In this document: one piece after another, positions 1 through 64,000 of the stretch
Layout of the letters: the number at the start of each line of letters is the position of its first letter
Position numbering within the stretch: position 1 is the first letter of the stretch
Assembly (NCBI GenBank): GCA_045641205.1
Contig: JAZUGM010000392.1
Location: 2,577-66,576, forward strand
Direction of reading: 5' to 3'
From: Thermoguttaceae bacterium
GTDB taxonomy: Bacteria; Planctomycetota; Planctomycetia; Pirellulales; Thermoguttaceae
Length of the DNA stretch: 64,000 nucleotides
Program-made: the position numbers and the translations under genes
Notes under the pieces: model-generated
Databases searched by the model: none
The model's input: the letters and a program-made list of their open reading frames with translations, nothing else
Told to the model about the DNA's origin: nothing

Positions 1-3000
1 CCGCCCAATACGCAAGATCGGCGAGATTCTTACGAACGGTCGCTTCGACGAGCGCGCCGGATTCGGAGTCGTCGGAAGACGCGCCGTTTTCCGCTTTACT
101 CTCCATAACCGCCGACATATTCATAGCCTCTCTTCGCGTGCCAAACGCAGGGGCGGCGCCTCGCGCCATCGCCGGGGCCTCCATTGCCGCCATAGTCGGC
201 GCCGGCGCGGCTTCCTCCTCCCCAAACTCCATATCGGCGACGGCGGCGACGGCGTGAAACGCCGCCATAGCTTTGGCGCCGCGAGACTTCAGCGCGACTC
301 CGCCGCTCATACCGTCCATACCGCTCGACGTCGCGCCGAGGGGCGCCGCGCTCATCGAAAGCATAACGTCCATTCCGCCAAAGGCGCCGACGTTTTGCAA
401 ACGTTCGCGATAGTTGGAAGTCGCATAAACAAGGGAAAACGCGTCGAATATCGTAAGTCGATCGAGATTCGACGCCGTCCATTTATGCGAGTTGCGACGC
501 CATTTCCAGAAGAATTCACGAATATCGGGAACGTTGGAACCGCCCGATACGTATTCGAGCGACTTGTCGTAAATCGTCGCGACGGTCTGACCGACGACCG
601 GCTTTCCGTCGACGTCCGTCAAACGCAGTTTGATCTTCGCCTTTTCGCCCGGTCGCACGCGTTCTTCGACGGGCTCGACGGCGACGTCAAGCACGCGTTT
701 CTCGGGCGGAACGGCTATCTCTTTCAATTCGTCGTACAACTTGCCGTCGTAAACGGTCGTCGCTTCGACGAAAATATTCGGCTGATCCCCTTGTTCGATT
801 TTGAGTTCTACGCTTCCAAGTCCGTTTTGCAACTGAACAAACTGCGGCTTGTCCAGCGCGACGCCGTTTTGAGTGCGCGTAAAGACGATCGCAAGCGCGT
901 TCGGATTGTCGGACGCAAGCTGAATTTTCGCAGTTTCTCCGACGGAATACTCGGGCTTCTCGGGAATAATTTCAAGCGCGTTGAAACGGTAGCGCCCTTC
1001 CTCCTTCGCCGTCTTTTTATCGACGGCGTATTTAGCGAGATCGCCGCGAACGACGATCAGCTGACCGCCCTCTTCTTTAATTCCAGAGTCCGTTTCAACG
1101 ACGCAAGAAAGACGATATTGTCCGGGCGAAGCCGCTTTGAAGTCGACGCTTCCCGCCCCTTTTTCGTCGGTCTTGACGACCTTGGAAAAGACTTCCGTTT
1201 CAATCGGCTTGACGGCGCCGTCGGCGCTCGGAGCGTATTCGACTTTGTACAATTTCACCGTCGCGGTTCCGACGACCGGCTTTTCGTCAAGTCGACGCGC
1301 TTGGAAACACGCGGTCGCCTTGTCCCCGACTTTATAGAACCCGCGTTCGAACCAAACGTATGTCTGGAACGGTTTGCGCGCGGCGTAAACGGAACCTTTG
1401 CCAACGATCGTTCGTCGAGACTGGTCGACGACTTCCGCTTCGATTTCGTACTTTTGATCGTCGTTCGGATAAATAACCTTCGCAAGGGACGAATCGATTT
1501 CGATTTCAAATTTTCCATCAGCCCCGATCGCCGCCTCTCCTTCGGCGACGATTTCAGGAACGCCGAACTCGCGCGAATCCCAGAAGCCGGGCAAGCGACA
1601 AACGCCCCAAGTCTTCCAGCCCGGATACCAGAGGCAATCATAAGCGAATTGCCAATAGCCGGGACCGTAGAACCAGTCCCAATATCGAGGCGGAAAATAC
1701 CGCGAACGATAATTCGAGCGGGTAACTTTATAGGAAACCGTCGCGTTCGTCACGGGCGCGCCGAAATAATATTTCGCTTCGACCGTCGCTTTGAATTTGT
1801 CTCCCAGCGCGACGGGTTCTTTCGGGGCGTCTACGTTTACTTGAAATTCCGGCTTGCGATATTCTTCAAGTCGGAAGGAACCGTCGCCGAAATAATTGGC
1901 TATTTCGCCGTTTGCGTCGATATCCAAGCCGAATTGCACGACGTAAACGCCTAACGTCGCGTCGTCGGGTATTTCGTAAGAACCGGCAAATCCGCCGTAT
2001 TCGTCCAACGTTACGCGCTCTTGCTTGACTTTCTCTCCTTTGGGCGAAATAATCTGATAGGAAATTTCGCGATTCGCCCATTCGTTCTTTTCGGGCGCGT
2101 CGTATTGCGCGTTCCCAACCCAGACTTTAAATTCCGCCTTTTGTTTCGGACGATAGATAGGACGGTCGGAAACAAAGAAAGCGCGCAACTGTTGGAATTT
2201 CCAAGAATCGTAACTCGAATACCACACGACGTCGAAATCCATAAAGGACGCCTGCGAAGGCGAGTTCGCATCCCTCGACGGCATAATCGTCAACGTTCTC
2301 CGATGTACGTCGGCGGACGTCTTCGCTTCTGCAATGGAACCGTCGGCGTCTGTCTTAGCCTTGCGCGTCTTGGTTTTGACGTCGCGCCCTTTCGTCGTAA
2401 CGTCAAAGAATTCGACTTCGGTATTCGCAAGGGGACGCCCGGTCGCGGCGTCAAGAAAATAATATCTCGTTTCGTCTTTGAGCGCCTTTTTCATAATCGC
2501 CGTATCGCGCAACCAAACGACGATCGCGTCGCGGTTCCCGTCCTTCGCCTTCGCTTCGATTAAGTAAGCGCCCGGCGCAAGCGTCGGCAGTTCGACCGAT
2601 TTAACGCGCGCAAATCGTCGCGGATCGGGCTCGAGGTCGACGCTAAAACGCGCGACTTCCTCCCCGATCATTTTTTCCCCGTCGTCAAGCGGCTTGATCG
2701 TTTCGAGATATTGTCGTTTTTGGAGGTCGCCTTCGCCTTCAAGACTTTCCCTGAGCAACAGTTCCGTCAAACGCTGTTGAATTGAATTCATATAGGCGTT
2801 TTGAACGGTCTTCCAGAAATTTTCAGAGCGTAGTTGCTTGAGCATCGCGCCGACGTTAAGACGCTTCGCCGTCAATTCGACTTGAGTCGCGTTGCGAAAT
2901 TTAATTCCTAATTCCGCTTTCATACCCGCGACGTCGCAAGAACCAATATCGAATCGAACGCGAGGATCGACGATTTGAGAAAGCGCGATTCGCGCTTCTT

Positions 3001-4426
3001 CAAGTTGCGCCGCGCAGGGTTGACTCCCGGCTTTGGTTTTCAGCGCTACAAGCGAATCGATAGCGGCTTGTCGCGCTTCGATCGCCTTGTCGAGTTGACG
3101 TCGATTTTCATACTCGCGCGCAATGTTGCTCCACGCCCTCCAGCGCGAATAACCGTCTGCGGCGTATTCCAACGATTCGCGCCAAAGAGCGATATAATCG
3201 TATTCTTCGGGCAGTTTGAATCGCTTTACGCCCGTCGCCAATTTTGCGATCGTTTCGGAATCTTCGAGCGTCTGCAAAGACCATACGCCGTCGGATTCGT
3301 TCGACTCCGGCGTCGGATCGTCGTTAAAGAAATAGTTGTAAGAACGCAACGTCTCAACCCCGTAGAGCGAACAGGCGGCGTTGGCGCGTTCCATAAGAAT
3401 TTCGAATTTTACGCGGGAGTCGCGCGTCGCTTCGAAACGTTCGAAACGCAACGCTTGAATACGCTCGCCGTCGTTTTTCGCCGCCTCAAAAGACTCGGGC
3501 TTCAAGAAGAAAACGGGGGCGCCTTCCGCGTCGGTCGGCGCGCCGGAATTACGGTTCCTTCGACCGTAAACGATCGGCTCGTAATCGGGCAAGACGTCGA
3601 GATCGGTAAGGACTTGCAAACGCCAAGTTCCGCTCGAATAGAACGGGTAATAACTCGCGTAAAGTTCCTGAACGAAGACCTGATAAAATCGATCGACGCT
3701 CATATATTGTTCCAACCGACTATCTTCGGGCGTCGAGTCGGATGCGACTTCCTGCCGAACCAAGGGCAAGGCGTCGCGCAACAACTGAAGTTTGCGAACG
3801 TGAAAACGCGCGGCGGTCGACAAAGGCTCCGAATCGCCGCGCGCCCCGTAAACAAAGCGTCCGTCGACGAAAGAACCTTCGTTAGGCAAACGCGAATACG
3901 CAAGTGCGACTGCCGTTTTGACGCGCCAAGAATCGGGCAAGGAAGCGAGCGTCTCTTCCAAAACGCGTTCGAAACGGACGAAACGTTCGTTAGGATCGTC
4001 GTAATGCACTACGTCGTAAAACCCTGCAAGGAAGTCGACGACGCGCGTTTTGTCAAATTCCGTCGCGTTTTCGGAACTAAGGATACGATCGACAAGAAAA
4101 CTTGCCTCGCCAAAAAGACGTTCTTCGCGCAATTCGCGGGCAAGTTCGAACAGTTCCTCGTTCGTTTTGCCTTCAAGGAGCTTGTCTGCCTCTTCCGTCG
4201 ATTTGCGCATAATATTCGTAAGAGGATTTTGAACGGTCGTCGGGTCGATTTTTTTAACGACCCTTTGCGACGCGTGAGGAACGACAATTTTTCCGGGCAT
4301 AGGCTCGCGCGCCTCCAAGGAACCGTTTGCAAACTCGAGCAGGATTCCAAACAACAAGGGAAGACCGAGGATAAGCGCAAAGGTCGCGCTAAACAAGATC
4401 GGTCTTTTCCAAAAACGTTTACGCAT
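1..4426 (-). CDS. alpha-2-macroglobulin family protein (multi-MG-domain protease trap); first ~1475 codons, C-terminal part lies beyond the window start
   Basis: Absent from the ORF track because it has no stop inside the window. Hand translation of the reverse strand from ATG 4426-4424 (GGAGG about 7 nt upstream) stays open to nt 2; spot-checked at nt ~1100, ~1950, ~2070 and ~2990. N-terminus MRKRFWKRPILFSATFALILGLPLLF looks like a signal/anchor. Body is beta-rich (..GVYVVQFGLDIDANGE.., ..GQYRLSCVVETDSG..). In-window end is ..VEATVRKNLADLAYWA, resembling the post-bait FPETW-type motif of A2M/C3 proteins. Plus-strand ORFs 254-1954 and 2975-4441 are its antisense shadows. Confidence 0.8.
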   Translation of the reverse strand, partial: MRKRFWKRPILFSATFALILGLPLLFGILLEFANGSLEAREPMPGKIVVPHASQRVVKKIDPTTVQNPLTNIMRKSTEEADKLLEGKTNEELFELARELREERLFGEASFLVDRILSSENATEFDKTRVVDFLAGFYDVVHYDDPNERFVRFERVLEETLASLPDSWRVKTAVALAYSRLPNEGSFVDGRFVYGARGDSEPLSTAARFHVRKLQLLRDALPLVRQEVASDSTPEDSRLEQYMSVDRFYQVFVQELYASYYPFYSSGTWRLQVLTDLDVLPDYEPIVYGRRNRNSGAPTDAEGAPVFFLKPESFEAAKNDGERIQALRFERFEATRDSRVKFEILMERANAACSLYGVETLRSYNYFFNDDPTPESNESDGVWSLQTLEDSETIAKLATGVKRFKLPEEYDYIALWRESLEYAADGYSRWRAWSNIAREYENRRQLDKAIEARQAAIDSLVALKTKAGSQPCAAQLEEARIALSQIVDPRVRFDIGSCDVAGMKAELGIKFRNATQVELTAKRLNVGAMLKQLRSENFWKTVQNAYMNSIQQRLTELLLRESLEGEGDLQKRQYLETIKPLDDGEKMIGEEVARFSVDLEPDPRRFARVKSVELPTLAPGAYLIEAKAKDGNRDAIVVWLRDTAIMKKALKDETRYYFLDAATGRPLANTEVEFFDVTTKGRDVKTKTRKAKTDADGSIAEAKTSADVHRRTLTIMPSRDANSPSQASFMDFDVVWYSSYDSWKFQQLRAFFVSDRPIYRPKQKAEFKVWVGNAQYDAPEKNEWANREISYQIISPKGEKVKQERVTLDEYGGFAGSYEIPDDATLGVYVVQFGLDIDANGEIANYFGDGSFRLEEYRKPEFQVNVDAPKEPVALGDKFKATVEAKYYFGAPVTNATVSYKVTRSNYRSRYFPPRYWDWFYGPGYWQFAYDCLWYPGWKTWGVCRLPGFWDSREFGVPEIVAEGEAAIGADGKFEIEIDSSLAKVIYPNDDQKYEIEAEVVDQSRRTIVGKGSVYAARKPFQTYVWFERGFYKVGDKATACFQARRLDEKPVVGTATVKLYKVEYAPSADGAVKPIETEVFSKVVKTDEKGAGSVDFKAASPGQYRLSCVVETDSGIKEEGGQLIVVRGDLAKYAVDKKTAKEEGRYRFNALEIIPEKPEYSVGETAKIQLASDNPNALAIVFTRTQNGVALDKPQFVQLQNGLGSVELKIEQGDQPNIFVEATTVYDGKLYDELKEIAVPPEKRVLDVAVEPVEERVRPGEKAKIKLRLTDVDGKPVVGQTVATIYDKSLEYVSGGSNVPDIREFFWKWRRNSHKWTASNLDRLTIFDAFSLVYATSNYRERLQNVGAFGGMDVMLSMSAAPLGATSSGMDGMSGGVALKSRGAKAMAAFHAVAAVADMEFGEEEAAPAPTMAAMEAPAMARGAAPAFGTRREAMNMSAVMESKAENGASSDDSESGALVEATVRKNLADLAYWA

Positions 4427-4968
4427 AAACCCGCCTCCTAATTATTGTCGGGGTTAAATTGGGAAACCGCGCGACGTCGCGACAAGTCCGACGACGCTTT
4501 ATAACGATTCTATCGTTTCCATTCGCACAAGGAGTCGACGAAACGATCAACGCCTCGTTATGGTTGTTATTCTATCAAAAAAAACGATTATTCCAACGGT
4601 TGTGTTTTTTTTTACGCGCTGAATCGTTTATGTCGATTGACAGAGCGGGCGTCGACGCCAAACGCTCGTATAAATCACACATTCGGAAAAACTAGCGCAA
4701 CAGATATTATTTCACGCAAATGAAAGAAATCTGTTAAAATACCCAAATTGGGGGCTTTTCAATCGCAAACAAATGGGCAAAATATATGCGACTTGGCGTT
4801 TATGGTTAATTGGCAAAAACGTCAAGTTCAACAAACGGTCAAACGTTCGTAAAACGGTTTTATTCGATTAGACGCGGCGTCGAACGGTTTGTTGCGCGAA
4901 AAATTCCGAATCCGATCGCAGCGACGGCGCGCGATCAGAGACGATCGAGCGATATCGAGGAGAAAAAA

Positions 4969-6135
4969 ATGAAGGTCAATTTCAGTTGGGCGGCGCTTGT
5001 CGCGTTAGCGGTCGTTTTTGCCGAAGTTCCGGCGTTTGCGGGTCTATTTGACGGCTGTTTGTTCAAAAACAACGCGGAGTCCGTTTCTGAAGACGTCTCG
5101 TTCTTTGACGATCAAGCGTTGACGTTTGGCGATATGAGCGCTTCTCTTGAGTCGAATTACGCGTTTAGCGAAGTCGACGGCTTTTACGGCGAATGCGCCA
5201 GTTGCGCAGGAGCTTCGGAAACGTTCGTCGACGGAGGCGTCCCCGCCGCTATTTCTTACGACGCTTACCCGACTTACGGTTGCGCGGACGCCTGCGGCTA
5301 TGCGAACGTTTGCGGTTATACGAACTATGTCGCTCCGCGACGCGACGGATGCTTGCGACGCCTTTGCAGACGCGTCAAAAATTTCTTCCGCAGTCGATGC
5401 AACTATTGTCAACCCGCTTACGTCTGCGATCCGTGCTGGAGTTTTTGCGAGCCTAGTTGCACGCCCGTTTGTTCGACGATTAGCGATCCTTGCTGGACGC
5501 CTTGCGCCCCGACTTGCGATTTCGGTTGCGGTTCGTCCTGCGATCCTTGCGGAGTCGTCGGTTATAACGCCGGAACCGTATTCGCGCCTCATTCTTGTTG
5601 CGGCGACGGATATTATCCCGGCGAAGTCAACGAACTTGACCCCGCGACGGGCAAAGCGGTCGTCGACGGCGGAATTGACGCGCAAACTCCGAACAACGCT
5701 CCGATCAACGCGTCGACCCCCCTTCCAAGCTCCACGTTAAGCACGGAACCCGCGCAACCCGCCGTTCCGGCGTTGCAACAGAACAATAATCTTCAAGTTC
5801 CGTCCTACGAACAAAACGACGACGAACTTGAAACCGTTCCGACTCCCCAAGCGAACCCCAATCTTGGCGCCGGTATTTTAAGAATGTTGGTTCCGGCGGA
5901 TTCCGTCGTTTACGTCAACGGTTATCGTACCAAACAAACGGGCGAAGTGAGAACTTTTGCCGCGAATAATTTGGAAGTCGGCGAAACCTACACGTTCGAA
6001 GTTCGCGTCGTTGCTTTGCGCGACGGTGAAATCTACGAAGACGTCCAATCCGCCACGTTGACCGCCGGATCGAACGCCGCGCTCGCCTTCAACTTGACGC
6101 TTAAAGAAAACCAAGCCTACGCGATGGGACGTTAA
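4969..6135 (+). CDS. secreted Cys-rich protein with C-terminal TIGR03000-type (Planctomycetes) domain
   Basis: Internal ATG at 4969 preceded by GAGGAG; MKVNFSWAALVALAVVFAEVPAFA signal peptide. Middle has repeated (D)PCW..C.P.C motifs. C-terminus LRMLVPADSVVYVNGYRTKQTGEVRTFAANNLEVGETYTFEVRVVALRDGEIYEDVQSATLTAGSNAALAFNL fits my recollection of the TIGR03000 pattern. Confidence 0.75.
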   Translation: MKVNFSWAALVALAVVFAEVPAFAGLFDGCLFKNNAESVSEDVSFFDDQALTFGDMSASLESNYAFSEVDGFYGECASCAGASETFVDGGVPAAISYDAYPTYGCADACGYANVCGYTNYVAPRRDGCLRRLCRRVKNFFRSRCNYCQPAYVCDPCWSFCEPSCTPVCSTISDPCWTPCAPTCDFGCGSSCDPCGVVGYNAGTVFAPHSCCGDGYYPGEVNELDPATGKAVVDGGIDAQTPNNAPINASTPLPSSTLSTEPAQPAVPALQQNNNLQVPSYEQNDDELETVPTPQANPNLGAGILRMLVPADSVVYVNGYRTKQTGEVRTFAANNLEVGETYTFEVRVVALRDGEIYEDVQSATLTAGSNAALAFNLTLKENQAYAMGR

Positions 6136-6183
6136 TCTCGTTCGTAGACGCCTCTTGCCGTTAATTAGACGCCTAATTAAAAA

Positions 6184-6214
6184 GTCGCCGATCAGAAGAT
6201 CGACGGCTTTTTTT
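6184..6214. terminator. bidirectional intrinsic terminator between convergent genes
   Basis: gtcgccgatc-agaa-gatcgacggc hairpin (10 bp, one mismatch) flanked by an A-run upstream and ttttttt downstream. Lies between the stops at 6135 (+) and 6298 (-). Confidence 0.5.
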
Positions 6215-6297
6215 ATTCTTACGAACCGACGAGACCGCGCAAAGAGAATTCTATTCAGAATCCTTCACACGTAAAAGCGTCAATTCTTAAACGATCG

Positions 6298-7005
6298 TCA
6301 TTCGGCGACTGGCGCTTCAGGCGCGGGAGTTTCGGACGCGGAGGCCGTTTCAGGAGCCGCAGGCGCGTCGGTTGCGGCGGGCGCTTCAGGCGTCGCTTCT
6401 TCGGCGGGAGGCGCGGGAGCGTCGCTCGGCGCGGGGGCGCCCGATCCGGGTCTGCCTCCGCCCATTCGCGGACCACGCGGCATACTCTCTAGGAACGCTT
6501 TGACTTCTTCTTCGCTAAGGAATCCGTCGGCGTCGGCGTCCGCTTTCTGAATCGCTTCTTTCATCGGGTCGGGCATGCGCGCGTCGGCAAGTTTCGACAA
6601 GTCGATCTTGCCCTCCTCGTTCTTGAGTTGATTGAGCGGATTGCGCATTTCGCGCATCTTCACTTCCGCCGCCTCGCGTTCCTCGTCGTTGAGCAGTCCG
6701 TCGCCGTCCGCGTCCGCCTGTTGCAACGCTTCTTTCATTTGATCGGGCATACGCGAGTCGGCAAGTTTCGACAAATCGATCTTGCCTTCTTCGTTCTTTA
6801 ACGCATCCATCGGATTGCCTCGACGACCTCCTCCTGGACCGCCCATACCCGGTCCGCGCGGCGCGTCGGCGCTCGAAGCGGCGCTTGCGGCGGAGTTCTG
6901 TTCGGCGCTCTTATTGGCGGCTCGTTCTTTCAGCGCGGGCGCGATAAAGTCGACGGCGATCACAACGACCGCCACGACGACTACGATAACGATAATCTTT
7001 TTCAT
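6298..7005 (-). CDS. membrane-anchored protein with two EF-hand calcium-binding loops (internal duplication)
   Basis: N-terminal hydrophobic helix KKIIVIVVVVAVVVIAV. Two canonical 12-residue loops, DADGDGLLNDEE and DADADGFLSEEE, each inside a ~45-aa repeat (LKNEEGKIDLSKLAD.RMPD.MKEA..). Pro/Ala-rich C-terminus. Confidence 0.75.
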   Translation of the reverse strand: MKKIIVIVVVVAVVVIAVDFIAPALKERAANKSAEQNSAASAASSADAPRGPGMGGPGGGRRGNPMDALKNEEGKIDLSKLADSRMPDQMKEALQQADADGDGLLNDEEREAAEVKMREMRNPLNQLKNEEGKIDLSKLADARMPDPMKEAIQKADADADGFLSEEEVKAFLESMPRGPRMGGGRPGSGAPAPSDAPAPPAEEATPEAPAATDAPAAPETASASETPAPEAPVAE

Positions 7006-7269
7006 TGTTCTTCCAATTCAGTTAAAAATTTGGAAAAGCGAACTCGGGTTGACTGGACTCCGATTGTACTCAACATAAAGGAACGTTGCAAGAAAATTGT
7101 GAAAAAAAAGAAAAAAATTGACGCGTCGTCCCATCGCGCGGCGCAAAAGTCGCGCATATCGTCGCGTCTATTCAAAAAACAAAAAAGCGCTATACTCTCA
7201 AGCAATGAAAATTCCAACGTAAGAACGCGCTGGAAATTCGACAAGAGTTCGAGAAACGTCGAGGAAAAA

Positions 7270-8523
7270 ATGGCTCAAAACGATTCAATGCGGTTCGTTT
7301 ATCTTGACAACAACGCGACGACGGCGATCGCGCCCGAAGTCGTCGACGCGATGCGCCCCTATTTCGAAACGAAGTACTGGAATCCAAGTTCAATGTACGA
7401 ACCGGCGGCAAATCTAGCGCGAGAACTCGACAAAGCGCGTAAAATCGTCGCCAAGGAATTGGGAGCCGCCGCGCCTGACGAAATTATTTTCACTTCCTGC
7501 GCCACGGAAAGCAACAACGCCGCGATCTTTGGAGGATTGCGCGCCGCGATCAAGGCAAATCCCAAGCGTCGACGCGTGATAACGTCGAAAGTCGAACACC
7601 CCGCCGTCTTGGAAGTGTGTAAAAGACTCGAAAAAGACGGATACGAAGTCGACTGGATCGGCGTCGATTCCAACGGCAAAATTAATTTGCGCGAATACGT
7701 CCAAGCGCTTCGACCGGGCGAAACGGCGCTCGTCTCGATGATGCACGCCAACAACGAAACGGGCGTCGTCTTTCCGATCGAACGACTTGCAAGACTCGCC
7801 AAAGAGACCGACCCTAAAATCGTCTTTCACGTCGACGCCACGCAGTCGGTTACGAAACTGCCGATCGATTTGAGCCGCGTCGCGACGTCCAACGAGTCGT
7901 CGGGCGCGTTTGCCAACGTCGATATGCTTTCTTTCAGCGGGCACAAAATTCACGCGCCGAAGGGAGTCGGCGCCCTGTACGTCAAGCGCGGAACGCCCTT
8001 TGAACCTTTTATGATCGGCGGTCATCAAGAACGCGGTCGACGCGCCGGAACGGAAAACGTCCCTTATATAATGGGGCTTGCAAAAGCGCTCGAGCTTGAA
8101 AGCGACTCTATTCTCGAACGAGGCGCAAAAATGGCGGCGATGCGCGACAGACTGCAAAACGCGCTCGAAACGCAAATTCCTTGGCTCGTCGTCAACGGCA
8201 AAAACGCGCCGCGAACTCCAAACACGTTAAACGTCGCCGTATACGGAGCCGAAGGCGAGGCGATTTTAATGCTTATGTCCTCGAAGGGCGTCTGCGTTTC
8301 GAGCGGTTCCGCTTGCACTTCAGGCTCGTTGGAGCCGTCGCACGTCCTTACCGCGATGCAAGTCCCCTCGGGCGCGTTGCAAGGTAACTTCCGTTTCAGT
8401 TTGAGCCGATACACGACCGACGAAGAAATCGACGTCGCGATCAAAGCCTTCGTCGAGTCGGTCGACGAAGCGCGAAAGACCTCTTCCAAGTGGGATAACG
8501 CCAAGGACGAGCCGATCGCGTGA
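7270..8523 (+). CDS. cysteine desulfurase (NifS/IscS class I, PLP-dependent)
   Basis: Start moved to ATG 7270 (MAQNDSMRFVYLDNNATT..). SFSGHKIHAPKGVGALYV carries the PLP lysine and SSGSACTSGSLEPSHVL the active-site Cys loop. The upstream part of the track ORF is Lys-rich junk. Confidence 0.9.
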   Translation: MAQNDSMRFVYLDNNATTAIAPEVVDAMRPYFETKYWNPSSMYEPAANLARELDKARKIVAKELGAAAPDEIIFTSCATESNNAAIFGGLRAAIKANPKRRRVITSKVEHPAVLEVCKRLEKDGYEVDWIGVDSNGKINLREYVQALRPGETALVSMMHANNETGVVFPIERLARLAKETDPKIVFHVDATQSVTKLPIDLSRVATSNESSGAFANVDMLSFSGHKIHAPKGVGALYVKRGTPFEPFMIGGHQERGRRAGTENVPYIMGLAKALELESDSILERGAKMAAMRDRLQNALETQIPWLVVNGKNAPRTPNTLNVAVYGAEGEAILMLMSSKGVCVSSGSACTSGSLEPSHVLTAMQVPSGALQGNFRFSLSRYTTDEEIDVAIKAFVESVDEARKTSSKWDNAKDEPIA

Positions 8524-8651
8524 CGAAAAACGTTCATTTGCCGCTATTATTTCGCGTTGCACGCCGTTTGAAAACGACGCGCCGTCTTACGTTTTGACAA
8601 CGAAACAAGTTTTTCGGACAAAAGGTTTTCAGACCTCGCGGAGGAGAAGCG

Positions 8652-8849
8652 TTGAGTCAAACGTCCTTCATTTCGTTTTGCGTCGAGTTTTATGCGGCGC
8701 ATATCGGGCAAACCGGCGCGGAAGTTTACGACTTGTTCAAAAAAGAAGGCGTCCTTAATTTGCTAGAAACCGATTACGACGACCTTCACGGAATGGGAAT
8801 CGAATATCTTATGCAAACGTTCGACGAATATCTCGGTTGTAAGGCGTAA
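8652..8849 (+). CDS. DUF3791-like small protein
   Basis: 65 aa, TTG start; SFISFCVEFYAAHIGQTGAEVYDLFKKEGVLNLLETDYDDLHGMG matches my recollection of DUF3791. Stop overlaps the next start (TAATG). Confidence 0.65.
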   Translation: MSQTSFISFCVEFYAAHIGQTGAEVYDLFKKEGVLNLLETDYDDLHGMGIEYLMQTFDEYLGCKA

Positions 8850-9340
8850 TGTTAGTTTACCGCGGAACAACCTTAGAAATACGCGAGCCCAAAATCATAA
8901 CGTCCGAAATTGGCCGCGATTTCGGATTCGCTTTTTATACGACCGACATAAAAGAACAAGCCGAACGCTGGGCGCGACGCCGCGCGAAAATACAGTCGCG
9001 TTTGAATCGAAACGGCCCGGCGGTCGTCAACGTTTACGAATGGTCGAGAAGCGATAATTTGCGCGTCAAAGAATTTGACGGAGCTTCGTGGGATTGGCTT
9101 GATACGGTCGTGAATTGCCGAAGTAATCCCGCTTTTCGGCACGGATTTGACGTCGTTATCGGAAATATCGCCGACGACGACGTCGGAGAGACGGTCGCGT
9201 TTGTCGTTCAAGGAATTATGCGCAAGGAAGACGCGATTAAAAGACTCCAATTCAAGAAAATCAACGATCAGATCGCTTTCTGCACGGAAGAGGCGTTATC
9301 GGAAATCAATTTTGTCGAAAGTTACGTTCTAGAGAGTTGA
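8849..9340 (+). CDS. DUF3990-like protein (possible ADP-ribosyltransferase-fold)
   Basis: MLVYRGTTLEIREPKIITSEIGRDFGFAFYTTDIKEQAERWA is the typical DUF3990 N-terminus (usually LYHGS...RDFG.GFY.T....A..WA). Translationally coupled to both neighbours. Confidence 0.7.
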   Translation: MLVYRGTTLEIREPKIITSEIGRDFGFAFYTTDIKEQAERWARRRAKIQSRLNRNGPAVVNVYEWSRSDNLRVKEFDGASWDWLDTVVNCRSNPAFRHGFDVVIGNIADDDVGETVAFVVQGIMRKEDAIKRLQFKKINDQIAFCTEEALSEINFVESYVLES

Positions 9341-9342
9341 AT

Positions 9343-9558
9343 ATGTCGCACGAAGCGGTTAGAGCGGTTCTGGTTCCCGATATTGTTCGTTTGATTTCTG
9401 AAAAATATCAAATTTCAGAGAAAGACGCGTTGGATCGTTTTTATTCGTCCGCAACCGCCGTAAATTTCGGAGACGACGAGACGGGCTTATACGGTCAATC
9501 CGCTCTTTTCATTTTCAGCTTGTATGTAGAGGAAATTGAAGGAACGCAAAACGAGTAG
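9343..9558 (+). CDS. second DUF3791-like small protein
   Basis: ATG 9343 is 3 nt after the DUF3990 stop. ..IVRLISEKYQISEKDALDRFYSSATAVNFGDDETGLYGQSALFIFSLY resembles DUF3791. Confidence 0.6.
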   Translation: MSHEAVRAVLVPDIVRLISEKYQISEKDALDRFYSSATAVNFGDDETGLYGQSALFIFSLYVEEIEGTQNE

Positions 9559-9679
9559 AAATTGAAAGACGCGTAAAAACCAAGCGTTTGAACGGCGCTA
9601 ATTACTCCCTTGTAAACTAAAAGACTTCCGCGCGTTTGTCTCTTCTTGCTCTCTTCTTGGCAAATTTTTCAAAAAAAAC

Positions 9680-9708
9680 TTGCGACAAACGCGCCGACGC
9701 GTTATTAT
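9680..9708 (+). promoter_or_regulatory. sigma70-like promoter candidate for xylB
   Basis: TTGCGA-17 nt-TATTAT, preceded by an A-tract, about 50 nt upstream of ATG 9760. Confidence 0.35.
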
Positions 9709-9759
9709 TAGTCGTATTGGTTTTATTTTTCCCTTACCCGTAAAAGGAACCCAGCGACA

Positions 9760-11289
9760 ATGAACGCATATCTTGGAATCGACGTCGGCACTTCCGGAAC
9801 CAAAGTCCTCGCCATTCGTGCGGACGGGACGATTTTAGCAAGCGGAGTCGGCGAATACCCCTGCTACGCTCCGAAGCCGCTCTGGAGCGAACAAAATCCC
9901 GACGACTGGTGGAACGCCGTCGTTAAAGTCGTGCCCGAAGTCCTCGAAAAAGCGAAACTCGACGGCAAAGACGTCAAAGGAATCGGGCTCTCCGGGCAAA
10001 TGCACGGCTCCGTCTTTCTTGATAAAAACGACAAAGTCGTCCGTCCGGCGATTCTTTGGAACGACCAGCGAACCGCGAAAGAATGCGCCGAAATTGAAGA
10101 AGCCGTCGGCGGACGAGAAAAACTGATCGAATACGTCGCCAACCCCGCCCTGAGCGGATTCACCGCCCCGAAAATCGTCTGGTTGCGCAACAACGAACCC
10201 GAAAACTTCGAACGCGTCGCAAAAGTTCTCTTGCCGAAAGACGAAATTAGGCGCCGTCTCACCGGCGAATATGCGACGGAAGTTAGCGACGCGAGCGGAA
10301 CGTTGCTTCTTGACGTCGCGAATCGTCGCTGGTCTAAGCCGACGCTCGACGCGCTCGGGCTCGATCTCTCACTCTTGCCGTCCGTCTTCGAATCTGAAGA
10401 CGTTACGGGCAAGTTGACGCCGCAAGCCGCCGAACAACTCGGCTTGACGACCGACTGTTTCGTCGTCGGAGGCGCAGGCGACTGCGCGGCCGGCGCGATC
10501 GGCAACGGAATCGTTCGACCGGGCGTTACGTCGACGTCGCTCGGTACCAGCGGAGTCGTCTTCGTTCACTCGGACGAGCCGAAATACGACAAGCTCGGAC
10601 GCGTTCATACGTTCTGCCACGCCGTGCGCGGCAAATGGCACAATATGGGCGTCACGCTCTCGGCGGCCGGCTCGCTTCAATGGTTCCGCAACGCGCTTTG
10701 CGCCGAACTGTGGGAAAAAGCGAAAAACGAACGCGTCGACGTATACGACCTCCTGACAAAAGAGGCGGTTCAAACGCCGACGGGCGCCGACGGACTCTTC
10801 TTCCTGCCCTATTTGAGCGGCGAACGAACGCCGCACGCCGATCCGAACGCGCGCGGCTGTTTCGTCGGTCTGACCCTTGCGCATAATCGCGGACGCGTCG
10901 CGCGCGCGATTATGGAAGGCGTCGCCTATTCCTTGCGCGATTCCGTCGATATTTTCCGCAGTCTCGGCGTTCCGATCGACGAAGTGCGCGCCTCGGGCGG
11001 CGGCGCCAAAAGCCCCTTCTGGCGCCAAATTCAAGCGGACGTCTTCGGAAGCAAAGTCGTCACGCTCAATTCGGAAGAAGGCCCCGCGTTCGGCGTCGCG
11101 CTACTTGCCGCAGTCGGCGGACGAGAATACGCAAACGTCCAAGAAGCCTGCGACGCGACGATCTCGACCGTCTCGGAAATCGCCCCGAACGCCGAAGCCC
11201 AAGCCTATTATGACAAGGCGTTCCCCGTCTATCAAGGCTTGTATCGCGCGCTTAAAGAAAATTTCAAGGCGATCGCGGAATTAGCGTAA
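9760..11289 (+). CDS. xylB: xylulokinase (FGGY carbohydrate kinase)
   Basis: MNAYLGIDVGTSGTKVLAI.., GLSGQMHGSVFLD, ILWNDQRT, FFLPYLSGERTPH and ASGGGAKSPFWRQIQADVFG are FGGY/xylulokinase signatures; 509 aa. Confidence 0.9.
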   Translation: MNAYLGIDVGTSGTKVLAIRADGTILASGVGEYPCYAPKPLWSEQNPDDWWNAVVKVVPEVLEKAKLDGKDVKGIGLSGQMHGSVFLDKNDKVVRPAILWNDQRTAKECAEIEEAVGGREKLIEYVANPALSGFTAPKIVWLRNNEPENFERVAKVLLPKDEIRRRLTGEYATEVSDASGTLLLDVANRRWSKPTLDALGLDLSLLPSVFESEDVTGKLTPQAAEQLGLTTDCFVVGGAGDCAAGAIGNGIVRPGVTSTSLGTSGVVFVHSDEPKYDKLGRVHTFCHAVRGKWHNMGVTLSAAGSLQWFRNALCAELWEKAKNERVDVYDLLTKEAVQTPTGADGLFFLPYLSGERTPHADPNARGCFVGLTLAHNRGRVARAIMEGVAYSLRDSVDIFRSLGVPIDEVRASGGGAKSPFWRQIQADVFGSKVVTLNSEEGPAFGVALLAAVGGREYANVQEACDATISTVSEIAPNAEAQAYYDKAFPVYQGLYRALKENFKAIAELA

Positions 11290-11301
11290 AATTCGCCCTC
11301 G

Positions 11302-11339
11302 GAGACGTTTCAACTTCTGGCGTTGAAACGTCTCTTTTT
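11302..11339 (+). terminator. intrinsic terminator after xylB
   Basis: Perfect 13-bp stem gagacgtttcaac / gttgaaacgtctc with a 7-nt loop, followed by ttttt. Confidence 0.75.
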
Positions 11340-11731
11340 GAAACTCGACTTTTCCTAATTATATTCCTTACTCTTGAAATTTTCCAAACTATACCGCCGG
11401 ACAGACGAGAATTTAGAACGACGTCTGTTTTTCGAAGGAAAAAACAAAGGCGATAAGTATATTTCCTCGTTCCTATCTTTTTATTGTTCAAAAGGCGATA
11501 TTTCAAAATTTTGATTTTTTGCTATATATAATCTTGACTTTTTCCTTTTCTTTTTACAATTTAGAATCGCGGTTGTGTTCGTTGTTCGTATGGATGAACA
11601 CGTTAGGAACCGTAAAAAGTTTAATGTCGAACAGAGCTACCGTCAGTCTGCTATTTTATATGGATTCGCAGTAGCGTCGACGACCTGAACATAGAAAAAC
11701 TTGAAAGCAGAAACAAAGAAGGGTGTGTTTG

Positions 11732-11953
11732 ATGGTGTTTCTTGACAAGTTGATCAATGCGCTTGTAGGACCTCCAGTCATAGTTCCTACTAAGGAGTCA
11801 CGCCTGGCTTCCATTAGAAGAAACGTGCGCCTCGCAGTAGCGTCTTGCGCCAGAGGGAACGTTCTCCTGCAACAAGGACAGTATACGACGCGTGAAGAAC
11901 TTGAACGTCTGCGAGCGGAGAATTTAAAGTATGACTATGAACGTTCGCGATGA
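11732..11953 (+). CDS. small hypothetical protein (first gene of AT-rich cassette)
   Basis: ATG 11732 with AAGAAGGG 8 nt upstream; 73 aa (MVFLDKLINALVGPP...REELERLRAENLKYDYERSR). Overlaps the next ORF by 23 nt. No recognisable family. Confidence 0.4.
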   Translation: MVFLDKLINALVGPPVIVPTKESRLASIRRNVRLAVASCARGNVLLQQGQYTTREELERLRAENLKYDYERSR

Positions 11954-12644
11954 GGACGGCGGTTGCGCAAGTGAAGAAACGCTTTCCAAGATATGTCAGG
12001 ATGCGTTCGCGAGTGCGGAACAGGCTTTGAAATTGTGCGAATACGTCCCCAAGCCGAGTAGTTCGAACGTTCGGAAATCAGATGGCGGATTATGTTCGGT
12101 CGAATTACAAGGGTTGTTTATTCCGGCTGTAAATGAGTTGCGTTACGCAGGAAAACATTTAAGCGATTATATCGTTTCAAAAAGCATTGATGATTTACAC
12201 AAGGCTTATCCTCATTGTATACGTGCGAAGCACGACGCCTATGACTGTCTGATTCAATATTATTTGAGTGACTTTATTTTGTTTTGTAAACAATATGAAT
12301 TGATCGTCATAGGCGACGTTGTTCCTGAGTATAGGGATTATAAACAGCAGGTAAAAGAAATCTTAGGAAGAAACGGTAGGAACGCTGAAGCCCAAGGCGG
12401 TTACGAGGAAAAAAAATCTGATAGCGATGGGAACAAAGGGGCGGTAGACGAACTTGAAAAGTCGGCGGATATTCGCGAGGCGGATTGCAAAACATTGAAA
12501 AAAATATGCGATACGTTGGATTCTTATCGAGACGACCTGAACGCTAAACTTAAAAAGGAAAGAAGCGATAGGTTTTACAAACTTGCAGGGCTTATTGTGT
12601 CGATTGTAATTGCAATCACAGCAATTATAAAATTGATTGTATAG
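11931..12644 (+). CDS. hypothetical protein with helical N-domain (R-x4-H motif) and C-terminal TM anchor
   Basis: 237 aa; NELRYAGKHL (R-x4-H at 12141-12158); charged coiled middle; C-terminal LAGLIVSIVIAITAIIKLIV helix. Visibly AT-richer than flanking genes. Confidence 0.55.
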   Translation: MTMNVRDEDGGCASEETLSKICQDAFASAEQALKLCEYVPKPSSSNVRKSDGGLCSVELQGLFIPAVNELRYAGKHLSDYIVSKSIDDLHKAYPHCIRAKHDAYDCLIQYYLSDFILFCKQYELIVIGDVVPEYRDYKQQVKEILGRNGRNAEAQGGYEEKKSDSDGNKGAVDELEKSADIREADCKTLKKICDTLDSYRDDLNAKLKKERSDRFYKLAGLIVSIVIAITAIIKLIV

Positions 12645-12733
12645 GTCTTGATTCATTGATGGTCGCTATGTTAGTCGACAATTGGTCGAGGTATAATTAA
12701 GACGTTCAAAAAAATTGAGTTTCCTTAGATTAG

Positions 12734-12771
12734 AGCGCGCGTCTCGGAAATTTTCCGCCGCGCGCTTTTTC
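12734..12771 (+). terminator. intrinsic terminator after the AT-rich cassette
   Basis: agcgcgcg / cgcgcgct 8-bp GC stem followed by ttttt. Confidence 0.5.
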
Positions 12772-12800
12772 GTTTCTCAACGCATAAGAAAGAAACTTCG

Positions 12801-15587
12801 ATGAAAGACTATGACACAAGACGACGTAAAGCGGCGGAATCCTTCGCCCGCGACTGGAAAGACAAAGGCTCCGAACGCGGTCAAACGCAGTCCTTTTGGC
12901 ACGCTTTGTTGCGCGACGTCTACGGCGTTCCGAAGCCGGAACGACTCCTTCAATTCGAAAAAGACGTCAAGCTCGATCAGACGGGCTACGTCGACGCGTA
13001 TATTTTCGAATCGCACGTTTTGATCGAGCAAAAAGGCTTCAAAGTCGACCTAAACAAAAGTTACAAGCAGTCGGACGGCACGATCCTCACGCCCTACAAA
13101 CAGGCGAAACGTTACGCCGACGAGTTGCCCTATTCGGAAAAGCCGCGCTGGATCGTCGTCTGCAATTTTCAAGAATTCCATATTTACGATATGGACGTTC
13201 CGAAGCCGACGCCCGAAATCGTCCGCTTGGAAAATCTCAAAGACGAATACGAAAAGCTCGATTTTCTCGTCGACTTTGAAGCCGCGACGATTCGACGCGA
13301 AACGCGCGTCTCGATTCAGGCGGGCGACTTTGTCGCGCAACTCTGCCAAGAACTCGCAAAACAGTATCAAGACCTGGAATCTCTTGAAACGTCGCAAGCG
13401 CTAAACGCGTTATGCGTTCGACTCGTTTTCTGTCTTTACGCCGACGGAGCCTCGCTCTTTGGCGAAAAAGATTTGTTCAAAAAATATTTGCGTTCGTTCA
13501 GTCCGGAAAACGCAAGGCTCGCGCTTAAAGAACTCTTTCGAACCTTTAACGAGCCGCTCGACAAACGAGACAAATACCTTGATCCGAAAATCGCCGCTTT
13601 TCCTTACGTCAACGGCGGTTTGTTCGAACGGGAAACGCCGATTCCGCAACTCAACGAAAAAATCGTCGAGTTGCTTACGAGGAGCGACTGCAAAGATTTC
13701 GAATGGAACAGGATCAGCCCGACGATTTTCGGCGCCGTCTTCGAATCCGCGCTCAACCCGGAGACGCGGCGCAAGGGCGGTATGCACTACACGTCGATCG
13801 AAAATATTCACAAGGTTATCGACCCGTTGTTTTTGGACGATCTCAAGGCGGAATTTCAACAAATTAAGGATACGCCGCAACTTGGAAAACGCAAGAAGGA
13901 ACTTGAAGATTTTCAAAAGAAACTCGCGTCCCTAACCTTCCTTGATCCCGCCTGCGGCTCCGGCAATTTCCTCACGGAAACCTATCGATCCTTGCGTCGA
14001 CTTGAAAACGACGTTTTACGTCTTCTATACCCCGAAGGAACGATTTTCGCAAGTTCCGATCAGGACGCGTTGATTAAAGTCTCGATTTCGCAATTCTACG
14101 GAATAGAAATCAACGATTTCGCCGTCGCCGTCGCAAAAACCGCCCTGTGGATCGCGGAGTCGCAAGCCCTGCGAGAAACGGAGGATATTTTACAACAAGA
14201 CCTCGAGTTTCTGCCCCTGAAATCCTATTCGAATATCGTCGAAGGAAACGCGCTTAGAATCGATTGGGAAAACGTCGTTCCTAAGGAAAAATTGAATTAT
14301 ATCTTGGGAAACCCGCCCTTTATTGGTTATTCTTTTCAAACCAAAGAGCAGAAAGCCGACGTTCTTTCAATTTACGTCGACGAAAAGAACAAGCCTTACA
14401 AAACGGCGGGAAAAATAGATTACGTTTCCTGCTGGTATTTCAAGGCATGCCGACTAATGCAAGGAACGACGATTCGCGCCGCGTTTGTATCGACTAATTC
14501 GATAACGCAAGGCGAGCAAGTCGCTTCAGTATGGAAGCCGCTCTTTGATCGCTTCGACGTTCACATAGATTTTGCGCATCGAACGTTTCGTTGGGACAGC
14601 GAGGCTAACGACAAAGCAAAAGTCCATTGCGTCATAGTCGGGTTTAGCGTCGCGCCAAACGACGCTCCCAGACTTCTGTTTGACAATGAAAGCGTCAAGA
14701 AAACCGTCAATATTAACGCGTATTTATCGGACGCGTCCAATATTTTTATAGAAAGTCGACTTCAAGCGCTATGCGACGTCCCTGAAATGGTCAGTGGAAA
14801 CCGCCCGACGGACGGCGGAAATCTCATTATCGAAAAGGAAGACATAGAAGAATTTTTAACGAAAGAACCGAACGCCAAGCCGTTTGTCAAAAAATTGATC
14901 GGAGCCAAAGAATTTATTCAACGTCTCGACCGTTATTGCCTTTGGCTAGTCGACGCCAAGCCGTCGGACTTGTTGAAAATGCCGCGCGTAATGGAACGCG
15001 TCAAAAAAGTACGCGAGACGCGTTTGGCAAGTCCAGACCTTGGCGCGCGCAAACTTGCCGAAATGCCGACTCTCTTTCGAGAAACGAACAATCCCGATAC
15101 TTTTATTGTCGTTCCTTCGGTTTCTTCCGAACGTCGGCAGTATGTTCCCCTAGGTTTCTTGGACAAGAGTACGATCCCGACGAATTTAGTTTTAATCATT
15201 CCGAACGCGACGCTCTATCATTTCGGCATATTGACGTCGAGCGTCCACAACGCGTGGATGCGCGCCGTCTGCGGTCGATTAGAAATGAGATACCGCTATT
15301 CCAAAGAGATCGTTTACAACAATTTCCCTTGGCCTGACCCTACGCCGACGCAACGAGCCCGGATCGAAGCGACGGCTCAAGGAATACTCGACGCGCGCGA
15401 TCAATTCCCCGACGAGTCGCTCGCGTCTCTTTACGACGATCTCGTAACGCCCGGCGTACTTCGCGCGGCGCATCGTGAGAACGACCGCGCCGTTCTGGAA
15501 ACTTACGATTTCCCCGCCTCGGCTTCGGAATCGTACTGCGTCGCGGAGTTGTTCAAGCGTTATCGCGCGTTGACGTCTAGTCGTTAA
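12801..15587 (+). CDS. MmeI-like type IIL/IIG restriction-modification enzyme (N-terminal nuclease fused to gamma-class N6-adenine DNA methyltransferase and TRD)
   Basis: 928 aa. The N-terminus has a PD-(D/E)xK-like VDAYIFESHVLIEQK, as in the MmeI nuclease domain. FLDPACGSGNFL is the SAM motif I, and GNPPFIG is the NPPF catalytic motif IV. A long C-terminal target-recognition region follows. Confidence 0.85.
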   Translation: MKDYDTRRRKAAESFARDWKDKGSERGQTQSFWHALLRDVYGVPKPERLLQFEKDVKLDQTGYVDAYIFESHVLIEQKGFKVDLNKSYKQSDGTILTPYKQAKRYADELPYSEKPRWIVVCNFQEFHIYDMDVPKPTPEIVRLENLKDEYEKLDFLVDFEAATIRRETRVSIQAGDFVAQLCQELAKQYQDLESLETSQALNALCVRLVFCLYADGASLFGEKDLFKKYLRSFSPENARLALKELFRTFNEPLDKRDKYLDPKIAAFPYVNGGLFERETPIPQLNEKIVELLTRSDCKDFEWNRISPTIFGAVFESALNPETRRKGGMHYTSIENIHKVIDPLFLDDLKAEFQQIKDTPQLGKRKKELEDFQKKLASLTFLDPACGSGNFLTETYRSLRRLENDVLRLLYPEGTIFASSDQDALIKVSISQFYGIEINDFAVAVAKTALWIAESQALRETEDILQQDLEFLPLKSYSNIVEGNALRIDWENVVPKEKLNYILGNPPFIGYSFQTKEQKADVLSIYVDEKNKPYKTAGKIDYVSCWYFKACRLMQGTTIRAAFVSTNSITQGEQVASVWKPLFDRFDVHIDFAHRTFRWDSEANDKAKVHCVIVGFSVAPNDAPRLLFDNESVKKTVNINAYLSDASNIFIESRLQALCDVPEMVSGNRPTDGGNLIIEKEDIEEFLTKEPNAKPFVKKLIGAKEFIQRLDRYCLWLVDAKPSDLLKMPRVMERVKKVRETRLASPDLGARKLAEMPTLFRETNNPDTFIVVPSVSSERRQYVPLGFLDKSTIPTNLVLIIPNATLYHFGILTSSVHNAWMRAVCGRLEMRYRYSKEIVYNNFPWPDPTPTQRARIEATAQGILDARDQFPDESLASLYDDLVTPGVLRAAHRENDRAVLETYDFPASASESYCVAELFKRYRALTSSR

Positions 15588-15748
15588 AAAACGTGACGTC
15601 GATTCCCCCGCGCGTAAGCGCGGGCGCGAAAAGCCGCTCGTTATATACGAGCGGAAAACGTTTGAAACAGTCGTCGCGTTGATTTTTAAATTCAAACGGT
15701 TAAAATATCGGCGCACTTTTGGCGCGGTTAGCCTTTAAAGGAAACAAT

Positions 15749-16807
15749 ATGGACAAGAACGACAAAATTGTTATTCAAGACGGCAAGGTCGAAGACGTTC
15801 GACGTTCCGAGGAAGTTTATCGACAAGTTAGGGGTTACGTAATCGACGCGCAATCCAAGATATATCGCGCCGTCAATTCCGCAATGGTCGAGGCGTATTG
15901 GGAAATTGGTAAGACTCTCTTTGAAGTATGCGGAGAAAACGACCGCGCGACTTACGGGAAACAAATTCTTCAGTATGTCGCCGAAAGAATGAGTCAAGAA
16001 TTTGGCAAGGGCTTTTGCGTCTCTAATCTTAGAAGAATGAGGCAGTTTTATCGAGTCTTTCCAATTCGCGCCGCACTGCGGCGCGAATTGAGCTGGTCGC
16101 ACTATCGCCTGTTAATGAAGGTGGAGGACGCTCAAGCGTGCGGCTTTTATTTGGAAGAATCGATAAAATCGGGCTGGAGTTCGCGTCAACTGGAACGTCA
16201 AATCAACACGTTTTATTATCAGCGGCTTCTTGCCAGTAAGGACAAAACGAGCGTCGCGTCTGAAATCGAAACGTTGGAACCCAAGCCCGAATACGAAAAA
16301 ATAATTAAAGACCCGTATGTTCTCGAATTTCTGGATTTGCCGACAAACGAACGCTTTTACGAAAGCGATTTGGAACAAGCGCTCGTCGATCGTTTGCAAA
16401 ACTTTTTATTAGAACTAGGGCGCGGTTTTTCCTTTGTCGCACGACAGAAACATTTTCGCATCGACGACGAACACTTTTATATCGACCTAGTCTTTTACAA
16501 CTATATCCTCAAATGCTTCGTCTTGTTCGATCTAAAAGTCGGCAAGTTGACGCATCAAGACTTGGGTCAAATGCAAATGTACGTCAACTATTATACGCGC
16601 GAGTTAATGAACGAAGGGGACGCCCCTCCGATCGGAGTCGTTCTTTGCGCGGATAAAAGCGACGCGTTGGTTCGTTACACGTTGCCGGAAGACAATAATC
16701 AGATATTCGCCGCGAAGTATTTGCCCTATATGCCGACCGAAGAAGAACTGAAGCGGGAACTGAACTTGAACGAATTCCGACGTTTAGAGGACGAGAAAGA
16801 CGACTAA
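15749..16807 (+). CDS. YhcG/DUF1016 family PD-(D/E)xK nuclease domain protein
   Basis: Start moved to ATG 15749. ..AMVEAYWEIGKTL.., LSWSHYRLLMKV, PYVLEFLDLP and FYIDLVFYNYILKCFVLFDLKVGKLTHQDLGQMQMYVNYY are typical DUF1016 blocks. Confidence 0.85.
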   Translation: MDKNDKIVIQDGKVEDVRRSEEVYRQVRGYVIDAQSKIYRAVNSAMVEAYWEIGKTLFEVCGENDRATYGKQILQYVAERMSQEFGKGFCVSNLRRMRQFYRVFPIRAALRRELSWSHYRLLMKVEDAQACGFYLEESIKSGWSSRQLERQINTFYYQRLLASKDKTSVASEIETLEPKPEYEKIIKDPYVLEFLDLPTNERFYESDLEQALVDRLQNFLLELGRGFSFVARQKHFRIDDEHFYIDLVFYNYILKCFVLFDLKVGKLTHQDLGQMQMYVNYYTRELMNEGDAPPIGVVLCADKSDALVRYTLPEDNNQIFAAKYLPYMPTEEELKRELNLNEFRRLEDEKDD

Positions 16808-16976
16808 CGTTTCAAAGCGCAGACCTTCTTGAGTAACAAGGAAAATTGGGGAAATTACAGACAAGACGGCAAAACGCCGATAAAGAAAACGAAGGAGCGC
16901 GTAAAAACGCTCGAGGTCGGAAAGTTTAGCCGACTTCAATTAAAACCATCCGCGCCGTCAACAAAGGAAAGCGTTA

Positions 16977-18083
16977 ATGAAAATCCTCGTCGCCGTCAAT
17001 CAATCTCGCGTTCTTTACGATTTCAAACGCGAACTAGTCGACGCGCTTCTTGCGCGCGGCGACGACGTTTGGCTTTCTTTTGAAGAGGATTTTCGCGCGA
17101 GTTATTTCGAAGCGACGCGCGCCAAACTCGTTGAAACGCCGATCGATCCTCGTGGAATCGACCCTCGAAAAGACTTGAAGCTCTATTTCTTCTATCGTAG
17201 ATTGTTGAAGCAAATCAAGCCGGACGTCGCGCTTCTGTTCACAATCAAGCCGAACGTTTATTGCGGTCAAGCCTGCCGTTCTTTTCACGTTCCCTACCTT
17301 GCGACGCTTTCGGGGCTTGGCGCGGCGGTCAATTCTCGCGGACTGTTGAGTCGCGTTTCGACTTCGCTGTATCGGCTAGGGCTCAAGGGCGCGACGCGTG
17401 TTTTCTGCCAGAACGAATCGATCGTCCGACGCGCGGTCGAAGAGAAACTAGCGCGCGAGGAACAAATAAGGCTCGTGCCCGGCTCCGGGGTCGATCTTCA
17501 ACGTTTCGCTTACGCGGACTACCCCGCGCCGGACATACCGATTAAATTACTCTTTGTCGGTCGTTTAATGCGCGACAAGGGCGTCGCGGAGTTTGTCGAG
17601 TGCGCGCGACGCTTCCGCGAACGAGGCGTCAAGTTCCAAATACTAGGCGCGCCCGAACGACGTTGCAACGAATTCAAATTAGTCGTCGAAGCGCAAAAAG
17701 AAGGCGTCGTCGAATACCTTGGCTACTCGCTCGACCCGCGCCCCTATTATCGCGAAGCAAGCGCGATCGTTTTGCCGACTTACCACGAAGGGCTTTCCAA
17801 CGTCTTACTTGAAGGCGCGGCGTCGGGTCGTCCCGTCTTGGCGTCGAACGTCCCAGGTTGTTTGGAAACGTTCGACGAAGGACGCACCGGGCTGGGATTT
17901 CAGCCGCGCGACGTCGACGCGCTGGCGCAAGCGCTCGAAAGGTTTCTCAAAACGCCTTGGAACGAACGACGCGAAATGGGACGACAAGGACGCGAAAAAG
18001 TCGCCGCGCAATTTAACCGCGAAGACGTCGTAAAAAAATATTTGCAAGAAATCGACGAAAACGTCACGGCGTTGCGTCGCTGA
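16977..18083 (+). CDS. glycosyltransferase family 4 (GT-B fold)
   Basis: MKILVAVNQS..; C-terminal half has YHEGLSNVLLEGAASGRPVLASNVPG (E-x7-E). RBS AAAGGAAAG upstream. Confidence 0.85.
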   Translation: MKILVAVNQSRVLYDFKRELVDALLARGDDVWLSFEEDFRASYFEATRAKLVETPIDPRGIDPRKDLKLYFFYRRLLKQIKPDVALLFTIKPNVYCGQACRSFHVPYLATLSGLGAAVNSRGLLSRVSTSLYRLGLKGATRVFCQNESIVRRAVEEKLAREEQIRLVPGSGVDLQRFAYADYPAPDIPIKLLFVGRLMRDKGVAEFVECARRFRERGVKFQILGAPERRCNEFKLVVEAQKEGVVEYLGYSLDPRPYYREASAIVLPTYHEGLSNVLLEGAASGRPVLASNVPGCLETFDEGRTGLGFQPRDVDALAQALERFLKTPWNERREMGRQGREKVAAQFNREDVVKKYLQEIDENVTALRR

Positions 18084-18167
18084 CGTCTATTAGTCCATAA
18101 AATTCTCTATACGATTCGCGTTTTGACGCAAAATCAATAAATAAAAAAATATTTATTCTGAAATTAG

Positions 18168-18196
18168 TTGCAACCGTCCCTCGAATATGATATATT
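18168..18196 (+). promoter_or_regulatory. sigma70-like promoter candidate
   Basis: TTGCAA-17 nt-TATATT in an AT-rich spacer about 100 nt upstream of ATG 18298. Confidence 0.35.
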
Positions 18197-18297
18197 CAAG
18201 TTTTCGCGCGAGGGGCGGCGTTTTCCTAAACGCGCGCTTTTCGCGTCTACGTCCTTGCGACAGTATCGTCCTCGTTTTTTCGTATGGAGACTAACTT

Positions 18298-19341
18298 ATG
18301 TCCAAACGCGCGGCAAAATCACACGCCTTTCCGAAGTTGCACAACGCGACTTGGCCTGGAGTCGTCGGCAAAGGCTCAGGCGACGGCGAACCTTGTATTA
18401 GTCTTGTCGAGATGCTCGATCTCACTAAAGGCGCCGACGTCGACGGCGTGAAATTCGACGGGTTCGATCTTTTCCTCGCGCCGCCGCACTTCGATTACGC
18501 GGATCGCGACGCCGAAATCGACAAGATCGTCAAGTATTGTTCCGACTACGGCTTTGAAGTCGGTTCGCTCGTCGCGAACGTTTGGGCGGGCTCCGCAATG
18601 GGCGACGAATCGCAACGCGCGAAATTCTTAGAAGAAGTCGAAAAAGGTTGCGACGTCGGGGCGCGTCTGCGTAAGGCGGGCGTTCGTCCGAACGGCTGCG
18701 TTCGCATCGATTCTTCTTGTTCCGTCGACGCTTGGGCGAAAGACCCTTGCGAAAATACGAAGCAAATCGTCGCGACGTTCAAAAAAGCCTGCGAAATCGC
18801 AATGAAGTACGACGAAATGCTCGCGCTTGAAGGCGAAGTCTGCTGGGGCGGCATGCACAGTTGGAAGCGTTGCGCGCAACTTATGGAAGAAGTCGACTTG
18901 CCGCAAGTTCTCGGGTTTCAAGCCGATATGTCGCACACGAATCTGTTCCTCCTTGGCGCCAACGCGCCCGAAGACAGGCTTCTGCCCGACGACTTCCAGT
19001 GGGGTCAAACGGAAGTTTACGACGAAGCGTACAAGAAAATGACGGATCGTCTGCGTCCTTGGGTCGTCGACTTCCACGTCGCGCAAAACGACGGCACCGT
19101 CTTCGGCTCCGGCGCGCACGACAAAACAGGGCGCCATTGCCTACCGAAAGACCCGAACGGCAAGTTAGACGTCGTAAAATACGCCAAATTCTGGCTTATG
19201 GAAGACGGAACGCCGACGCGTCGCTTCAACCATATTTGCTGGGACGGCTGTATGTTCCCGAACGCGGCAATGAAGAACCCGCAGACTTGGAACGACGTCC
19301 TTGAAACGATGCAAAACGTCCGCGTCGCGTGCGGCTGGTAG
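18298..19341 (+). CDS. sugar phosphate isomerase/epimerase (xylose isomerase-like TIM barrel)
   Basis: 347 aa; overall pattern (KLHNATWPGVVGKG.., GFDLFL.., LALEGEVCWGGMHSW, FHVAQNDG) resembles the AP-endonuclease-2/xylose-isomerase-like TIM family common in Planctomycetes. Confidence 0.7.
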   Translation: MSKRAAKSHAFPKLHNATWPGVVGKGSGDGEPCISLVEMLDLTKGADVDGVKFDGFDLFLAPPHFDYADRDAEIDKIVKYCSDYGFEVGSLVANVWAGSAMGDESQRAKFLEEVEKGCDVGARLRKAGVRPNGCVRIDSSCSVDAWAKDPCENTKQIVATFKKACEIAMKYDEMLALEGEVCWGGMHSWKRCAQLMEEVDLPQVLGFQADMSHTNLFLLGANAPEDRLLPDDFQWGQTEVYDEAYKKMTDRLRPWVVDFHVAQNDGTVFGSGAHDKTGRHCLPKDPNGKLDVVKYAKFWLMEDGTPTRRFNHICWDGCMFPNAAMKNPQTWNDVLETMQNVRVACGW

Positions 19342-19453
19342 CGCGCGTTTGAACGGATCGACGTCTTGTAAATCGTCAAAAAAAACGTATACTACACAAA
19401 TTAAAACGAATAACGATTCGTTTGTTTTCCCCCTTTTAAAGGAAAGGCTGTCA

Positions 19454-21712
19454 ATGACAAAATCGTTCTTACTGAAAGCCGCGACGATCCTGCTGGGCGT
19501 CGCCGCAACGACTACGGCGCTTTACGCCCAAGACTGGAAGCCGGTCGAAGGGACTCTTCTCTCGAAATTCGCGAAGGACGTCGATCCCGCGAAGCCGTGG
19601 CCTGAATATCCTCGTCCGCAAATGACGCGCGACGCGTGGGTCAATCTGAACGGTCTTTGGGACTATGCGATTCTGCCGGTCGACGCGAAATTTGAAGAAG
19701 CGCAAGGCAAGATTCTTGTCCCGTACTGCGCCGAATCCGCGCTCTCCGGCGTCGGCAAAAGAGTCGGCAAGGACAATAACCTTTGGTATAAAACGACGTT
19801 TGAAATTCCCGCCGACTGGGCTGGGCAAGACGTTCTGCTTCACTTTGGAGCGGTCGATTGGCGCGCCGACGTTTATTTGAACGGCGCCAAAATCTTCTCG
19901 CACCAAGGCGGATATTGCCCCTTCTCCGTCAATATGACGCGTTGGCTCAAAGCGGACGGCGCGCAAGAACTCGTCGTTAAAGTCTGGGATCCGACGAACG
20001 ACGGCGTTCAAGGTATCGGCAAGCAAGTCAACAATCCCGGCGGCATTTGGTACACGCCCGTCACCGGTATTTGGCAAACCGTCTGGATGGAACCCGTCGC
20101 CCCGTCTTACATTACGAAAGTTCGCCCCGTCTCAGACATTGACGACGGAACCGTGACCGTGTTCGTCGAAACGTGGAACGCCGACGGCGCGCAAGTCGTA
20201 ATCGGCGATCAAAAGGCGAAAGTCGTCTCTGGAAAAGCGACGCTTACGTTTGACGCGTCCGACAAAGAACTCTGGTGGCCGGATTCCCCGAAACTTTACG
20301 ATCTGAAAGTCGCGCTCGTCAAGGGCGGCGAAACGGTCGACGAAGTCGGAACCTACTATGCGATGCGCAAGACTTCGCTTGGTAAGGACGAAAAAGGAAT
20401 CACGCGAATGATGTTGAACAACACGTTCGTGTTCCAACACGGACCGCTCGATCAAGGTTGGTGGCCGGACGGACTCTACACGCCTCCGACCGAAGCCGGT
20501 ATGGTCTACGACCTTGAAGTCCTCAAATCCTTCGGCTTCAATATGCTTCGCAAACACATCAAAGTCGAGCCCGCGCGTTATTATTACGACTGCGATAAAA
20601 TGGGTATGATGGTTTGGCAAGATATGCCGAGCGGCGACACGAAACACTACATCGCCCCCAAAGACCCCGACGCCGAGCGTTCGCCGGAATCCGTCTCCTA
20701 TTACGAAGTCGAACTTCGTCAAATGTTTGACGCGCTTGATTTCTTCCCCTGCATTATGATGTGGATTCCCTTCAACGAAGGTTGGGGGCAATTTGACACG
20801 GCTCGCATAGTCGACCTTTGCCGATCGCTCGACTCCACGCGTCTCGTCAACTGCACGAGCGGTTGGTCTGATCGCGCTTGCGGCGACGTCCACGATATGC
20901 ACAATTATCCCGGTCCCGGTATGTTCCCAGCTGAAGAAAACCGCGCGACGGTTCTCGGCGAATACGGCGGTCTCGGTCTGCCCGTCAAGGGACACTCTTG
21001 GAAAGAAAACGGCAACTGGGGTTACGTCTCCTTCGACGATCAAGACGCGCTCTTCAAACGCTACAACGGCTTAAATCGCGCGATGCGCCCGTTGATCAAA
21101 GCCGGTCTTTCCGCCGCCGTCTACACGCAGACGACCGACGTTGAAATTGAAGTCAACGGCTTTATGTCTTACGACCGCGAAGTCATTAAGTACCCCGTCG
21201 ACAAAATGTTCAAGTCGAATACGTCGCTCCGCGAGCCCGCCCCGGAACAAAAGATCATTATCGGTTGTTCGAAAAACGAGGCCAAAGTCTGGAAGTATTC
21301 CTTCGAAGCGCCCGCCGATAATTGGAACGCCGCCGACTTCGACGACTCCGCTTGGAAAGAAGGCGAAGGCGGATTCGGCACGGAAGGCACGCCCGGCGCC
21401 GTCGTGCGCACTAAGTGGGATTCGAGCGATATTTGGATTCGTCGCGCCGTTGAATTGTCTGCGGAAGATATCGCCAATCCTGAAAATATGCTCGGTTATA
21501 TTTATCACGACGAAGACGCCGAAGTTTACGTCAACGGCGTTCAAGTTGGAAAATTTACCGGCTATCAGCGTTACTACTTCGCCGATCTTGACGTCGATGC
21601 GTTGAAATCCGCGCTCGTCGCCGGTAAGAACGTCGTCGCGATTCACTGCCGTCAAACGCAAGGCGGTCAGTATATCGACTTCGGTCTTATCAAGGAAGTC
21701 CCCGCGAAATAA
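19454..21712 (+). CDS. secreted glycoside hydrolase family 2 protein
   Basis: Start moved to ATG 19454 (MTKSFLLKAATILLGVAATTTALYAQ signal). VYLNGAKIFSHQGGYCPFSVNMT is the GH2 sugar-binding domain. FNMLRKHIKVEPARYYYDCDKMGMMVWQDMP and MWIPFNEGWGQ belong to the TIM barrel. A C-terminal beta-sandwich follows. Confidence 0.85.
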   Translation: MTKSFLLKAATILLGVAATTTALYAQDWKPVEGTLLSKFAKDVDPAKPWPEYPRPQMTRDAWVNLNGLWDYAILPVDAKFEEAQGKILVPYCAESALSGVGKRVGKDNNLWYKTTFEIPADWAGQDVLLHFGAVDWRADVYLNGAKIFSHQGGYCPFSVNMTRWLKADGAQELVVKVWDPTNDGVQGIGKQVNNPGGIWYTPVTGIWQTVWMEPVAPSYITKVRPVSDIDDGTVTVFVETWNADGAQVVIGDQKAKVVSGKATLTFDASDKELWWPDSPKLYDLKVALVKGGETVDEVGTYYAMRKTSLGKDEKGITRMMLNNTFVFQHGPLDQGWWPDGLYTPPTEAGMVYDLEVLKSFGFNMLRKHIKVEPARYYYDCDKMGMMVWQDMPSGDTKHYIAPKDPDAERSPESVSYYEVELRQMFDALDFFPCIMMWIPFNEGWGQFDTARIVDLCRSLDSTRLVNCTSGWSDRACGDVHDMHNYPGPGMFPAEENRATVLGEYGGLGLPVKGHSWKENGNWGYVSFDDQDALFKRYNGLNRAMRPLIKAGLSAAVYTQTTDVEIEVNGFMSYDREVIKYPVDKMFKSNTSLREPAPEQKIIIGCSKNEAKVWKYSFEAPADNWNAADFDDSAWKEGEGGFGTEGTPGAVVRTKWDSSDIWIRRAVELSAEDIANPENMLGYIYHDEDAEVYVNGVQVGKFTGYQRYYFADLDVDALKSALVAGKNVVAIHCRQTQGGQYIDFGLIKEVPAK

Positions 21713-21817
21713 CGACGCGCGTTCGACTTCGTACTTAAAAGCGTAGTCGCTCGAACGCTCGTCTCGCGCGCGTTCGGGCGATTTTTGTTGAAAAACGTCG
21801 ACTCAAGGAACGTCGTT

Positions 21818-23131
21818 ATGCTTCAAACGTCCTTTGAAAAACGTTCGTTGTTCGAAATTTGCGATTTCAATTTGGAAGAAGACGCGTGGGAACGTCTCGA
21901 CGAAACTTTCGGCGAGACGATGACGCACGACAAATTCTTCACGATTATGCTAATCGACAAATTGACGGCGCAACTTCTTTTCAAATATACGCTCGATCCC
22001 GATCTCCTCGTTCAACTTGACTTGTCGACGCTCGAAATCAAAAGAACGCGAATGCTCGACGCCGAAGGAAAAGAATGCGTCGGGGATTTGTTCTTTACCG
22101 TAAAATTCGTCGATAAGAAAGCGCGAAAAGGACGACGCGCCGTCTTCGCGCTAATTGTCGAACACAAATCGGACGAAGGATTCTATATTTCGATCCAGCT
22201 CTTGGGGTACGTTTGGGCTTGGCTCGATTATATGAAGGATCACAAAGAAGAGTACGCCGACGAAGAAGGACGCTTGCCCGTTCCTTACGCCTTGGTCTTT
22301 TCGCAAGACTGGCGCGAATCGTCCCCAAAATATCTGAACGACGTTACCTTTTGCGCGCCCGGTTGTGAAAACACGGTTCCCAATTTTTGGTATCGTTGCG
22401 TTCGCGTTCGCGATTTGCCGTTCGAGGAAATTCGTCGTTGCGAACCGTTGTTGCAAGGTTTCCTGTATCTGGAACGGCTCGCAAAAAACAAGTCGGTCTC
22501 GCAGGAACAGGAACTTGACGAACTCGCGCAAATTTTCGGCGATTTGTGCGCTATGCAATTAGACGCGCGAATTCGGCGCGGAATCGTCGCTTGCTTTAAT
22601 TATCTCGCGGCTTTGAAAAAATTTCGACCGCAAACGACGACGTTGGGGCAATTAATCAACAAAATCGAAAAAAGAGAGGGCAAACCTATGGACGTTTCGT
22701 TCCTTGAAGAAGCGTTTCCAACGCAACTCAAAGTATACGTGGCAGATTACCAAAAAAAAGCGGAAGAAAAATATGATTTGGTCGTAGAAGAACGCAACCA
22801 AGCGCGAGAAAGAGCGGAAAAAGCGGAAGAAGAACGTAACAAGGTCGTTGAAAAATGTAACAAGGTCGTTGAAGAACGAGACAAGGTCGTTGAAGAACGA
22901 GACAAAGTCGTTGAAAAATGTAACAAGGTCGTTGAAGAACGAGACAGAACCATCCAAAAATTTAAAGAGTACTTATTGGAACAAGTGTCAAAAAAATACG
23001 AAGCCCAGTGTCGTCAAACGTTGACTGCCAAAATCCAGTCTGCCCAATCGCTAGACGCGCTCTTTGATATTCAGAGATTGTTACAACGCTTCAATTCTAT
23101 CGAAGAAATAGAACAAAACCTCGACAATTAA
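21818..23131 (+). CDS. Rpn-family recombination-promoting nuclease / putative transposase (PD-(D/E)xK, Transposase_31-like) with coiled-coil tail
   Basis: THDKFFTIML.., GDLFFTVKF and AVFALIVEHKSDEGFYISIQLLGYVWAWLDY (D...E-H-K) match the YhgA/Rpn core. ATG 21818 has AAGGAA upstream; the start is uncertain (21785 TTG or 21920 ATG also possible). Confidence 0.75.
   Translation: MLQTSFEKRSLFEICDFNLEEDAWERLDETFGETMTHDKFFTIMLIDKLTAQLLFKYTLDPDLLVQLDLSTLEIKRTRMLDAEGKECVGDLFFTVKFVDKKARKGRRAVFALIVEHKSDEGFYISIQLLGYVWAWLDYMKDHKEEYADEEGRLPVPYALVFSQDWRESSPKYLNDVTFCAPGCENTVPNFWYRCVRVRDLPFEEIRRCEPLLQGFLYLERLAKNKSVSQEQELDELAQIFGDLCAMQLDARIRRGIVACFNYLAALKKFRPQTTTLGQLINKIEKREGKPMDVSFLEEAFPTQLKVYVADYQKKAEEKYDLVVEERNQARERAEKAEEERNKVVEKCNKVVEERDKVVEERDKVVEKCNKVVEERDRTIQKFKEYLLEQVSKKYEAQCRQTLTAKIQSAQSLDALFDIQRLLQRFNSIEEIEQNLDN
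22838..22942 (+). repeat. in-frame 21-bp tandem repeat x5 (heptads NKVVEKC/NKVVEER/DKVVEER)
   Basis: aacaaggtcgttgaaaaatgt / aacaaggtcgttgaagaacga / gacaaggtcgttgaagaacga... read directly. The truncated paralogous copy downstream has only one unit. Confidence 0.9.
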
Positions 23132-23185
23132 TTTGTCGTTTAGGTCTTGTCAAAATATCGCTCCCAAACTTCGACGTCGAGTTAA

Positions 23186-23581
23186 CTGATCGATCGAATC
23201 GAAAAAAGAGAGGGTAAACCTATGGACGTTTCGTTCCTTGAAGAAGCGTTTCCAACGCAACTCAAAATATATATGGCTGATTACCAAAAAAGAGCGGATG
23301 AAAAATATGATTTGGTCGTAGCAGAACGAGACCAAGCGCGAGAAAGAGCAAAAAAAGCGGAAGAAGAACGAGACAAGATCGTTGAAGAACGCGATAGAAT
23401 CATCCAAAAATTTAAAGAGCGCTTATTGGAACAAGTTTCAAAAAAGCGCGAATCCCAATCTCGTCAAACGTTGATTGCTAAAATCCAGTCTGTCAAATCG
23501 TTGGACGCGCTCCTTGATATTCAAAGTTTATTACAACGCTTCAAAAACCTCGAAGAAATTGAACGAAACTTGGTTCAATAG
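23186..23581 (+). pseudogene. 3' fragment of a second Rpn-family gene (duplicate of 22650-23131)
   Basis: From an in-frame TAA at 23183 the frame reads LIDRIEKREGKPMDVSFLEEAFPTQLKIYMADYQKRADEKYDLVV.., colinear with ..LINKIEKREGKPMDVSFLEEAFPTQLKVYVADYQKKAEEKYDLVV.. of the full gene. No nuclease domain upstream. Confidence 0.6.
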
Positions 23582-23703
23582 TCGTCGCGTTTGTTCGTTC
23601 TTTTTCGCTTGAATAAAAAATCGTAATTGTCGCCGCCGTTTGCAAATCGGCGTTTTATTCATAGTCGCGTCGTTCGCGCGCGACTTAACAAGGAACCTTC
23701 GTT

Positions 23704-24561
23704 ATGAAAAAATATCTTCCGTTTGTCTTGATTTTTGCCCTTTCGTTCTTCGTGAGCCAAACCTTTGCGGACGACGGTCAAACTTCTTCCCCGTCGACCT
23801 ATCCGGGTCAAGTCGGCGAATGGTTCGGGTTCGAACTTCACGACTTCCAATTTGAAGGTCGCGCGGCAAAGCTGGTCTTTCCAAAAGAACAAGCGCCGGG
23901 CAAGCCTTGGATTTGGCGCGCGCGTTTCTTCGGGCACGAACCTCAATTTGACGTCGCGATGTTGAACAAAGGCTATACGCTCGCTTACGTCGACTCCGCG
24001 CCGCTTATGGGCTCGCCAAAATCGGTCGCGCTCTGGCAACGTTTCTATACGTATCTTCGCACGGAGTTCCAACTCTCCAAAACGACCAATTTGGAAGGAA
24101 TGAGCCGCGGCGGTCTCTACACGACCAAATGGGCGTTCGAATATCCAGACGAAGTCGCGTCCATTTATATCGACAACCCCGTCCTTGATTTTAAAAGCTG
24201 GCCCGGCGCTTTCGGAAAAGGCGCGCGTAGCGACGGAGATTGGAAAGACGTCCTTGCAAGTTACGAAATGACGGAAGAAGAAGCGCTCGCCTACAAAGGC
24301 AATCCGATCGACAACAAAGAAGGCTGTCAGAAACTCGCCGACGCCGGGGTCGGAATTTTGCTCGTTTGTGGCGATTCCGATACGGTCGTACCCGGCGACG
24401 AAAACTGGGCGCCCTTTAAAAAGCTCTACGAATCAGTCGGAGGTCAAATCGAATTGATTCTCAAACCGGGCAACGATCACCATCCGCATTCGCTCAAAGA
24501 CCCGACGCCTATCGTCGAGTTCGTCGCCAAATTTGACAAAACGATCAAGAATGCGAAATAA
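23704..24561 (+). CDS. secreted alpha/beta hydrolase (esterase-like)
   Basis: Signal MKKYLPFVLIFALSFFVSQTFA. Nucleophile elbow GMSRGG; later CGDSDTVVP and DHHPHS are consistent with an Asp/His triad. Confidence 0.75.
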   Translation: MKKYLPFVLIFALSFFVSQTFADDGQTSSPSTYPGQVGEWFGFELHDFQFEGRAAKLVFPKEQAPGKPWIWRARFFGHEPQFDVAMLNKGYTLAYVDSAPLMGSPKSVALWQRFYTYLRTEFQLSKTTNLEGMSRGGLYTTKWAFEYPDEVASIYIDNPVLDFKSWPGAFGKGARSDGDWKDVLASYEMTEEEALAYKGNPIDNKEGCQKLADAGVGILLVCGDSDTVVPGDENWAPFKKLYESVGGQIELILKPGNDHHPHSLKDPTPIVEFVAKFDKTIKNAK

Positions 24562-24594
24562 TTAATGACAAAGAGGCGCGCCGCCAATATGTAG

Positions 24595-24637
24595 AACCGA
24601 GGAGAGCGTCTTATATTTCGCCTCCTCGGTTGTTTTC
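24595..24637 (+). terminator. intrinsic terminator
   Basis: Perfect 10-bp stem aaccgaggag / ctcctcggtt (17-nt loop) followed by gttttc. Confidence 0.55.
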
Positions 24638-24734
24638 TAATCTATTTATTTTCGATAATCTACCTTTTTGCTACATTCTTAGACTCAAAAGTTCAGTATC
24701 TGTCTTTTCGTTTTTAAAAAATTGCAAAAAGACC

Positions 24735-24762
24735 TTGAATATTCTAAAAAGTTAGATATTAT
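24735..24762 (+). promoter_or_regulatory. sigma70-like promoter candidate for the XRE gene
   Basis: TTGAAT-16 nt-TATTAT immediately upstream of the four tandem repeats. Confidence 0.3.
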
Positions 24763-24771
24763 ATAAAGATG

Positions 24772-24868
24772 AATATTTCGCCTTGTTACAAGACCAATAT
24801 TTCGCCTTGTTACAAGACCAATTATTTCACCTTGTAACAAGACCAATTATTTCACCTTGTAACAAGAC
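24772..24868 (+). repeat. four tandem direct repeats (24/24/25/24 bp), each with an 11-bp palindrome CTTGT(T/A)ACAAG; candidate operators or iterons
   Basis: aatatttcgccttgttacaagacc x2, then aattatttcaccttgtaacaagacc and aattatttcaccttgtaacaagac (25 then 24 bp). Located between the putative promoter and the RBS of the HTH gene at 24910. Confidence 0.9.
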
Positions 24869-24909
24869 GTTACGAGGAAATAATCAAACCAAAAGAGGGA
24901 AGGCATAAA

Positions 24910-25278
24910 ATGGAAATCGGCGAGCGTATCAGAACTTTGCGCAACGATTTAAAACTGACGCAAGCGGCGTTTGGAGAAAAGATAGACGTAAAAGGCGGAG
25001 TCGTTTCCGCTTGGGAAAAGGGAACGGCAAAGGTGCCGTATGGTCGCGTTCTAATGATTTGCGAAAAATACGACGTCAACGAAGAATGGCTCTCCACTGG
25101 CGTCGGAACGCGACAAAAGCAAAAACAGTCCCACAAGTCGTTGCAAGAAAACGTCGAAGCGTATATTTTCGCGTTCCTTGACCAAGCGCCGCAAGGAACG
25201 CAACGAGAAGCCGTCGCAATTTGCCGCGCCGTCCTCGCTCGCTACGGAGAAAGGGCGCGCGACGCTCAAGTCTATTAA
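24910..25278 (+). CDS. XRE-family helix-turn-helix transcriptional regulator
   Basis: MEIGERIRTLRNDLKLTQAAFGEKIDVKGGVVSAWEKGTAKVP is a classic Cro/C1 HTH; RBS AGAGGGAAGG upstream. Confidence 0.85.
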   Translation: MEIGERIRTLRNDLKLTQAAFGEKIDVKGGVVSAWEKGTAKVPYGRVLMICEKYDVNEEWLSTGVGTRQKQKQSHKSLQENVEAYIFAFLDQAPQGTQREAVAICRAVLARYGERARDAQVY

Positions 25279-25302
25279 AGAAACATCAACAAGACGCCAA
25301 AA

Positions 25303-25500
25303 TCAACGAGCCGCCAAAACACGCTCCAACGCGCGGAAATCTTCACGTTGCAGACGAGCGCAGGCGTTATGAGCCGATTCGTTAGGATCATATTGATCGA
25401 AATCTGGCTCGGCTTGTCGGTTCGTCCCGCATAAACTCGTTTGAACGGAGGTCGACGCGCGTTTGGTCGTATTATCAAAGGTGGAAATAGTCGAGGTCAT
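25303..25500 (-). CDS. small hypothetical protein (65 aa), convergent with the XRE gene
   Basis: ATG 25500 preceded by AGGAGAAAGAG; MTSTISTFDNTTKRASTSVQTSLCG...REDFRALERVLAAR. No family recognised. Confidence 0.3.
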   Translation of the reverse strand: MTSTISTFDNTTKRASTSVQTSLCGTNRQAEPDFDQYDPNESAHNACARLQREDFRALERVLAAR

Positions 25501-25616
25501 TATTCTCTTTCTCCTATGCAAAGCGCGCGACGAAAAGGACGACGCGCGGCAATTTGACTCCGAAAATCGGTAGTCGTAAGTATACGATATTTTCGGCGCG
25601 CCGCTCGCCCTTTTTT

Positions 25617-25646
25617 GAAAAAAACGCCGACTCCTCGGCGTTTTTC
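25617..25646. terminator. bidirectional hairpin terminator-like element
   Basis: aaaaaaacgccga-ctcc-tcggcgttttt: 8-bp stem with an A-run on one side and a T-run on the other. Confidence 0.45.
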
Positions 25647-26004
25647 AGAAACTTCAAACGCGTTAATCGCGTTATCTAAACGATCTGTTTTTTCCGATAA
25701 GTTCCCGTCGTTCATTACGATCGACAGACCGTTCGTTTCTATCTGCGTATGTCTTAGCGTTTTATTCTGTTTTGCCTATATCCTATACTTTACCCGTTTT
25801 ATCCCAAAAGGAAATATCCAATTGACGCATACAAAAGGAAATTCCTTTACCATTACCGTTTATATCCCCCTCTTGCGCGAATGAGTTCCGACGCGTGAAA
25901 CAGTTGTGCCGTACGATTTCATTATAACGATTCAAAACGCCTTAACAAGCCTCGAAGCTCAGTAAACTTTTGGGTATTGTTTGACGTCGAGATTGCATCG
26001 TCTT

Positions 26005-26901
26005 TCAATTCTTGTCAAAAAGTCGCAAAATTTTTTCACGGCAAGACGGTCTGTTCCAAGAGCGCCAATGTTCTTTCCATCCTTCGATAATTTCTTCGTC
26101 GGGCGGAACCAATTTCGATGCGAAAAGTCGTTTCGTTTCTCGAAGCGATTCGAAATCGCGATCCTTGAGAAAAAGTTCCGAAACATTCCGAATTTTTGCC
26201 AATTCGTCGGACGTTTCTTCCACGTCGTCGATCACGTCGACGATTCCAAGAGCGGTCCTAGCAAATTCGGCGTCGACGCGTTTGCACGTCAAGACGACCT
26301 CGCGCAATTTGGAAATTGGACACCTACGGCTAAGAAACGGGAAAAGCAACGTCGGATAAAAACCAAAGGAAACTTCGGAAAACCAGAGTCGAAACGTTCT
26401 TGATGCGGAAACGTAATCGCAAGCGGTCAAAAGACCGGCGCCGCCCCCGCAAGCGATTCCTCGCGCGCGTCCGACGACGATTTGGGGCAAAAGCTGAATA
26501 CGCTTCATTATTTCCTGAACGATACGCGGCATTATTCGTCCCCGTTCGATTCGCTCGCCGGGTAAAAGAGAAACGCCCAACGCGTCTAAATCGAGAAAAG
26601 CCAATTCCTCGTAAGAAATCGGGGCGCCGTCGGACGCTTCGCGTAAATCAAGACCCGCGCAAAAATTTGCGCCTTCGCCGGTCAAGACGACGATGCGAAT
26701 CGTATCGCTTTGTTCAACGCGTCGCAATTCGAGCGACAACGCTTTCAACGTTTCAAAAGAAAGGGCGTTCAATTTCTCGGGCCGAGCTAGCGTTATCGTC
26801 TCGACGCCCCGTTCGTCAGTCGTACAATAGAGGTTGGCGCTGTGAAAATCGTCAAAATCGCGCATTGACGCTACGCTCCTGTGTTCGTTATAATCGCACA
26901 A
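26005..26901 (-). CDS. enoyl-CoA hydratase/isomerase (crotonase) family protein
   Basis: ITLARPEKLNALSFETLKAL...VVLTGEGANFCAGLDL and ..GIACGGGAGLLTACDY are crotonase oxyanion-hole blocks. TTG start directly after the recombinase stop. Confidence 0.85.
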   Translation of the reverse strand: MCDYNEHRSVASMRDFDDFHSANLYCTTDERGVETITLARPEKLNALSFETLKALSLELRRVEQSDTIRIVVLTGEGANFCAGLDLREASDGAPISYEELAFLDLDALGVSLLPGERIERGRIMPRIVQEIMKRIQLLPQIVVGRARGIACGGGAGLLTACDYVSASRTFRLWFSEVSFGFYPTLLFPFLSRRCPISKLREVVLTCKRVDAEFARTALGIVDVIDDVEETSDELAKIRNVSELFLKDRDFESLRETKRLFASKLVPPDEEIIEGWKEHWRSWNRPSCREKILRLFDKN

Positions 26902-26902
26902 G

Positions 26903-28084
26903 TCAATTCAGACGTTCGACGACGGCAAGTCGCGCGCGAGGATGCGCTTTTTCATAAACGGCGTGCAAAGTCGACGTCGAAACGTGCGCGTATATTTGGG
27001 TCGTGACGACGTTTTTATGACCGAGAAGCTCCTGAATCGAACGAACGTCGGCGCCGGAGTCGAGCAAATGCGTCGCAAAAGAATGGCGCAACGTATGGGG
27101 AGAAACGCGCGAGTCGAGGTTCGTTTGACGCAAATAACCGTCAAGTTTGCGCCCGACGCTCCGAACGTTGAGCGCGCCGCCGTTTTTGTTGAGAAAGACG
27201 GGCTCTTCCAAAAATTCTTCCCATCGACGTCGCGCGTTCGGATCGTTCAACTCTTCGGGCGCGGCAGGCGCAAAACTGGTTTCCCCTCGAAAAATTCCGA
27301 TTTTTTCGAGCGCCGAATCGTCGCTCGATTCGCCAGAATTCTCGAGAACGTCGCGAACGTTGGGAAAGAACGTCGCGACAAAACGACGCGTTTCTCGACA
27401 CGGAGCCGCTATTTCCGCAAAACGCGCTCTGTCGCGTCTTTTGACGACCAAAGAAGATTCGCGCAGGTATTCGCGCGCAAAAAGCAAATATTTTAACAGG
27501 GCGGCGCGCGCGTAAGCGCCAATAAACGCAAAACGTTCCCGCTTGCCCTTCCCTCTAATTTTAAGCAGTTCTTCGTCAAGTAACAAATCGGAAAAGAGAA
27601 GTCCGACGCACTCGCTTACGCGCAACCCGCCCGAATAGAGAATCTCGAGAATCGCGCGATCACGGAGCCCAAGAGGGTCGCAAGGATTCGGCGCGTTCAA
27701 TAATTTGTCGACGTCTTCGGTCGAGAGTACGAGAGGCAACGGTCGACGTCCTCGCGGATTCCGCAAAGCGCGCGCCGGGTTGTCTTGCGCCCACCCCTCT
27801 CGCTCGCCAAATTTAAAAAAACCGCGCAACGAAGCAAGACGACGCGAGATAGTCGCCTTCGAATACGACGCTTCGTTCATTGCAAGAACGTAACCGCGCA
27901 ACTCCGGCGGCGTCGTCGCCCAAGGAAGCGCGCTTTGTCCGTTATGAACCAGCGACTCGTATTCCAACCACGCTTCAAGATCTTCGCCGTAACTCTTGAT
28001 CGTATGTTCGGAATAATTTCGTTCGACTCTAAGATAACGTAAAAACCGCTCGAATAATTCGCGCCATATTTTGTCGTTGTTCAT
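26903..28084 (-). CDS. tyrosine site-specific recombinase, XerC/XerD-like, with a ~85-aa insertion
   Basis: N-terminal SAM-like domain (FLRYLRVERNYSEHTIKSYGEDL). The catalytic domain has RDRAILEILYSGGLRVSECVGL, HTLRHSFATHLL and LGHKNVVTTQIYAHV (R..H-x-x-R..H..Y). 393 aa, versus about 300 for a typical Xer. Confidence 0.85.
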   Translation of the reverse strand: MNNDKIWRELFERFLRYLRVERNYSEHTIKSYGEDLEAWLEYESLVHNGQSALPWATTPPELRGYVLAMNEASYSKATISRRLASLRGFFKFGEREGWAQDNPARALRNPRGRRPLPLVLSTEDVDKLLNAPNPCDPLGLRDRAILEILYSGGLRVSECVGLLFSDLLLDEELLKIRGKGKRERFAFIGAYARAALLKYLLFAREYLRESSLVVKRRDRARFAEIAAPCRETRRFVATFFPNVRDVLENSGESSDDSALEKIGIFRGETSFAPAAPEELNDPNARRRWEEFLEEPVFLNKNGGALNVRSVGRKLDGYLRQTNLDSRVSPHTLRHSFATHLLDSGADVRSIQELLGHKNVVTTQIYAHVSTSTLHAVYEKAHPRARLAVVERLN

Positions 28085-28198
28085 CGGTCGAAATATAAAA
28101 TTTGGAAGCCGACGTCAAAAAACACGTCGAAAGCAACATAAAAAAACCCGGCAAAAAGCTCGCTTTCTACCGGGAAATAAACAGACGAAAAAAGTCCG

Positions 28199-28519
28199 TC
28201 AATCCTCGACTTCTCCGCCGTAATATTGAGATATATTGTCGCGCAAAGACGCCATTCCCAAGGCGCGCGCCAACTTGCGAACGCCGCGTCTCTGCCGAGG
28301 ACGCTCGACGCCCTCAACTTCCGCTTGTTCGGCGCGTTTCTGTTCGCGACGCACCTTCTGCGTCAAAACGGCGGCGTCGTGCCAACTAAAACTCAACTCG
28401 GGATCGGACGCGTAACGACCAAAAGAATCAAGAATCTCCCGACGATTTTGCCCGTTGTAGAGAAATACGTATCGTTCCTTACCTTTAACAAGCGCCAAAA
28501 CATTGACTTCTTGATCCAT
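28199..28519 (-). CDS. hypothetical protein
   Basis: 106-aa ORF co-directional with and upstream of the recombinase; protein-like composition in the N-terminal half (MDQEVNVLALVKGKERYVFLYNGQNRREILDSFGRYASDPELSFSWHDAAVL). No family recognised. Confidence 0.4.
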   Translation of the reverse strand: MDQEVNVLALVKGKERYVFLYNGQNRREILDSFGRYASDPELSFSWHDAAVLTQKVRREQKRAEQAEVEGVERPRQRRGVRKLARALGMASLRDNISQYYGGEVED

Positions 28520-28951
28520 AAACGCGCCTCTATAATATCGTCGCCGTTCGACGTAAATTCAAACGGCGGCGTCTTAGATTCAACAGGGGGGTATAACAAC
28601 TGCGACGCAAAAATACGCCTGACTTCTAAGTTCGCCAATTTATCCAAAATAAAAAAATGACAAAAGAGAAGCAAAGCCTCAACAGCCGACCGCATACGCG
28701 ACCCATTAAGTCGCAACATCCCGTCGGCTTTGCGTCTAACTACTGTATCGGATTGTCGGAGGAAAACTTGACCAAAAAATCAAGGAAAAAAACATTTCTT
28801 AAAACTTCTATTTTGTCTATCTTAATATTTCAGTGATTTTCAATCGTTTCTCAAAGTCAAAGAAAAAGACTAAGCAACGTTTCGTCGCCCCTACGTTCAA
28901 AAACAAAAGACGGTATAATATGCGCGCATTAAAAACTATAAGGACTTTAAA

Positions 28952-29818
28952 ATGGAAAAAAAAGCTCCCGTAGAAAAAATAAGCGACGCAAAAAAACAAC
29001 GCGTTTCCTTCCGTATGTTGATGATTGGCGACGTAATGGGCAAGGCTGGGCGAGATATCCTCGTCCAACGAATCGCCGCTATTAAAGACAAATTCGACGT
29101 CGATTTCGTCGTCGTCAACGCGGAAAACGCCGCCGGAGGCGCAGGATTGACCCCGGAAATTTTCAACGCGATTATTCGCGCCGGAGTCGACTGCGTCACG
29201 CTTGGCGACCACGCATACGATCAAAAGTCGCTGTACCCTGTGTTAAATTCGAACGAAACGCGTCTAGTGCGACCGATTAATTTGCCGCCGGACGCGCCCG
29301 GAAAAGGCTGGACCGTCATAGAAGCGCCGGCAAAAGAAGGACGCCCCGCGCTACGCGTCGCCGTCGTCGCGGCGCTCGGACGCGTCTTTATGCGCGAAAT
29401 GGGCGACAATCCGCTCGTCGCGCTCGACAAAGTCCTAGAAAAAATAGCCGACGTTCAAATTCGTCTCTTAGATTTCCACGCCGAAGCGACAAGCGAAACG
29501 CAAACGATAGGTCGGTATCTCGACGGTAAGTTTTCCGCCGTCTTGGGTACGCATACGCACGTTCCCACTGCCGACGAAGAAATCTTTCCGAACGGCACGG
29601 CGTTTCAATGCGACGTCGGAATGACGGGCTCGTTTGAAAGCATCATTGGACGAAGATTAGACGTCGTTTTTGAAAATATGAAGACGTGCAAGCGAACAAC
29701 CTTCGAAGTCGCCTCAAAAGACGCTCGACTTTGCGGCACGCTAGTCGACGTCGACGCCGTTTCGGGAAAAGCGACCGCGATTCGTCGTCTCGTCGTCAAA
29801 GAAAACGACGAACTATAG
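28952..29818 (+). CDS. YmdB-family metallophosphoesterase (TIGR00282-type 2',3'-cyclic-nucleotide phosphodiesterase)
   Basis: MLMIGDVMGKAGR.., VVVNAENAAGGAGLT, VTLGDHAYD, LDFHAEATSE, LGTHTHVPTADE and CDVGMTG are the YmdB metal-binding blocks. The start could instead be at the internal Met near 29015. Confidence 0.85.
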   Translation: MEKKAPVEKISDAKKQRVSFRMLMIGDVMGKAGRDILVQRIAAIKDKFDVDFVVVNAENAAGGAGLTPEIFNAIIRAGVDCVTLGDHAYDQKSLYPVLNSNETRLVRPINLPPDAPGKGWTVIEAPAKEGRPALRVAVVAALGRVFMREMGDNPLVALDKVLEKIADVQIRLLDFHAEATSETQTIGRYLDGKFSAVLGTHTHVPTADEEIFPNGTAFQCDVGMTGSFESIIGRRLDVVFENMKTCKRTTFEVASKDARLCGTLVDVDAVSGKATAIRRLVVKENDEL

Positions 29819-30424
29819 ACGTTCGTCTCGTCTTTTTTTCGTCCTTTTAGCGCGAAAGAACGCGCGCAACAATTCCGCGCAATCCTCGCGTAAAACGCCT
29901 TCGACGACTTCACAACGCCAGTTGAGTCGCGGATCGCTAAGAGCCGCGTAGAGCGAAACGACCGCGCCTCCTTTAGGATCGCGAGCGCCGAAAACCGTTC
30001 TGTTTACGCGAGATTGAACAAGAGCGCCGGCGCACATCATACAAGGTTCAAGAGTAACAAAAAGTTCCGAATCCTCGATACGCCAAGAAGGATAAAAGAG
30101 GGAGGCTTGGCGTAAAACAAGCGTTTCCGCATGCGCGGTCGGATCGCAAAGACGCTCGCGACGATTGTGATCGCGCGCGATTATGTAATTCTGGCAAACA
30201 AGAACCGCCCCGATCGGAACTTCGCCCTCTTCGGCGGCAAGTTCCGCCTCGACGAGCGCGCGTCGCATAAAAAAATTGTCGCGGTCGCCGTCCCTGACCG
30301 TCCAACGTTCGAGCGCGACGTCGCGCGAAAAGGGCGCGCGTTGCGAGTCGACCCAACAAGAAGCGTTAACGCCGTCCCTTGCGACGGACGGCAAATGGTT
30401 TGCAAACGTCAAAGAATCGTTCAT
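29813..30424 (-). CDS. tadA: tRNA adenosine(34) deaminase
   Basis: FFMRRALVEAELAAEEGEVPIGAVLV.., HAETLVL and TLEPCMMCAGAL (H-A-E ... P-C-x-x-C zinc site). Start placed at ATG 30424 rather than TTG 30442. Confidence 0.85.
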   Translation of the reverse strand: MNDSLTFANHLPSVARDGVNASCWVDSQRAPFSRDVALERWTVRDGDRDNFFMRRALVEAELAAEEGEVPIGAVLVCQNYIIARDHNRRERLCDPTAHAETLVLRQASLFYPSWRIEDSELFVTLEPCMMCAGALVQSRVNRTVFGARDPKGGAVVSLYAALSDPRLNWRCEVVEGVLREDCAELLRAFFRAKRTKKRRDERL

Positions 30425-30442
30425 ATCGGCGCGCGACGTCAA

Positions 30443-30880
30443 TTAATACGCCTCGCTAGAATCGTCGTTTAACGCAAACCCTGAAACGTTCGAAGATTCG
30501 GCGGTCGCATTGAAAGACGCCTGACGTGCGACGTAACGAGAATCGGAATCGATCGCGGTGGGAATTTGCGTCGCCGTTTGCGACGAAGCAAGTTGAGTCG
30601 ATTCCATTACGCTGGAAGAGACGGCGGAGCCGCCAAACTCGCTTGCCGAGTAGTATTCGACGCTTCCGCCGCCGCAGGACTCGCAATAGCCGTTCGCGTT
30701 GGAAGAACGATCCATACCGCCAAGAATCGACCCGCAACGATACAATTCGCCCATACACTGATCGCCGCGCTCGGGCAAAAAGGTCGGCTGACAACAATCG
30801 TAAGGCGCCAAACAAGCGCGACAACCGACGAAACCAACGGCAAACGCCATTACTACTGCCATTACGATTCTACGCGTCAT
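30443..30880 (-). CDS. small secreted / lipoprotein-like Cys-containing hypothetical protein
   Basis: ATG 30880 with ACGGAG upstream; MTRRIVMAVVMAFAVGFVGC looks like a signal with a lipobox. Followed by a Cys-rich segment and a Ser/Thr-rich tail. Stop abuts the tadA start region. Confidence 0.5.
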   Translation of the reverse strand: MTRRIVMAVVMAFAVGFVGCRACLAPYDCCQPTFLPERGDQCMGELYRCGSILGGMDRSSNANGYCESCGGGSVEYYSASEFGGSAVSSSVMESTQLASSQTATQIPTAIDSDSRYVARQASFNATAESSNVSGFALNDDSSEAY

Positions 30881-31205
30881 TGCAAACGCTCCGTTTCTCT
30901 TTTGATTCTTACGCTTCAAATGATTCTCTGACGCTCTTCGCGCGTCGCTCTATATCCTATTGTCGGCAAATTTTTCAGAATATTTAGAAAAATCAGAAAA
31001 TTTTAACATTTTCATTAAAAACGTTCTCACGTTTGAACGCGAGCAGATTCTAAAAAGAGAAAAACAATGGCGCGATCGACAAGAGCTTAATGCCTTTCGA
31101 CGCCGTTTAACTTGCGCGTTTCGGTAATAATTAGAATAAACCTTTCCAACGCTCTATCTTTTTTGACAGATTAAAAAAAATATTCTTAAGAAATATAAAA
31201 AAAAC

Positions 31206-31235
31206 TTGACCGAAAGCCCTTTATGATGTTACAAT
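31206..31235 (+). promoter_or_regulatory. sigma70-like promoter candidate for the pilMN-like operon
   Basis: TTGACC-18 nt-TACAAT after a long A/T tract. Would give a ~200-nt leader before ATG 31440. Confidence 0.4.
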
Positions 31236-31439
31236 AGAGGGGGAGCGCTATAGGCGTTTGACGTCAAAGCGCGCTAGGGAGTCGCAAAAGGCGCGCTTTA
31301 GCGTCGGTCGCGTTGAAAACGTTTTGGAAACGGAGACGTCGGAGCGGTCGGCGCGTTTGCCTAGGAAACTCGCCGGAATGCGATATGGTTCGCGGACCTT
31401 TGTCGGCGCAACGAAAGTTAAGCACGGGACAAATCGATT

Positions 31440-34400
31440 ATGGCTAAAAATGAAACCGTATGGGGCGTCGACGTAGGCAATACGTCGTTGAAGGCGATAC
31501 GTTGTCGAAAAGGCGCTGATCCGGGAAGTTTAGAAGTTCTAAACTTTGACTATATTGAGCATAGTAAAATTTTGTCGCAGCCGGGCGCCGACGCCGACGA
31601 AATTTTTGCGGAAACGCTCAAGTTGTTTCTGTCGCGTAACAATATCAAAGGCGAAAAGGTCGCGATTTCCGTTTCCGGGCAAAACGCCTTATGGCGTTAC
31701 CAGCCGTTGCCGCCGATCGATCCGAAAAAAGTGCCCGAATTAATCAAATATGAAGTCAAACAATGGCTTCCCTTCGACTTACAAGACGTGATCTGGGACT
31801 ATCGTCAAGTCGGAGGAACGATCGAGGGCGGAATCGCGCTCGACCTCTTCATCTTTATGTACGCGATGAAACGCGAGACGGCCAAGCGAACCTTGGAACG
31901 TTACGCCGCGTCGAACGTCGACGTCGATTGCGTTCAAGGGGCGCAAGTCGCGTTGTACAATTCGTTCGTTCACGATATGTACGACTACGAAGCCTTGCTC
32001 GAACGCGACATTAATGAGCTAAACGATTTCGACGTTATTTTAAACGTAGGAACGGACGCGACGGAAATTGTCGTTACGAACGGCGTCGCCGTATGGTTGC
32101 GCAACATACCCGTCGGCGGTAATCTCTTCACGAAGGCGTTGACAAAATCGCTCAAATTAACCTTCTCTAACGCGGAACACATCAAACGCAACGCCGGCGC
32201 GGCTCAAGATCCTAAAGCCGTTATTTTGGCGATGAAACCCGTCTTCAACGATATGTTGACGGAAATCGACCGTTCCATCAAATATTATTGCAGTCTCAAT
32301 AAAAAGGCGAAGATTCGTCGTATTTACGCGCTTGGCAACGCGATGAAATTGCCCGGTCTGCGCCAATTCTTGTCGAAGAGTTTAGGATTAGACGTCGTCG
32401 TTCCAACTTCCTTTGCCAAATTACGCGGCGAAGAGACGCTTTCTAACAATCTTTTCAAAGACAACGCGTCCGCGTTTGGCGTCGCCTACGGGCTTGCGCT
32501 CCAGCTCTTAGGCGAAGCGCCGTTGAGTATCAACTTAGTTCCGCGCGACATAGTTCAGCAACGTCTCATAGAACAAAACAAGCCGTGGGCGCTTGCCGCC
32601 GCTTCGATTTTGGGGCTTGGACTGACCGTTCAATACCTTTCGACAACGTCCACTTATAACGTCGTGCAAAATCCCGCCTTGGATTCCGCGCAAAAACAAG
32701 CGGAATCCGTCGCGTCTAAATCGAAAGACCTTATTGCAAAAGCGACTGCCGCAGTTACCGAATTTAAGAAATTCGACGATATCGGTTCGAATTTGACAAG
32801 CGGAGTCGAAGGACGTCTCACGTGGATGGAATTGCTTAAGGCGATTAATTCAGTCATTCCTGCTGAAGCGCCAAATAAAGCGATTCTTGAGGACGGCGTG
32901 TCCCCAATGAAGGTTCGCGAGATCAAAAAACAGAACCGAATTTATATTAACAATATTGAAGTCCAAGAAGTCGAAGACCTGAGCGAATGGTTTGAATTGG
33001 TTCGACGTTGGTACTATATCGACGACCTTGAAGCTCAAGCGTTCGCGACGGACGCCGAAGGAAATCCGCTCGAAGCGCCTGCTGACGCGACCGCAAACGC
33101 GACCGATGAAACAAAGTCGACTCCGGCGACGGCTGAGAGCGACGCCGCTTCCGACGCCGCGTCTGATTCTGATTCCGCTACAAACGACGCTTCTGACGCC
33201 GCTTCCGATGCGTCCTCGACGGATCAAAAGTCTTCTTCCACGTCGGGAAATTCTTCTAGTTCTTCCAGCGCGTCCGAGTCGGGCGAATATGTCCCCAAAT
33301 ACACGTTGGAGCAAATGTTCCCCTTCGTTCCCGCCGCTGAAACTAAGGGCGGATCCGGCTCGAGTAGTTCTAGTTCGTCAAAATCAAGTTCCTCGAGTTC
33401 TTCTTCGAAGTCCTCAAGTTCCTCCTCTTCGAAATCCTCAAGTTCGAGTTCCAAGTCCTCGTCTAGTTCTTCATCGTCTAGTTCTTCTTCGAAGGGCGGT
33501 TCCGATTTGGCGGCGTTCGACGAATTTACCGAAGGCGACGACAAGCGACTTGCCGAGATTCCCGGTCCTTCCGGCGCCGGTCGAATAGTTCAGTTGACCG
33601 GCTACCATTACCACAACCCGGACGACGTCAACGATCCTTCCAGAGGCGCCGAATATATTCGTCGTACTATTCTCTATAATCTCAAGCACGGCGAAATCGA
33701 TTTGCCCATCAGTTTAGAGCGACAACGCGCGGGCGAAACCGGCGTCGACCATCTCACGCTCAAAGAAATGGGAATTTACTTCCCCGTTATGGTCGATCCG
33801 AAAGTTATCGACGAACGTTTTAGACTCCTCGACCCGGAAGCGGCTGCTGAAGCTCGTAAAGAACTCTTAAAGTCGATGATCAAAACGCAACCGGGAAAGG
33901 CAGGCGGGGTCAATCGTCAAAACGGAGGAATGATGGGCGCGGGCGGCGTCGGCGGAACCGGCGGAGGCATGGGCGCGGGAATGACTTCCGGTATGGGGTC
34001 GGGTATGTCGGGCGGAATGTCGGGCGGAATGTCGGGCGGCGCCTCAAGAGGCGGTATGGGCGGCGGTATGAGTTCTATGAACAACCAAATCGCCAACCAA
34101 CTTAGCGACGACCAAGTTTTGAATTTAGCTCGTTACGATTTTACCATTCAATTCGTGTGGATGGAAACGCCTCCAAGCGATCGCGACGCGCGACGTAAAG
34201 CCGCCGAAGAGGAAGCCGCGAAAGCGTCCGAATCTTCAGAGGCAGGCGCCGACGGTTCCGCGAATACGACCGAACCCGCGACAACGGACGACGACGCAAA
34301 CGAGACTGCGTTGGGCGAAGACGCCAATGTAGCGGAAACGACCGCACCGGCTGATGACGCCAACGCGACGGAAGCGACCGACTCGACCGAAGACGCCAAC

Positions 34401-34460
34401 GCGAATGCGACGACCAACGACGCCAATGCGACGGAGTCTGCGGAGCCCGCCGCGCCGTAA
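31440..34460 (+). CDS. PilM-PilN fusion protein (GspL-like architecture) with Ser/Lys linker, Gly/Met tract and acidic tail (protein A)
   Basis: The first 360 aa have the actin/FtsA-like PilM fold (VWGVDVGNTSLKAIRC, ILNVGTDATEIVVTNG, IPVGGNLFTKAL, IYALGNAMKLPGLRQFL). The PilN signature SINLVPRD (32529-32543) and the TM helix PWALAAASILGLGLTV follow. The remaining ~600 aa are extracytoplasmic and include low-complexity tracts. Confidence 0.8.
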   Translation: MAKNETVWGVDVGNTSLKAIRCRKGADPGSLEVLNFDYIEHSKILSQPGADADEIFAETLKLFLSRNNIKGEKVAISVSGQNALWRYQPLPPIDPKKVPELIKYEVKQWLPFDLQDVIWDYRQVGGTIEGGIALDLFIFMYAMKRETAKRTLERYAASNVDVDCVQGAQVALYNSFVHDMYDYEALLERDINELNDFDVILNVGTDATEIVVTNGVAVWLRNIPVGGNLFTKALTKSLKLTFSNAEHIKRNAGAAQDPKAVILAMKPVFNDMLTEIDRSIKYYCSLNKKAKIRRIYALGNAMKLPGLRQFLSKSLGLDVVVPTSFAKLRGEETLSNNLFKDNASAFGVAYGLALQLLGEAPLSINLVPRDIVQQRLIEQNKPWALAAASILGLGLTVQYLSTTSTYNVVQNPALDSAQKQAESVASKSKDLIAKATAAVTEFKKFDDIGSNLTSGVEGRLTWMELLKAINSVIPAEAPNKAILEDGVSPMKVREIKKQNRIYINNIEVQEVEDLSEWFELVRRWYYIDDLEAQAFATDAEGNPLEAPADATANATDETKSTPATAESDAASDAASDSDSATNDASDAASDASSTDQKSSSTSGNSSSSSSASESGEYVPKYTLEQMFPFVPAAETKGGSGSSSSSSSKSSSSSSSSKSSSSSSSKSSSSSSKSSSSSSSSSSSSKGGSDLAAFDEFTEGDDKRLAEIPGPSGAGRIVQLTGYHYHNPDDVNDPSRGAEYIRRTILYNLKHGEIDLPISLERQRAGETGVDHLTLKEMGIYFPVMVDPKVIDERFRLLDPEAAAEARKELLKSMIKTQPGKAGGVNRQNGGMMGAGGVGGTGGGMGAGMTSGMGSGMSGGMSGGMSGGASRGGMGGGMSSMNNQIANQLSDDQVLNLARYDFTIQFVWMETPPSDRDARRKAAEEEAAKASESSEAGADGSANTTEPATTDDDANETALGEDANVAETTAPADDANATEATDSTEDANANATTNDANATESAEPAAP
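33354..33494 (+). repeat. Ser/Lys low-complexity coding tract
   Basis: SGSSSSSSSKSSSSSSSSKSSSSSSSKSSSSSSKSSSSSSSSSSSSK, encoded by mixed Ser codons (agt/tct/tcg/tcc/tca). Confidence 0.9.
33921..34079 (+). repeat. Gly/Met-rich low-complexity tract (A1)
   Basis: NGGMMGAGGVGGTGGGMGAGMTSGMGSGMSGGMSGGMSGGASRGGMGGGMSSM. Confidence 0.9.
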
Positions 34461-34784
34461 GCGTTTCGCGTGCGGCAGATTTAGTCGCGTCTTGAGCCGC
34501 GTCGTCGTACGCTTGAATTTAACGTATGGCTAAAATGGATGATAAAGCGCGCGTCGAAACGTCGCGCGCAACCGTATAAAACGTTCGTAAGAGCGTTTCC
34601 CTTTGTTCGACTTCCGATAGAACAATCCTCGTCGTTTCGGAATTGAAGCGTCGAGACCGTTTGAAACAGTTCGATTTAGTTCGGATTTTTTCCTACCGTT
34701 TTCCGCAAAGTTCCGAGCGGTTCCCTAGTCGACTCGTAGCAAGCGCCGCGCGCGCGTCGTCGTTGGGATATAAAGGTGAAAAGA

Positions 34785-37370
34785 ATGGCAAAAGCTAAAG
34801 GCAGTTTTAAGCCGGAAGATCTGAAAAGATATTATTTTTGGATCGTCCTACCGTTGATTCTTATACTTACGTTCGTCTTTTTCTTTCTCGCGAAAGGAAA
34901 GATCAAGAAGGCTTACGTTGAAAAGACGAGCGCCATTACGGCGGCCAAAGGCGAAGTCGACACGATCGCCGGCAATAAGAAACATCCAAACGACAATACT
35001 ATCAAAGCGATCAAAGCGGAAACTGCCGTGTTGGCAAACAGCGTGTACGGCGCTTGGGAACTGATGTACGGCGATCAAAAGTTGCGAAACCGTTGGCCTC
35101 GTCAGTTGTCGAACGAATTTCTTGACTTAGTCGAAAACAAATTGAAGTTTCGCGATCCGATCGGCGTCGGCAACCCGCATATGCTCGAAGACTACGGACT
35201 CTTCATTGCAAATCACCTTCCCGATCTGCTGAAGGAGATGAATCGTCGTCGCGTTCAAGTTCGCGAATACAAGTTGCTCAAGAAGAAGGAAATGAGTCAA
35301 CTTGGAATCACTGGTATGGAAGAACAATTCTGGCCGGTGTACGTCTATCAGGACGACAAAGGCGTTCAGCATCTGTATCTTGCGATCTACGCGAATCCTA
35401 AGGATGAAAAATCTGCCGTTAAAAGCGTATATCAATACGAAATCGATCTGACCAATCCCAATAATTCGTTGGTTACGAATTTTGACGACAGCGCTTTACG
35501 CGACAAATTGATAGCGAAAGAGCCGGAGCCGTATTACAGAGAAGTCGATCCTTGGATTATGGATCCGAAATCGATGATTATGTTCGGTATGGAATCGAAC
35601 GATATGCAGGGAATTATGCAAGCGATCAACGGAACCGAAGGCGGCGCGGGCGCGATGGGCGGTTCAATGGGCGGTTCAATGGGCGGCGCGATGGGCGGTT
35701 CCGGCGGCGCGCGCGGTTCGATGGGCGGCTCAAGCGCCGAAGGTATGAGCGGCGGAATGGGCGGAGGTATGGGAATGGGAATTTCTTCCATTCCCGGCGA
35801 CGGTTACGATCCTGCGGAAGACCAAATTTCCGGCTCCGATCTTGAAGCTCTTGCAGGAGGCGGAATGACCGGCGGCGTCGGCGGAGGTCGTATGGGCGGC
35901 GGAGCAACCGGTAGCGGAATGACCGGAGGTATGGGCGGCGGCTCGCGCGGCGGCGCTATGTCCGGCGGTATGGGCGGTTCGCGTGGCGGAGCTATGTCCG
36001 GAGGTATGGGCGGCTCGCGCGGCGGAATGTCCGGCGGTATGGGCGGGGATTCGATGGGTATGGGCGGTTCCACCAACATTGAAGACCCGAGTTGGTCGGT
36101 CAAGAAGTACCCTGGACTTCCTCCCTATAAGGAGCGTCGACGCGTCGTTGGAAACGTCGATTGGATCGATCCCGAAATTTACGCGTTGCCGACTTGGGAT
36201 TCCCAAGCCAATCCGACTTCTATTGAAGTTTGGTACGCGCAAGAAACTTTGTGGGTTTTCGAAGCCTTGATTCGCGTTGTTGCCGAGACTAATAGGGACT
36301 ACGTAGACAATCTCGCAAAAGCGCCCGTGAAATGCGTCGAACAGATGCTTATCGGGCAAGACGCGGCCGTTGAATTTACTACTTTGACGCAAACTATCGG
36401 CGATTTAACGGGTAAGTCGGCGACTGCAAACGCTATGGGATCAGATTCCTCAATGTCGTCTTCAATGGGCTCGGGTTCGGGTTCAGGTTCGGGGTCTGGC
36501 TCCGGCGGTATGATGGGCGGCGAAATGGGACTTGCGTTGACGGGTTCGGCGGAAATGCAAGCGGGTACGAAAATTCTCTTCGGTCGATATATCGGAGAAG
36601 ACAATAAGCCTTTAAAATCTGACGACAAGCCGCCTTTTGCTGAATTTAACAAGATGCCGGTCTGTTTGAAGGTCGTTATCGACCAACGACGTATTCCAGA
36701 TTTACTTGTCAGTTGCGCCAACTGTTCAATGCCGATCGACGTCAAACACATTCGTATTTGCCCGGACAACAACGTGCCTTTCGTGATGCCGATTCCTTTG
36801 GAAAATATGGCTTCCGACGCTAGCGGCGGTATGGGCGGCGCAATGATGGGCGGCGGTATGATGGGCGGCTCAATGATGGGCGGCGGAATGGGCGGAGGCA
36901 TGGGCGGTTCCGGTTCCGGGGAAAACGGAAACGCACGCGGAGCTATGGGCGCCGATTCGATGGGAATGGGCGGCGGCGTCGAAATTGGACGTTCCGAATT
37001 AGGTCAATCCGAGTACGGAGTCGACGCCATTCGCGTCGAAATATACGGCGTAATCAACATCTTTAACGAACCGAACAAAGAGAACTTTGCGACGGGTTCT
37101 TCCGCAGAAGAAGCGGACGCCGAGTCGCAAGCCATTCTTTCCGGGGTCGGCGCGACGGACGCCGCCGCCGATTCAGAAAACGCGCCTGCGGCAGACGATC
37201 AAAGCGCCGCGCCTGCGACGAACGATCAAAACGCCGCGCCTGCGGCAGACGATCAAAGCGCCGCGCCTGCGACAAACGATCAAAACGCCGCGCCTGCGGC
37301 AAACGATCAAAACGCCGCGCCTGCGGTAGACGATCAAAACGCCGCGCCTGCGGCACACGACGCGGCTTGA
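34785..37370 (+). CDS. large single-pass membrane protein with four Gly/Met tracts and a C-terminal 9-aa tandem repeat (protein B)
   Basis: ATG 34785 (AAGGTG 6 nt upstream; GTG 34776 also possible). MAKAKGSFKPEDLKRYYFWIVLPLILILTFVFFFLA is a basic N-terminus plus one TM helix. 861 aa, no family recognised. Confidence 0.8.
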   Translation: MAKAKGSFKPEDLKRYYFWIVLPLILILTFVFFFLAKGKIKKAYVEKTSAITAAKGEVDTIAGNKKHPNDNTIKAIKAETAVLANSVYGAWELMYGDQKLRNRWPRQLSNEFLDLVENKLKFRDPIGVGNPHMLEDYGLFIANHLPDLLKEMNRRRVQVREYKLLKKKEMSQLGITGMEEQFWPVYVYQDDKGVQHLYLAIYANPKDEKSAVKSVYQYEIDLTNPNNSLVTNFDDSALRDKLIAKEPEPYYREVDPWIMDPKSMIMFGMESNDMQGIMQAINGTEGGAGAMGGSMGGSMGGAMGGSGGARGSMGGSSAEGMSGGMGGGMGMGISSIPGDGYDPAEDQISGSDLEALAGGGMTGGVGGGRMGGGATGSGMTGGMGGGSRGGAMSGGMGGSRGGAMSGGMGGSRGGMSGGMGGDSMGMGGSTNIEDPSWSVKKYPGLPPYKERRRVVGNVDWIDPEIYALPTWDSQANPTSIEVWYAQETLWVFEALIRVVAETNRDYVDNLAKAPVKCVEQMLIGQDAAVEFTTLTQTIGDLTGKSATANAMGSDSSMSSSMGSGSGSGSGSGSGGMMGGEMGLALTGSAEMQAGTKILFGRYIGEDNKPLKSDDKPPFAEFNKMPVCLKVVIDQRRIPDLLVSCANCSMPIDVKHIRICPDNNVPFVMPIPLENMASDASGGMGGAMMGGGMMGGSMMGGGMGGGMGGSGSGENGNARGAMGADSMGMGGGVEIGRSELGQSEYGVDAIRVEIYGVINIFNEPNKENFATGSSAEEADAESQAILSGVGATDAAADSENAPAADDQSAAPATNDQNAAPAADDQSAAPATNDQNAAPAANDQNAAPAVDDQNAAPAAHDAA
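35640..35780 (+). repeat. Gly/Met-rich tract (B1)
   Basis: GGAGAMGGSMGGSMGGAMGGSGGARGSMGGSSAEGMSGGMGGGMGMG. Confidence 0.9.
35856..36071 (+). repeat. Gly/Met-rich tract (B2) with a thrice-repeated GGSRGG(A)MSGGMGG unit
   Basis: GGGMTGGVGGGRMGGGATGSGMTGGMGGGSRGGAMSGGMGGSRGGAMSGGMGGSRGGMSGGMGGDSMGMGGS. The DNA units differ by synonymous changes. Confidence 0.9.
36435..36530 (+). repeat. Ser/Gly/Met tract (B3)
   Basis: MGSDSSMSSSMGSGSGSGSGSGSGGMMGGEMG. Confidence 0.9.
36822..36977 (+). repeat. Gly/Met-rich tract (B4)
   Basis: SGGMGGAMMGGGMMGGSMMGGGMGGGMGGSGSGENGNARGAMGADSMGMGGG. Confidence 0.9.
37182..37367 (+). repeat. 27-bp in-frame tandem repeat, ~6.9 copies (APA[A/T][D/N]DQ[S/N]A)
   Basis: gcgcctgcgNNNNNNgatcaaaRcgcc units. 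Units 1-2 are repeated exactly as units 3-4 (54-bp higher-order repeat). Forms the C-terminus of protein B. Confidence 0.9.
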
Positions 37371-37469
37371 CGCGCCGAGACGTTCCGCGAACGTTTCGCA
37401 ATATTCGAAACGTTCGCTATCGACTGTTCGAAATAGTTTAAGAAGCAAATAAGAGCAATAGAGGACGCC

Positions 37470-39503
37470 ATGTGCGCGAAAGCTAAAGAAGATAAAGAAG
37501 CCAAAGCCGCGAAGAAAGCAGCGGCAAAGGAAGAAAAAGCCGCGAAAGCTAAAGCAAAAGCGAAGCCGAAGAAAAAAGCCTCGACGGGAACGGAAGACTA
37601 TAATTTCTTTCTTTTACACGGGGAAAAGATCGGTATTGCCGTCGCGCTGTTAGTTTTTGCGGGACTCGTCGCTTCCGGTAGCGGATTGGATAAATTTACG
37701 TTGACCCCGGAACAGATTAATAGTTCGTCGAGTTCAGCCGAGACGACGATTAAAGACAGCAAGGTTACGCCAAAAGAATACGACGAAGGTGTCGTCGTCT
37801 ATCCTTTTGATTCTTATGCCGAGCTTATTAAGAGCAACGTTAAAGTCAATTCTTATGAAACTGCGACTCGTTGGGAACAATCGTTGTTTCCAGATAAGAT
37901 CAAACGTCCGAACGTCGTTCCGCTCCCGCTTGAAAATTTACGCGCCGTCGCTTGCGTTGGCGCTATTATGTACAACGCGATTTCCGCGAACGGCGCCGCT
38001 AACGCCGGAGGAGGAATGGGCGGCGGTATGGGCGCCGGAGGAGCCGGAGCAGGCGGCATGGGCGGTGGTATGACGGGCGGTATGGGAGGCGCGTCCGGCG
38101 AATTAAAGGGACGCCACTGGATTACCCTTACGGGTTCGATTCCGATTCGCAAACAGCAACTTGCATACAACGAACTGTTTGGCAACGCTCAATATACGGA
38201 TGATCAACGCGACCAGCCTCGTTATATTTACTTTACGTTGGAACGCGGTATAGTTGATCCGACGGGCAAAACCGATTGGAAAAAGGTCGACGTTATCGGC
38301 GCGATTCAAAAAGAGAATCAATACTGGTCGGGGGTTGGTTCCGACCAAGTTGGTTATAACTATATGGCGCCCACGTGGTCTTCTTTCCCGCCGATGGCGA
38401 TGAGCTGTCCGCCGATGGCAAACAAGCCTTTCGGCGAGGAAGTCGCCAACTTGCCCAATATTCCTTTGAGTTCAACCGAACAGATCGACGTGCAAGCGTC
38501 CGACGTCAAGGAATGGAACGAACTGCAAGAAGCGATGAAAAAGTTCGACGAGTCCGATCTTCTCAGTCGCAATCCGTTTGCGGACGTCTCTATGGGCGGC
38601 GGAGCGGGTATGGCGGGAGGTATGTCCGGCGGAATGGGCATGGCTGGCGGAATGGGTATGGTTGGCGGCGGTATGATGGGCTCTGGAATGGAAACCGGCG
38701 GCGGAATGGGTATGTCGGGCGGCGCGACCGGCGGCGCGGTCGGAGGAAATTCCTGGCTTGTCAATCAAGACGCTATCAACGAGTCTCGTATGAAGATTCA
38801 ACAAGCGGCTTCCGTCGATTACTATCTTTTCCGATATTTTGACTTTGAAGTCGAACCAGACAAAACGTACGTTTATCGCGTTAAATTGATATTGGGCAAT
38901 CCGAACTACGGAGTTGACGAACATTTTGTCGAAGATCCGTCGACTTTGGACAAAACGTTCGTCGAGTCTGAATTCAGCGCGCCGTCCAATCCGGTTGCGT
39001 TGGGAGCGATTTCTCGCGTTCTGGCGGAAAACGTCGAAGCTTCTTCCAGACCGGGAGCGGAACCTCGTATTACGCTTTCTTCCGTCTATTTTGACGAAGA
39101 AGACGCGTCCGAATCGATTATTCAAGGTCAAAACCTCAAACGCGGACAAGTCGCCAACTTCTACAGCCAAAAGCACGACGCCGTGTCCGTTGCCGGAGGA
39201 CGATCTTCCGCTTCGATGTACGACGCTATGGGTATGGGATCGGCAGGTTCCAAGAAAGGCGGCAAACCTAAGAACAAGTCGGTCAATCATATTTCGAACG
39301 TATGCGTCGTCGACGCCTTAGGCGGAGCTAAGATATCCGGCGTTACGTTGCGCTCGCCCGGCAAGGTGTTGTTCCTCGAACCGAACGGACTACTCCAAAT
39401 TCGTGAAGTTAAAGAAGACGCAAGAGAGTTGGGACGTTACGACAATTCCGCCGGAGCTATGGGAATGGGAATGGGAACGGGCGCCGCAGGAATGATGATG
39501 TAG
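37470..39503 (+). CDS. large single-pass membrane protein with Lys/Ala-rich cytoplasmic head and three Gly/Met tracts (protein C)
   Basis: GAGGA 5 nt upstream of the ATG. MCAKAKEDKEAKAAKKAAAKEEKAAKAKAKAKPKKK is followed by the TM helix IGIAVALLVFAGLVASG. 677 aa ending in ..GAMGMGMGTGAAGMMM. No family recognised. Confidence 0.8.
   Translation: MCAKAKEDKEAKAAKKAAAKEEKAAKAKAKAKPKKKASTGTEDYNFFLLHGEKIGIAVALLVFAGLVASGSGLDKFTLTPEQINSSSSSAETTIKDSKVTPKEYDEGVVVYPFDSYAELIKSNVKVNSYETATRWEQSLFPDKIKRPNVVPLPLENLRAVACVGAIMYNAISANGAANAGGGMGGGMGAGGAGAGGMGGGMTGGMGGASGELKGRHWITLTGSIPIRKQQLAYNELFGNAQYTDDQRDQPRYIYFTLERGIVDPTGKTDWKKVDVIGAIQKENQYWSGVGSDQVGYNYMAPTWSSFPPMAMSCPPMANKPFGEEVANLPNIPLSSTEQIDVQASDVKEWNELQEAMKKFDESDLLSRNPFADVSMGGGAGMAGGMSGGMGMAGGMGMVGGGMMGSGMETGGGMGMSGGATGGAVGGNSWLVNQDAINESRMKIQQAASVDYYLFRYFDFEVEPDKTYVYRVKLILGNPNYGVDEHFVEDPSTLDKTFVESEFSAPSNPVALGAISRVLAENVEASSRPGAEPRITLSSVYFDEEDASESIIQGQNLKRGQVANFYSQKHDAVSVAGGRSSASMYDAMGMGSAGSKKGGKPKNKSVNHISNVCVVDALGGAKISGVTLRSPGKVLFLEPNGLLQIREVKEDARELGRYDNSAGAMGMGMGTGAAGMMM
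38001..38099 (+). repeat. Gly/Met-rich tract (C1)
   Basis: NAGGGMGGGMGAGGAGAGGMGGGMTGGMGGASG. Confidence 0.9.
38589..38747 (+). repeat. Gly/Met-rich tract (C2)
   Basis: SMGGGAGMAGGMSGGMGMAGGMGMVGGGMMGSGMETGGGMGMSGGATGGAVGG (12 Met in 53 residues). Confidence 0.9.
39450..39500 (+). repeat. Gly/Met-rich C-terminal tail (C3)
   Basis: AGAMGMGMGTGAAGMMM followed directly by the stop codon; formally like the (GGM)n-M tail of GroEL. Confidence 0.9.
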
Positions 39504-39597
39504 CGCGTTTCTCCCTCGTAGTAATTTAGTAGTAATTTACTCGAAAGCCCTGCCGCAAAGCGCGTCGGGGTTTTTGTTTATCGATTGATAAAGCAAA

Positions 39598-40161
39598 ATG
39601 AATCGTATTGATGATTTGGGCGCGTCAATTTTTCAAGGGCGTGCAAACCGTATAGAAACGGAACGTCTGATAATAGCGCCTCTAACGCGCGAAGAATCCG
39701 AACTCTATTTAACCGACGTCGACGCCTTTGCGCGCGCGTTACGTTTGGCAAAAGCGCCAGACGAGCCGGACGAAGGAACAAAACGCGCTTTGAACTGGTT
39801 AATCGATCAAAGTTTACAGTATGATAAGAACTCAAGCGTTTGGACGGCGATTTGGGCGTTTATTGACAAACGAGAAAACGTCGTCGTTGGAAACGCCTGT
39901 TTTAAAGGGGCGCCAATCAACGGCGATGCGGAAATCGGATACGGAACAGAACGCCAATTTCAAAATCGCGGGTATATGACCGAAGGCGTGAGAGGTCTCG
40001 TCTCTTGGGGGCGTCAACGAAACGATTTACGTGGAATCGTCGCCGAGACGCTCAAAGACAACATCCCTTCCCAACGCGTCTTAGAAAGCGCCGGATTCGT
40101 CCAATTAGGAGACGGCAAAAACGAAAAAGACGCCTTCTTTTGGCGCGTCGACGTCAAATAA
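39598..40161 (+). CDS. GNAT family N-acetyltransferase (RimJ/RimL-like)
   Basis: ERLIIAPLT.., VVGNACFKG..AEIGYGTERQFQNRGYMTEGVRGLVSWG.., NIPSQRVLESAGFVQLG. Confidence 0.8.
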   Translation: MNRIDDLGASIFQGRANRIETERLIIAPLTREESELYLTDVDAFARALRLAKAPDEPDEGTKRALNWLIDQSLQYDKNSSVWTAIWAFIDKRENVVVGNACFKGAPINGDAEIGYGTERQFQNRGYMTEGVRGLVSWGRQRNDLRGIVAETLKDNIPSQRVLESAGFVQLGDGKNEKDAFFWRVDVK

Positions 40162-40200
40162 ACCGTATTTTGAAAACGTCGACGCGTTTTGGCGCCCTTC

Positions 40201-40229
40201 TTGAAATTTTAACGCGTCGAGGTTATAAT
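40201..40229 (+). promoter_or_regulatory. sigma70-like promoter candidate for pgi
   Basis: TTGAAA-17 nt-TATAAT, about 90 nt upstream of GTG 40318. Confidence 0.45.
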
Positions 40230-40317
40230 GAGGGAAGTAAACTTGGCGTTTTCGGCGCGCGTCTTCGAAGCGTGAACGATCGGCGACGAAAACAATACGG
40301 AACAAGAGGAGCATAAA

Positions 40318-41964
40318 GTGGCGTCTCAATTAACGCAATCCAAGGCTTGGAAAGATCTTGAAGCGCATCAAAAAGAAACGGCAAATTTGTCGATGCGCGA
40401 AATGTTCGCCAACGATCCAGAACGGTTCAAGAAATTCTCGCTTGAATTCGGCGGTTTGTTGTATGATTTCTCCAAAAATCGCATCACTGAAAAAACGCTC
40501 GATCTCTTAATCGCGCTGGCGGAACAAGCGCAAATCAAAGAAAAAGCGGAAATGATGTTCAGTGGTGAAAAGATCAACGTTACCGAACGTCGCGCCGTCT
40601 TGCATACCGCGTTGCGCAATCGTTGCAACGCGCCGGTTTACGTAGATGGAAAAGACGTTATGCCCGACGTAAACCGCGTCTTGGCAAAAATGAAAGATTT
40701 CAGCGAACGCGTTCGAAGCGGCGAATGGAAAGGCTATACGGGCAAAGCGATCACGGACGTCGTAAACGTCGGCATCGGCGGTTCCGATCTTGGACCCTGT
40801 ATGGTTTGCGAAGTTCTGACGCCTTATCAAACGAACGTAACGCCCCATTTTATTTCTAACGTCGACGGAACCCACGCCGTAGAAATTCTCAAAAAGCTGA
40901 ATCCCGAAACGACGCTCTTCATTATCGCCTCTAAGACTTTCACGACGCAAGAGACGATGACGAACGCGGAAACGGCGAAAAAATGGCTTTTGGAAAAGGC
41001 AAAAGACGAAACGGCGGTCGCCAAACATTTTGTCGCGCTTTCCACCAATCGCGAAGCGGTTGAAAAGTTCGGAATCGACCCGGAAAATATGTTTGAATTC
41101 TGGAGCTGGGTCGGCGGTCGTTATTCGCTCTGGTCCGCGATCGGCTTAAGTATCGCGCTCGCCGTCGGATTCGACAATTTTGAAGAACTTCTCACGGGCG
41201 CGCATGAAGTCGACGAATATTTCCGCGCGACGCCCTATCGTCAAAACATTCCCGTAATTATGGCGTTGCTCGGCGTCTGGTACAATAATTTCTGGAACGC
41301 CGAAACGCAAGCGATTTTGCCTTACGACCAATATATGCGTCGTTTTCCCGCTTTCTTGCAACAAGGCGATATGGAAAGCAACGGCAAGGGCGTCGACCGC
41401 GAAAATCGACGAGTCGATTATTCCACCGGTCAAATCGTCTGGGGCGAGCCGGGTACGAACGGACAACACGCCTTCTATCAGTTGATTCACCAAGGCACGA
41501 AGTTGATCCCCTGCGATTTCCTTGCGCCCGCGCAAACGCAGAACCCCATCGGCGACCATCACTACAAATTGATCGCCAACTTTATCGCGCAAACTGAAGC
41601 GTTGATGAAGGGTAAGACGGAAGAAGAAGCCTTCGCCGAACTAGTTAAATCTGGTTTGGACGAAGCCGAAGCGCGACGTCTCGCCCCGTCCAAAGTCTTT
41701 ACGGGCAATCGTCCGACAAGCACGTTCTTCTTCGACAAACTCACTCCGAAAATGTTGGGAAGTCTGATCGCGTTATACGAAATGAAAATCTTCGTCCAAG
41801 GTATGATCTGGAACGTCAATTCCTTTGATCAAATGGGCGTCGAACTGGGCAAGCAACTCGCGAAAGCCGTTTTGCCTGAACTGACGTCAAGCGAACCGTC
41901 GACGAAACACGACGCTTCTACCAACGCGCTCATCGAGTTCTTCAAAGCAAAGAACGCAAAGTAA
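40318..41964 (+). CDS. pgi: glucose-6-phosphate isomerase
   Basis: GTG start with AAGAGGAG upstream. 548 aa with [39 protein letters not shown] and [15 protein letters not shown] blocks. Confidence 0.95.
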
Positions 41965-42000
41965 CGTAAAACTGTCAAATAGACCGACGTAAAAAACAAA

Positions 42001-42036
42001 AACGCGAGAACCTCGAATCGAGTCTCGCGTTTTTAT
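42001..42036 (+). terminator. intrinsic terminator after pgi (shared with the convergent gene)
   Basis: aacgcgaga / tctcgcgtt 9-bp stem followed by tttttatttt; an A-run upstream allows bidirectional use. Confidence 0.65.
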
Positions 42037-42085
42037 TTTCTTTGTTTGCTTAAAAGAAAGCTCGTAAAAGCGTCGTTTCCAGCCG

Positions 42086-42787
42086 CTATTCAGACGCGCC
42101 GTTCATTCTATCGTCTAACGGAAAAGCGCCGTAATCGGGAAAAGCGGTAACGCACTTCAATTCGTCGTCGACGCGTTCAACGACGACGCGAATCGGCACT
42201 CCGTATCGTTCTTCAACGCATACGTATCGTTCGGGCGTCTCCTGTGTTTTTTCGTCTTCAGTCGAGACTTGCAAACGCCATTTTGAATTGACGTCGGAAA
42301 GAATATCCGAAACTTCGTACATAAAACGATCGCCGGTCCAAAATTCTGGAATCTGCGTTTTTCCATATTTTGCCGCGTCGGGATTGGCATGTCCGCCGGA
42401 CCAACCTCGTACCGTCGAATACGGGGAAGAATCTTCGTCAAATCCCTTGTTGCGAACGCTCCGAACGATCGGTTCTCCTTCGAGAATATGTCTTGTTCGT
42501 TCTTCGTCCACAAGATTGGCGCCGCAACGAACTCCGTTTAAATCAAGCTGTTCGCGCAAATACAAATATCGCGCGTATTCTTCGCACGCCTCAAGAAACG
42601 GATTGCTCGTTGAGATTACGGGATGATAGGGCGTTTCTTGAAGATTCCAGCCCTGTTGGCAAATTACTTTTCCCCCGTCGATAATCCTCGTTTCAAGCAA
42701 AACGCCCTGTTTGCTCCAATTTCGAATCGTCGTCGCCAAGTCGTTTTCTCCCTTAAAGAGCGGTTCAAGTTTCTCTATGTCGCTCAA
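42086..42787 (-). CDS. cytoplasmic protein with C-terminal EndoU-like (bacterial EndoU nuclease) domain - tentative
   Basis: TTG start with AAGGAC upstream; 233 aa. RTRHILEGEP...RGWSGGHANPDAAKYGKTQIPEFWTGDRFMYEVSDILSD resembles my recollection of the EndoU_bacteria pattern HIL.G....GGH....K..FP..W....I. No signal peptide. Confidence 0.45.
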   Translation of the reverse strand: MSDIEKLEPLFKGENDLATTIRNWSKQGVLLETRIIDGGKVICQQGWNLQETPYHPVISTSNPFLEACEEYARYLYLREQLDLNGVRCGANLVDEERTRHILEGEPIVRSVRNKGFDEDSSPYSTVRGWSGGHANPDAAKYGKTQIPEFWTGDRFMYEVSDILSDVNSKWRLQVSTEDEKTQETPERYVCVEERYGVPIRVVVERVDDELKCVTAFPDYGAFPLDDRMNGASE

Positions 42788-42906
42788 GAGCGACGCGTCC
42801 TTATGTCCTTATTACGCATTTTACGCGCCAAACGTTCCCATAAAAAGAAAAAGCGTCAAGGAAATATTTCCCTGACGCGTCGGTTTGTCCACAAAGCGAA
42901 ATCGAC

Positions 42907-43893
42907 TCAAACGCGCCCCAATCCAACGAGACGTCGCGCTTTATCGTAGGTTTGCGCGGCGACTTGCATCGCATAGTCGCGTCCGCGATCAAGGGTCTCG
43001 TCGACCTTGCCCAACTTCTCGACTTCAAGCCTTCGTTCTTGCAAGTCGTTTAGAAACGCGACGACGACGTCTGCGACTTCCTTTTTTAAATCGCCGTATC
43101 GAGCGCCTTCAAAATGTTTTTCCGCTTCTTGTATCGTCGTATGAGCAAAACTAGCGTAAATAGTGAGAAGATTTGACACGCCCGGCTTGTTCTCTTCGTC
43201 GAAAACCACGCCTTCCCCGGAATCGGTAACGGCGCTCATAATCTTCTTGCGCGCGACTTTTTCGGTATCGGTCAGGAAAATAGACCCCTTGGGATTCTCC
43301 GCGCTCTTGCTCATTTTCTTATCGGGATATTGCAAGTCGCGAATCTTAGCTCCAAGTTTCGGAATAATCGGCTCGGGCACGACGAACGTTTCGCCGTATT
43401 TCTTATTGAAACGTTGCGCGAGATTACGCGCCAATTCGACGTGTTGCTTTTGGTCGGCTCCGCACGGAACGACGTCGGCGTTATACAAAAGAATATCGGC
43501 CGCCATCAGAATCGGATAGGTAAATAGCCCGCAACCGATCTCTTTTTTACCTTCCGTCTTCGCTTTGAACTGCGTCATACGCGACATCTCGCCCATATAC
43601 GCGTTGCAAGATAGTATCCAAGAGAGATTCGCGTGTTGAGGCACTTCCGATTGAACGTAAATATGACAATCTTCGCCGGATATTCCGCAGGCAAGATACA
43701 GGGAAACAAGATCGCGAATACGTCGTTGCAAATCTTCGGGAACCTGCGGAACGGTAATCGAGTGCATATCGGGCACAAACAGAAAGACTTCGTATTCCTT
43801 CTGAAATTCCAACACTTGCTTGATACTGCCGCAATAATTTCCGATCGTCAACTCGCCGCTCGGCTGAAGACCGGTTAAAAGTCTCTTTTTCAT
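42907..43893 (-). CDS. trpS: tryptophan--tRNA ligase
   Basis: LTGLQPSGELTIGNYCG (HIGH-equivalent), GADQKQHVELARNLAQRFN, KMSKS; 328 aa. Confidence 0.95.
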   Translation of the reverse strand: MKKRLLTGLQPSGELTIGNYCGSIKQVLEFQKEYEVFLFVPDMHSITVPQVPEDLQRRIRDLVSLYLACGISGEDCHIYVQSEVPQHANLSWILSCNAYMGEMSRMTQFKAKTEGKKEIGCGLFTYPILMAADILLYNADVVPCGADQKQHVELARNLAQRFNKKYGETFVVPEPIIPKLGAKIRDLQYPDKKMSKSAENPKGSIFLTDTEKVARKKIMSAVTDSGEGVVFDEENKPGVSNLLTIYASFAHTTIQEAEKHFEGARYGDLKKEVADVVVAFLNDLQERRLEVEKLGKVDETLDRGRDYAMQVAAQTYDKARRLVGLGRV

Positions 43894-44234
43894 CTGTGCC
43901 TCGACCTACTCGCTCGACGCGTTCGCGCGCCGTTTTTATGGATAACGCCCGCGTCTCCCGACGCAAAAAAGCCACTGTATTATACGTTTTTTTTGAGGCT
44001 CGACAAGAGCGTCGCGCGACAAGTCTAAGGACGCGCGACAAACTCAAAAAAGAAAGATTTCAACGGCGCTACCTAGACGAAGGGACGGAAATAGGTTAGA
44101 ATTATAGAAATCGGCGCGTTTGGATCAAAACCGCGCGCCCTTGTTCGACGAATAACAGCGCGATGAAAACGCGTCGTAAAGGCGAGTCGAAGCGCGCTAA
44201 AATTGAAGCGATTTGAACGAAAGACAATATAAAG

Positions 44235-45449
44235 ATGGAATTGCACGAACTGATCCAATCGTTGAAGGTCGACGAAGGCGGTAAAATCGTAATGGTCGTT
44301 TCCGACGGAATCGGCGGTCTGCCGTTGCAACCGGGCGGACCTACGGAGCTTGAAGCGGCTAATACGCCGAATCTTGACAAACTCGCCGCCAAGGGCGTGT
44401 GCGGTATGTCTCTCCCGATTCTTCCCGGTATCACGCCCGGTAGCGGACCGGGGCACCTTGGGCTCTTCGGTTACGATCCGTTGGTCTTCCAAATTGGTCG
44501 CGGCGTCTTAGAAGCGGCGGGCATAGCGTTCCCGGTCGGTCCGAACGACGTCTGTATGCGTTGCAATTTCTGCACGATCGACGAAAACGGTCTGATCACG
44601 GATCGTCGCGCGGGTCGTATTCCGACGGAAGAAAGCGTCGAAGTCGTCAAATTACTCAAGAACGTTAAGGTTCCCGGCGTCGAAGTTTTTGTCGAGCCCG
44701 TTAAAGAGCATCGTTTCGTCGTGGTCTTCCGCGGCGAAGGTCTTGGCGGGAACGTCGCCGACACCGACCCGCAAAAGACGGGCGTCAAGCCGCTTGATCC
44801 CGTTGCGACTAATCCCGACAGTGAAAAAACGGCGAAAGTCGCCAAAGAATTCTACGAACAAGCCGTTCAAATCCTCAAAGGACAGCCGAAAGCCAACTGC
44901 TTGACGATGCGCGGCTTCGCCAAAAAGCCTTCTTTGCCGAGTTATAAAGAGCTTTACGGTCTCAACGCCGCCGCGATCGCCGTTTATCCGATGTACAAGG
45001 GACTCGCCAGCCTCGTCGGTATGGAACTTGTCGGCAAGCCCTCTTCTTTGCAAGAGGAAGTCGAAGTTTTGAAGGAAAATTGGAACAAGTACGACTTCTT
45101 CTTCCTTCACTTCAAGTATACGGACAGTCGCGGCGAAGACGGCGATTTTGACGCGAAAGTCAAAATGATCGAAGAACTCGACAAAGTTATGCCTTCGATC
45201 GAAGCGTTGCTCGGAGCGAAAGACTGCCTCGTTGTCACCGGCGACCACAGCACGCCCGCCAAGATGGCTTCGCACTCGTTCCATCCGATTCCGACGCTGA
45301 TCGTCGCCAACAACGCTCGCGTCGACTCTTGCCAAAAATTTGGCGAAACAGAAGCGAACAACTTCGGCGGTCTTGGTCATTTCCAAGCGCAACATTTGAT
45401 GCCCTTGGCGATGGCGCACGCTGATCGTCTTGGCAAGTTTGGCGCGTAA
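44235..45449 (+). CDS. apgM: cofactor-independent phosphoglycerate mutase, ApgM (archaeal-type) family
   Basis: VVSDGIGGLP.., TPNLDKLAAKGVCG.., VVTGDHSTPAKMASHSFHPIP; 404 aa. Confidence 0.88.
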   Translation: MELHELIQSLKVDEGGKIVMVVSDGIGGLPLQPGGPTELEAANTPNLDKLAAKGVCGMSLPILPGITPGSGPGHLGLFGYDPLVFQIGRGVLEAAGIAFPVGPNDVCMRCNFCTIDENGLITDRRAGRIPTEESVEVVKLLKNVKVPGVEVFVEPVKEHRFVVVFRGEGLGGNVADTDPQKTGVKPLDPVATNPDSEKTAKVAKEFYEQAVQILKGQPKANCLTMRGFAKKPSLPSYKELYGLNAAAIAVYPMYKGLASLVGMELVGKPSSLQEEVEVLKENWNKYDFFFLHFKYTDSRGEDGDFDAKVKMIEELDKVMPSIEALLGAKDCLVVTGDHSTPAKMASHSFHPIPTLIVANNARVDSCQKFGETEANNFGGLGHFQAQHLMPLAMAHADRLGKFGA

Positions 45450-45603
45450 TCGCCGCATTCTCCGCGCCAACGCGGCGTCCTTAAACGCAGGGCGCCTTTC
45501 CGCGCGACGCAAATTCGCCGCGCGGTCTCGTTTTTTGTTCGCTCTTTTTTCGAATTCGCCGCGTCGTTGTTTTCTAACGCCGTCGTTCCTAGGAGTCGTT
45601 CCC

Positions 45604-46578
45604 ATGAAGCGCGTTTTTCCCTTAACGCCGTTCCTTCTTCTCCTTGTTCTTCCGTCCTACAGTTTTCTCGGTTGTTCCAAGTCGTCCGACGAATCGGATC
45701 AAACGCCGGAAACGACGCCGACGTTCGTCGACTATTCGTTGGCGCAACCTCTCGAAATTCCTACGTTAAAAACGGAAAAAGAATTTGAAGATTTTATCGC
45801 AGGCAGTGAAATTGCCGTCGTAAAATTTGGCGCGGAATGGTGCGGTCCTTGTTGCGAACTTTCCCCCGAATTACGTAAACAAGCCGGTTATTTCGAAACG
45901 GAAGACGTTAAATTTGCAGAAGTCGACGTCGACGTTCTAGGTTCTCTAGCGTCCCATATGCGGGTCGGTTCGATTCCCGACATTCGCGTCTATTACGAAG
46001 GGCGTCCTTATTCGCAGATAGTCGGAAACTATCCTTACGAATTGGCCAATCTTGTTGAAAGTTTGTGCGTCAATAAGAAAGTCGTTCAAACGACGCAAGA
46101 AGACCGTTCCTCTCAAGAAAACGCCGAAGGAGATCAAGACGTTTCGCTTCCGACGTTAAAAACGGAAGAGAGTTTTCGTAGTTTTGTGAAAGACGCTCGG
46201 TTTGCGGTCGTGAAATTCGGCGCAGATTGGAGTCCTTCCAGCAGAAAGATGGATTCGGAACTACGTAAACTAGCGAAATACTATCAAGACGCCGACGTCA
46301 AATTTGCAGAAATCAACGTCGACGAACTTCCCCAATTATCGAAAGAATTTAAAATTGACGACCTTCCGTTCGTTCAAGTTTATAAAGACGGAGAACTTCA
46401 AAACTCGATCATAGGTTACGATCCTGACGGCGCGGCGCAAGAGATTTCTAAGGCTTGTCAAAAAGAAGCCCCGTTAAGCGGCGAAATTGACGACGACAAA
46501 CCTCTTGAAGACGAGTTGTGGCCGGAAGACGTCGAATCTGACGATTCCGAAAAAAATTCCGAAAAAAACGCCGAATAA
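45604..46578 (+). CDS. lipoprotein with two tandem thioredoxin-fold domains (first WCGPC, second degenerate WSPSS)
   Basis: Start moved to ATG 45604. MKRVFPLTPFLLLLVLPSYSFLGC has a lipobox. VVKFGAEWCGPCCELSPELRK (45838-45852) versus VVKFGADWSPSSRKMDSELRK (46228-46242). Confidence 0.8.
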   Translation: MKRVFPLTPFLLLLVLPSYSFLGCSKSSDESDQTPETTPTFVDYSLAQPLEIPTLKTEKEFEDFIAGSEIAVVKFGAEWCGPCCELSPELRKQAGYFETEDVKFAEVDVDVLGSLASHMRVGSIPDIRVYYEGRPYSQIVGNYPYELANLVESLCVNKKVVQTTQEDRSSQENAEGDQDVSLPTLKTEESFRSFVKDARFAVVKFGADWSPSSRKMDSELRKLAKYYQDADVKFAEINVDELPQLSKEFKIDDLPFVQVYKDGELQNSIIGYDPDGAAQEISKACQKEAPLSGEIDDDKPLEDELWPEDVESDDSEKNSEKNAE

Positions 46579-46579
46579 T

Positions 46580-47074
46580 ATGTCTTACCTTCACAACGAC
46601 GAAGAAACGCGAGACGAGACGTCCGCCGATTACGCGCCTTCTTATGAAGAAAGACAAGGAAGGCAAGAGAAAGGCGCTTTTCGTTTTGACGTCTCTAAAC
46701 GAATCAAGCTCGAACGCGATTTTGCGCGCGTTTACAAGTTTCGAGCCCGAGCGTACAACGAGCGTTTGACGGTTTGTTGTCGTCCGACGACGCCCGACGC
46801 GCCCGCTAGACTGGGGCTTTCCGTCTCGAAAAGAGTCGGCAAGGCGCATATTCGCAATCGTTGGAAGCGACTTATTCGAGAAGCGTTTCGACTTAATTAC
46901 GCGGATCTGCCTCAAGGATTCGATTACGTGGTCGTTCCCAAAAAACAAGAGCAAGTTCCATCATACGCGCAAATAGCCGCCGATCTCGGTTCGTTGACGC
47001 GACGCGCGGTCAAAAAAGCGACGCGTTTCCTTGAAAAAGAAAAGCTCGAAAAAACGACGCAACCTGACAAATGA
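46580..47074 (+). CDS. rnpA: ribonuclease P protein component
   Basis: ATG 46580, 1 nt after the preceding stop. KLERDFARVYKF.., GLSVSKRVGKAHIRNRWKRLIREAFR and DYVVVPKK are RnpA blocks. Confidence 0.85.
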   Translation: MSYLHNDEETRDETSADYAPSYEERQGRQEKGAFRFDVSKRIKLERDFARVYKFRARAYNERLTVCCRPTTPDAPARLGLSVSKRVGKAHIRNRWKRLIREAFRLNYADLPQGFDYVVVPKKQEQVPSYAQIAADLGSLTRRAVKKATRFLEKEKLEKTTQPDK

Positions 47075-47343
47075 TCGACGCGTTCCTCGTTGTGATTCGG
47101 CGCTTAAACATATTGCTCGACGTTTTGCGTCGTCTCCCTGCTCGTTTGATTTTTGCGTCGATTAAATTTTATCAACTTGCGATCAGTCCGCTTTTCGGAC
47201 CCTGTTGTCGATTCACGCCGACTTGCAGTCAATATTGCGTCCTCGCCGTCCAAAAATACGGCGTTACGGTCGGATTGCTGAAAACGATCTGGCGCGTATT
47301 GCGTTGCAATCCCTTCTGCAAGGGCGGTTATGATCCTCCTTGA
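47071..47343 (+). CDS. yidD: membrane protein insertion efficiency factor YidD
   Basis: FYQLAISPLFGPCCRFTPTCSQYCVLAVQKYG...RCNPFCKGGYDPP; ATGA overlap with rnpA. Confidence 0.9.
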   Translation: MIDAFLVVIRRLNILLDVLRRLPARLIFASIKFYQLAISPLFGPCCRFTPTCSQYCVLAVQKYGVTVGLLKTIWRVLRCNPFCKGGYDPP

Positions 47344-47410
47344 CTCGATACGTTCCGTCTTCATACGACGTCGCCTTATCCTCGTTTCCTAAACGTTAAC
47401 GTCAACTCCA

Positions 47411-47839
47411 ATGAATATTTCCTTCCAGTGCGTCGTCTGTTCCAAAACGCTGACCGCCAACATAGCGGTCGGCGGTCGGGTTATTATTTGCCCGTACTGT
47501 CATAATAGAACGACGATTCCTAATTTTACGGAGAATACGGATCGAGAAAACGAGACTCGATCGACGTCCATAGAACAAAATATCAAAGTCGACTCTTCGG
47601 CGTCGTCGGATAACTCGCAATGGCGCGATCCTACGTTTGATCCCGACTGGGAAAAAATGTTGGGGAAGTTTCCCAATTTTAAGCCGAATCCTTTTGGAGT
47701 TTCCTTTCCGCTCGCTCAAGCGATTCAAGCGGCGCGTTCGAATCTGGAACGCGACGAAGAAACTCAAGATTCCGACAGAAATAAAGGTTCGACCTCAAGT
47801 CAATATAGCGTCGACGATTTAATCAAAGGCGTCGAGTAA
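47411..47839 (+). CDS. zinc-ribbon hypothetical protein
   Basis: Two CxxC pairs (CVVCSKT...ICPYCHN) at the N-terminus; the remainder is polar/disordered. Confidence 0.5.
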   Translation: MNISFQCVVCSKTLTANIAVGGRVIICPYCHNRTTIPNFTENTDRENETRSTSIEQNIKVDSSASSDNSQWRDPTFDPDWEKMLGKFPNFKPNPFGVSFPLAQAIQAARSNLERDEETQDSDRNKGSTSSQYSVDDLIKGVE

Positions 47840-47883
47840 CTTGCGTCGTTCGTTCGCTCGTTCTTTCAAAATACGGTGAAAAA

Positions 47884-48570
47884 ATGAAACCTAAAGCGGT
47901 CGTATTACTTTCAGGAGGTCTCGATTCTTCGACGGTTTGCGCCGTCGCGAAATCTCAGGGACGAGAAATTCACGCCTTAACGATCGATTATAATCAACGT
48001 AATCGTTGGGAAATAAACGCGGCGCGCGAAGTCGCGCGGCGCAACGACGCCGTCGAACATCTGATTTTTCCGATCGACTTGACTTTATTCGGGGGAAGTT
48101 CTCTAACGGACGACGCGATCAAAGTAGAAAAAGAGACGCCTCTTGAGCAAATCGGACGTTCGATACCGACGTCCTACGTACCCGCGCGCAACACGGTCTT
48201 TCTATCTTTGGCGCTAGCTTTTGCGGAAACGCGCGACGCCTCGGAAATTTGGATAGGAGTTAACAACGTCGATTACAGCGGCTATCCCGACTGTCGACCG
48301 GAATTTCTCGACGCGTTTGGCAAACTTTCGAATTTAGCGACCAAAGCGGGCGTCGAAGGACGTCCCTTTGAAGTCAAGGCGCCTTTGTTGACTCTTAGCA
48401 AGGGCGAAATCGTCAAACTAGGACTTTCGCTCGGCGTCGACTATTCGATCACGCGAACTTGTTACGATCTTGACGAACAAGGACGTTCCTGCGGAAAATG
48501 CGAGGCGTGTCTCTTACGAAAGAACGGTTTCAAAGAAGCGGGCGTCGCGGACCCGACGCCCTATCGATAA
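47884..48570 (+). CDS. queC: 7-cyano-7-deazaguanine synthase
   Basis: AVVLLSGGLDSST (PP-loop), YVPARNT, C-terminal Cys cluster CYDLDEQGRSCGKCEAC; 228 aa. Confidence 0.92.
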   Translation: MKPKAVVLLSGGLDSSTVCAVAKSQGREIHALTIDYNQRNRWEINAAREVARRNDAVEHLIFPIDLTLFGGSSLTDDAIKVEKETPLEQIGRSIPTSYVPARNTVFLSLALAFAETRDASEIWIGVNNVDYSGYPDCRPEFLDAFGKLSNLATKAGVEGRPFEVKAPLLTLSKGEIVKLGLSLGVDYSITRTCYDLDEQGRSCGKCEACLLRKNGFKEAGVADPTPYR

Positions 48571-48590
48571 CGCCCTATCGATAAGAACGT

Positions 48591-50351
48591 TCATCGACGG
48601 CGACCGACGCAAACGATCGTAACGTCGTCGCTCTGAGGCGTGCCGTTTGCGTGTTTGGCGACGGATTCGCGGACAAGATTAACCGTGTCTTCTGCGGATC
48701 CGTTTTCTTCGTCGTTAAGAACGTTTTTCAGTCTTTCTTCTCCAAAAAGCTCGTCTTTGGAATTCATCCCTTCCGTAACGCCGTCCGTATAGAGCAAGAT
48801 TTTTGCGCCCGGTTCAAAAGGCACGGAAACGCCGACGTATTCCGCCTCGTCCCAAGCGCCAAGCATCAGAGAGTGTTCAATTTCGAGATATTCCCAAGAT
48901 CCGTTAGGACTCTTAATCAAGGGCGGATTATGTCCGGCGTTCACGCAAGTCAACGTATGCTTGCCGACGTCGGCGACGAGAAGGAAAGAGGTTAAAAACA
49001 TACCGGCGGCGTTGTTGACGCACAACTTCTGGTTCGCCTTCGTATACGCTTCTTCAGGCGCAAGTCCGCTTTGAAGCAAATCTTTGATCAGCGTTTTCGA
49101 AGAGGCCATAAAGAGGGCGGGCGCAATTCCATGCCCGGAGACGTCGGAAATCAACGCCGCAAAACGCGATTCGTCGATAGAAAAGAAATCGTAAAAATCC
49201 CCCCCTACGGCCGTCGCCGGTTGCATCGAAGCGGCCAGCTGGAAATAATCTCCAAAAGCAAAGTCTCCGTCGGTCGGCAACATCGACGTCTGAATCAAAC
49301 GACTCATTTCTAGTTCTGAACTAATGCGTTTACTTTCTTTCTCGATCGCTAGACGCAACGCGTCGACCGTCTTATTAACGCCTTCCGAAAGCGCGGCAAA
49401 CTCGGGCGTCGACGTTACCGACGCGCGTTCGTCCAATTCGCCGGCGGTGATCTTCGCCAACGAATTATTGAGCGCGTAGACCTCTTTAACGACGACGACT
49501 TGCAACAGCCGCGAGACAAGAATGAACATTGCGGTAAAGAGAACCAAATTAGCGACGATCAACGCGCGATTAGCGGTGTTGCACGTATGATAAACCTCCG
49601 TAAAGGGCAAACTTGCCGTCAAAATATGCCCTTCGCAAGGAGTCGACACGCATAAACTAGGAATATCGTAAACGTCCGCGCGAAAAGCTCGACTTCCCTC
49701 TTTCCAACCGCAAAGATTGGGCGTGATCCGAATCTCGCCGTTATGACCGACGCAAAAAGTCTCTTCAATTTCTGAGACGTCGGCAAATTTCCACGCTTTG
49801 GCAAGGTCTTCAGCGCCGTAACCGACCAAAACGACGCCAGGCGCGTCGATACGCGCGACGCAAGCGTAAAGATACGCGTCGATCGACAATTCTTCTTTAG
49901 GAACCTTAACAATCTCCGCGTCGGGATCGGTAATCGGAGATAAAAATTCGCGCGTTTCCGGCGTTGAAGAGAGATCAAATCCAATAAGCCGATCGACGGA
50001 CGAAAGGACGACGACGCCTTTCTCGTCCGTTATCATATAATCCAGAACCGCGAGCGTCCGCGTAAAGGACGTCAACTGTTCGGCGTCTTTTAACGACGTA
50101 GGATTATCGTTGACGTACATAGCGACTTGGCGCGCGCCGGAAAGAACGTTCGCCTTGCTGATCGAGGTAATTTCTTCCAAGTTGTAGTCGTAATCTTCCG
50201 CCAAAGCGCAAGCGAAAGACAAATTATCGCGTAAAAGTCGCAAAGCGTCGTTGCGCGCATAGACGCGAGCGATCAGATAATATCCGACGTTCGCCAGCAA
50301 AAACGCCAAAACGATCACAAGGAGGAGTCGCTTTTGGAACAACGCCTTCAT
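48591..50351 (-). CDS. membrane sensor PP2C-type (SpoIIE/RsbU-like) protein phosphatase with extracytoplasmic sensor and HAMP-like linker
   Basis: Two TM helices bracket a ~230-aa sensor domain. The C-terminal part has GGDFYDFF, ISDVSGHGIAPALFM, NAGHNPP, LLYTDGVTE and DDVTIV. Confidence 0.85.
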   Translation of the reverse strand: MKALFQKRLLLVIVLAFLLANVGYYLIARVYARNDALRLLRDNLSFACALAEDYDYNLEEITSISKANVLSGARQVAMYVNDNPTSLKDAEQLTSFTRTLAVLDYMITDEKGVVVLSSVDRLIGFDLSSTPETREFLSPITDPDAEIVKVPKEELSIDAYLYACVARIDAPGVVLVGYGAEDLAKAWKFADVSEIEETFCVGHNGEIRITPNLCGWKEGSRAFRADVYDIPSLCVSTPCEGHILTASLPFTEVYHTCNTANRALIVANLVLFTAMFILVSRLLQVVVVKEVYALNNSLAKITAGELDERASVTSTPEFAALSEGVNKTVDALRLAIEKESKRISSELEMSRLIQTSMLPTDGDFAFGDYFQLAASMQPATAVGGDFYDFFSIDESRFAALISDVSGHGIAPALFMASSKTLIKDLLQSGLAPEEAYTKANQKLCVNNAAGMFLTSFLLVADVGKHTLTCVNAGHNPPLIKSPNGSWEYLEIEHSLMLGAWDEAEYVGVSVPFEPGAKILLYTDGVTEGMNSKDELFGEERLKNVLNDEENGSAEDTVNLVRESVAKHANGTPQSDDVTIVCVGRRR

Positions 50352-50412
50352 TTCAAGCGCCCTTTTCCTAAAAAATAAAACCGACGCGCGTCAATCCGAC
50401 GCTTCGTCTACA

Positions 50413-50460
50413 AAACAAAAAAACAAAGACGCGTTACAGTCCCTAAGGAAAACGCGTCTT
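50413..50460 (-). terminator. intrinsic terminator for the gene ending at 50520
   Basis: Perfect 10-bp stem aagacgcgtt / aacgcgtctt; on the minus strand it is followed by tgtttttttgttttg. Confidence 0.65.
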
Positions 50461-50519
50461 AAGTTTAGGTTAAATCTTTGCGACGTCAAGTCGCGCGCCC
50501 AACGGTCGTCAAGTCCGCG

Positions 50520-52931
50520 TTATTCGACTTGCCACGAATAGACGCGCACGCCAAAGCGTTCAAAACGATCGATCAACGCGCCTTTTTGTAGTTCGGGCTT
50601 TGGAAGTTCTTTCTCGTCGAATAATCTTTCAAACGCGTTGAAACAATACTCGCGCGGAAAATCCAAACGAACGACGCAAGGCTTAGGCGACGAATTGACG
50701 GCGATCGCGTAAATTTTGTCGTCCCTTCGCTTGAGCGCAACGACAACCGAATCGTCCCCCAAAGGATTGCGTTTTTCCCCTTCCAAAACGGCAACGCGCG
50801 GCTGTTCCTTCTCGTCGGTCGGTTCCAATAGGACGGGCGAGAAATCTCGAATCTGCCGAACGACATTAGAAAGATCGCGCCAACCTTCGGGCGAACAAAT
50901 CGCGCCGTATTCCTTCTGATTCTCTTCTTCCTCTTGCGTTCCGCAATAATAAAACCACGTTACGCCGTTTCCGCCCGACGCAAGAGCGGCAAAAGCCGAG
51001 GCGCGCAACTCTTGATAAGTCATATAACGAGAAGTTCCCCATCCCTTATACATCTGCAGAATCGGCCAAATAGCTTTCGGTCCGTCCTTGGCGTCTATCG
51101 CGTCGACGCGACAACGTTTGACGTCCTTTACGACGCGCGCGACAATAGCGTCGTCGAAATTCGGATCGCGTCCGCTAAGAGGATAGATTTCCGGCAAAAA
51201 CGCGGTTGTCCCGGTCGCGTATCGACGATAATTCGAAACGACGCGATCAGAATCGACGCAATCGGCTTGAACCGTCAGACGGGTAGGATCGACCGCTTCC
51301 ATTGAATAACGATAGTCGTCCAACTGAGATTTCGTCGTATTGCAAGCAGTGTCGTCGCCAAGATACCACGCAATAATAATCGGCAAATAACGTTCGACGT
51401 CGACGATTTGCTCGTCGGGAAAACGAATCGGCGACCAGATTTTAAACCCGTATTTTTCCGCCGCGTCGAAAAATTCTTCCGAACGCGAACCGAAATAAGA
51501 ATGAGCAAAATTAAAGCCCGCTTCTTGGAGCTGTTGGAACGCGACGTCAAAGCTATTTTGGTTATACTTGCGTTTTGTTACGCCGTAAATTCCGATCGGA
51601 AAGAAGGGCTCGCCGTCGATCAACGTCGTTCCGTCCTCGCGAAGGGTTATTTGGGGCGTCTTAGTTTCGTCGCCAATGAGAAAATATCGCGTGGACAAAA
51701 CGGAATTGCCAAGACCGTCGACGGCTTGAATCGTAACTTTGTGCAAGCCTTCTTCAAATTCTCGTTCCGAGGTCGTCGCCAACCAACGCGCGCCCGACTC
51801 CTGTTCTTGAAGTTCAAAATTGGCGGTCTCGTCTACGTCGTCGATCGTAAATCGCAGGTCGTTCGGATCAATAAAGGAACGATCGCGAATCTCGACGCAT
51901 AAAGGAGCCGCGCCGCGAGACGGCTTCGCCCGCGTCCCGACGATGCGAATAAAAGGCGGCTCGTACTCGTCCCCGACCTTCCAACCGCTCGTTTCTCGTC
52001 CGTCGATAGTCAGCGAACGAAACGAAGGCGTCCCGCAACCGTCGGAATTCATCAGAACGCGAAAACGAACGTAGCGCGCGTCAATTTCAAAAGGCTCTTC
52101 GTAAAACGTTTGCGTCGTTCCGTCGACTCCGACAAAATCGGAAAAAGAATCGAATCCGCGTTCAAGACTATCCGCCGTCGCAACTTGAATTTTCACCGAA
52201 CAGCCTTGCGGAACTTCCGCATCCCATACGACTTTACCGCCGCATAACACGCCCGTTGTGAAAGACCCCGACTTGCAATACGGCTTGTCGGCGTCGATTC
52301 CTTCCAACGTTACGGAATGAACGACGATCCGATCGCCCTGCGCAAAGTCGGGTATGTCGAATCCGACGTTCAGCGTATAAAAAGCGGCGTCCTCCGGCGT
52401 TAGACCATAAAGAACAATTTCGCCGATTTGAGGTTCGGCATAAAACCAAAAGGGCGTCGATTCGATCATTTTTTCCGATCGATCAAACCATTCGACGGCG
52501 CCGCGCCAAGGGCGCTTGTCGGTCGCGGATTCGTCCGCGCGTTTTGAACCCGACGTTACCGCGCGCAACGCGTACTCGCGTCCGACAAGCTCGGGCTCGA
52601 CGGGTCGTTTTTCCGTCCCGACGTTCCAAGCCGTAATATAGTCTTCAGGATCGTCAGGATTCAACGGGGTCGTTCTCGAAACGACAAGCGCGGAACGTCC
52701 TTCGACTTCTTTATTGAACTCAATATTAAGGACGCCTCGATAATTGACGACGGTCGGCCAAACGCTTGGATCGTCGAAACGGTCGGCAAAAACGATTTCG
52801 CCCGACTTGCCTAATTGAGCGACGCCGTCGGGAAAATCGACTTTGTCGACGTTGTAGATATCCGCGCCAAAAGCGACCGACGAAAAAGCAAGACCCCAAA
52901 AGAATAAAAACAAGCGTCGACAAAAACGCAT
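50520..52931 (-). CDS. secreted protein with glycoside-hydrolase-like TIM-barrel region (family not assigned)
   Basis: Start moved to ATG 52931 (MRFCRRLFLFFWGLAFSSVAFG signal). GEPFFPIGIYGV...LQEAGFNFAHSY...IIAWYLGDD resembles GH42/GHL-type barrels. The N-terminal half is beta-sandwich-like. Confidence 0.5.
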   Translation of the reverse strand: MRFCRRLFLFFWGLAFSSVAFGADIYNVDKVDFPDGVAQLGKSGEIVFADRFDDPSVWPTVVNYRGVLNIEFNKEVEGRSALVVSRTTPLNPDDPEDYITAWNVGTEKRPVEPELVGREYALRAVTSGSKRADESATDKRPWRGAVEWFDRSEKMIESTPFWFYAEPQIGEIVLYGLTPEDAAFYTLNVGFDIPDFAQGDRIVVHSVTLEGIDADKPYCKSGSFTTGVLCGGKVVWDAEVPQGCSVKIQVATADSLERGFDSFSDFVGVDGTTQTFYEEPFEIDARYVRFRVLMNSDGCGTPSFRSLTIDGRETSGWKVGDEYEPPFIRIVGTRAKPSRGAAPLCVEIRDRSFIDPNDLRFTIDDVDETANFELQEQESGARWLATTSEREFEEGLHKVTIQAVDGLGNSVLSTRYFLIGDETKTPQITLREDGTTLIDGEPFFPIGIYGVTKRKYNQNSFDVAFQQLQEAGFNFAHSYFGSRSEEFFDAAEKYGFKIWSPIRFPDEQIVDVERYLPIIIAWYLGDDTACNTTKSQLDDYRYSMEAVDPTRLTVQADCVDSDRVVSNYRRYATGTTAFLPEIYPLSGRDPNFDDAIVARVVKDVKRCRVDAIDAKDGPKAIWPILQMYKGWGTSRYMTYQELRASAFAALASGGNGVTWFYYCGTQEEEENQKEYGAICSPEGWRDLSNVVRQIRDFSPVLLEPTDEKEQPRVAVLEGEKRNPLGDDSVVVALKRRDDKIYAIAVNSSPKPCVVRLDFPREYCFNAFERLFDEKELPKPELQKGALIDRFERFGVRVYSWQVE

Positions 52932-53064
52932 AGTCGCAACCTTTCTTGTCTTATAATTGTTCGTTACGCGACGATTAAAAAAACGCCAACGATCAATAAG
53001 AACCGTTGGCGTCAATTCGCCGAAGAAAACCCGACTCTAGCTCAAACGACTCAAACGTAGCGCG

Positions 53065-55512
53065 CTATTGAAGCGTCGGAGGAGGAACCGATTCGCCGTT
53101 TCGTTGTCTCTCTTGCACTTCGGCGTCGTAAGAACCGTAGAACGGAATATTGGCGTCGAGCCAGAGATAAATCTTTCTCTTGTCTTCTTCCGTCAGTCCC
53201 GTCTTGTCTTTGTGATTTTCGTCTTCAAGAATCGAAGTCAAAGGACTCATATCGGCGCCGCATTCGCCCGGAAGAGAAACGACTTGATTAATGGAAGGCG
53301 GATAGAGCCATTCGTACCAGCGGAGGTACGGCGCCAAATTCTGATAAGAAACGTTGAAACGTCCTTGGGGCTCGCCGGTTAGCGCGGGACTCGCCGATTT
53401 TTCCTCGCCGTCGTGGCAGGAAACGCACGCGCGATCCAAAATCGGCTGGATTAAAATCGGATAGCTAAAGGGCTTGGTTCCTTCGGGACCGGGCGTCAGT
53501 TCGGAAGGCGCGCGATTCAACGCGATACGTCGTTGTTCCGCGTTGTCCGCCGTCGACTGAAGTTGCTCGTGGCAACCGACGCATCCTCGGTTCTCGCTCG
53601 GCTGGAGATAGACTTCGCTCAACATCGTTTGAACCGCCTTGCCCGATTCGTCGACCGCTTGGAAATAGAGCGGCTTGCAAGCGGGCGCCTTGAAGTAGGC
53701 GGAACCGTCCTCTTCAACAGGAACCGTTCCCAAATACATACGCGCGTTTCCGGCGAAATCGTGCCCGATTTTCGGATCCTCGGCGGCGTGCGTCGGAAAC
53801 TTGGGTAAAATTTGGAAGACGCGCAATTCTTTAATTCGTCGATCTTCGGGCATTGGGAAGACGGAATCGTACACGTTGACAAGATTGAACGTACCGTATT
53901 CGGACTCGGAATCGGTCAATTTCGAAGGAATCAGCGCGGGCGTTTCACGTTCCTGAATCGGAAGCGGATAACGACATTCGAATCTGTCGTCTTCGTACAT
54001 CAACTCCAAGTTGCCAAAGCGGTCGCGATAATACAAGCCGGTCTTGCCGTGCCCGATCGTTTCATACGACAACGCGCCGTTAGTCGGCAAGTAACCGCCC
54101 ATCGGATCGTGACTGTACGCGACGAAATAGAAATCTTCCGAGAACGGATAGGGTCCGGAATAATAATGATCGGGAATATGGAAGAATCCTTTGCCATCGG
54201 GCGTTTCCGGGAACGGAATTTCCGGCGTGATGCGTTCGATCGCGTCTAACTTGTCGTGTCCGTCTTCGCCGTAAGCGATTTTGGTCGGATCAAGAATGAC
54301 GAGCGAACCGCCGATACCAAGGTGATGCCCCGCCGCGACGAACATAATTTTTTCAGAATTCGGAATAGGTTCCGGCTGAAGACAAACGCAAACCTCTTCC
54401 GTATAGCTTCCGAAGATAGACGATGCGCTCGTTCCGTCGGGATTTGTCCACCACAAACCTTGAAAACGCGCCGCGTTACGGTCGACGTAATCCCACCGCG
54501 TATAGATCACGCGTCCGTCGTGCAACATAGCGGGCGTCCATTCGTTCGTTTCGTGCCAAGAAAGAGGGATAACTTTCCCGTCGGGCAGTAATTTGTGCAA
54601 CGTTTCCACTTCGATCGGTTCGTACTGTCCGTTACAACGCGCAAAACCGCCGCGACGCATCGAGAGGAAAATCAAACTTCCGTCGGGCGACTGAATAGCG
54701 TCGATGTCGTCGTTCGGTCCGTCGGTGAGTTGGGTCGTCTTGCCCGTCTCTAAATTCATCTTGAATAGATGATATTTGCCGCGCGGTTCCGCCAAGTATT
54801 CGGGCATATGCTTATTGAAATCTTTTTCGTCTCTGATTTCAATCATCGTAACGCGTTCCATATCAAGCGGGTTCGGCGTATGGAACGCGCTCATATCGGC
54901 GTAAGAGAAGTAAATCTCTTTAGCGTCGTAAGACATATTGAGCGTGTTGTAATGCCCGAGGGGAAATTCGCTTGTCAATTCGGTCGTTTCAAAGGAAAAG
55001 CCCGGATTGTTCAAACGAAAGACTCCGCCGCCGCTCAAATTTCCAAAGCGCGCATAATAGGAAAGATATTCCTGCAAAACTTGGAACCCCAGATAGTTCC
55101 CCTTAATAAAGACAAGCGGGACGTCTTTAAAAAGTTCGTTGGCAAAGATCGTGCGACGCGCCTGCCAACGAAGGGAACAATAAGCCGCCTCGCGTTCCTC
55201 TTCGGAGGCGTTCGACAAATCAAGAGCTTTAGTAGCCGCGATTTTATCGCGCAACGCGTCTAATTTTTCGACGTCGCAAAGTTCCTCTTCAGCGAGACGT
55301 TCGACGACCGCCTCAAGTCGACCGATCAAGTCGTTCAACGCATCGGGCGAGTCGATCGAGCGATCAAGATGCGCTTCTTGTCGCTTCCAATCGTTGACGA
55401 TACGCGACTCAAAAAGAGGCGAAGAAACGCCCGAGTCGGCCGCTAAAGAGACGGCGACTGAAAACGACGCCAAGCTGAACGCCGCTAAAAACAATCTTAG
55501 ACAAAATTTCAT
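53065..55512 (-). CDS. secreted beta-propeller protein with C-terminal di-haem c (2x CXXCH) domain; HzsA-related architecture
   Basis: Signal MKFCLRLFLAAFSLASFSVAVSLA. TolB-like propeller strings (QLTDGPNDDIDAIQSPDGSLIFLSMRRGG). CVGCH at 53569-53583 and CVSCH at 53413-53427, followed by a PSCyt-like tail (LTEEDKRKIYLWLDANIPFYG). Confidence 0.7.
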   Translation of the reverse strand: MKFCLRLFLAAFSLASFSVAVSLAADSGVSSPLFESRIVNDWKRQEAHLDRSIDSPDALNDLIGRLEAVVERLAEEELCDVEKLDALRDKIAATKALDLSNASEEEREAAYCSLRWQARRTIFANELFKDVPLVFIKGNYLGFQVLQEYLSYYARFGNLSGGGVFRLNNPGFSFETTELTSEFPLGHYNTLNMSYDAKEIYFSYADMSAFHTPNPLDMERVTMIEIRDEKDFNKHMPEYLAEPRGKYHLFKMNLETGKTTQLTDGPNDDIDAIQSPDGSLIFLSMRRGGFARCNGQYEPIEVETLHKLLPDGKVIPLSWHETNEWTPAMLHDGRVIYTRWDYVDRNAARFQGLWWTNPDGTSASSIFGSYTEEVCVCLQPEPIPNSEKIMFVAAGHHLGIGGSLVILDPTKIAYGEDGHDKLDAIERITPEIPFPETPDGKGFFHIPDHYYSGPYPFSEDFYFVAYSHDPMGGYLPTNGALSYETIGHGKTGLYYRDRFGNLELMYEDDRFECRYPLPIQERETPALIPSKLTDSESEYGTFNLVNVYDSVFPMPEDRRIKELRVFQILPKFPTHAAEDPKIGHDFAGNARMYLGTVPVEEDGSAYFKAPACKPLYFQAVDESGKAVQTMLSEVYLQPSENRGCVGCHEQLQSTADNAEQRRIALNRAPSELTPGPEGTKPFSYPILIQPILDRACVSCHDGEEKSASPALTGEPQGRFNVSYQNLAPYLRWYEWLYPPSINQVVSLPGECGADMSPLTSILEDENHKDKTGLTEEDKRKIYLWLDANIPFYGSYDAEVQERQRNGESVPPPTLQ

Positions 55513-55788
55513 AAGTTTTCCTCAGCGACCTCGCAAACGCGTCGGTCGACGTCAATTTCGTTAAATGTTCGTCCGCGCGCCCACCGCGCGCCCAAAGTAT
55601 TGTAACTTGTGAAAATATATATTGCAAGAGCCTAACGAAAGGAAAACGTCGATTTCAAATAAAGGAGCGTTAAAAAAGAGACAATCTCGCGCGGTTTCGT
55701 TATATTCAAAAAATCAACAATATCCATCCCTATTGTCGCATACGTCAATCCTCAAACGACCGGCGACATTAATTTTTCAAGGGAGGCG

Positions 55789-55817
55789 TTCAAAAAATAG
55801 CGCAAGCGCCGTATAAT
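55789..55817 (+). promoter_or_regulatory. sigma70-like promoter candidate for cmk
   Basis: TTCAAA-17 nt-TATAAT, about 60 nt upstream of GTG 55880. Confidence 0.35.
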
Positions 55818-55879
55818 AACAATCAGGAAACGAACGACGCCTCGTTCAAACACGCCTTGAAGCAAAACAGGACAAAAAC

Positions 55880-56572
55880 GTGGAAAACAACGTTAAAACG
55901 TCGCTCGACGTCGTAACGGTCGACGGACCGGCCGGCGCGGGCAAAAGCGTCGCGACCAAAGCGCTTGCGTCGCGACTAGGAATCGAATATCTTAATACGG
56001 GCGCGATGTACCGCGCGATCGCGTTGCGCGCGCTTCGCGACGGAATCGATCTAAACGACGAATCGGCGCTAACGGACGTCGCGCGTAATTCGAAAATTGA
56101 AACGCGGGACGGGCGAACCTTTCTTGACGGCGAAGACGTGACGGACGCAGTTCGCGCTTCGGAAGTCTCGCGCGCGGTTCGTTTTCCGGCCAACGCGCCT
56201 TCCGTTCGCGCAATAATGGTCAAATTACAACGTCAAATCGGTTGCGCTCGTCCCGTCGCGACGGAAGGACGCGATCAGGGAACGGTCGTCTTTCCCGACG
56301 CGCGTTGTAAATTCTACCTGACGGCGACGCCCGAAGAACGCGCGCGAAGACGTCTTGGCGAGTTAGTCGCGCGCGGTCAGGCGGCGCCCTTAGAAGAAAT
56401 TTTAGCGCAAATAGTCGAACGCGACCGTCTCGATTCCGAGCGAGAAGTCGGTCCGCTTCGCGAACCTCAAGACTCGATTCGTCTGGAAACGGACGGTCTA
56501 TCGATCGATCAAGTCGTCGACGAAATGGAAAGTTTCGCGCGCGCGCGACTTTCCATTTTCAACGCGCGTTAA
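55880..56572 (+). CDS. cmk: cytidylate kinase
   Basis: VVTVDGPAGAGKSVATKALASRLGIEYLNTGAMYRA.., TEGRDQGTVVFPDA, FYLTATPEERARRR. Confidence 0.9.
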   Translation: MENNVKTSLDVVTVDGPAGAGKSVATKALASRLGIEYLNTGAMYRAIALRALRDGIDLNDESALTDVARNSKIETRDGRTFLDGEDVTDAVRASEVSRAVRFPANAPSVRAIMVKLQRQIGCARPVATEGRDQGTVVFPDARCKFYLTATPEERARRRLGELVARGQAAPLEEILAQIVERDRLDSEREVGPLREPQDSIRLETDGLSIDQVVDEMESFARARLSIFNAR

Positions 56573-56616
56573 ACGCGTCGTCAAATTTTATATCCCGTTT
56601 CAACAAGGATTTATCA

Positions 56617-57501
56617 ATGAAAACAGTTCGTTTTTTATCGTTTCTGAGCGCATCGTCGTTCTTTTCCGTCGCCTCGCTGTTCCTGTTTCTCGGCGCCGTC
56701 TCGCAAGCCGACGAACCCAACGTCCCGCAAACTGTGAAAACCAACGACGGACGCGAGTTGAAACTCGTTTGGAACGACGAATTCAACGGCGAAGGCTTGC
56801 CCGATCCGTCCAAATGGAGTTACGAAGTCGGCTACGTCCGTAACAACGAAGCGCAATATTATACCGACGCGCGATTGGAAAACGTCTGTCAAAAGGACGG
56901 AAATCTCGTTATCACGACGCTGAAAGAAAAGTATTCGCTCGAAGGCAAGAAGAATACGAAAGGACGCGCGGAAGCCGAGTATACGTCGGGCGCGATCGAA
57001 ACGCTTGGAAAAGCGTCTTGGCTGTACGGACGCGTCGAAGTTCGCGCCAAATTGCCTAAAGGCAAGGGAATTTGGCCCGCTATCTGGATGATGGGCGACA
57101 ATATCGGCAAGGTCGGCTATCCCAAATGCGGCGAAATCGACGTTATGGAATACGTGGGGCATACGCCCAAGCGTTCCCACGCTACGATTCATATGCAAAA
57201 CAAAGACAATCTTCGAGGCGTCGTCAGCAAGGGCAAGAACCTCTTCTTTGAAAATCTCGAAGAAGAATTTCATGTCTTCGCGCTCGAATGGACGGAAGAA
57301 CAACTAACGATTCTCGTCGACGAACAAGTCGCTTTGGAATTCAAACGCGCTGAAGAAGCGCCGAAAACGCCCGAATGGCCCTTTGACAAGCCTTGTTATA
57401 TCATTTTAAACACGGCGCTCGGAGGTTCTTGGGGCGGCGCGATCGCCGAGGATACTTGTCCGGCGGAATTTCTTATCGACTATGTTCGCGTCTACCAATG
57501 A
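56617..57501 (+). CDS. secreted glycoside hydrolase family 16 (beta-glucanase/laminarinase-like)
   Basis: Signal peptide. LVWNDEFNGEG, SKWSYEVG, NNEAQYYT, YTSGAIET, GIWPAIWMMG and the catalytic GEIDVMEY (E-x-D-x-x-E). Confidence 0.88.
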   Translation: MKTVRFLSFLSASSFFSVASLFLFLGAVSQADEPNVPQTVKTNDGRELKLVWNDEFNGEGLPDPSKWSYEVGYVRNNEAQYYTDARLENVCQKDGNLVITTLKEKYSLEGKKNTKGRAEAEYTSGAIETLGKASWLYGRVEVRAKLPKGKGIWPAIWMMGDNIGKVGYPKCGEIDVMEYVGHTPKRSHATIHMQNKDNLRGVVSKGKNLFFENLEEEFHVFALEWTEEQLTILVDEQVALEFKRAEEAPKTPEWPFDKPCYIILNTALGGSWGGAIAEDTCPAEFLIDYVRVYQ

Positions 57502-57537
57502 TCCAACTGCAAGCGCCGCGTTCAACAACGGGGCGCG

Positions 57538-58581
57538 TCAGTACTGAATCTTAGGAAATCCCGCTTCGTCAAATTCGACGTAACGCCAAAAGACTTCTCG
57601 ATTCCAACCCGGTTCGCGGTTTGTTTTGGCGTGATAGTAGTAACGCGTCTTTCCTTCTTTGTCGCGTATGAAGGAGCCGTGTCCAATCCCGAATTGGAAT
57701 TCGTCGCTTTGGAAAAACGGCTCCGAAAATTTCTTCCACGAATTAGGATCAAGCGGATTCTCGCCGACCAATTCCAGCATTCCAACCTTATAAGTCGGCA
57801 ACCAACTGGCGCCGCACGAATAAGTCAAAAAAACGCGTCCGTTTGGCGCCTTTAAAATCTCGGGACCTTCGCATAAACCGCGCGTTCCTTCCCGTTCTTC
57901 GACGCGTTCCCAAAGATAATCGTCATTCGCGCAAATACGAACGCGCGCGCCGTCGGTCTGCGTCAAATCTTCCGCCATAGGAGCAATATAAAGATATTGG
58001 ACGTCTTTCTCGTCCTCCCAGCCCGACCATATGAGATAACGTTTTCCTCGATGTTCAAAGAACGTCGAATCGATCGCCCAACGGTTCTTCGTTTTCCCTT
58101 CAAAATCGTCGCCGGTATAGAGAGGTCCGAAGAGCGCGTACTTTGAATAGGGATCGTCCGTTTCGGAAACAAGAACGTAAGTCTTGTGATTTGCGTTTTG
58201 TCCGTTGTCGGCGGCAAAAAAAACATAATATCGACCGTCGACAAACCAAATTTCCGGCGCCCAAAGTTCGCGCGAAAAAGCGCCGCGTCTTGGAGCTTGC
58301 CATATGCTTCTTTTGACGCCGGGCGAATCGAGCGATTCGGATTCCCAAAGCCATATCTCGCGCGTTGAATTATTCGACTGACTCCAGTAATATTTTCCTT
58401 GGTTCTCAATTACCCAAGGATCGGCGCCTTTACGCAAATAATTCGGTTTCGAACGTTCAGTCAAACCGTCGTTCTCCTGCGCAAACGTAAAGACGTCGGA
58501 AACGAACAAAAACGTCAGCGCGACGCCCAACGTCAACGCGTAAAAGCGTCCAAACTCTAAACGATTAGCTCGATCGATCAT
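57538..58581 (-). CDS. secreted glycoside hydrolase family 43
   Basis: Strong RBS GGAAGGAGAG; signal peptide. GADPWVIENQGKYYW, LWAPEIWFVDGRYYVFFAA, AIDSTFFEH and CEGPEILK are five-bladed-propeller GH43 blocks. Confidence 0.85.
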   Translation of the reverse strand: MIDRANRLEFGRFYALTLGVALTFLFVSDVFTFAQENDGLTERSKPNYLRKGADPWVIENQGKYYWSQSNNSTREIWLWESESLDSPGVKRSIWQAPRRGAFSRELWAPEIWFVDGRYYVFFAADNGQNANHKTYVLVSETDDPYSKYALFGPLYTGDDFEGKTKNRWAIDSTFFEHRGKRYLIWSGWEDEKDVQYLYIAPMAEDLTQTDGARVRICANDDYLWERVEEREGTRGLCEGPEILKAPNGRVFLTYSCGASWLPTYKVGMLELVGENPLDPNSWKKFSEPFFQSDEFQFGIGHGSFIRDKEGKTRYYYHAKTNREPGWNREVFWRYVEFDEAGFPKIQY

Positions 58582-59148
58582 TTTATTCTCTCCTTCCGAA
58601 ACGACGCCGGTCTTGTCGTTCCAAGTCTGTTGATTTCAAATCCAAACGTCGCCTCTTCCATAATGGAACGTTAGTTCAAATAAAACGTTTGTATTGATAA
58701 CTAATGTTAAAACGTTTAAAAAGATTGACAAGACGGGAGAAAACGTCGTTTTACAGAAAAAACAAGTTGTTAAAACAAAAAAACTACATAGAATACGCAA
58801 GACAATGAAAACTTGTCAAAACTACTATTTTGACGTTTTCCTAGTTCGCGTCGTACTTGTCCTTTTTAAAGAGTTCGTTTCGCCTTGAGAAACAATTTAC
58901 TTTTCCTTATATATTTTGCGACGCGTCTGACAAAATTAGCAGTAAAACAATGTTTGACGATTATTTATTTTCCGCAGTTTTCATCGCATAATTTATCTGT
59001 AACCAACAAAGCGAGAAAGAGCCGTCGGTATTGTTTCGATCGAGGTTATTGACGTTGAGAGACGTTTCAAAACTGCCGATAAACGACAAAGAGACGCAAG
59101 GCGGCGTCTGGAAAATAAGTATAAACGACGAACAGGAGCGACGTTTCA

Positions 59149-61167
59149 ATGGAACGCGATTTCGACGATTACGACAAGGAGGATTTCTTCGGTTCCTCTT
59201 ACGTCGATTCGGAGCGATACGACGGCGACTCGGCGTTTTTAAACGATTATTCTTTTGACGAAGACGGCGGCGCTTTCTTCGATCGTCCCCGCGAAGAATT
59301 ATGCGAACGCGAATACGAGCCGTTCAGAAACAATTTCGGAACAAACGTCGACGATTCGGACGTTTTCGACGATCCCATTCGAATTTATCTAGTTCAAATG
59401 GGGGACATTCCGATGTTGACGCGAAAGGAAGAGCGCGAAGCGGCGACTAAAATAGAAAAAACGCGCAGACGATTCCGAAACGTCGCTTTGCGTTTAGACT
59501 GCGTTCTACGCGATTCCGTCCTCTTACTTGAAAAGGTCAAAAAAGGACGCGCGCGTCTTGACAGAACCTTCGACGTGTCCGTCGCCGATTTAGACGCTAA
59601 AAAACGCCTTCTTGCGACGCTCGAGCCGACGATACAAACGTTAAAGCATATCCTCGCAAGAAATCGCGCCGATTTTCTCGCGTCTAAAGCGTCCAAAACA
59701 ACGCGCGAGGAAAGGCGCCTTTTGCGTCGCGCAATCTACGAACGACGTATGCGCGCCGCAAGATTGCTTAACGAACTAGAATTGAGAACGCAAGCGATCG
59801 TTCCTTTTCTGGACAAACTTGTTAGTCAGAACGAAAAAACACAAAAATGCCTCGAACGCGCGCGCGAATTGCGTCGCGCGTTGAAACGTTGCGACGCCGT
59901 GTCGACGAACGACGATCTTTCGTCCAAGGACGTTTGGAACCTAGAGGGCGGTTGGAAACGGGAGTCCGTCGCCGTTCGACCTACGCGTTTTGTGGATTCG
60001 ACTTATTCGTCGACTTATTCGTCCTCTTTGCAATACGGGGAGACTTCGCTTTCTCCCAACGGAGTCGCCTATCGAAATTTCGACCGACAAAACGCCGGGC
60101 AAGTCGAGCAAACTTTCAACGACGTCCTTTTATTAAGCGATCCGTTGGAACTAGAAGACGCGCGCGACGAATATAGGCGTCTTATGCGGTATTTGCGCAA
60201 ACGACGCGTCGTCGCAAACGATTCGTTGCGCGCGTCCGCGCGTCGTTTGGAACTTGCAACTCGTCGACGACGCGAATTCGAAGGCGCTAAACGCGCGTTT
60301 TCCGCCGGCAATCTGCGATTGGTCGTGAGTATTGCAAAGCGTTATCGCAACCGCGGCTTAGGTTTCCTCGATCTGATTCAAGAAGGCAATACGGGTCTTA
60401 TGCGCGCGGTCGACAAATTCGAGTATCGCCGCGGCTACAAATTCTCGACCTATGCGACGTGGTGGATTCGTCAGGCGATTTCCAAGGCGCTCGCGGAACA
60501 ATGCCGCGCCATTCGCATACCGAATCACTTAATTGAAACAATCAAAACCGTTCGTAAAACGACCCGCGAATTGTCGCGACGTTCGCAACTGACGCCGACG
60601 CAACAGGAAATAGCGCGCGTTTCGGGCTTGTCCTTAAGCGAGATTCGCGCCGCCGTTCAGGTTTCCCGACCGCCTCTTTCTCTCGACCGACCCGTCGAAG
60701 GTTGCGAAGAAAGTTTCTTTGGCGATTTCCTAGAAGATCCTAAACGAAACGATCCGTTGATCGAAATCAATCGCGTCGCGTTGCGCGAAAGACTCGACGA
60801 AGCGCTGACGGCGTTGTCGTTCCGTGAACGCGAGATTATTCGACTTCGATTCGGACTTGCGGACGGATACGCCTACACGCTGGAAGAAGTCGGGCAAATA
60901 TTCAAAGTAACGCGCGAACGCGTGCGTCAAATCGAGGCGAAAGCAGTTCGAAAGTTGCAACATCCCGCGCGATCGCGCTCTTTGAGCGGTTTTATCGAAG
61001 ACGCCTCGGGTCAAGTCTCGAAAGAAATTCGTTCCGACGTTCGCGCGGAAACCGTCGACGACGCGGCGCCGAATCAGTCTAGCGAATTGACCAACGCCAA
61101 CGTTCCTCCGTCGGCTTTTTCCGCGACTTCTTTTGTCGGGTCTACGACGATTTGCGCCGGCGTTTGA
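59149..61167 (+). CDS. rpoD: primary-type RNA polymerase sigma-70 factor with long non-conserved insert and C-terminal extension
   Basis: Region 1.2 is [20 protein letters not shown]. Region 2 is [37 protein letters not shown]. Region 3 is [10 protein letters not shown]. Region 4.2 is [31 protein letters not shown]. 672 aa. Confidence 0.88.
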
Positions 61168-61181
61168 GTTTTAGCGCGCAT

Positions 61182-61229
61182 AAGCCGTTGAGCGTCGCGC
61201 GTTCAACGGCTTAAATCTTATTTTTTTTT
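61182..61229 (+). terminator. intrinsic terminator after the sigma factor gene
   Basis: Perfect 10-bp stem aagccgttga / tcaacggctt, then a 10-nt T-run a few nt downstream. Confidence 0.55.
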
Positions 61230-61374
61230 CTTTGACGATATTGAAAAAAAAAGAGTTTTCCCTCATAATAGGAACGGCGGTCGGTCGACGATTCGTTTTC
61301 TTAGGTTTTGGAAAACTCCAAGGGTTGAAACGCGTCGACAAATCGTTTGTTTTATTAGAAGGAAACGCGCACCA

Positions 61375-61893
61375 ATGCCTCGTCGAAGAATCTTTGTCGC
61401 CAAGAATGAAGTTAAATTGCAAATGACGTCGATGATCGACGTCGTTTTCTTGTTGCTCGCGTTTTTTGTCGTTACGTACAAAACGCCGGAAGTAGAAGGA
61501 GACTTTAACATACGAATGCCGGTAGAAGCGCAGTCCAATCAAGCGCCCAATCTTGACGACCTTGCGCCGGTTACGGTGCGTCTAACGGCCGACGGCGACG
61601 GCAAACTTTCCGGCATTCGCTTTGGCGACGCCGCAGTTTCCGATATGAACGGCTTGCGCGGCGCAGTTTATCGTTACGTCAATCAGAACGAAGTTTCGTA
61701 CCGCGACGCGCTCGCAAACGGCGGGTCGCCCGAATTTCGAGACGATCTTGAAATCGAACTCGATTGCGATTCGCAGTTGCGCTATCGCTACGCGGTCGAA
61801 GCGATAACCGCAGTTACCGGTTATTTAAATTCCGACGATCAAATCGTTAAAATGGTCGATCGCGTGAAGTTTGCGCCTCCTAAAAACATTTGA
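61375..61893 (+). CDS. ExbD/TolR family biopolymer transport protein
   Basis: LQMTSMIDVVFLLLAFFVVTY is the ExbD TM signature. 172 aa; no ExbB/TolQ partner in the window. Confidence 0.85.
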   Translation: MPRRRIFVAKNEVKLQMTSMIDVVFLLLAFFVVTYKTPEVEGDFNIRMPVEAQSNQAPNLDDLAPVTVRLTADGDGKLSGIRFGDAAVSDMNGLRGAVYRYVNQNEVSYRDALANGGSPEFRDDLEIELDCDSQLRYRYAVEAITAVTGYLNSDDQIVKMVDRVKFAPPKNI

Positions 61894-61944
61894 AGTCGTT
61901 TTCTTTTTCTCTCGTCCGCGTCGATTTTTTCGGAGTGAAAAGCG

Positions 61945-64000
61945 ATGAGCGTCAAGCGGTTTGGTCCTTTTGTTTTAGAGCGTCTTATCGGGCGCGGCGG
62001 AATGGGCGCCGTCTATCGAGCGCGCCACGAAAAGACGGGACAAATCGTCGCGCTCAAAGCGCTTCTAATTCCGATCGCGCAAGAACGCGAACGTTTTGAA
62101 GCGGAAATTTCGACTTTAAAATTACTGCGGCACGACAACATAGTCAAATTATACGGTTACGGACAAGAAGACGGCGTTCTATATTACGCAATGGAATACG
62201 TCGACGGTCCGAGTCTTTCGACGTTGCTCAAACGCGGACGACGATTTACTTGGGAAGAAGTCGCGTATATTGGAACTTCCGTCTGTCGTGCGTTGAAACA
62301 CGCGCACGACAGGGGCGTCGTGCATCGCGACATTAAGCCGGCGAATATTCTATTGTTGGACGACGGAGTCGTCAAAGTTTCCGATTACGGCATCGCGCAA
62401 TATTTCGGCGCGTCGAGGCTTACAAGCGCCAATCAGGTCGTCGGAACGATCGAGTATATGGCGCCCGAACAGGCTCAAGCGGGCGCGTTGACGCCTCGCG
62501 CCGACATTTATTCCCTTGGCGCGTTGATGTACGCGCTCCTTACGGGCAAGCCGCCTTACGTCGCGCGTTCCTTGCCCGAATTGCTCCAAAAATATAAGCA
62601 AGGTCTGCCCGACCCGATAAGGGCGGCTCGCCCGGAAACGCCGCAGGTCGTCGACGCGGTTCTCTTCGACTTGTTGCAGATTCAGCCGGAAAATCGACCG
62701 GGCGACGCGCGTCTCATAGGGCGTCGTCTCGAAGGTCTGCTCCGAACGTCGCGCGTCTGTCCGCACGGAAATCCGTTTCTCCATCAGCGTTTTTCGTTGG
62801 AAGAACGCGTTTCGGAACCGATCTCCTCTTCGCGTGTCGACCTTGAAAATCCAAGCGTCTCCAACGTCGAAATTGAAGATTCGGAAGAACGATCGCCCGA
62901 TTTTCCTTATCGAGCGATCTCCGACGAACAAGGCGAAGCGTTTGATTTTCGCTCGCCTTTCGACAAAACGACCGAACAAGCCCAAGTGAACGACGACGCC
63001 TTTTCGTTCAAAGATTCAAACGCGTCGCTTGCATACGGCTCGTCCGACGCGACGTCGGTCGTCGAATCCAAGCGGGACGTTTCTAGTCTCGCTTTGTTGC
63101 GCGACGTAATCAGGGAAGACGGCGAAAAGTCGCGATTGCTCGATCCTTCTTTTGAAATCGACGCCAAGTCCTCGTCTCCTGCGAGCGTCGACGAAACGAT
63201 CGCCTCAAGTTCAACTCCTCTTTCATACGCGCAAAAGAACGCAAACGCTAAAATCGCGGCGCGCCGTAAAGCGACGACGGAGGCGGAAACGTTCGTCGAC
63301 TCCAGGTTCGTCGAATCCACGCCCCTTCATAAAGAATCCAAAAGCGTCGAAAATCGTAGCGCGTCCTTCGTTTCAACTTCAAACGCGCGCGCAACGGAAG
63401 AGACGGATTCAAGCGAAGTTCAAGCGATTCCCATTGAAAATTTTAAAAAATCGCGATTTACGGTCGTCGACGAAGAGGAACTTGGCGAATTGCCGACTTC
63501 GGAAACGCGTCGCGCGTCTCTCTACGCGCAATTTCGCGTTATTGGACTCGGCGTCGTTCTCGCGTTGACGATTATGTTGTTAGTCAACGCGCTCCGCGCT
63601 CCCTCCGCCGACGCGTTGTATCTCAAAATCGACGACGTGATGAATCATAGTTCGAACAAAGATTTTCAATCGTCCTTGCGTCGCGTGTCTAAGGACGCGA
63701 AAACCTTTCTCGACCTCTATCCAAACGATCGGCGTTCGACAAAGTTGCGTTTTTTTATGTGCGAACTGGAAATCGACGAACTAGAACAACGCCTAGAACG
63801 ATTAGCGCAAACGCACGGACGAGACGAATCGGCGCAACCGCTGGAACGCGTCTACTTGGACGCAAGGCGCGTTTCGTTGGAAGACTGGGATCGCGGCGAA
63901 AAAAAATTGCGCGCCTTCGTTGATTTCTTTGGAACCGACTCGACCGATCTTGAAATTGAAGACGAATCGTTCGAATCGATTCTCGAATTAGACGTCGTTA
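61945..64000 (+). CDS. membrane-spanning Ser/Thr protein kinase (Hanks-type); 3' end beyond the window
   Basis: Absent from the ORF track (no stop in window). Hand translation from ATG 61945 (GGAGTG upstream) gives LIGRGGMGAVYRARH..VALK, HRDIKPANILL, DYGIA and GTIEYMAPEQ. A long Ser-rich linker follows, then the TM helix FRVIGLGVVLALTIMLLV and an extracytoplasmic helical domain. Confidence 0.9.
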   Translation, partial: MSVKRFGPFVLERLIGRGGMGAVYRARHEKTGQIVALKALLIPIAQERERFEAEISTLKLLRHDNIVKLYGYGQEDGVLYYAMEYVDGPSLSTLLKRGRRFTWEEVAYIGTSVCRALKHAHDRGVVHRDIKPANILLLDDGVVKVSDYGIAQYFGASRLTSANQVVGTIEYMAPEQAQAGALTPRADIYSLGALMYALLTGKPPYVARSLPELLQKYKQGLPDPIRAARPETPQVVDAVLFDLLQIQPENRPGDARLIGRRLEGLLRTSRVCPHGNPFLHQRFSLEERVSEPISSSRVDLENPSVSNVEIEDSEERSPDFPYRAISDEQGEAFDFRSPFDKTTEQAQVNDDAFSFKDSNASLAYGSSDATSVVESKRDVSSLALLRDVIREDGEKSRLLDPSFEIDAKSSSPASVDETIASSSTPLSYAQKNANAKIAARRKATTEAETFVDSRFVESTPLHKESKSVENRSASFVSTSNARATEETDSSEVQAIPIENFKKSRFTVVDEEELGELPTSETRRASLYAQFRVIGLGVVLALTIMLLVNALRAPSADALYLKIDDVMNHSSNKDFQSSLRRVSKDAKTFLDLYPNDRRSTKLRFFMCELEIDELEQRLERLAQTHGRDESAQPLERVYLDARRVSLEDWDRGEKKLRAFVDFFGTDSTDLEIEDESFESILELDVV

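Follow-up and report, generated by a model that had tools for sequence, protein, structure and literature searches.

A probable type IV filament alignment subcomplex built around a predicted PilM-PilN fusion in Planctomycetota

INTRODUCTION

GspL of type II secretion systems (T2SS) combines, in a single chain, a cytoplasmic actin-like domain, one transmembrane (TM) helix, and a ferredoxin-like domain in the periplasm; functionally, it corresponds to PilM plus PilN. The HR domain of PilP and GspC is a beta-sandwich that binds the secretin N0 domain, and it is anchored to the membrane as a lipoprotein in PilP and by a TM helix in GspC. Genes of the pilMNOP(Q) group are, as a norm, unlinked from pilBCD and pilT, pilT coding for the retraction ATPase typical of type IVa pili (T4aP). 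Crateriform structures of planctomycetes are “press-stud” joins of the outer and cytoplasmic membranes, at which pili-like fibers emerge.

The type IV pili gene cluster of Akkermansia, which belongs to the PVC superphylum together with Planctomycetes, consists of Amuc_1098 (PilQ), Amuc_1099, Amuc_1100, and Amuc_1101 (PilM-like) (PMC5332112, PMC10688800, PMC4960237). In Rhodopirellula baltica, a model member of Pirellulales, the gene annotated as pilM (RB2860) is located apart from pilT, pilB, and pilC (RB12773, RB12774, and RB12781) and is induced together with these genes (PMC2754498). Sets of PilB/GspE, PilC/GspF, peptidase, and pilin genes are supported for R. baltica and Gemmataceae (PMC2754498, PMC7397252). 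Helicobacter pylori, which has no other pilus genes, retains a PilM/N/O operon that modulates chemotaxis and motility (bioRxiv 10.1101/2023.04.27.537399). Our search of the literature on planctomycete PilM, on crateriform structures and secretins, and on PilM-PilN fusions found no paper describing the gene triad considered below.

The triad, genes A, B, and C, is located in a 64-kb stretch of Thermoguttaceae DNA, the whole of which was analyzed and is referred to as the window. A preliminary description of this DNA took the triad for an orphan module with a possible non-pilus role. The results presented here suggest that A-B-C is most likely an unusual variant of PilMNOP, neither an orphan module nor a new kind of machine.

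RESULTS

Three co-directional genes

A, B, and C were called in the window as three co-directional open reading frames (ORFs), all on the + strand (Table 1), as originally described. Family scans also bear out the flanks named in that description: tadA, a GNAT gene, and pgi. The consensus-like promoter proposed for the triad does exist as a site, with 10/12 consensus matches and a TG extension; however, since 7 sites of the TTGACC-TACAAT type are observed in the region versus 6.0 expected, the candidate has no statistical weight and is no evidence of function. Like the promoter scan, a terminator scan gave nothing above chance, and an Rfam scan of positions 30000 to 41000 returned no match.

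Table 1. Features of the A-B-C locus. Positions are those of the window; aa, amino acids.
Feature	Position	Strand	Details
tadA-like deaminase	29813-30442	-	flank
Sigma-70-like promoter candidate TTGACC-18-TACAAT	31206-31235	+	~200 nt 5′ of A
Gene A, predicted PilM-PilN fusion	31440-34460	+	1006 aa
PilM actin-like ATPase-fold domain, cytoplasmic	31464-32504, A aa 9-355	+	Pfam PilM_2, E 3.9e-28
INLVP, PilN N-terminal motif	32529-32543, A aa 364-368	+	8 residues past last PilM helix
Predicted TM helix PWALAAASILGLGLTVQYL	32583-32639, A aa ~382-400	+	read from sequence
Predicted PilN-like periplasmic coiled coil and start of core	32640-33074, A aa 401-545	+
Ser/Ala/Asp-rich low-complexity insert	33075-33527, A aa 546-696	+	up to 63% Ser
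Conserved periplasmic segment VQLTGYHYHN...LPISLE	33528-33893, A aa 697-818	+	16 full-length homologues
Gly/Met-rich insert	33894-34088, A aa 819-883	+	G 45%, M 17%
Conserved strand segment LARYDFTIQFVWMETPP	34089-34175, A aa 884-912	+	consensus LRRFDFVIQFxWxETPPSxR
Gene B, bitopic, putatively PilO/Amuc_1100-like	34785-37370 (ATG) or 34776-37370 (GTG)	+	861 aa (ATG) or 864 aa (GTG)
B TM, long helices, and alpha/beta domain	34785-35645, B aa 1-287	+	pLDDT 75-92
B TM helix	34833-34892, B aa 17-36	+	hydropathy up to 2.8; within AlphaFold helix 10-62
Gly/Met/Ser-rich disordered linker	35646-36098, B aa 288-438	+	G 44%, M 13-18%, pLDDT 31-42
Second alpha/beta domain, discontinuous	36099-37091, B aa 439-769	+	two Gly/Met inserts, 540-581 and 662-736
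Gene C, bitopic, PilP/GspC position	37470-39503	+	677 aa
C TM helix	37605-37673, C aa 46-68	+	after 45-aa Lys/Ala-rich cytoplasmic tail
Beta-sandwich domain with most conserved family motif YYLFRYFDFEVEPDKTYVYRV	38808-39446, C aa 447-659	+
GNAT	39598-40161		downstream flank of C
pgi	40318-41964		downstream flank, after GNAT

Gene A is a predicted PilM-PilN fusion

The motifs VWGVDVGNTSLKAI, ILNVGTDATEIVV, IPVGGNLFT, and SINLVPRD are all found in the translation of A. The protein scores 98.8 bits with PF11104 (PilM_2; cutoff 27) and 119.7 bits with TIGR01175 (pilM), which is under the cutoff of 133; a homologue from locus L084 scores 144.5 bits and exceeds it. Solved PilM structures from Myxococcus xanthus, Thermus, and Pseudomonas aeruginosa match the A sequence at 1e-26 to 1e-12, the M. 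xanthus protein (3jc8) at 1.2e-26 with the single sequence and at 9.7e-40 with a profile. Relatives of A in Thermoguttaceae and Planctomycetaceae metagenome-assembled genomes carry the annotation “pilus assembly protein PilM.” All 17 homologues compared retain residues D11, G13, G204, T205, G226, G227, and G299, which we take to be the nucleotide-binding motifs of the actin-fold family (phosphate-1 DxG, phosphate-2 GT, and adenosine GG).

As in PilN, an INLLP-type motif is followed in A, within ~15 residues, by a single predicted TM helix; the hydropathy of this segment is moderate, under the 1.6 Kyte-Doolittle threshold of the hydropathy scan. N365, L366, and P368 are invariant in the same 17 homologues, as are K381, P382, W383, and A386. 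When compared to the engineered P. aeruginosa PilM-PilN(1–12) protein (5EOU), A aligns across the artificial junction: “...GLALRSFDSSGMARINLLP” of A matches “...GLALQLLGEAPLSINLVP” of 5EOU without a break and with the same spacing, with an equivalent linker and INLVP versus INLLP. The putative binding of the motif in cis, within one chain, is therefore geometrically feasible. While 5EOU is a laboratory construct with 12 PilN residues, A represents a natural full-length fusion, relatives of which are encoded in at least 585 GTDB species genomes.

The NCBIfam model Amuc_1101_fam (“PilM-like pilus complex protein”) matches A with 182 bits over amino acids 36 to 475, that is, across the TM helix and into the periplasmic part. 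It was also the sole match (E 0.0011) when a fragment comprising amino acids 380 to 545 was searched against NCBIfam only. No PilN family model (PF05137 included) and no GspL family model in Pfam or NCBIfam matched A at E ≤ 0.01. Judging from its sequence, A is a natural PilM-PilN fusion, and the earlier view of a PilM fold running into SINLVPRD and a TM helix as one chain is upheld by the PilM_2 match and the 5EOU alignment. The comparison with GspL made at the same time stands as an analogy but not as homology: both proteins combine a cytoplasmic actin-like domain, a TM helix, and a periplasmic part in one chain, whereas A is by sequence a PilM homologue with a PilN peptide motif that GspL does not have, and GspL families are absent among its matches.

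The actin-like fold is common to PilM and FtsA, and the FtsA model of Pfam (PF14450), a generic actin-fold segment, co-matches A at 1.7e-9. An FtsA-like role of A in division or envelope remodeling, offsetting the absence of FtsZ, with B and C as novel divisome or crateriform scaffold proteins that have nothing to do with a filament machine, is nevertheless highly improbable. The FtsA equivalog TIGR01174 scores 29.4 bits on A, far below its cutoff of 175.85 and below the pilM score, so the suggested kinship with FtsA is weak. The INLVP motif, moreover, is specific to PilN partners. An ftsK gene is found near the triad in one related locus (L001), but it was dropped as a link to division since ftsK adjacency does not recur across loci, while adjacency of a secretin gene, described below, does.

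Gene B is a putative PilO/Amuc_1100-like protein

B and C each contain one strongly hydrophobic TM segment, which forms a long helix in the AlphaFold models, and neither protein of the window matches a Pfam or NCBIfam family, including, for B, Amuc_1100_fam and PilO (PF04350). Both are thus single-pass proteins beyond family assignment by sequence, as first reported. In PilO and Amuc_1100, a short cytoplasmic N terminus is followed by one TM helix, a coiled-coil helix, and a ferredoxin-like core; by hydropathy and AlphaFold, B fits this layout in topology. Most residues invariant in the B family (W460, N503, and R601) belong to the second alpha/beta domain.

No Pfam PilO match was found in 54 B homologues. 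Amuc_1100_fam (NF038287) matched 5 of these 54, making it the most frequent among 18,950 models; the best score was 25.5 bits (cutoff, 180), and in one homologue the match covered N-terminal residues 22 to 100 (E 8e-6). The search of PDB sequences with the B profile yielded only noise. According to hhalign, A and B align in the TM region only, so that no PilN/PilO-type paralogy between the periplasmic part of A and B was detected; the alignment of B with C is also confined to the TM region.

A Foldseek search with the whole-B model, the output of which does not indicate the aligned part of B, ranked M. xanthus PilO (3jc8_Oa) first, with a probability of 0.91 and with E > 0.1 for all matches. 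The top 50 included ten Amuc_1100 chains, seven of them at a root mean square deviation of 3 to 5 Å over ~150 columns, and P. aeruginosa PilO was matched twice. E values of the matches to PilO and Amuc_1100 ranged from 0.28 to 3 and probabilities from 0.3 to 0.9. The assignment of B as a PilO/Amuc_1100-like protein is thus moderately supported. The fold of B would then be largely an ordinary one, its extra length coming from disordered insert, which makes up 41% of the protein.

Gene C has a predicted beta-sandwich domain and the position of PilP/GspC

The AlphaFold model of C contains strands at residues 451 to 646 (pLDDT 80 to 94), a region that includes R455, D458, Y467, and Y469, invariant in 46 homologues. 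Foldseek retrieved only Fab/Ig/FN3-like folds for C, none of them significant (E > 0.1). No match in Pfam, NCBIfam, or PDB sequences was found for 46 to 52 C homologues, the C profile produced only noise against PDB sequences, and a search of NCBIfam with seven domain fragments returned no family for C. The C profile matched 4,143 clusters at 50% identity, 1,499 of them at E ≤ 1e-30; the weaker matches may reflect Gly/Met-rich composition. We consider C an analogue of PilP/GspC by position only.

Low-complexity disordered inserts, rich in Gly/Met, Ser, or Ala/Asp, account for 29 to 41% of each of the three proteins and explain their “giant” sizes. The Gly/Met-rich disordered inserts are machine-specific and are common to A, B, C, and at least one of the secretins encoded next to the triad in relatives.

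The triad is conserved and often followed by a secretin gene

All 80 loci listed for A relatives are from Planctomycetota. In every locus with enough downstream DNA, the B and C profiles match the two ORFs directly 3′ of A, in the same order, and the triad is thus conserved well beyond the genome in which it was noticed. Clustering of the flanking ORFs gave several clusters that were wrong-frame artifacts of GC-rich loci, and these were left out. Among the 48 loci in which 2.5 kb or more of sequence follows C, 22 have a PilQ-type secretin gene as the next gene; the secretin ORF starts ~190 to 2,500 nt past C, in most cases a few hundred. Precomputed Pfam annotation of two contigs with independent gene calls lists, in this order, PilM_2 (756 aa), proteins of 492/504 aa and 738/753 aa, and Secretin (1344/1413 aa). 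Co-occurrence with a canonical pilBCQ locus, which the preliminary description had named as evidence against its own reading, is therefore largely found as far as the secretin is concerned.

In contrast, the 15 loci closest to the window that offer 2.5 kb or more of room (among L001 to L025) all lack an adjacent secretin gene, and in the window C is followed by GNAT and pgi. Secretin adjacency has been lost in the gut Thermoguttaceae clade to which the window belongs, and the orphan look of the triad results from gene order in this one clade. Within the clade, C is no less conserved than A and B. Compared to three gut-clade orthologues, dN/dS of the folded parts is 0.04 to 0.12, values that are approximate because dS is saturated. 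The triad genes are under strong purifying selection and hence in use.

The neighboring secretins are 1300 to 1650 aa long, match Amuc_1098_fam, and score best with TIGR02515 (PilQ; 1e-22 and 6e-21). The score with TIGR02517 (GspD), 4e-20, is almost equal to the PilQ value of 6e-21, as would be expected if the triad served a T2SS-like apparatus with a pseudopilus, in which A, B, and C stood for GspL, GspM, and GspC and a GspD-like secretin exported folded proteins, e.g., the many CAZymes of planctomycetes. The fused architecture of A mimics GspL, and C resembles GspC, and not the lipoprotein PilP, in being bitopic, with a TM anchor and a beta-sandwich; since PilO and GspM share a fold, the Foldseek result for B does not tell them apart. 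We nevertheless regard a T2SS-like apparatus as unlikely, given the strong matches of A to PilM models and solved structures, the fact that the closest named families are proteins of the Akkermansia type IV pilus cluster, and the co-induction of the gene annotated as pilM with pilT in R. baltica (PMC2754498).

Search for other pilus and secretion genes in the window

When most window ORFs of 150 aa or more (those considered not to overlap) were scanned with Pfam, none contained a domain of T2SSE/PilT, PilC, a secretin, or an A24 peptidase. Searching the 64 kb by tblastn with four planctomycete secretins gave nothing at E ≤ 1, and a search of all six frames revealed neither the prepilin motif G[FY]TL[IV]E nor the PilB/PilT Walker A motif. 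Smaller ORFs (<150 aa) and those at 55880-56572, 56617-57501, 57538-58581, 61375-61893, and 62350-62985 were covered by regular expressions and tblastn only. The reported lack of pilus and secretion partners in the window is thus confirmed. It says little by itself, because unlinked loci are usual and a PilB/T-like ATPase was found within 10 kb of the triad in 0 of 84 loci.

Together with the lack of an adjacent secretin in the closest loci and the purifying selection, the partner-free window could mean that gut Thermoguttaceae lost the filament machine and retained A-B-C for some other role in the membrane. A precedent is the H. pylori PilM/N/O operon (HP0273 region), whose alignment genes also stand without neighboring pilus genes and for which a non-pilus role was proposed (bioRxiv 10.1101/2023.04.27.537399). 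There, however, it is the whole genome that has no other type IV filament genes, whereas here 64 kb were read. Planctomycete relatives otherwise tie the triad tightly to a secretin, and C, the presumed secretin-binding partner, has been conserved in the clade. A true orphan is therefore quite improbable.

DISCUSSION

Our results indicate that A-B-C is probably the PVC-type inner-membrane alignment subcomplex, i.e., the PilMNOP layer, of a type IV filament machine. The idea of an orphan, possibly non-pilus module is not supported, given that a secretin gene follows C in about half of the related loci and that PilO and Amuc_1100 are the best structural matches of B. As in canonical T4aP, there is PilM homology, an INLLP-type motif, a TM helix, and a periplasmic part in A, a putatively PilO-like second protein, and a third protein encoded 5′ of the secretin, which gives the order M-N-O-P-Q in relatives. 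The differences are that PilM and PilN are one polypeptide; that Pfam PilN, PilO, and PilP match none of the A periplasmic part, B, and C; that C has a TM anchor and a sandwich of the FN3/Ig type, while PilP is a lipoprotein; that all three proteins have large Gly/Met-rich disordered inserts; and that the secretin is unlinked in the clade of the window.

The Akkermansia Amuc_1101-1098 cluster has the same order as planctomycete relatives: PilM-like, PilO-fold, unassigned, and secretin (PMC5332112, PMC10688800). The likeness extends to the Amuc_1101_fam match of A and, weakly, to the match of the B model with Amuc_1100 crystal structures. However, the scores are far under equivalog cutoffs (182 versus 650, 25 versus 180, and 56 versus 750), C is tied to Amuc_1099 by position alone, with no family match, and there is no counterpart of Amuc_1102 upstream of A. 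The planctomycete proteins are also two to three times longer through low-complexity inserts, and in the window there is no secretin adjacent to the triad.

The PilM/PilN/PilO/PilP layer connects the motor in the cytoplasm with the secretin in the outer membrane. In the proposed subcomplex, the cytoplasmic actin-like domain of A would bind its own INLVP segment, after which the chain would cross the membrane and continue as a PilN-like periplasmic part. B, as the PilO-like partner and Amuc_1100 counterpart, would be expected to pair with this part. C, which has a TM anchor and a predicted beta-sandwich, may bridge A-B and the N-terminal periplasmic domains of the giant PilQ-type secretin, whose gene appears directly 3′ of C in many Pirellulales. 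In the gut Thermoguttaceae clade, the genes for the secretin, PilB, PilT, PilC, and pilins are presumed to be elsewhere in the genome. For the role of C, the presence of the remaining machine genes in this genome, and the kind of filament, surface pilus or pseudopilus, we rely on inference.

A more speculative and rather unlikely proposal is that the conserved operon comprising A-B-C and the 1300- to 1650-aa secretin encodes the envelope-spanning core of planctomycete crateriform structures. If so, the Gly/Met inserts would make up a mesh in the periplasm, flexible or gel-like, and this mesh would let the complex tolerate an enlarged, variable periplasm or gate transport across it.

If A-B-C is the alignment subcomplex, a role would be assigned to two large protein families, B and C, that are without annotation. 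A natural PilM-PilN fusion is standard across a major PVC lineage and mirrors the construct that structural biologists engineered. The planctomycete genes would be tied to the medically interesting Amuc_1100 cluster of Akkermansia, and A-B-C together with the secretin would provide concrete candidate genes for the fibers and crateriform structures of Planctomycetes.

Gene A encodes a natural PilM-PilN fusion

Genes A, B, and C were present as three plus-strand open reading frames (ORFs), as the preliminary description had them. In the Pfam search, PilM_2 matched residues 9 to 355 of A (E = 3.9e-28), and comparison with the PDB also returned solved PilM structures of M. xanthus, Thermus, and P. 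aeruginosa. The top NCBIfam match was "Amuc_1101 family PilM-like pilus complex protein" (182 bits, residues 36 to 475, under the equivalog cutoff). The PilM part is followed by an INLVP motif, whose N365, L366, and P368 do not vary across 17 homologues, and by a moderately hydrophobic helix. PDB entry 5EOU is an engineered fusion of P. aeruginosa PilM to residues 1 to 12 of PilN, and its alignment with A crosses the artificial junction ("...GLALRSFDSSGMARINLLP" in A versus "...GLALQLLGEAPLSINLVP" in 5EOU). Since A aligns through this junction, we conclude from its sequence that it is a natural PilM-PilN fusion, as initially proposed. No description of such a natural fusion was found in the literature searched.

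Features of the window and of related loci (L handles, loci carrying relatives of A); aa, residues of the encoded protein
Feature	Location	Strand	Remarks
Gene A	31440-34460	+	ORF, 1006 aa
INLVP motif of A	aa 364-368, nt 32529-32543	+	8 residues past last PilM helix
Moderately hydrophobic helix of A	aa 382-400	+	After INLVP
Gene B	34785-37370	+	ORF, 861 aa from ATG; 864 aa from GTG at 34776
Gene C	37470-39503	+	ORF, 677 aa
Promoter-like site	31206-31235
A-B gap	34461-34775		~315 nt
Terminator-like hairpin	34579-34598		Weak; within A-B gap
Gly/Met-rich segment of A	aa 819-883
Gly/Met-rich segments of B	aa 288-337, 349-438, 540-581, 662-736
Gly/Met-rich segments of C	aa 172-208, 374-446, 577-599, 660-677
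GGMGG-type Gly/Met-rich segment of L079 secretin	L079:10729-15654, aa 1172-1203	+	Resembles segments of the triad
Small Cys-rich protein	30443-30919	-	Divergent from A
Cys-rich protein homologue	L011:3729-4388	-	Gut clade; representative
GH57/GH38-N-like protein	L040:6086-9244; L003:6806-9691; L084:69-2663	-	Weak similarity
MmeI-family type IIL restriction-modification enzyme	12801-15587	+	Complete, 5/5 MmeI domains
YhcG/DUF1016 PDDEXK nuclease	15719-16807	+	Next after MmeI-family enzyme
Low-GC stretch	21785-28084		GC 0.45-0.46 at 22-26 kb; coordinates include the recombinase
YhgA-like transposase	21785-23131		Inside low-GC stretch
Tyrosine recombinase, phage-integrase family	26903-28084	-	Past 3' edge of low GC
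HZS_alpha (hydrazine-synthase alpha middle domain) in one of two ~820-aa neighbours	53065-55512, 50520-53015	-	E 8.6e-24

Genes B and C encode membrane-anchored proteins of large families

B and C each contain one strongly hydrophobic N-proximal helix, and neither matched any Pfam or NCBIfam family. AlphaFold models, resting on alignments of 37 (B) and 52 (C) sequences, consist of confident folded parts (pLDDT 80 to 94) with disordered segments between them. Foldseek searches of the PDB with the B model gave no formally significant match (best E = 0.28). Among these nonsignificant matches, the top one was M. xanthus PilO (3jc8_Oa, probability 0.91), P. aeruginosa PilO appeared twice, and Akkermansia Amuc_1100 contributed 10 chains to the top 50, 7 of them at a root mean square deviation of 3 to 5 Å over ~150 columns. 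Amuc_1100_fam was also the most often matched of the three NCBIfam families found with B homologues (5 of 54, best E = 8e-6).

The C model pairs an alpha/beta domain with a beta-sandwich, and the latter holds the invariant motif of the family (R455, D458, Y467, and Y469). Against the PDB it returned Ig/FN3 folds only, all nonsignificant, and no Pfam or NCBIfam model matched any of the 46 C homologues scanned. Only its membrane anchor, its fold class, and the position of its gene before the secretin described below therefore lead us to assign C a PilP/GspC role. An exhaustive profile search with C retrieved 4143 representative clusters at 50% identity (1499 at E ≤ 1e-30), so that C represents a large family still without a domain definition.

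The triad is conserved in Planctomycetota

A word-indexed search for the A family gave 1433 matches, mostly annotated "pilus assembly protein PilM" and 700 to 950 aa long. Relatives of A occur in at least 585 GTDB species genomes, and among the matches listed, all 80 A loci belong to Planctomycetota. Profiles of B and C matched the two ORFs directly downstream of A, in the same order, at every locus with enough DNA. The closest locus, L004, comes from a metagenome-assembled genome of a gut Thermoguttaceae planctomycete and is 99% identical. Within the gut clade, the folded parts of the three proteins had dN/dS of 0.04 to 0.12, an approximate range given saturated dS. We found no description of the planctomycete triad in the literature searched.

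The promoter proposed upstream of A is present as a promoter-like site, but such sites are not above chance (7 versus 6.0 expected). The A-B gap is unusually long; in relatives, A and B abut or overlap (at related locus L001, position 12715 is both the end of A and the start of B). Given this gap and the weak hairpin within it, cotranscription of A and B in the window organism is not assured.

A secretin gene recurs downstream of C

When flanking ORFs of 83 loci were clustered, a recurrent gene directly downstream of C encoded a protein of up to 1642 aa with a Pfam Secretin domain (PF00263, E = 3e-23). It starts ~190 to 2500 nt past C, mostly within a few hundred, at 22 of the 48 loci with at least 2.5 kb of DNA past C. 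The best model for these secretins was TIGR02515 PilQ (1e-22), with GspD nearly equal; Amuc_1098_fam also matched. Two independently annotated metagenome contigs carry the same four genes, in the order PilM_2 (756 aa), a protein of 492/504 aa, a protein of 738/753 aa, and Secretin (1344/1413 aa). The same neighbor order is seen in the Akkermansia cluster running from Amuc_1101 to Amuc_1098.

The orphan, non-pilus role first suggested for the triad is not supported. By the terms the preliminary description itself had set, A-B-C counts as a divergent alignment complex of the PilMNOP type whose linkers are decorative. The reported lack of pilus partners in the window was confirmed: neither a secretin, PilB/PilT, PilC, or prepilin peptidase nor a prepilin motif was revealed by Pfam searches of most ORFs 150 aa or longer, by tblastn with secretins of planctomycetes, or by motif searches; five ORFs near the 3' end were covered by the latter two methods only. 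An adjacent secretin is likewise absent from the closest loci, L001 to L025. With low probability, the triad could be orphan in the gut clade, given that a PilM/N/O operon of H. pylori has been proposed to be a true orphan with a role outside piliation (bioRxiv 10.1101/2023.04.27.537399).

No PilB/PilT-like ATPase was found within 10 kb at any locus; motor ATPase genes usually lie apart from pilMNOPQ operons. In R. baltica, also of the Pirellulales, a gene annotated pilM (RB2860) is far from pilT, pilB, and pilC (RB12773, RB12774, and RB12781), and salt stress induced it together with them (PMC2754498). For a Gemmataceae genome, a complete set of type IV pilus genes has been reported (PMC7397252).

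Gly/Met-rich inserts

The giant size of the proteins reflects segments that are of low complexity or disordered and account for 30% of A, 41% of B, and 29% of C. Several are Gly/Met-rich (G 26 to 54%, M 13 to 33%); in the B and C models, some are interdomain linkers and others are loops within a domain. Homologues lacking inserts are far shorter (410 to 500 aa for B, 540 to 600 aa for C). At 39 of 82 loci, about half, triad proteins contain Gly/Met-rich segments; of 1158 flanking ORFs 200 aa or longer, a single one does, and it encodes the secretin of related locus L079. This points to a composition common to several machine components. GC skew is +0.09 to +0.125 over B and C (window 34001-40000) versus about -0.03 elsewhere, plausibly reflecting the abundance of Gly (GGN) and Met codons in the inserts and not replication.

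Other genes of the window and related loci

The small Cys-rich protein upstream of A begins with a lipoprotein-like signal sequence (MTRRIVMAVVMAFAVGFVGCRAC...), had no Pfam match, and has homologues upstream of the triad at 11 loci. At 32 related loci, a divergent gene just upstream of the PilM fusion encodes an 860- to 1050-aa protein with weak GH57/GH38-N similarity; the window holds no homologue. The low-GC segment may be mobile or recently acquired; no tRNA genes were found anywhere in the window. The second of the two ~820-aa neighbors had no Pfam match, and its N terminus looks signal peptide-like by eye.

DISCUSSION

In the alignment complex that we propose, the cytoplasmic PilM domain of A would form a ring docking the motor (PilB/PilT with PilC). 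By analogy with 5EOU, A's own INLVP segment would clamp this domain to the membrane in cis. The periplasmic part of A would pair with the PilO-like B, as suggested by PilN-PilO biology, and C, judging by its position, may connect the complex to the secretin's N-terminal domains. In the window organism, genes for the secretin and the motor are presumed to lie elsewhere in the genome. The filament would be either a pilus on the cell surface or a pseudopilus resembling that of a T2SS.

[quoted passage not shown] (PMC5394234)]; that the A-B-C/secretin machine underlies them and their fibers is a novel but improbable idea. The machine is notable for its natural fusion, its specific Gly/Met-rich inserts, a secretin partner of giant size, and the inclusion of two large families that lack annotation.

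Follow-up and report, generated by a model that had tools for sequence, protein, structure and literature searches.

Glycine- and methionine-rich tracts in three proteins of a probable type IV pilus-like scaffold from a Thermoguttaceae bacterium

Three adjacent genes with glycine- and methionine-rich tracts

Three adjacent, co-directional genes occupy the + strand in the 64 kb window (the whole stretch of DNA analyzed): A (31440-34460), B (34776-37370), and C (37470-39503), all of which encode, in frame, tracts rich in glycine and methionine (G/M tracts). Tracts were delimited using a 12-aa window (G + M at least 66%, M at least 2, G at least 4). Eight such tracts had been reported in a preliminary description of this DNA, and they are real: translation of the three + strand ORFs yields every peptide quoted there, in frame and at the intervals given. 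Tract residues number 56 in A, 192 in B, and 105 in C, compared with means of 0.03, 3.9, and 0.6, respectively, in 500 shufflings of each protein's own residues. In a six-frame scan of the entire window, G/M tracts were confined to A, B, and C, and a laxer scan of 42 non-overlapping ORFs again found them in these three alone; the weaker G/M patches previously noted elsewhere in the window were not seen at the thresholds applied. Tracts occur in 7 of 527 other ORFs across 1.2 Mb of related DNA, and are thus specific to this locus.

Gene A encodes a protein of 1006 aa with the layout of a PilM-PilN-type fusion: a PilM actin-like ATPase domain (31464-32504, aa 9-355), cytoplasmic by homology; the motif INLVPR (aa 364-369), which we take to be of PilN type; a membrane anchor (aa 384-402; motif and anchor together at 32529-32645, from sequence reading and hydropathy); and a periplasmic part that bears several low-complexity inserts. 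A matches PilM_2 in Pfam (3.9e-28, aa 9-355), and its best match in PDB is Myxococcus PilM (3jc8, 5e-26). In NCBIfam, it matches TIGR01175 (pilM) as well as the Amuc_1101 family (2.4e-53, aa 36-475), the latter match extending past the PilM domain and across the anchor up to aa 475. The segment at aa 384-402 is the sole hydrophobic segment beyond the PilM domain (hydropathy maximum 1.38), and is the probable membrane anchor. The G/M tract (33918-34085, aa 827-882) forms a loop directly before the last conserved strand (YDFTIQFVW).

Gene B encodes a bitopic protein of 864 aa (GTG start), which belongs to a family of ~3,600 clusters and has no family match in Pfam or NCBIfam. Its membrane anchor (34833-34895, about aa 20-40) is preceded by a K/R-rich N-terminus. 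Loop T1 includes two tracts, the first half (35637-35792, aa 288-339) and the second half (35859-36074, aa 362-433), which is the longest G/M tract and an interdomain linker. Loop T2 (36435-36539, aa 554-588) is first S/G-rich and then G/M-rich, with the tract itself delimited at 36480-36539, and the tract of loop T3 (36816-36980, aa 681-735) lies between predicted strands at aa 654-661 and 751-763.

Gene C encodes a protein of 677 aa whose cytoplasmic N-terminus is Lys/Ala-rich and whose one membrane anchor (37629-37685, about aa 54-72) is preceded by K/R-rich sequence. Beyond the anchor are a periplasmic alpha/beta part and, further on, beta-sandwich domains; like B, the protein has no family match in Pfam or NCBIfam. 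The tract of loop T1 (37995-38102, aa 176-211) lies within a predicted beta-hairpin (strands 155-168 and 211-224), that of loop T2 (38586-38738, aa 373-423) joins the N-terminal part to the beta-sandwich part, and a C-terminal G/M tail (39447-39500) ends in ...AGMMM. Terminal MMM or MM is seen again in distant C orthologues.

As previously described, all tracts are C-terminal to the single anchor of each protein, on what is probably the periplasmic side. In AlphaFold2 models, pLDDT is >90 in the folded blocks and <50 exactly across the tracts (including aa 289-333 of B), which predicts disorder in the tracts. Most of them loop out of and back into one folded domain and are not simple spacers. 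Other low-complexity inserts in A, B, and C include poly-Ser/Lys, acidic tails, and a 9-aa repeat.

A probable pilus-like machine

The preliminary description gave no identity for A-B-C, which we recognize as a PilM-PilN fusion and two scaffold proteins, followed in relatives by a secretin. A-B-C very probably make up the scaffold, in the inner membrane and periplasm, of a secretin-coupled planctomycete machine resembling a type IV pilus, with A as the PilM-PilN-type fusion, B in the PilO position, and C in the PilP position. The order A-B-C is kept in 79 planctomycete loci, and assignment to a PVC-type, type IV pilus-like machine follows from the giant secretin encoded after A-B-C in related genomes. 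In Bremerella and several metagenome-assembled genomes, the secretin gene is 3' of C (Pfam Secretin, 1e-20 to 1e-22), and its product is 1,250-1,360 aa with TPR repeats; no secretin or pilin gene was found within the 64 kb window. Gene position and weak fold matches hint that B is PilO-like and C is PilP-like. The most probable Foldseek matches to B were Amuc_1100 crystal structures, followed by PilO, but these were not significant (E >0.1), and the fold matches to C were similarly weak (E >0.1). A profile of B did not detect Amuc_1100 by sequence, and neither B nor C matched the PilN, PilO, or PilP families in Pfam or profile comparisons. A PilO/Amuc_1100-like fold for B is a weak signal from predicted structure.

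The locus resembles the type IVa PilM-PilN-PilO-PilP and PilQ system of Myxococcus xanthus (3JC8) in having an actin-like cytoplasmic PilM domain, followed by an INLxPR motif and single anchor, two more bitopic proteins, and then (in relatives) a secretin; additionally, PilO is among the weak fold matches of B. It differs in that A combines PilM and a PilN-like part in a single polypeptide, B and C exceed PilO and PilP 3-4-fold in size, C is membrane-anchored without a lipoprotein signal, and the secretin of relatives has the length and TPR repeats given above. We know of no long G/M-rich disordered loops in classical type IVa periplasmic domains, and found no published account of those in A, B, and C, which recur across a very large planctomycete protein family.

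The nearest studied relative of A-B-C is the MUL2 locus of Akkermansia muciniphila (Amuc_1098-1102), which encodes a secretin (Amuc_1098), Amuc_1099, Amuc_1100, a PilM-like protein (Amuc_1101), and a pilin-like protein (Amuc_1102), and is reportedly required for mucin uptake and utilization (PMC12418764, PMC13174399). MUL2 shares the gene order PilM-x-x-secretin with the relatives of A-B-C, and the Amuc_1101-family model matches A beyond the PilM domain and through the anchor. Amuc_1100, to which B has its most probable (non-significant) fold matches, has a low-complexity Ala/Pro-rich loop ahead of the last strand (sequence checked against PDB 6LAD) that may correspond to the loops of B. Unlike MUL2, the A-B-C locus belongs to a gut planctomycete, and thus to another phylum; A scores 182 bits, compared with an equivalog cutoff of 650; the loops are Gly/Met-rich and several-fold longer; and no pilin-like gene adjoins A in the window.

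Conservation, composition, and turnover of the tracts

Orthologue comparison upheld the expectation that tract positions would be conserved even though their sequences differ: insertion points are constant, with three in B and three in C, between conserved folded blocks. Tracts are present in 58 of 77 B, 35 of 55 C, and 28 of 58 A orthologues, and in about three-quarters of the roughly 3,600-cluster family, the remainder of which has shorter, polar Gly/Ser loops. Approximately 22-25% of orthologues lack any tract and have Gly/Ser/Thr-, Pro/Gly/Tyr-, or Ala/Pro-rich loops in place of G/M, and certain loops are reduced to 4-20 residues. Thus, the tracts are accessory, and any function they have can be dispensed with or taken over by polar Gly/Ser loops. 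The orthologous loop of A is 13-119 aa and, depending on lineage, G/M-, G/F-, MPGM-, or A/P-rich; in some A orthologues, GGGFGGGFGGGF is found at the loop site where the A protein of the window has G/M. Tracts are found in marine aerobes and gut anaerobes alike, with the largest expansions in gut and rumen anaerobes. Tract load is nested (B > C > A) and co-varies between subunits (Spearman, uncorrected for phylogeny: B-C 0.88, B-A 0.67, A-C 0.66). This co-variation fits the idea of a meshwork, raised in the preliminary description alongside possible holdase, metal-sponge, and redox-sponge roles, but functional coupling need not be its source: a lineage-wide tendency, such as slippage or amino-acid supply, could also produce it.

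Across 66 orthologues, gathered without any tract-based bias, the median Met content is 11.4% in anchor-defined loops vs. 2.3% in the folded core, an approximately five-fold enrichment. The loops are 68-315 aa in length, which correlates with Met fraction (rho 0.64), and K/R residues are scarcer in Met-rich loops (2% vs. 7%). Tandem DNA repeats occur within the tracts of A (12 nt x 2.9, perfect, 34005-34039), the second half of B loop T1 (36 nt x 3.1, 35937-36046), and B loop T3 (15/30 nt, 36823-36907), and tract differences from the closest relative (93% identity) are mainly in-frame indels. Slippage is clearly the mechanism by which the tracts continue to mutate. The disparity in Met between loops and core nevertheless supports tract composition being held by selection, and the tracts appear not to be one-off slippage products. 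The earlier proposal that the tracts are selected at the protein level and are not fresh slippage products thus stands for composition, but not in setting slippage aside; its codon argument is partly right, in that Gly codons are used in the tracts as they are elsewhere in the genome, but overlooks the short tandem DNA repeats.

In a rival reading, which we rate only a little below our own, the tracts have no composition-specific role and serve as ordinary flexible linkers or loops, such that any uncharged disordered chain would suffice; slippage-prone GGC/GGA/GGT-ATG micro-repeats, expanding and shrinking near-neutrally at permissive sites, would yield the G/M flavor as a by-product. The range of lengths at one site (from a few to >150 residues) and the substitute loops of tract-less orthologues agree with this, as do the tandem repeats, the indel-dominated divergence, and the presence of other low-complexity inserts in the same three proteins; yet Met, encoded by one codon and accounting for ~2% of residues in the folded parts, reaches 11-27% in the loops of distant lineages. 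Met-rich loops recur in Rhodopirellula, Bremerella, and gut Thermoguttaceae, among which tract sequences are unalignable, whereas the same bias is almost absent from neighboring genes in the 1.2 Mb of related DNA; furthermore, the enrichment grows with loop length and is coordinated across the three proteins, which also argues against plain linkers.

Possible roles of the tracts

MxxM and MxM spacings are plentiful in the G/M tracts, and some orthologues have Met/Asp-rich versions (e.g., GMGMDGMGMDGMGMDMGM) reminiscent of loops rich in Met, Asp, and His in copper-resistance proteins. The Cu(I)/Ag(I) sites of CopA, PcoA, CueO, CusF, and CopC are likewise periplasmic and Met-dense, with MxxM. 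Even so, a machine-attached metal buffer or sensor, in which MGGM would serve as the MxxM of "Mets motifs" and periplasmic Met clusters would bind Cu(I)/Ag(I), is improbable: the tracts have no metal-binding fold and are essentially devoid of His and Cys; cupredoxin, CusF, and CopC domains were not found in A, B, or C, nor copper/silver resistance genes in the window or conserved neighborhood; the conserved surroundings are those of a pilus or secretin scaffold; and MxxM spacing is shared by GroEL tails, for which no metal role is known. Least probable of all is a sacrificial redox buffer or redox switch, whereby periplasmic Met scavenges oxidants or alters cohesion as sulfoxide (Met-rich low-complexity domains of eukaryotes offer a precedent for a change in cohesion on Met oxidation), for although local Met density is high on the presumed periplasmic side and aerobic marine Pirellulales possess tracts, it is gut and rumen anaerobes that show the biggest expansions, no linked Msr-type reductase gene was found in a partial examination of the window and 79 related loci, and confinement to one machine speaks against a general antioxidant role.

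The preliminary description called the tracts GroEL-tail-like, which is apt for composition: the (GGM)n tail of GroEL/Hsp60 is also a disordered, uncharged chain of Gly-Gly-Met units, which projects into the confined chamber of a ring-shaped oligomer (PMC11978752), and GroEL ends in ...GGMM as C ends in ...GMMM. However, A, B, and C have no chaperonin domain, of the tracts only the last in C is a C-terminal tail, and the tracts are presumably periplasmic rather than cytoplasmic; compared with the 13-residue GroEL tail, there are internal loops of 20-72 residues, and up to ~190 residues per chain in B. The likeness is one of analogy, not homology. The G/F and G/M regions of class B J-domain proteins such as yeast Sis1 (in the literature on which the term "G/M-rich" is used; PMC11722011) are similarly disordered and Gly-rich, sprinkled with Met or Phe, but Sis1 is a cytosolic chaperone cofactor that is structurally and genomically unrelated to the A-B-C locus. 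The FG-nucleoporin barrier, with many uncharged disordered chains of hydrophobic stickers and flexible spacers on a ring around a transport conduit, may be comparable purely by analogy; the putative stickers of A-B-C would be Met, not Phe.

Scaffolds of the PilM-N-O-P kind assemble as multi-copy rings. This, together with the joint expansion of the tracts and the return of most loops to their own folded domain, suggests that the tracts act collectively. To our best explanation as a whole, a pilus-like scaffold with a collective G/M lining, we assign a probability of about 0.4; its functional part, in which the G/M loops serve as a collective periplasmic lining or tether, is offered tentatively. 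The tracts would be uncharged disordered loops or linkers placed where the periplasmic domains tolerate insertion, at a small number of sites, lengthening and shortening via in-frame slippage while selection keeps Gly and Met high. The tracts of the three subunits might together line or fill the periplasmic cage below the secretin with a "methionine-bristle" brush or mesh that is flexible and weakly cohesive. The interdomain tracts B-T1 and C-T2 may also provide slack for distal domains across the enlarged, variable planctomycete periplasm, and the lining may serve to seal the cage, to cushion or guide a fiber or cargo, or to hold hydrophobic stretches of pilin.

Gly/Met tracts of genes A, B and C

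Genes A (31440-34460), B (34776-37370, with a GTG start) and C (37470-39503) are co-directional ORFs on the + strand that encode proteins of 1006, 864 and 677 aa, respectively. The eight Gly/Met tracts read from the sequence in the preliminary description are all in frame on translation of these genes (33921-34079 in A; 35640-35780, 35856-36071, 36435-36530 and 36822-36977 in B; 38001-38099, 38589-38747 and 39450-39500 in C). With a tract defined as a 12-residue window of at least 66% Gly plus Met, including at least two Met and at least four Gly, scanning the window in all six frames shows tracts confined to A, B and C, and a looser scan of 42 non-overlapping window ORFs has the same outcome. 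Tract residues number 56 (A), 192 (B) and 105 (C), vs. means of 0.03, 3.9 and 0.6 when the residues of each protein are permuted within itself, an occurrence far beyond chance.

The likeness to the GroEL tail, by which the tracts were originally characterized, is one of composition only. The tracts share Gly-Gly-Met repeats and, as predicted from pLDDT values below 50, disorder with the (GGM)n tail of GroEL; however, A, B and C contain no Cpn60 domain, and seven of the eight tracts are internal, the exception being the C-terminal tail of C (C-T3). A 203-aa concatenate of the tracts, searched against an index of 5.8 billion proteins with composition correction applied, gave no match at E 0.001 among 8,000 scored candidates, because the correction removes matches of this type.

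Gene A also encodes an acidic Asp/Ala/Ser stretch and approximately 80 residues of poly-Ser punctuated by Lys (33020-33510), as well as an acidic Ala/Thr/Asn/Asp C-terminal tail (34150-34460); orthologues of A have other compositions at the same insert sites (such as Ser/Lys, Gly/Lys/Ala, or Thr/Pro). A 27-nt tandem repeat (6.7 copies, 89% identity) at the 3' end of gene B (37181-37360) encodes a C-terminal tail of 9-aa units (APA-A/T-N/D-DQ-N/S-A), and the tails of B orthologues are unrelated, acidic or Pro-rich. The 5' end of gene C (37470-37590) encodes a cytoplasmic N-terminus of approximately 40 residues, nearly all Lys, Ala and Glu (AKAKEDKEAKAAKKAAAKEEKAAKAKAKAKPKKKAS), which is a helix in the AlphaFold2 prediction. 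Scanning for promoters and terminators gave counts no higher than chance.

The A-B-C scaffold and its relatives

Protein A begins with an actin-like PilM domain: aa 9-355 match Pfam PilM_2 (PF11104; 3.9e-28), the match to TIGR01175 (1.4e-34; 119.7 bits) is slightly under the curated cut-off of 133, and Myxococcus PilM is matched in the PDB (3jc8; 5e-26). Directly after this domain is the motif 'INLVPR' (aa 364-369), and downstream of the motif lies the sole hydrophobic segment that follows the PilM domain (aa 384-402). We take an INLLPxR motif with one transmembrane helix to be the signature of a PilN N-terminus. From the succession of PilM domain, motif and hydrophobic segment, A is a PilM-PilN-type fusion, with its last 600 residues in the periplasm. 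Proteins B and C each have a Lys/Arg-rich N-terminus and a single strongly hydrophobic helix, and the tracts share the side of the membrane on which the periplasmic domains lie.

Neither B, C, nor the periplasmic part of A has a match in Pfam or NCBIfam, including to the PilN, PilO and PilP families, and searches of excised sub-domains against Pfam to E 10 gave nothing relevant. In single-sequence and profile searches of the PDB, the only matches to B and C were non-significant ones, to synthetic Gly-rich linkers and to a GroEL tail. AlphaFold2 models built with family alignments have folded blocks with pLDDT above 90 in both B and C; the tract segments are below 50. Low-confidence segments are aa 289-333, 363-436, 554-583 and 680-734 in B (pTM 0.67), and aa 173-206, 377-435 and 661-677 in C (pTM 0.64). 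Foldseek gives no significant match in the PDB for either protein. For B, the matches of highest probability (up to 0.77) are crystal structures of Akkermansia Amuc_1100 (6lad, 6kny, 6laf), followed by PilO (3jc8_O, 2rjz), all with non-significant E-values (0.5-6); the beta-sandwich domains of C match only generic tandem beta-sandwiches (Fab/FN3 folds; E >0.03). Using hhalign, the B profile, with and without the tract columns, gives no signal against Amuc_1100 (sequence checked against 6LAD), a weak negative because the template is a single sequence. B is thus likened to PilO/Amuc_1100, and C to PilP, on the strength of gene position, and both assignments are no more than suggestive. B also has a beta-rich insert domain (aa ~158-258, window 35250-35550; predicted strands 159-256) that is found only in a gut/rumen clade of Thermoguttaceae; orthologues further away lack it (alignment columns 190-290).

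Related loci were retrieved, independently of the tracts, from one genome per species using two peptide patterns that lie in folded regions of B, drawn from an alignment of nine B sequences. Nearly all of the 79 loci found are titled Planctomycetota (Thermoguttaceae, Pirellulales, and 'Planctomycetaceae' metagenome-assembled genomes [MAGs]), the sole exception being titled Paratractidigestivibacter sp.; the MAGs are from gut, rumen, termite and environmental samples. The closest locus (L011) has 93% identity to that in the window, and the order A-B-C is kept almost everywhere. In an exhaustive profile search, with clustering at 50% identity, the B family comprises 3,633 clusters with an E-value cutoff of 1e-3, of which 2,671 stay within 1e-10.

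The gene after C in Bremerella sp. P1 and in several MAGs encodes a secretin of 1,250-1,360 aa (Pfam Secretin, 1e-20 to 1e-22), which also has TPR or STN domains; the secretin is confirmed in three loci (L001, L068, L072), and five more have a gene of similar size in that place. The A-B-C system is distantly related to, and probably works like, the PilM/N/O/P-PilQ alignment complex. The actin-like PilM domain and the PilN-type motif and helix are present, albeit fused in A. Genetic linkage to a secretin is seen in relatives; no secretin was found within the 64-kb window. Its closest studied relative is the MUL2 locus of Akkermansia muciniphila (Amuc_1098-1102), which encodes a PilM protein, two uncharacterised proteins, a pilin-like protein and a secretin-type channel (PMC13174399), and is implicated in mucin uptake (PMC13174399; PMC12418764). 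A itself matches the Amuc_1101 PilM-like family (NF045709; aa 36-475, 2.4e-53) as a relative only; equivalog status was rejected (181.9 bits vs. a cutoff of 650).

Other genes in and around these loci were also noted. The ORF upstream of A (30443-30919) runs on the other strand, and Pfam gives no match for it. Three planctomycete MAGs from termite gut have a gene of approximately 370 aa between B and C (L042, 11675-12790; L044, 5086-6168; L050, 4451-5587), encoding a putative YhgA/Rpn-type transposase-like protein with a repetitive 'LEGRLEGR' coiled segment. In the window, a YhgA-like Transposase_31 protein and a tyrosine recombinase of the phage-integrase family (21785-23131 and 26903-28084, - strand) are less than 5 kb apart, hinting at mobile DNA. 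At 12801-16807, a gene for a YhcG PD-(D/E)XK nuclease comes after one for an MmeI-type (type IIL) restriction-modification fusion enzyme, in which the full set of five MmeI domains is present. Two adjoining proteins of approximately 820 aa are encoded at 50520-55512 (- strand), one of which matches the hydrazine-synthase alpha middle domain (PF18582; 8.6e-24), the other having no family match.

Position, turnover and co-variation of the tracts

Fixed positions and restriction to this scaffold, both raised in the preliminary description, are borne out across orthologues. In alignments, the three loops of B (B-T1, B-T2 and B-T3, numbered from the N-terminus) lie between conserved blocks in all orthologues, and there are three conserved loop sites in C and one in A. 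B-T3 is flanked by predicted strands 654-661 and 751-763, C-T1 sits within a hairpin of predicted strands 155-168 and 211-224, and the A tract is just before the last conserved strand; these three are modelled as loops that exit and re-enter one domain, and B-T1 and C-T2 as interdomain linkers.

Loop composition was determined for 66 B orthologues from an unbiased scan, with each loop delimited at conserved anchor residues, irrespective of its composition. Summed loop length spans 68-315 aa, the window B (282 aa) being near the top. Median Met content is 11.4% in the loops vs. 2.3% in the folded core; loop Met is at least 10% in 41 orthologues and below 5% in 16, and increases with loop length (rho 0.64). 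Met-poor loops are shorter, more charged, and rich in Gly/Ser/Thr; replacement of Met by Phe/Tyr in these is ruled out (FYW 2.4% in both groups). Gly/Phe repeats occur only in the A loop of some lineages ('GGGFGGGFGGGF'), other lineages having Gly/Met, 'MPGMMPG' or Ala/Pro-rich A loops. C loops are Gly/Met, Gly/Ser/Thr/Asn or Pro/Gly/Tyr ('YPGMP') in flavour, and an MMM terminus is common to many distant C proteins.

The tracts are not universal, and are dispensable in a minority of lineages. Tract-independent scans place the tract-free fraction of orthologues at 22-25%; in the exhaustive search, 105 of 135 new B representatives bear one or more tracts and the other 30 are tract-free. Proteins with tracts were in excess in the first homologue search, because the word index behind it gives preference to Gly/Met words held in common.

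The proposal that the tracts are not fresh products of slippage and are selected at the protein level holds in part: their composition is kept Gly/Met-rich and charge-poor, but the tracts do turn over by slippage. Tandem repeats in the tract DNA are short and mostly imperfect, and Gly codons follow the normal usage of the genome. Compared with the 93%-identical relative, the tracts have diverged through in-frame indels (gap fraction 10-15% vs. 0-2% in the B and C cores); substitutions are not raised.

The tracts are specific to the A-B-C scaffold. In a sample of 1.2 Mb and 717 ORFs from the window and related loci, Gly/Met tracts occur in 58 of 77 B, 35 of 55 C and 28 of 58 A orthologues, vs. 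only seven of 527 other ORFs. Of the seven, two are from Rhodopirellula, L002 and L003 having the same protein at the C position; a third, in L006, encodes a secreted helical protein close to the locus; and the remaining four (L064, L068, L069, L072) are downstream genes with short patches. Tract load is coordinated among the three proteins (Spearman, with kinship of the genomes ignored: B-C 0.88, n=42; B-A 0.67; A-C 0.66), and its pattern across genomes is nested (B > C > A).

The protein in L006, a rumen relative, is a secreted, helical-repeat-like protein of 491 aa with two Gly/Met tracts of its own, encoded a few kb downstream of A-B-C (17736-19208). It has no Pfam match and no homologue in the window, homologues being found in L056 (~16827-17636) and L041 (1-423); it is a possible additional partner of the machine. 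The four genes with short patches follow C and encode 1,250-1,350 aa (L064, 14381-18130; L068, 12413-16159; L069, 14439-18323; L072, 4464-8504). Their patches consist of Gly/Phe/Met/Pro (e.g., 'GGGGFGGGMMGSPL', 'MPMGFGPGG') and lie upstream of the Secretin domain in L068 and L072; from size and position, the L064 and L069 genes presumably also encode secretins.

Possible roles of the tracts

Scaffolds of this kind would form multi-copy rings beneath the secretin, and the majority of the tracts would be loops rather than spacers. On both counts, the preferred reading is that the tracts would act jointly, forming within the periplasmic cage a brush or mesh that is flexible and weakly hydrophobic. 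B-T1 and C-T2, the tracts that link domains, might give extra reach across the planctomycete periplasm, described as enlarged (PMC11958385).

The main rival, that the tracts are near-neutral linkers with a composition arising from slippage-prone GGN-ATG repeats, stays strong because tract-free orthologues exist. Pure neutrality is nevertheless argued against by Met, which has a single codon, yet stays enriched 5- to 10-fold over deep divergence, and does so in A, B and C proteins alone. A role in binding copper or silver lacks contextual support: A, B and C have no cupredoxin, CusF or CopC fold of the kind seen in periplasmic Met-rich Cu(I)/Ag(I) proteins, and the window has no copper-resistance operon context. 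A redox role likewise lacks contextual support.

That the co-expanding Gly/Met loops form a cohesive, FG-nucleoporin-like selective phase in the periplasmic cage of the secretin machine is suggested indirectly by the co-variation of tract load among subunits and by the Gly/Phe variants in some orthologues; we consider this unlikely, at roughly one chance in eight. The machine in question may be the one that serves the uptake of macromolecules linked to pili or fibres in PVC bacteria. If true, the loops would be a bacterial, Met-based counterpart of the nuclear-pore barrier or of the floor of the GroEL chamber.

The Gly/Met tracts of this pilus scaffold are a real, conserved and apparently undescribed feature of a known kind of machine. 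Full-text searches for Gly/Met-rich regions gave papers only on chaperonin tails and Sis1-type J-proteins, with none on pilus scaffolds or planctomycetes; the tracts would be a rare second natural context for Gly-Met polymers, after chaperonin tails and J-protein G/M regions. The scaffold family is very large and essentially uncharacterised (approximately 3,600 clusters at 50% identity for B alone), and the family is at the heart of PVC-type pilus/secretin machines, the Akkermansia relative being reportedly necessary for mucin utilisation and gut colonisation. If the tracts prove to be mere linkers, they still mark out the domain limits, and the sites that tolerate insertion, in three protein families that lack annotation; a disordered, Met-rich periplasmic layer that is conserved and co-evolves would add a new element to the design of trans-envelope machines.
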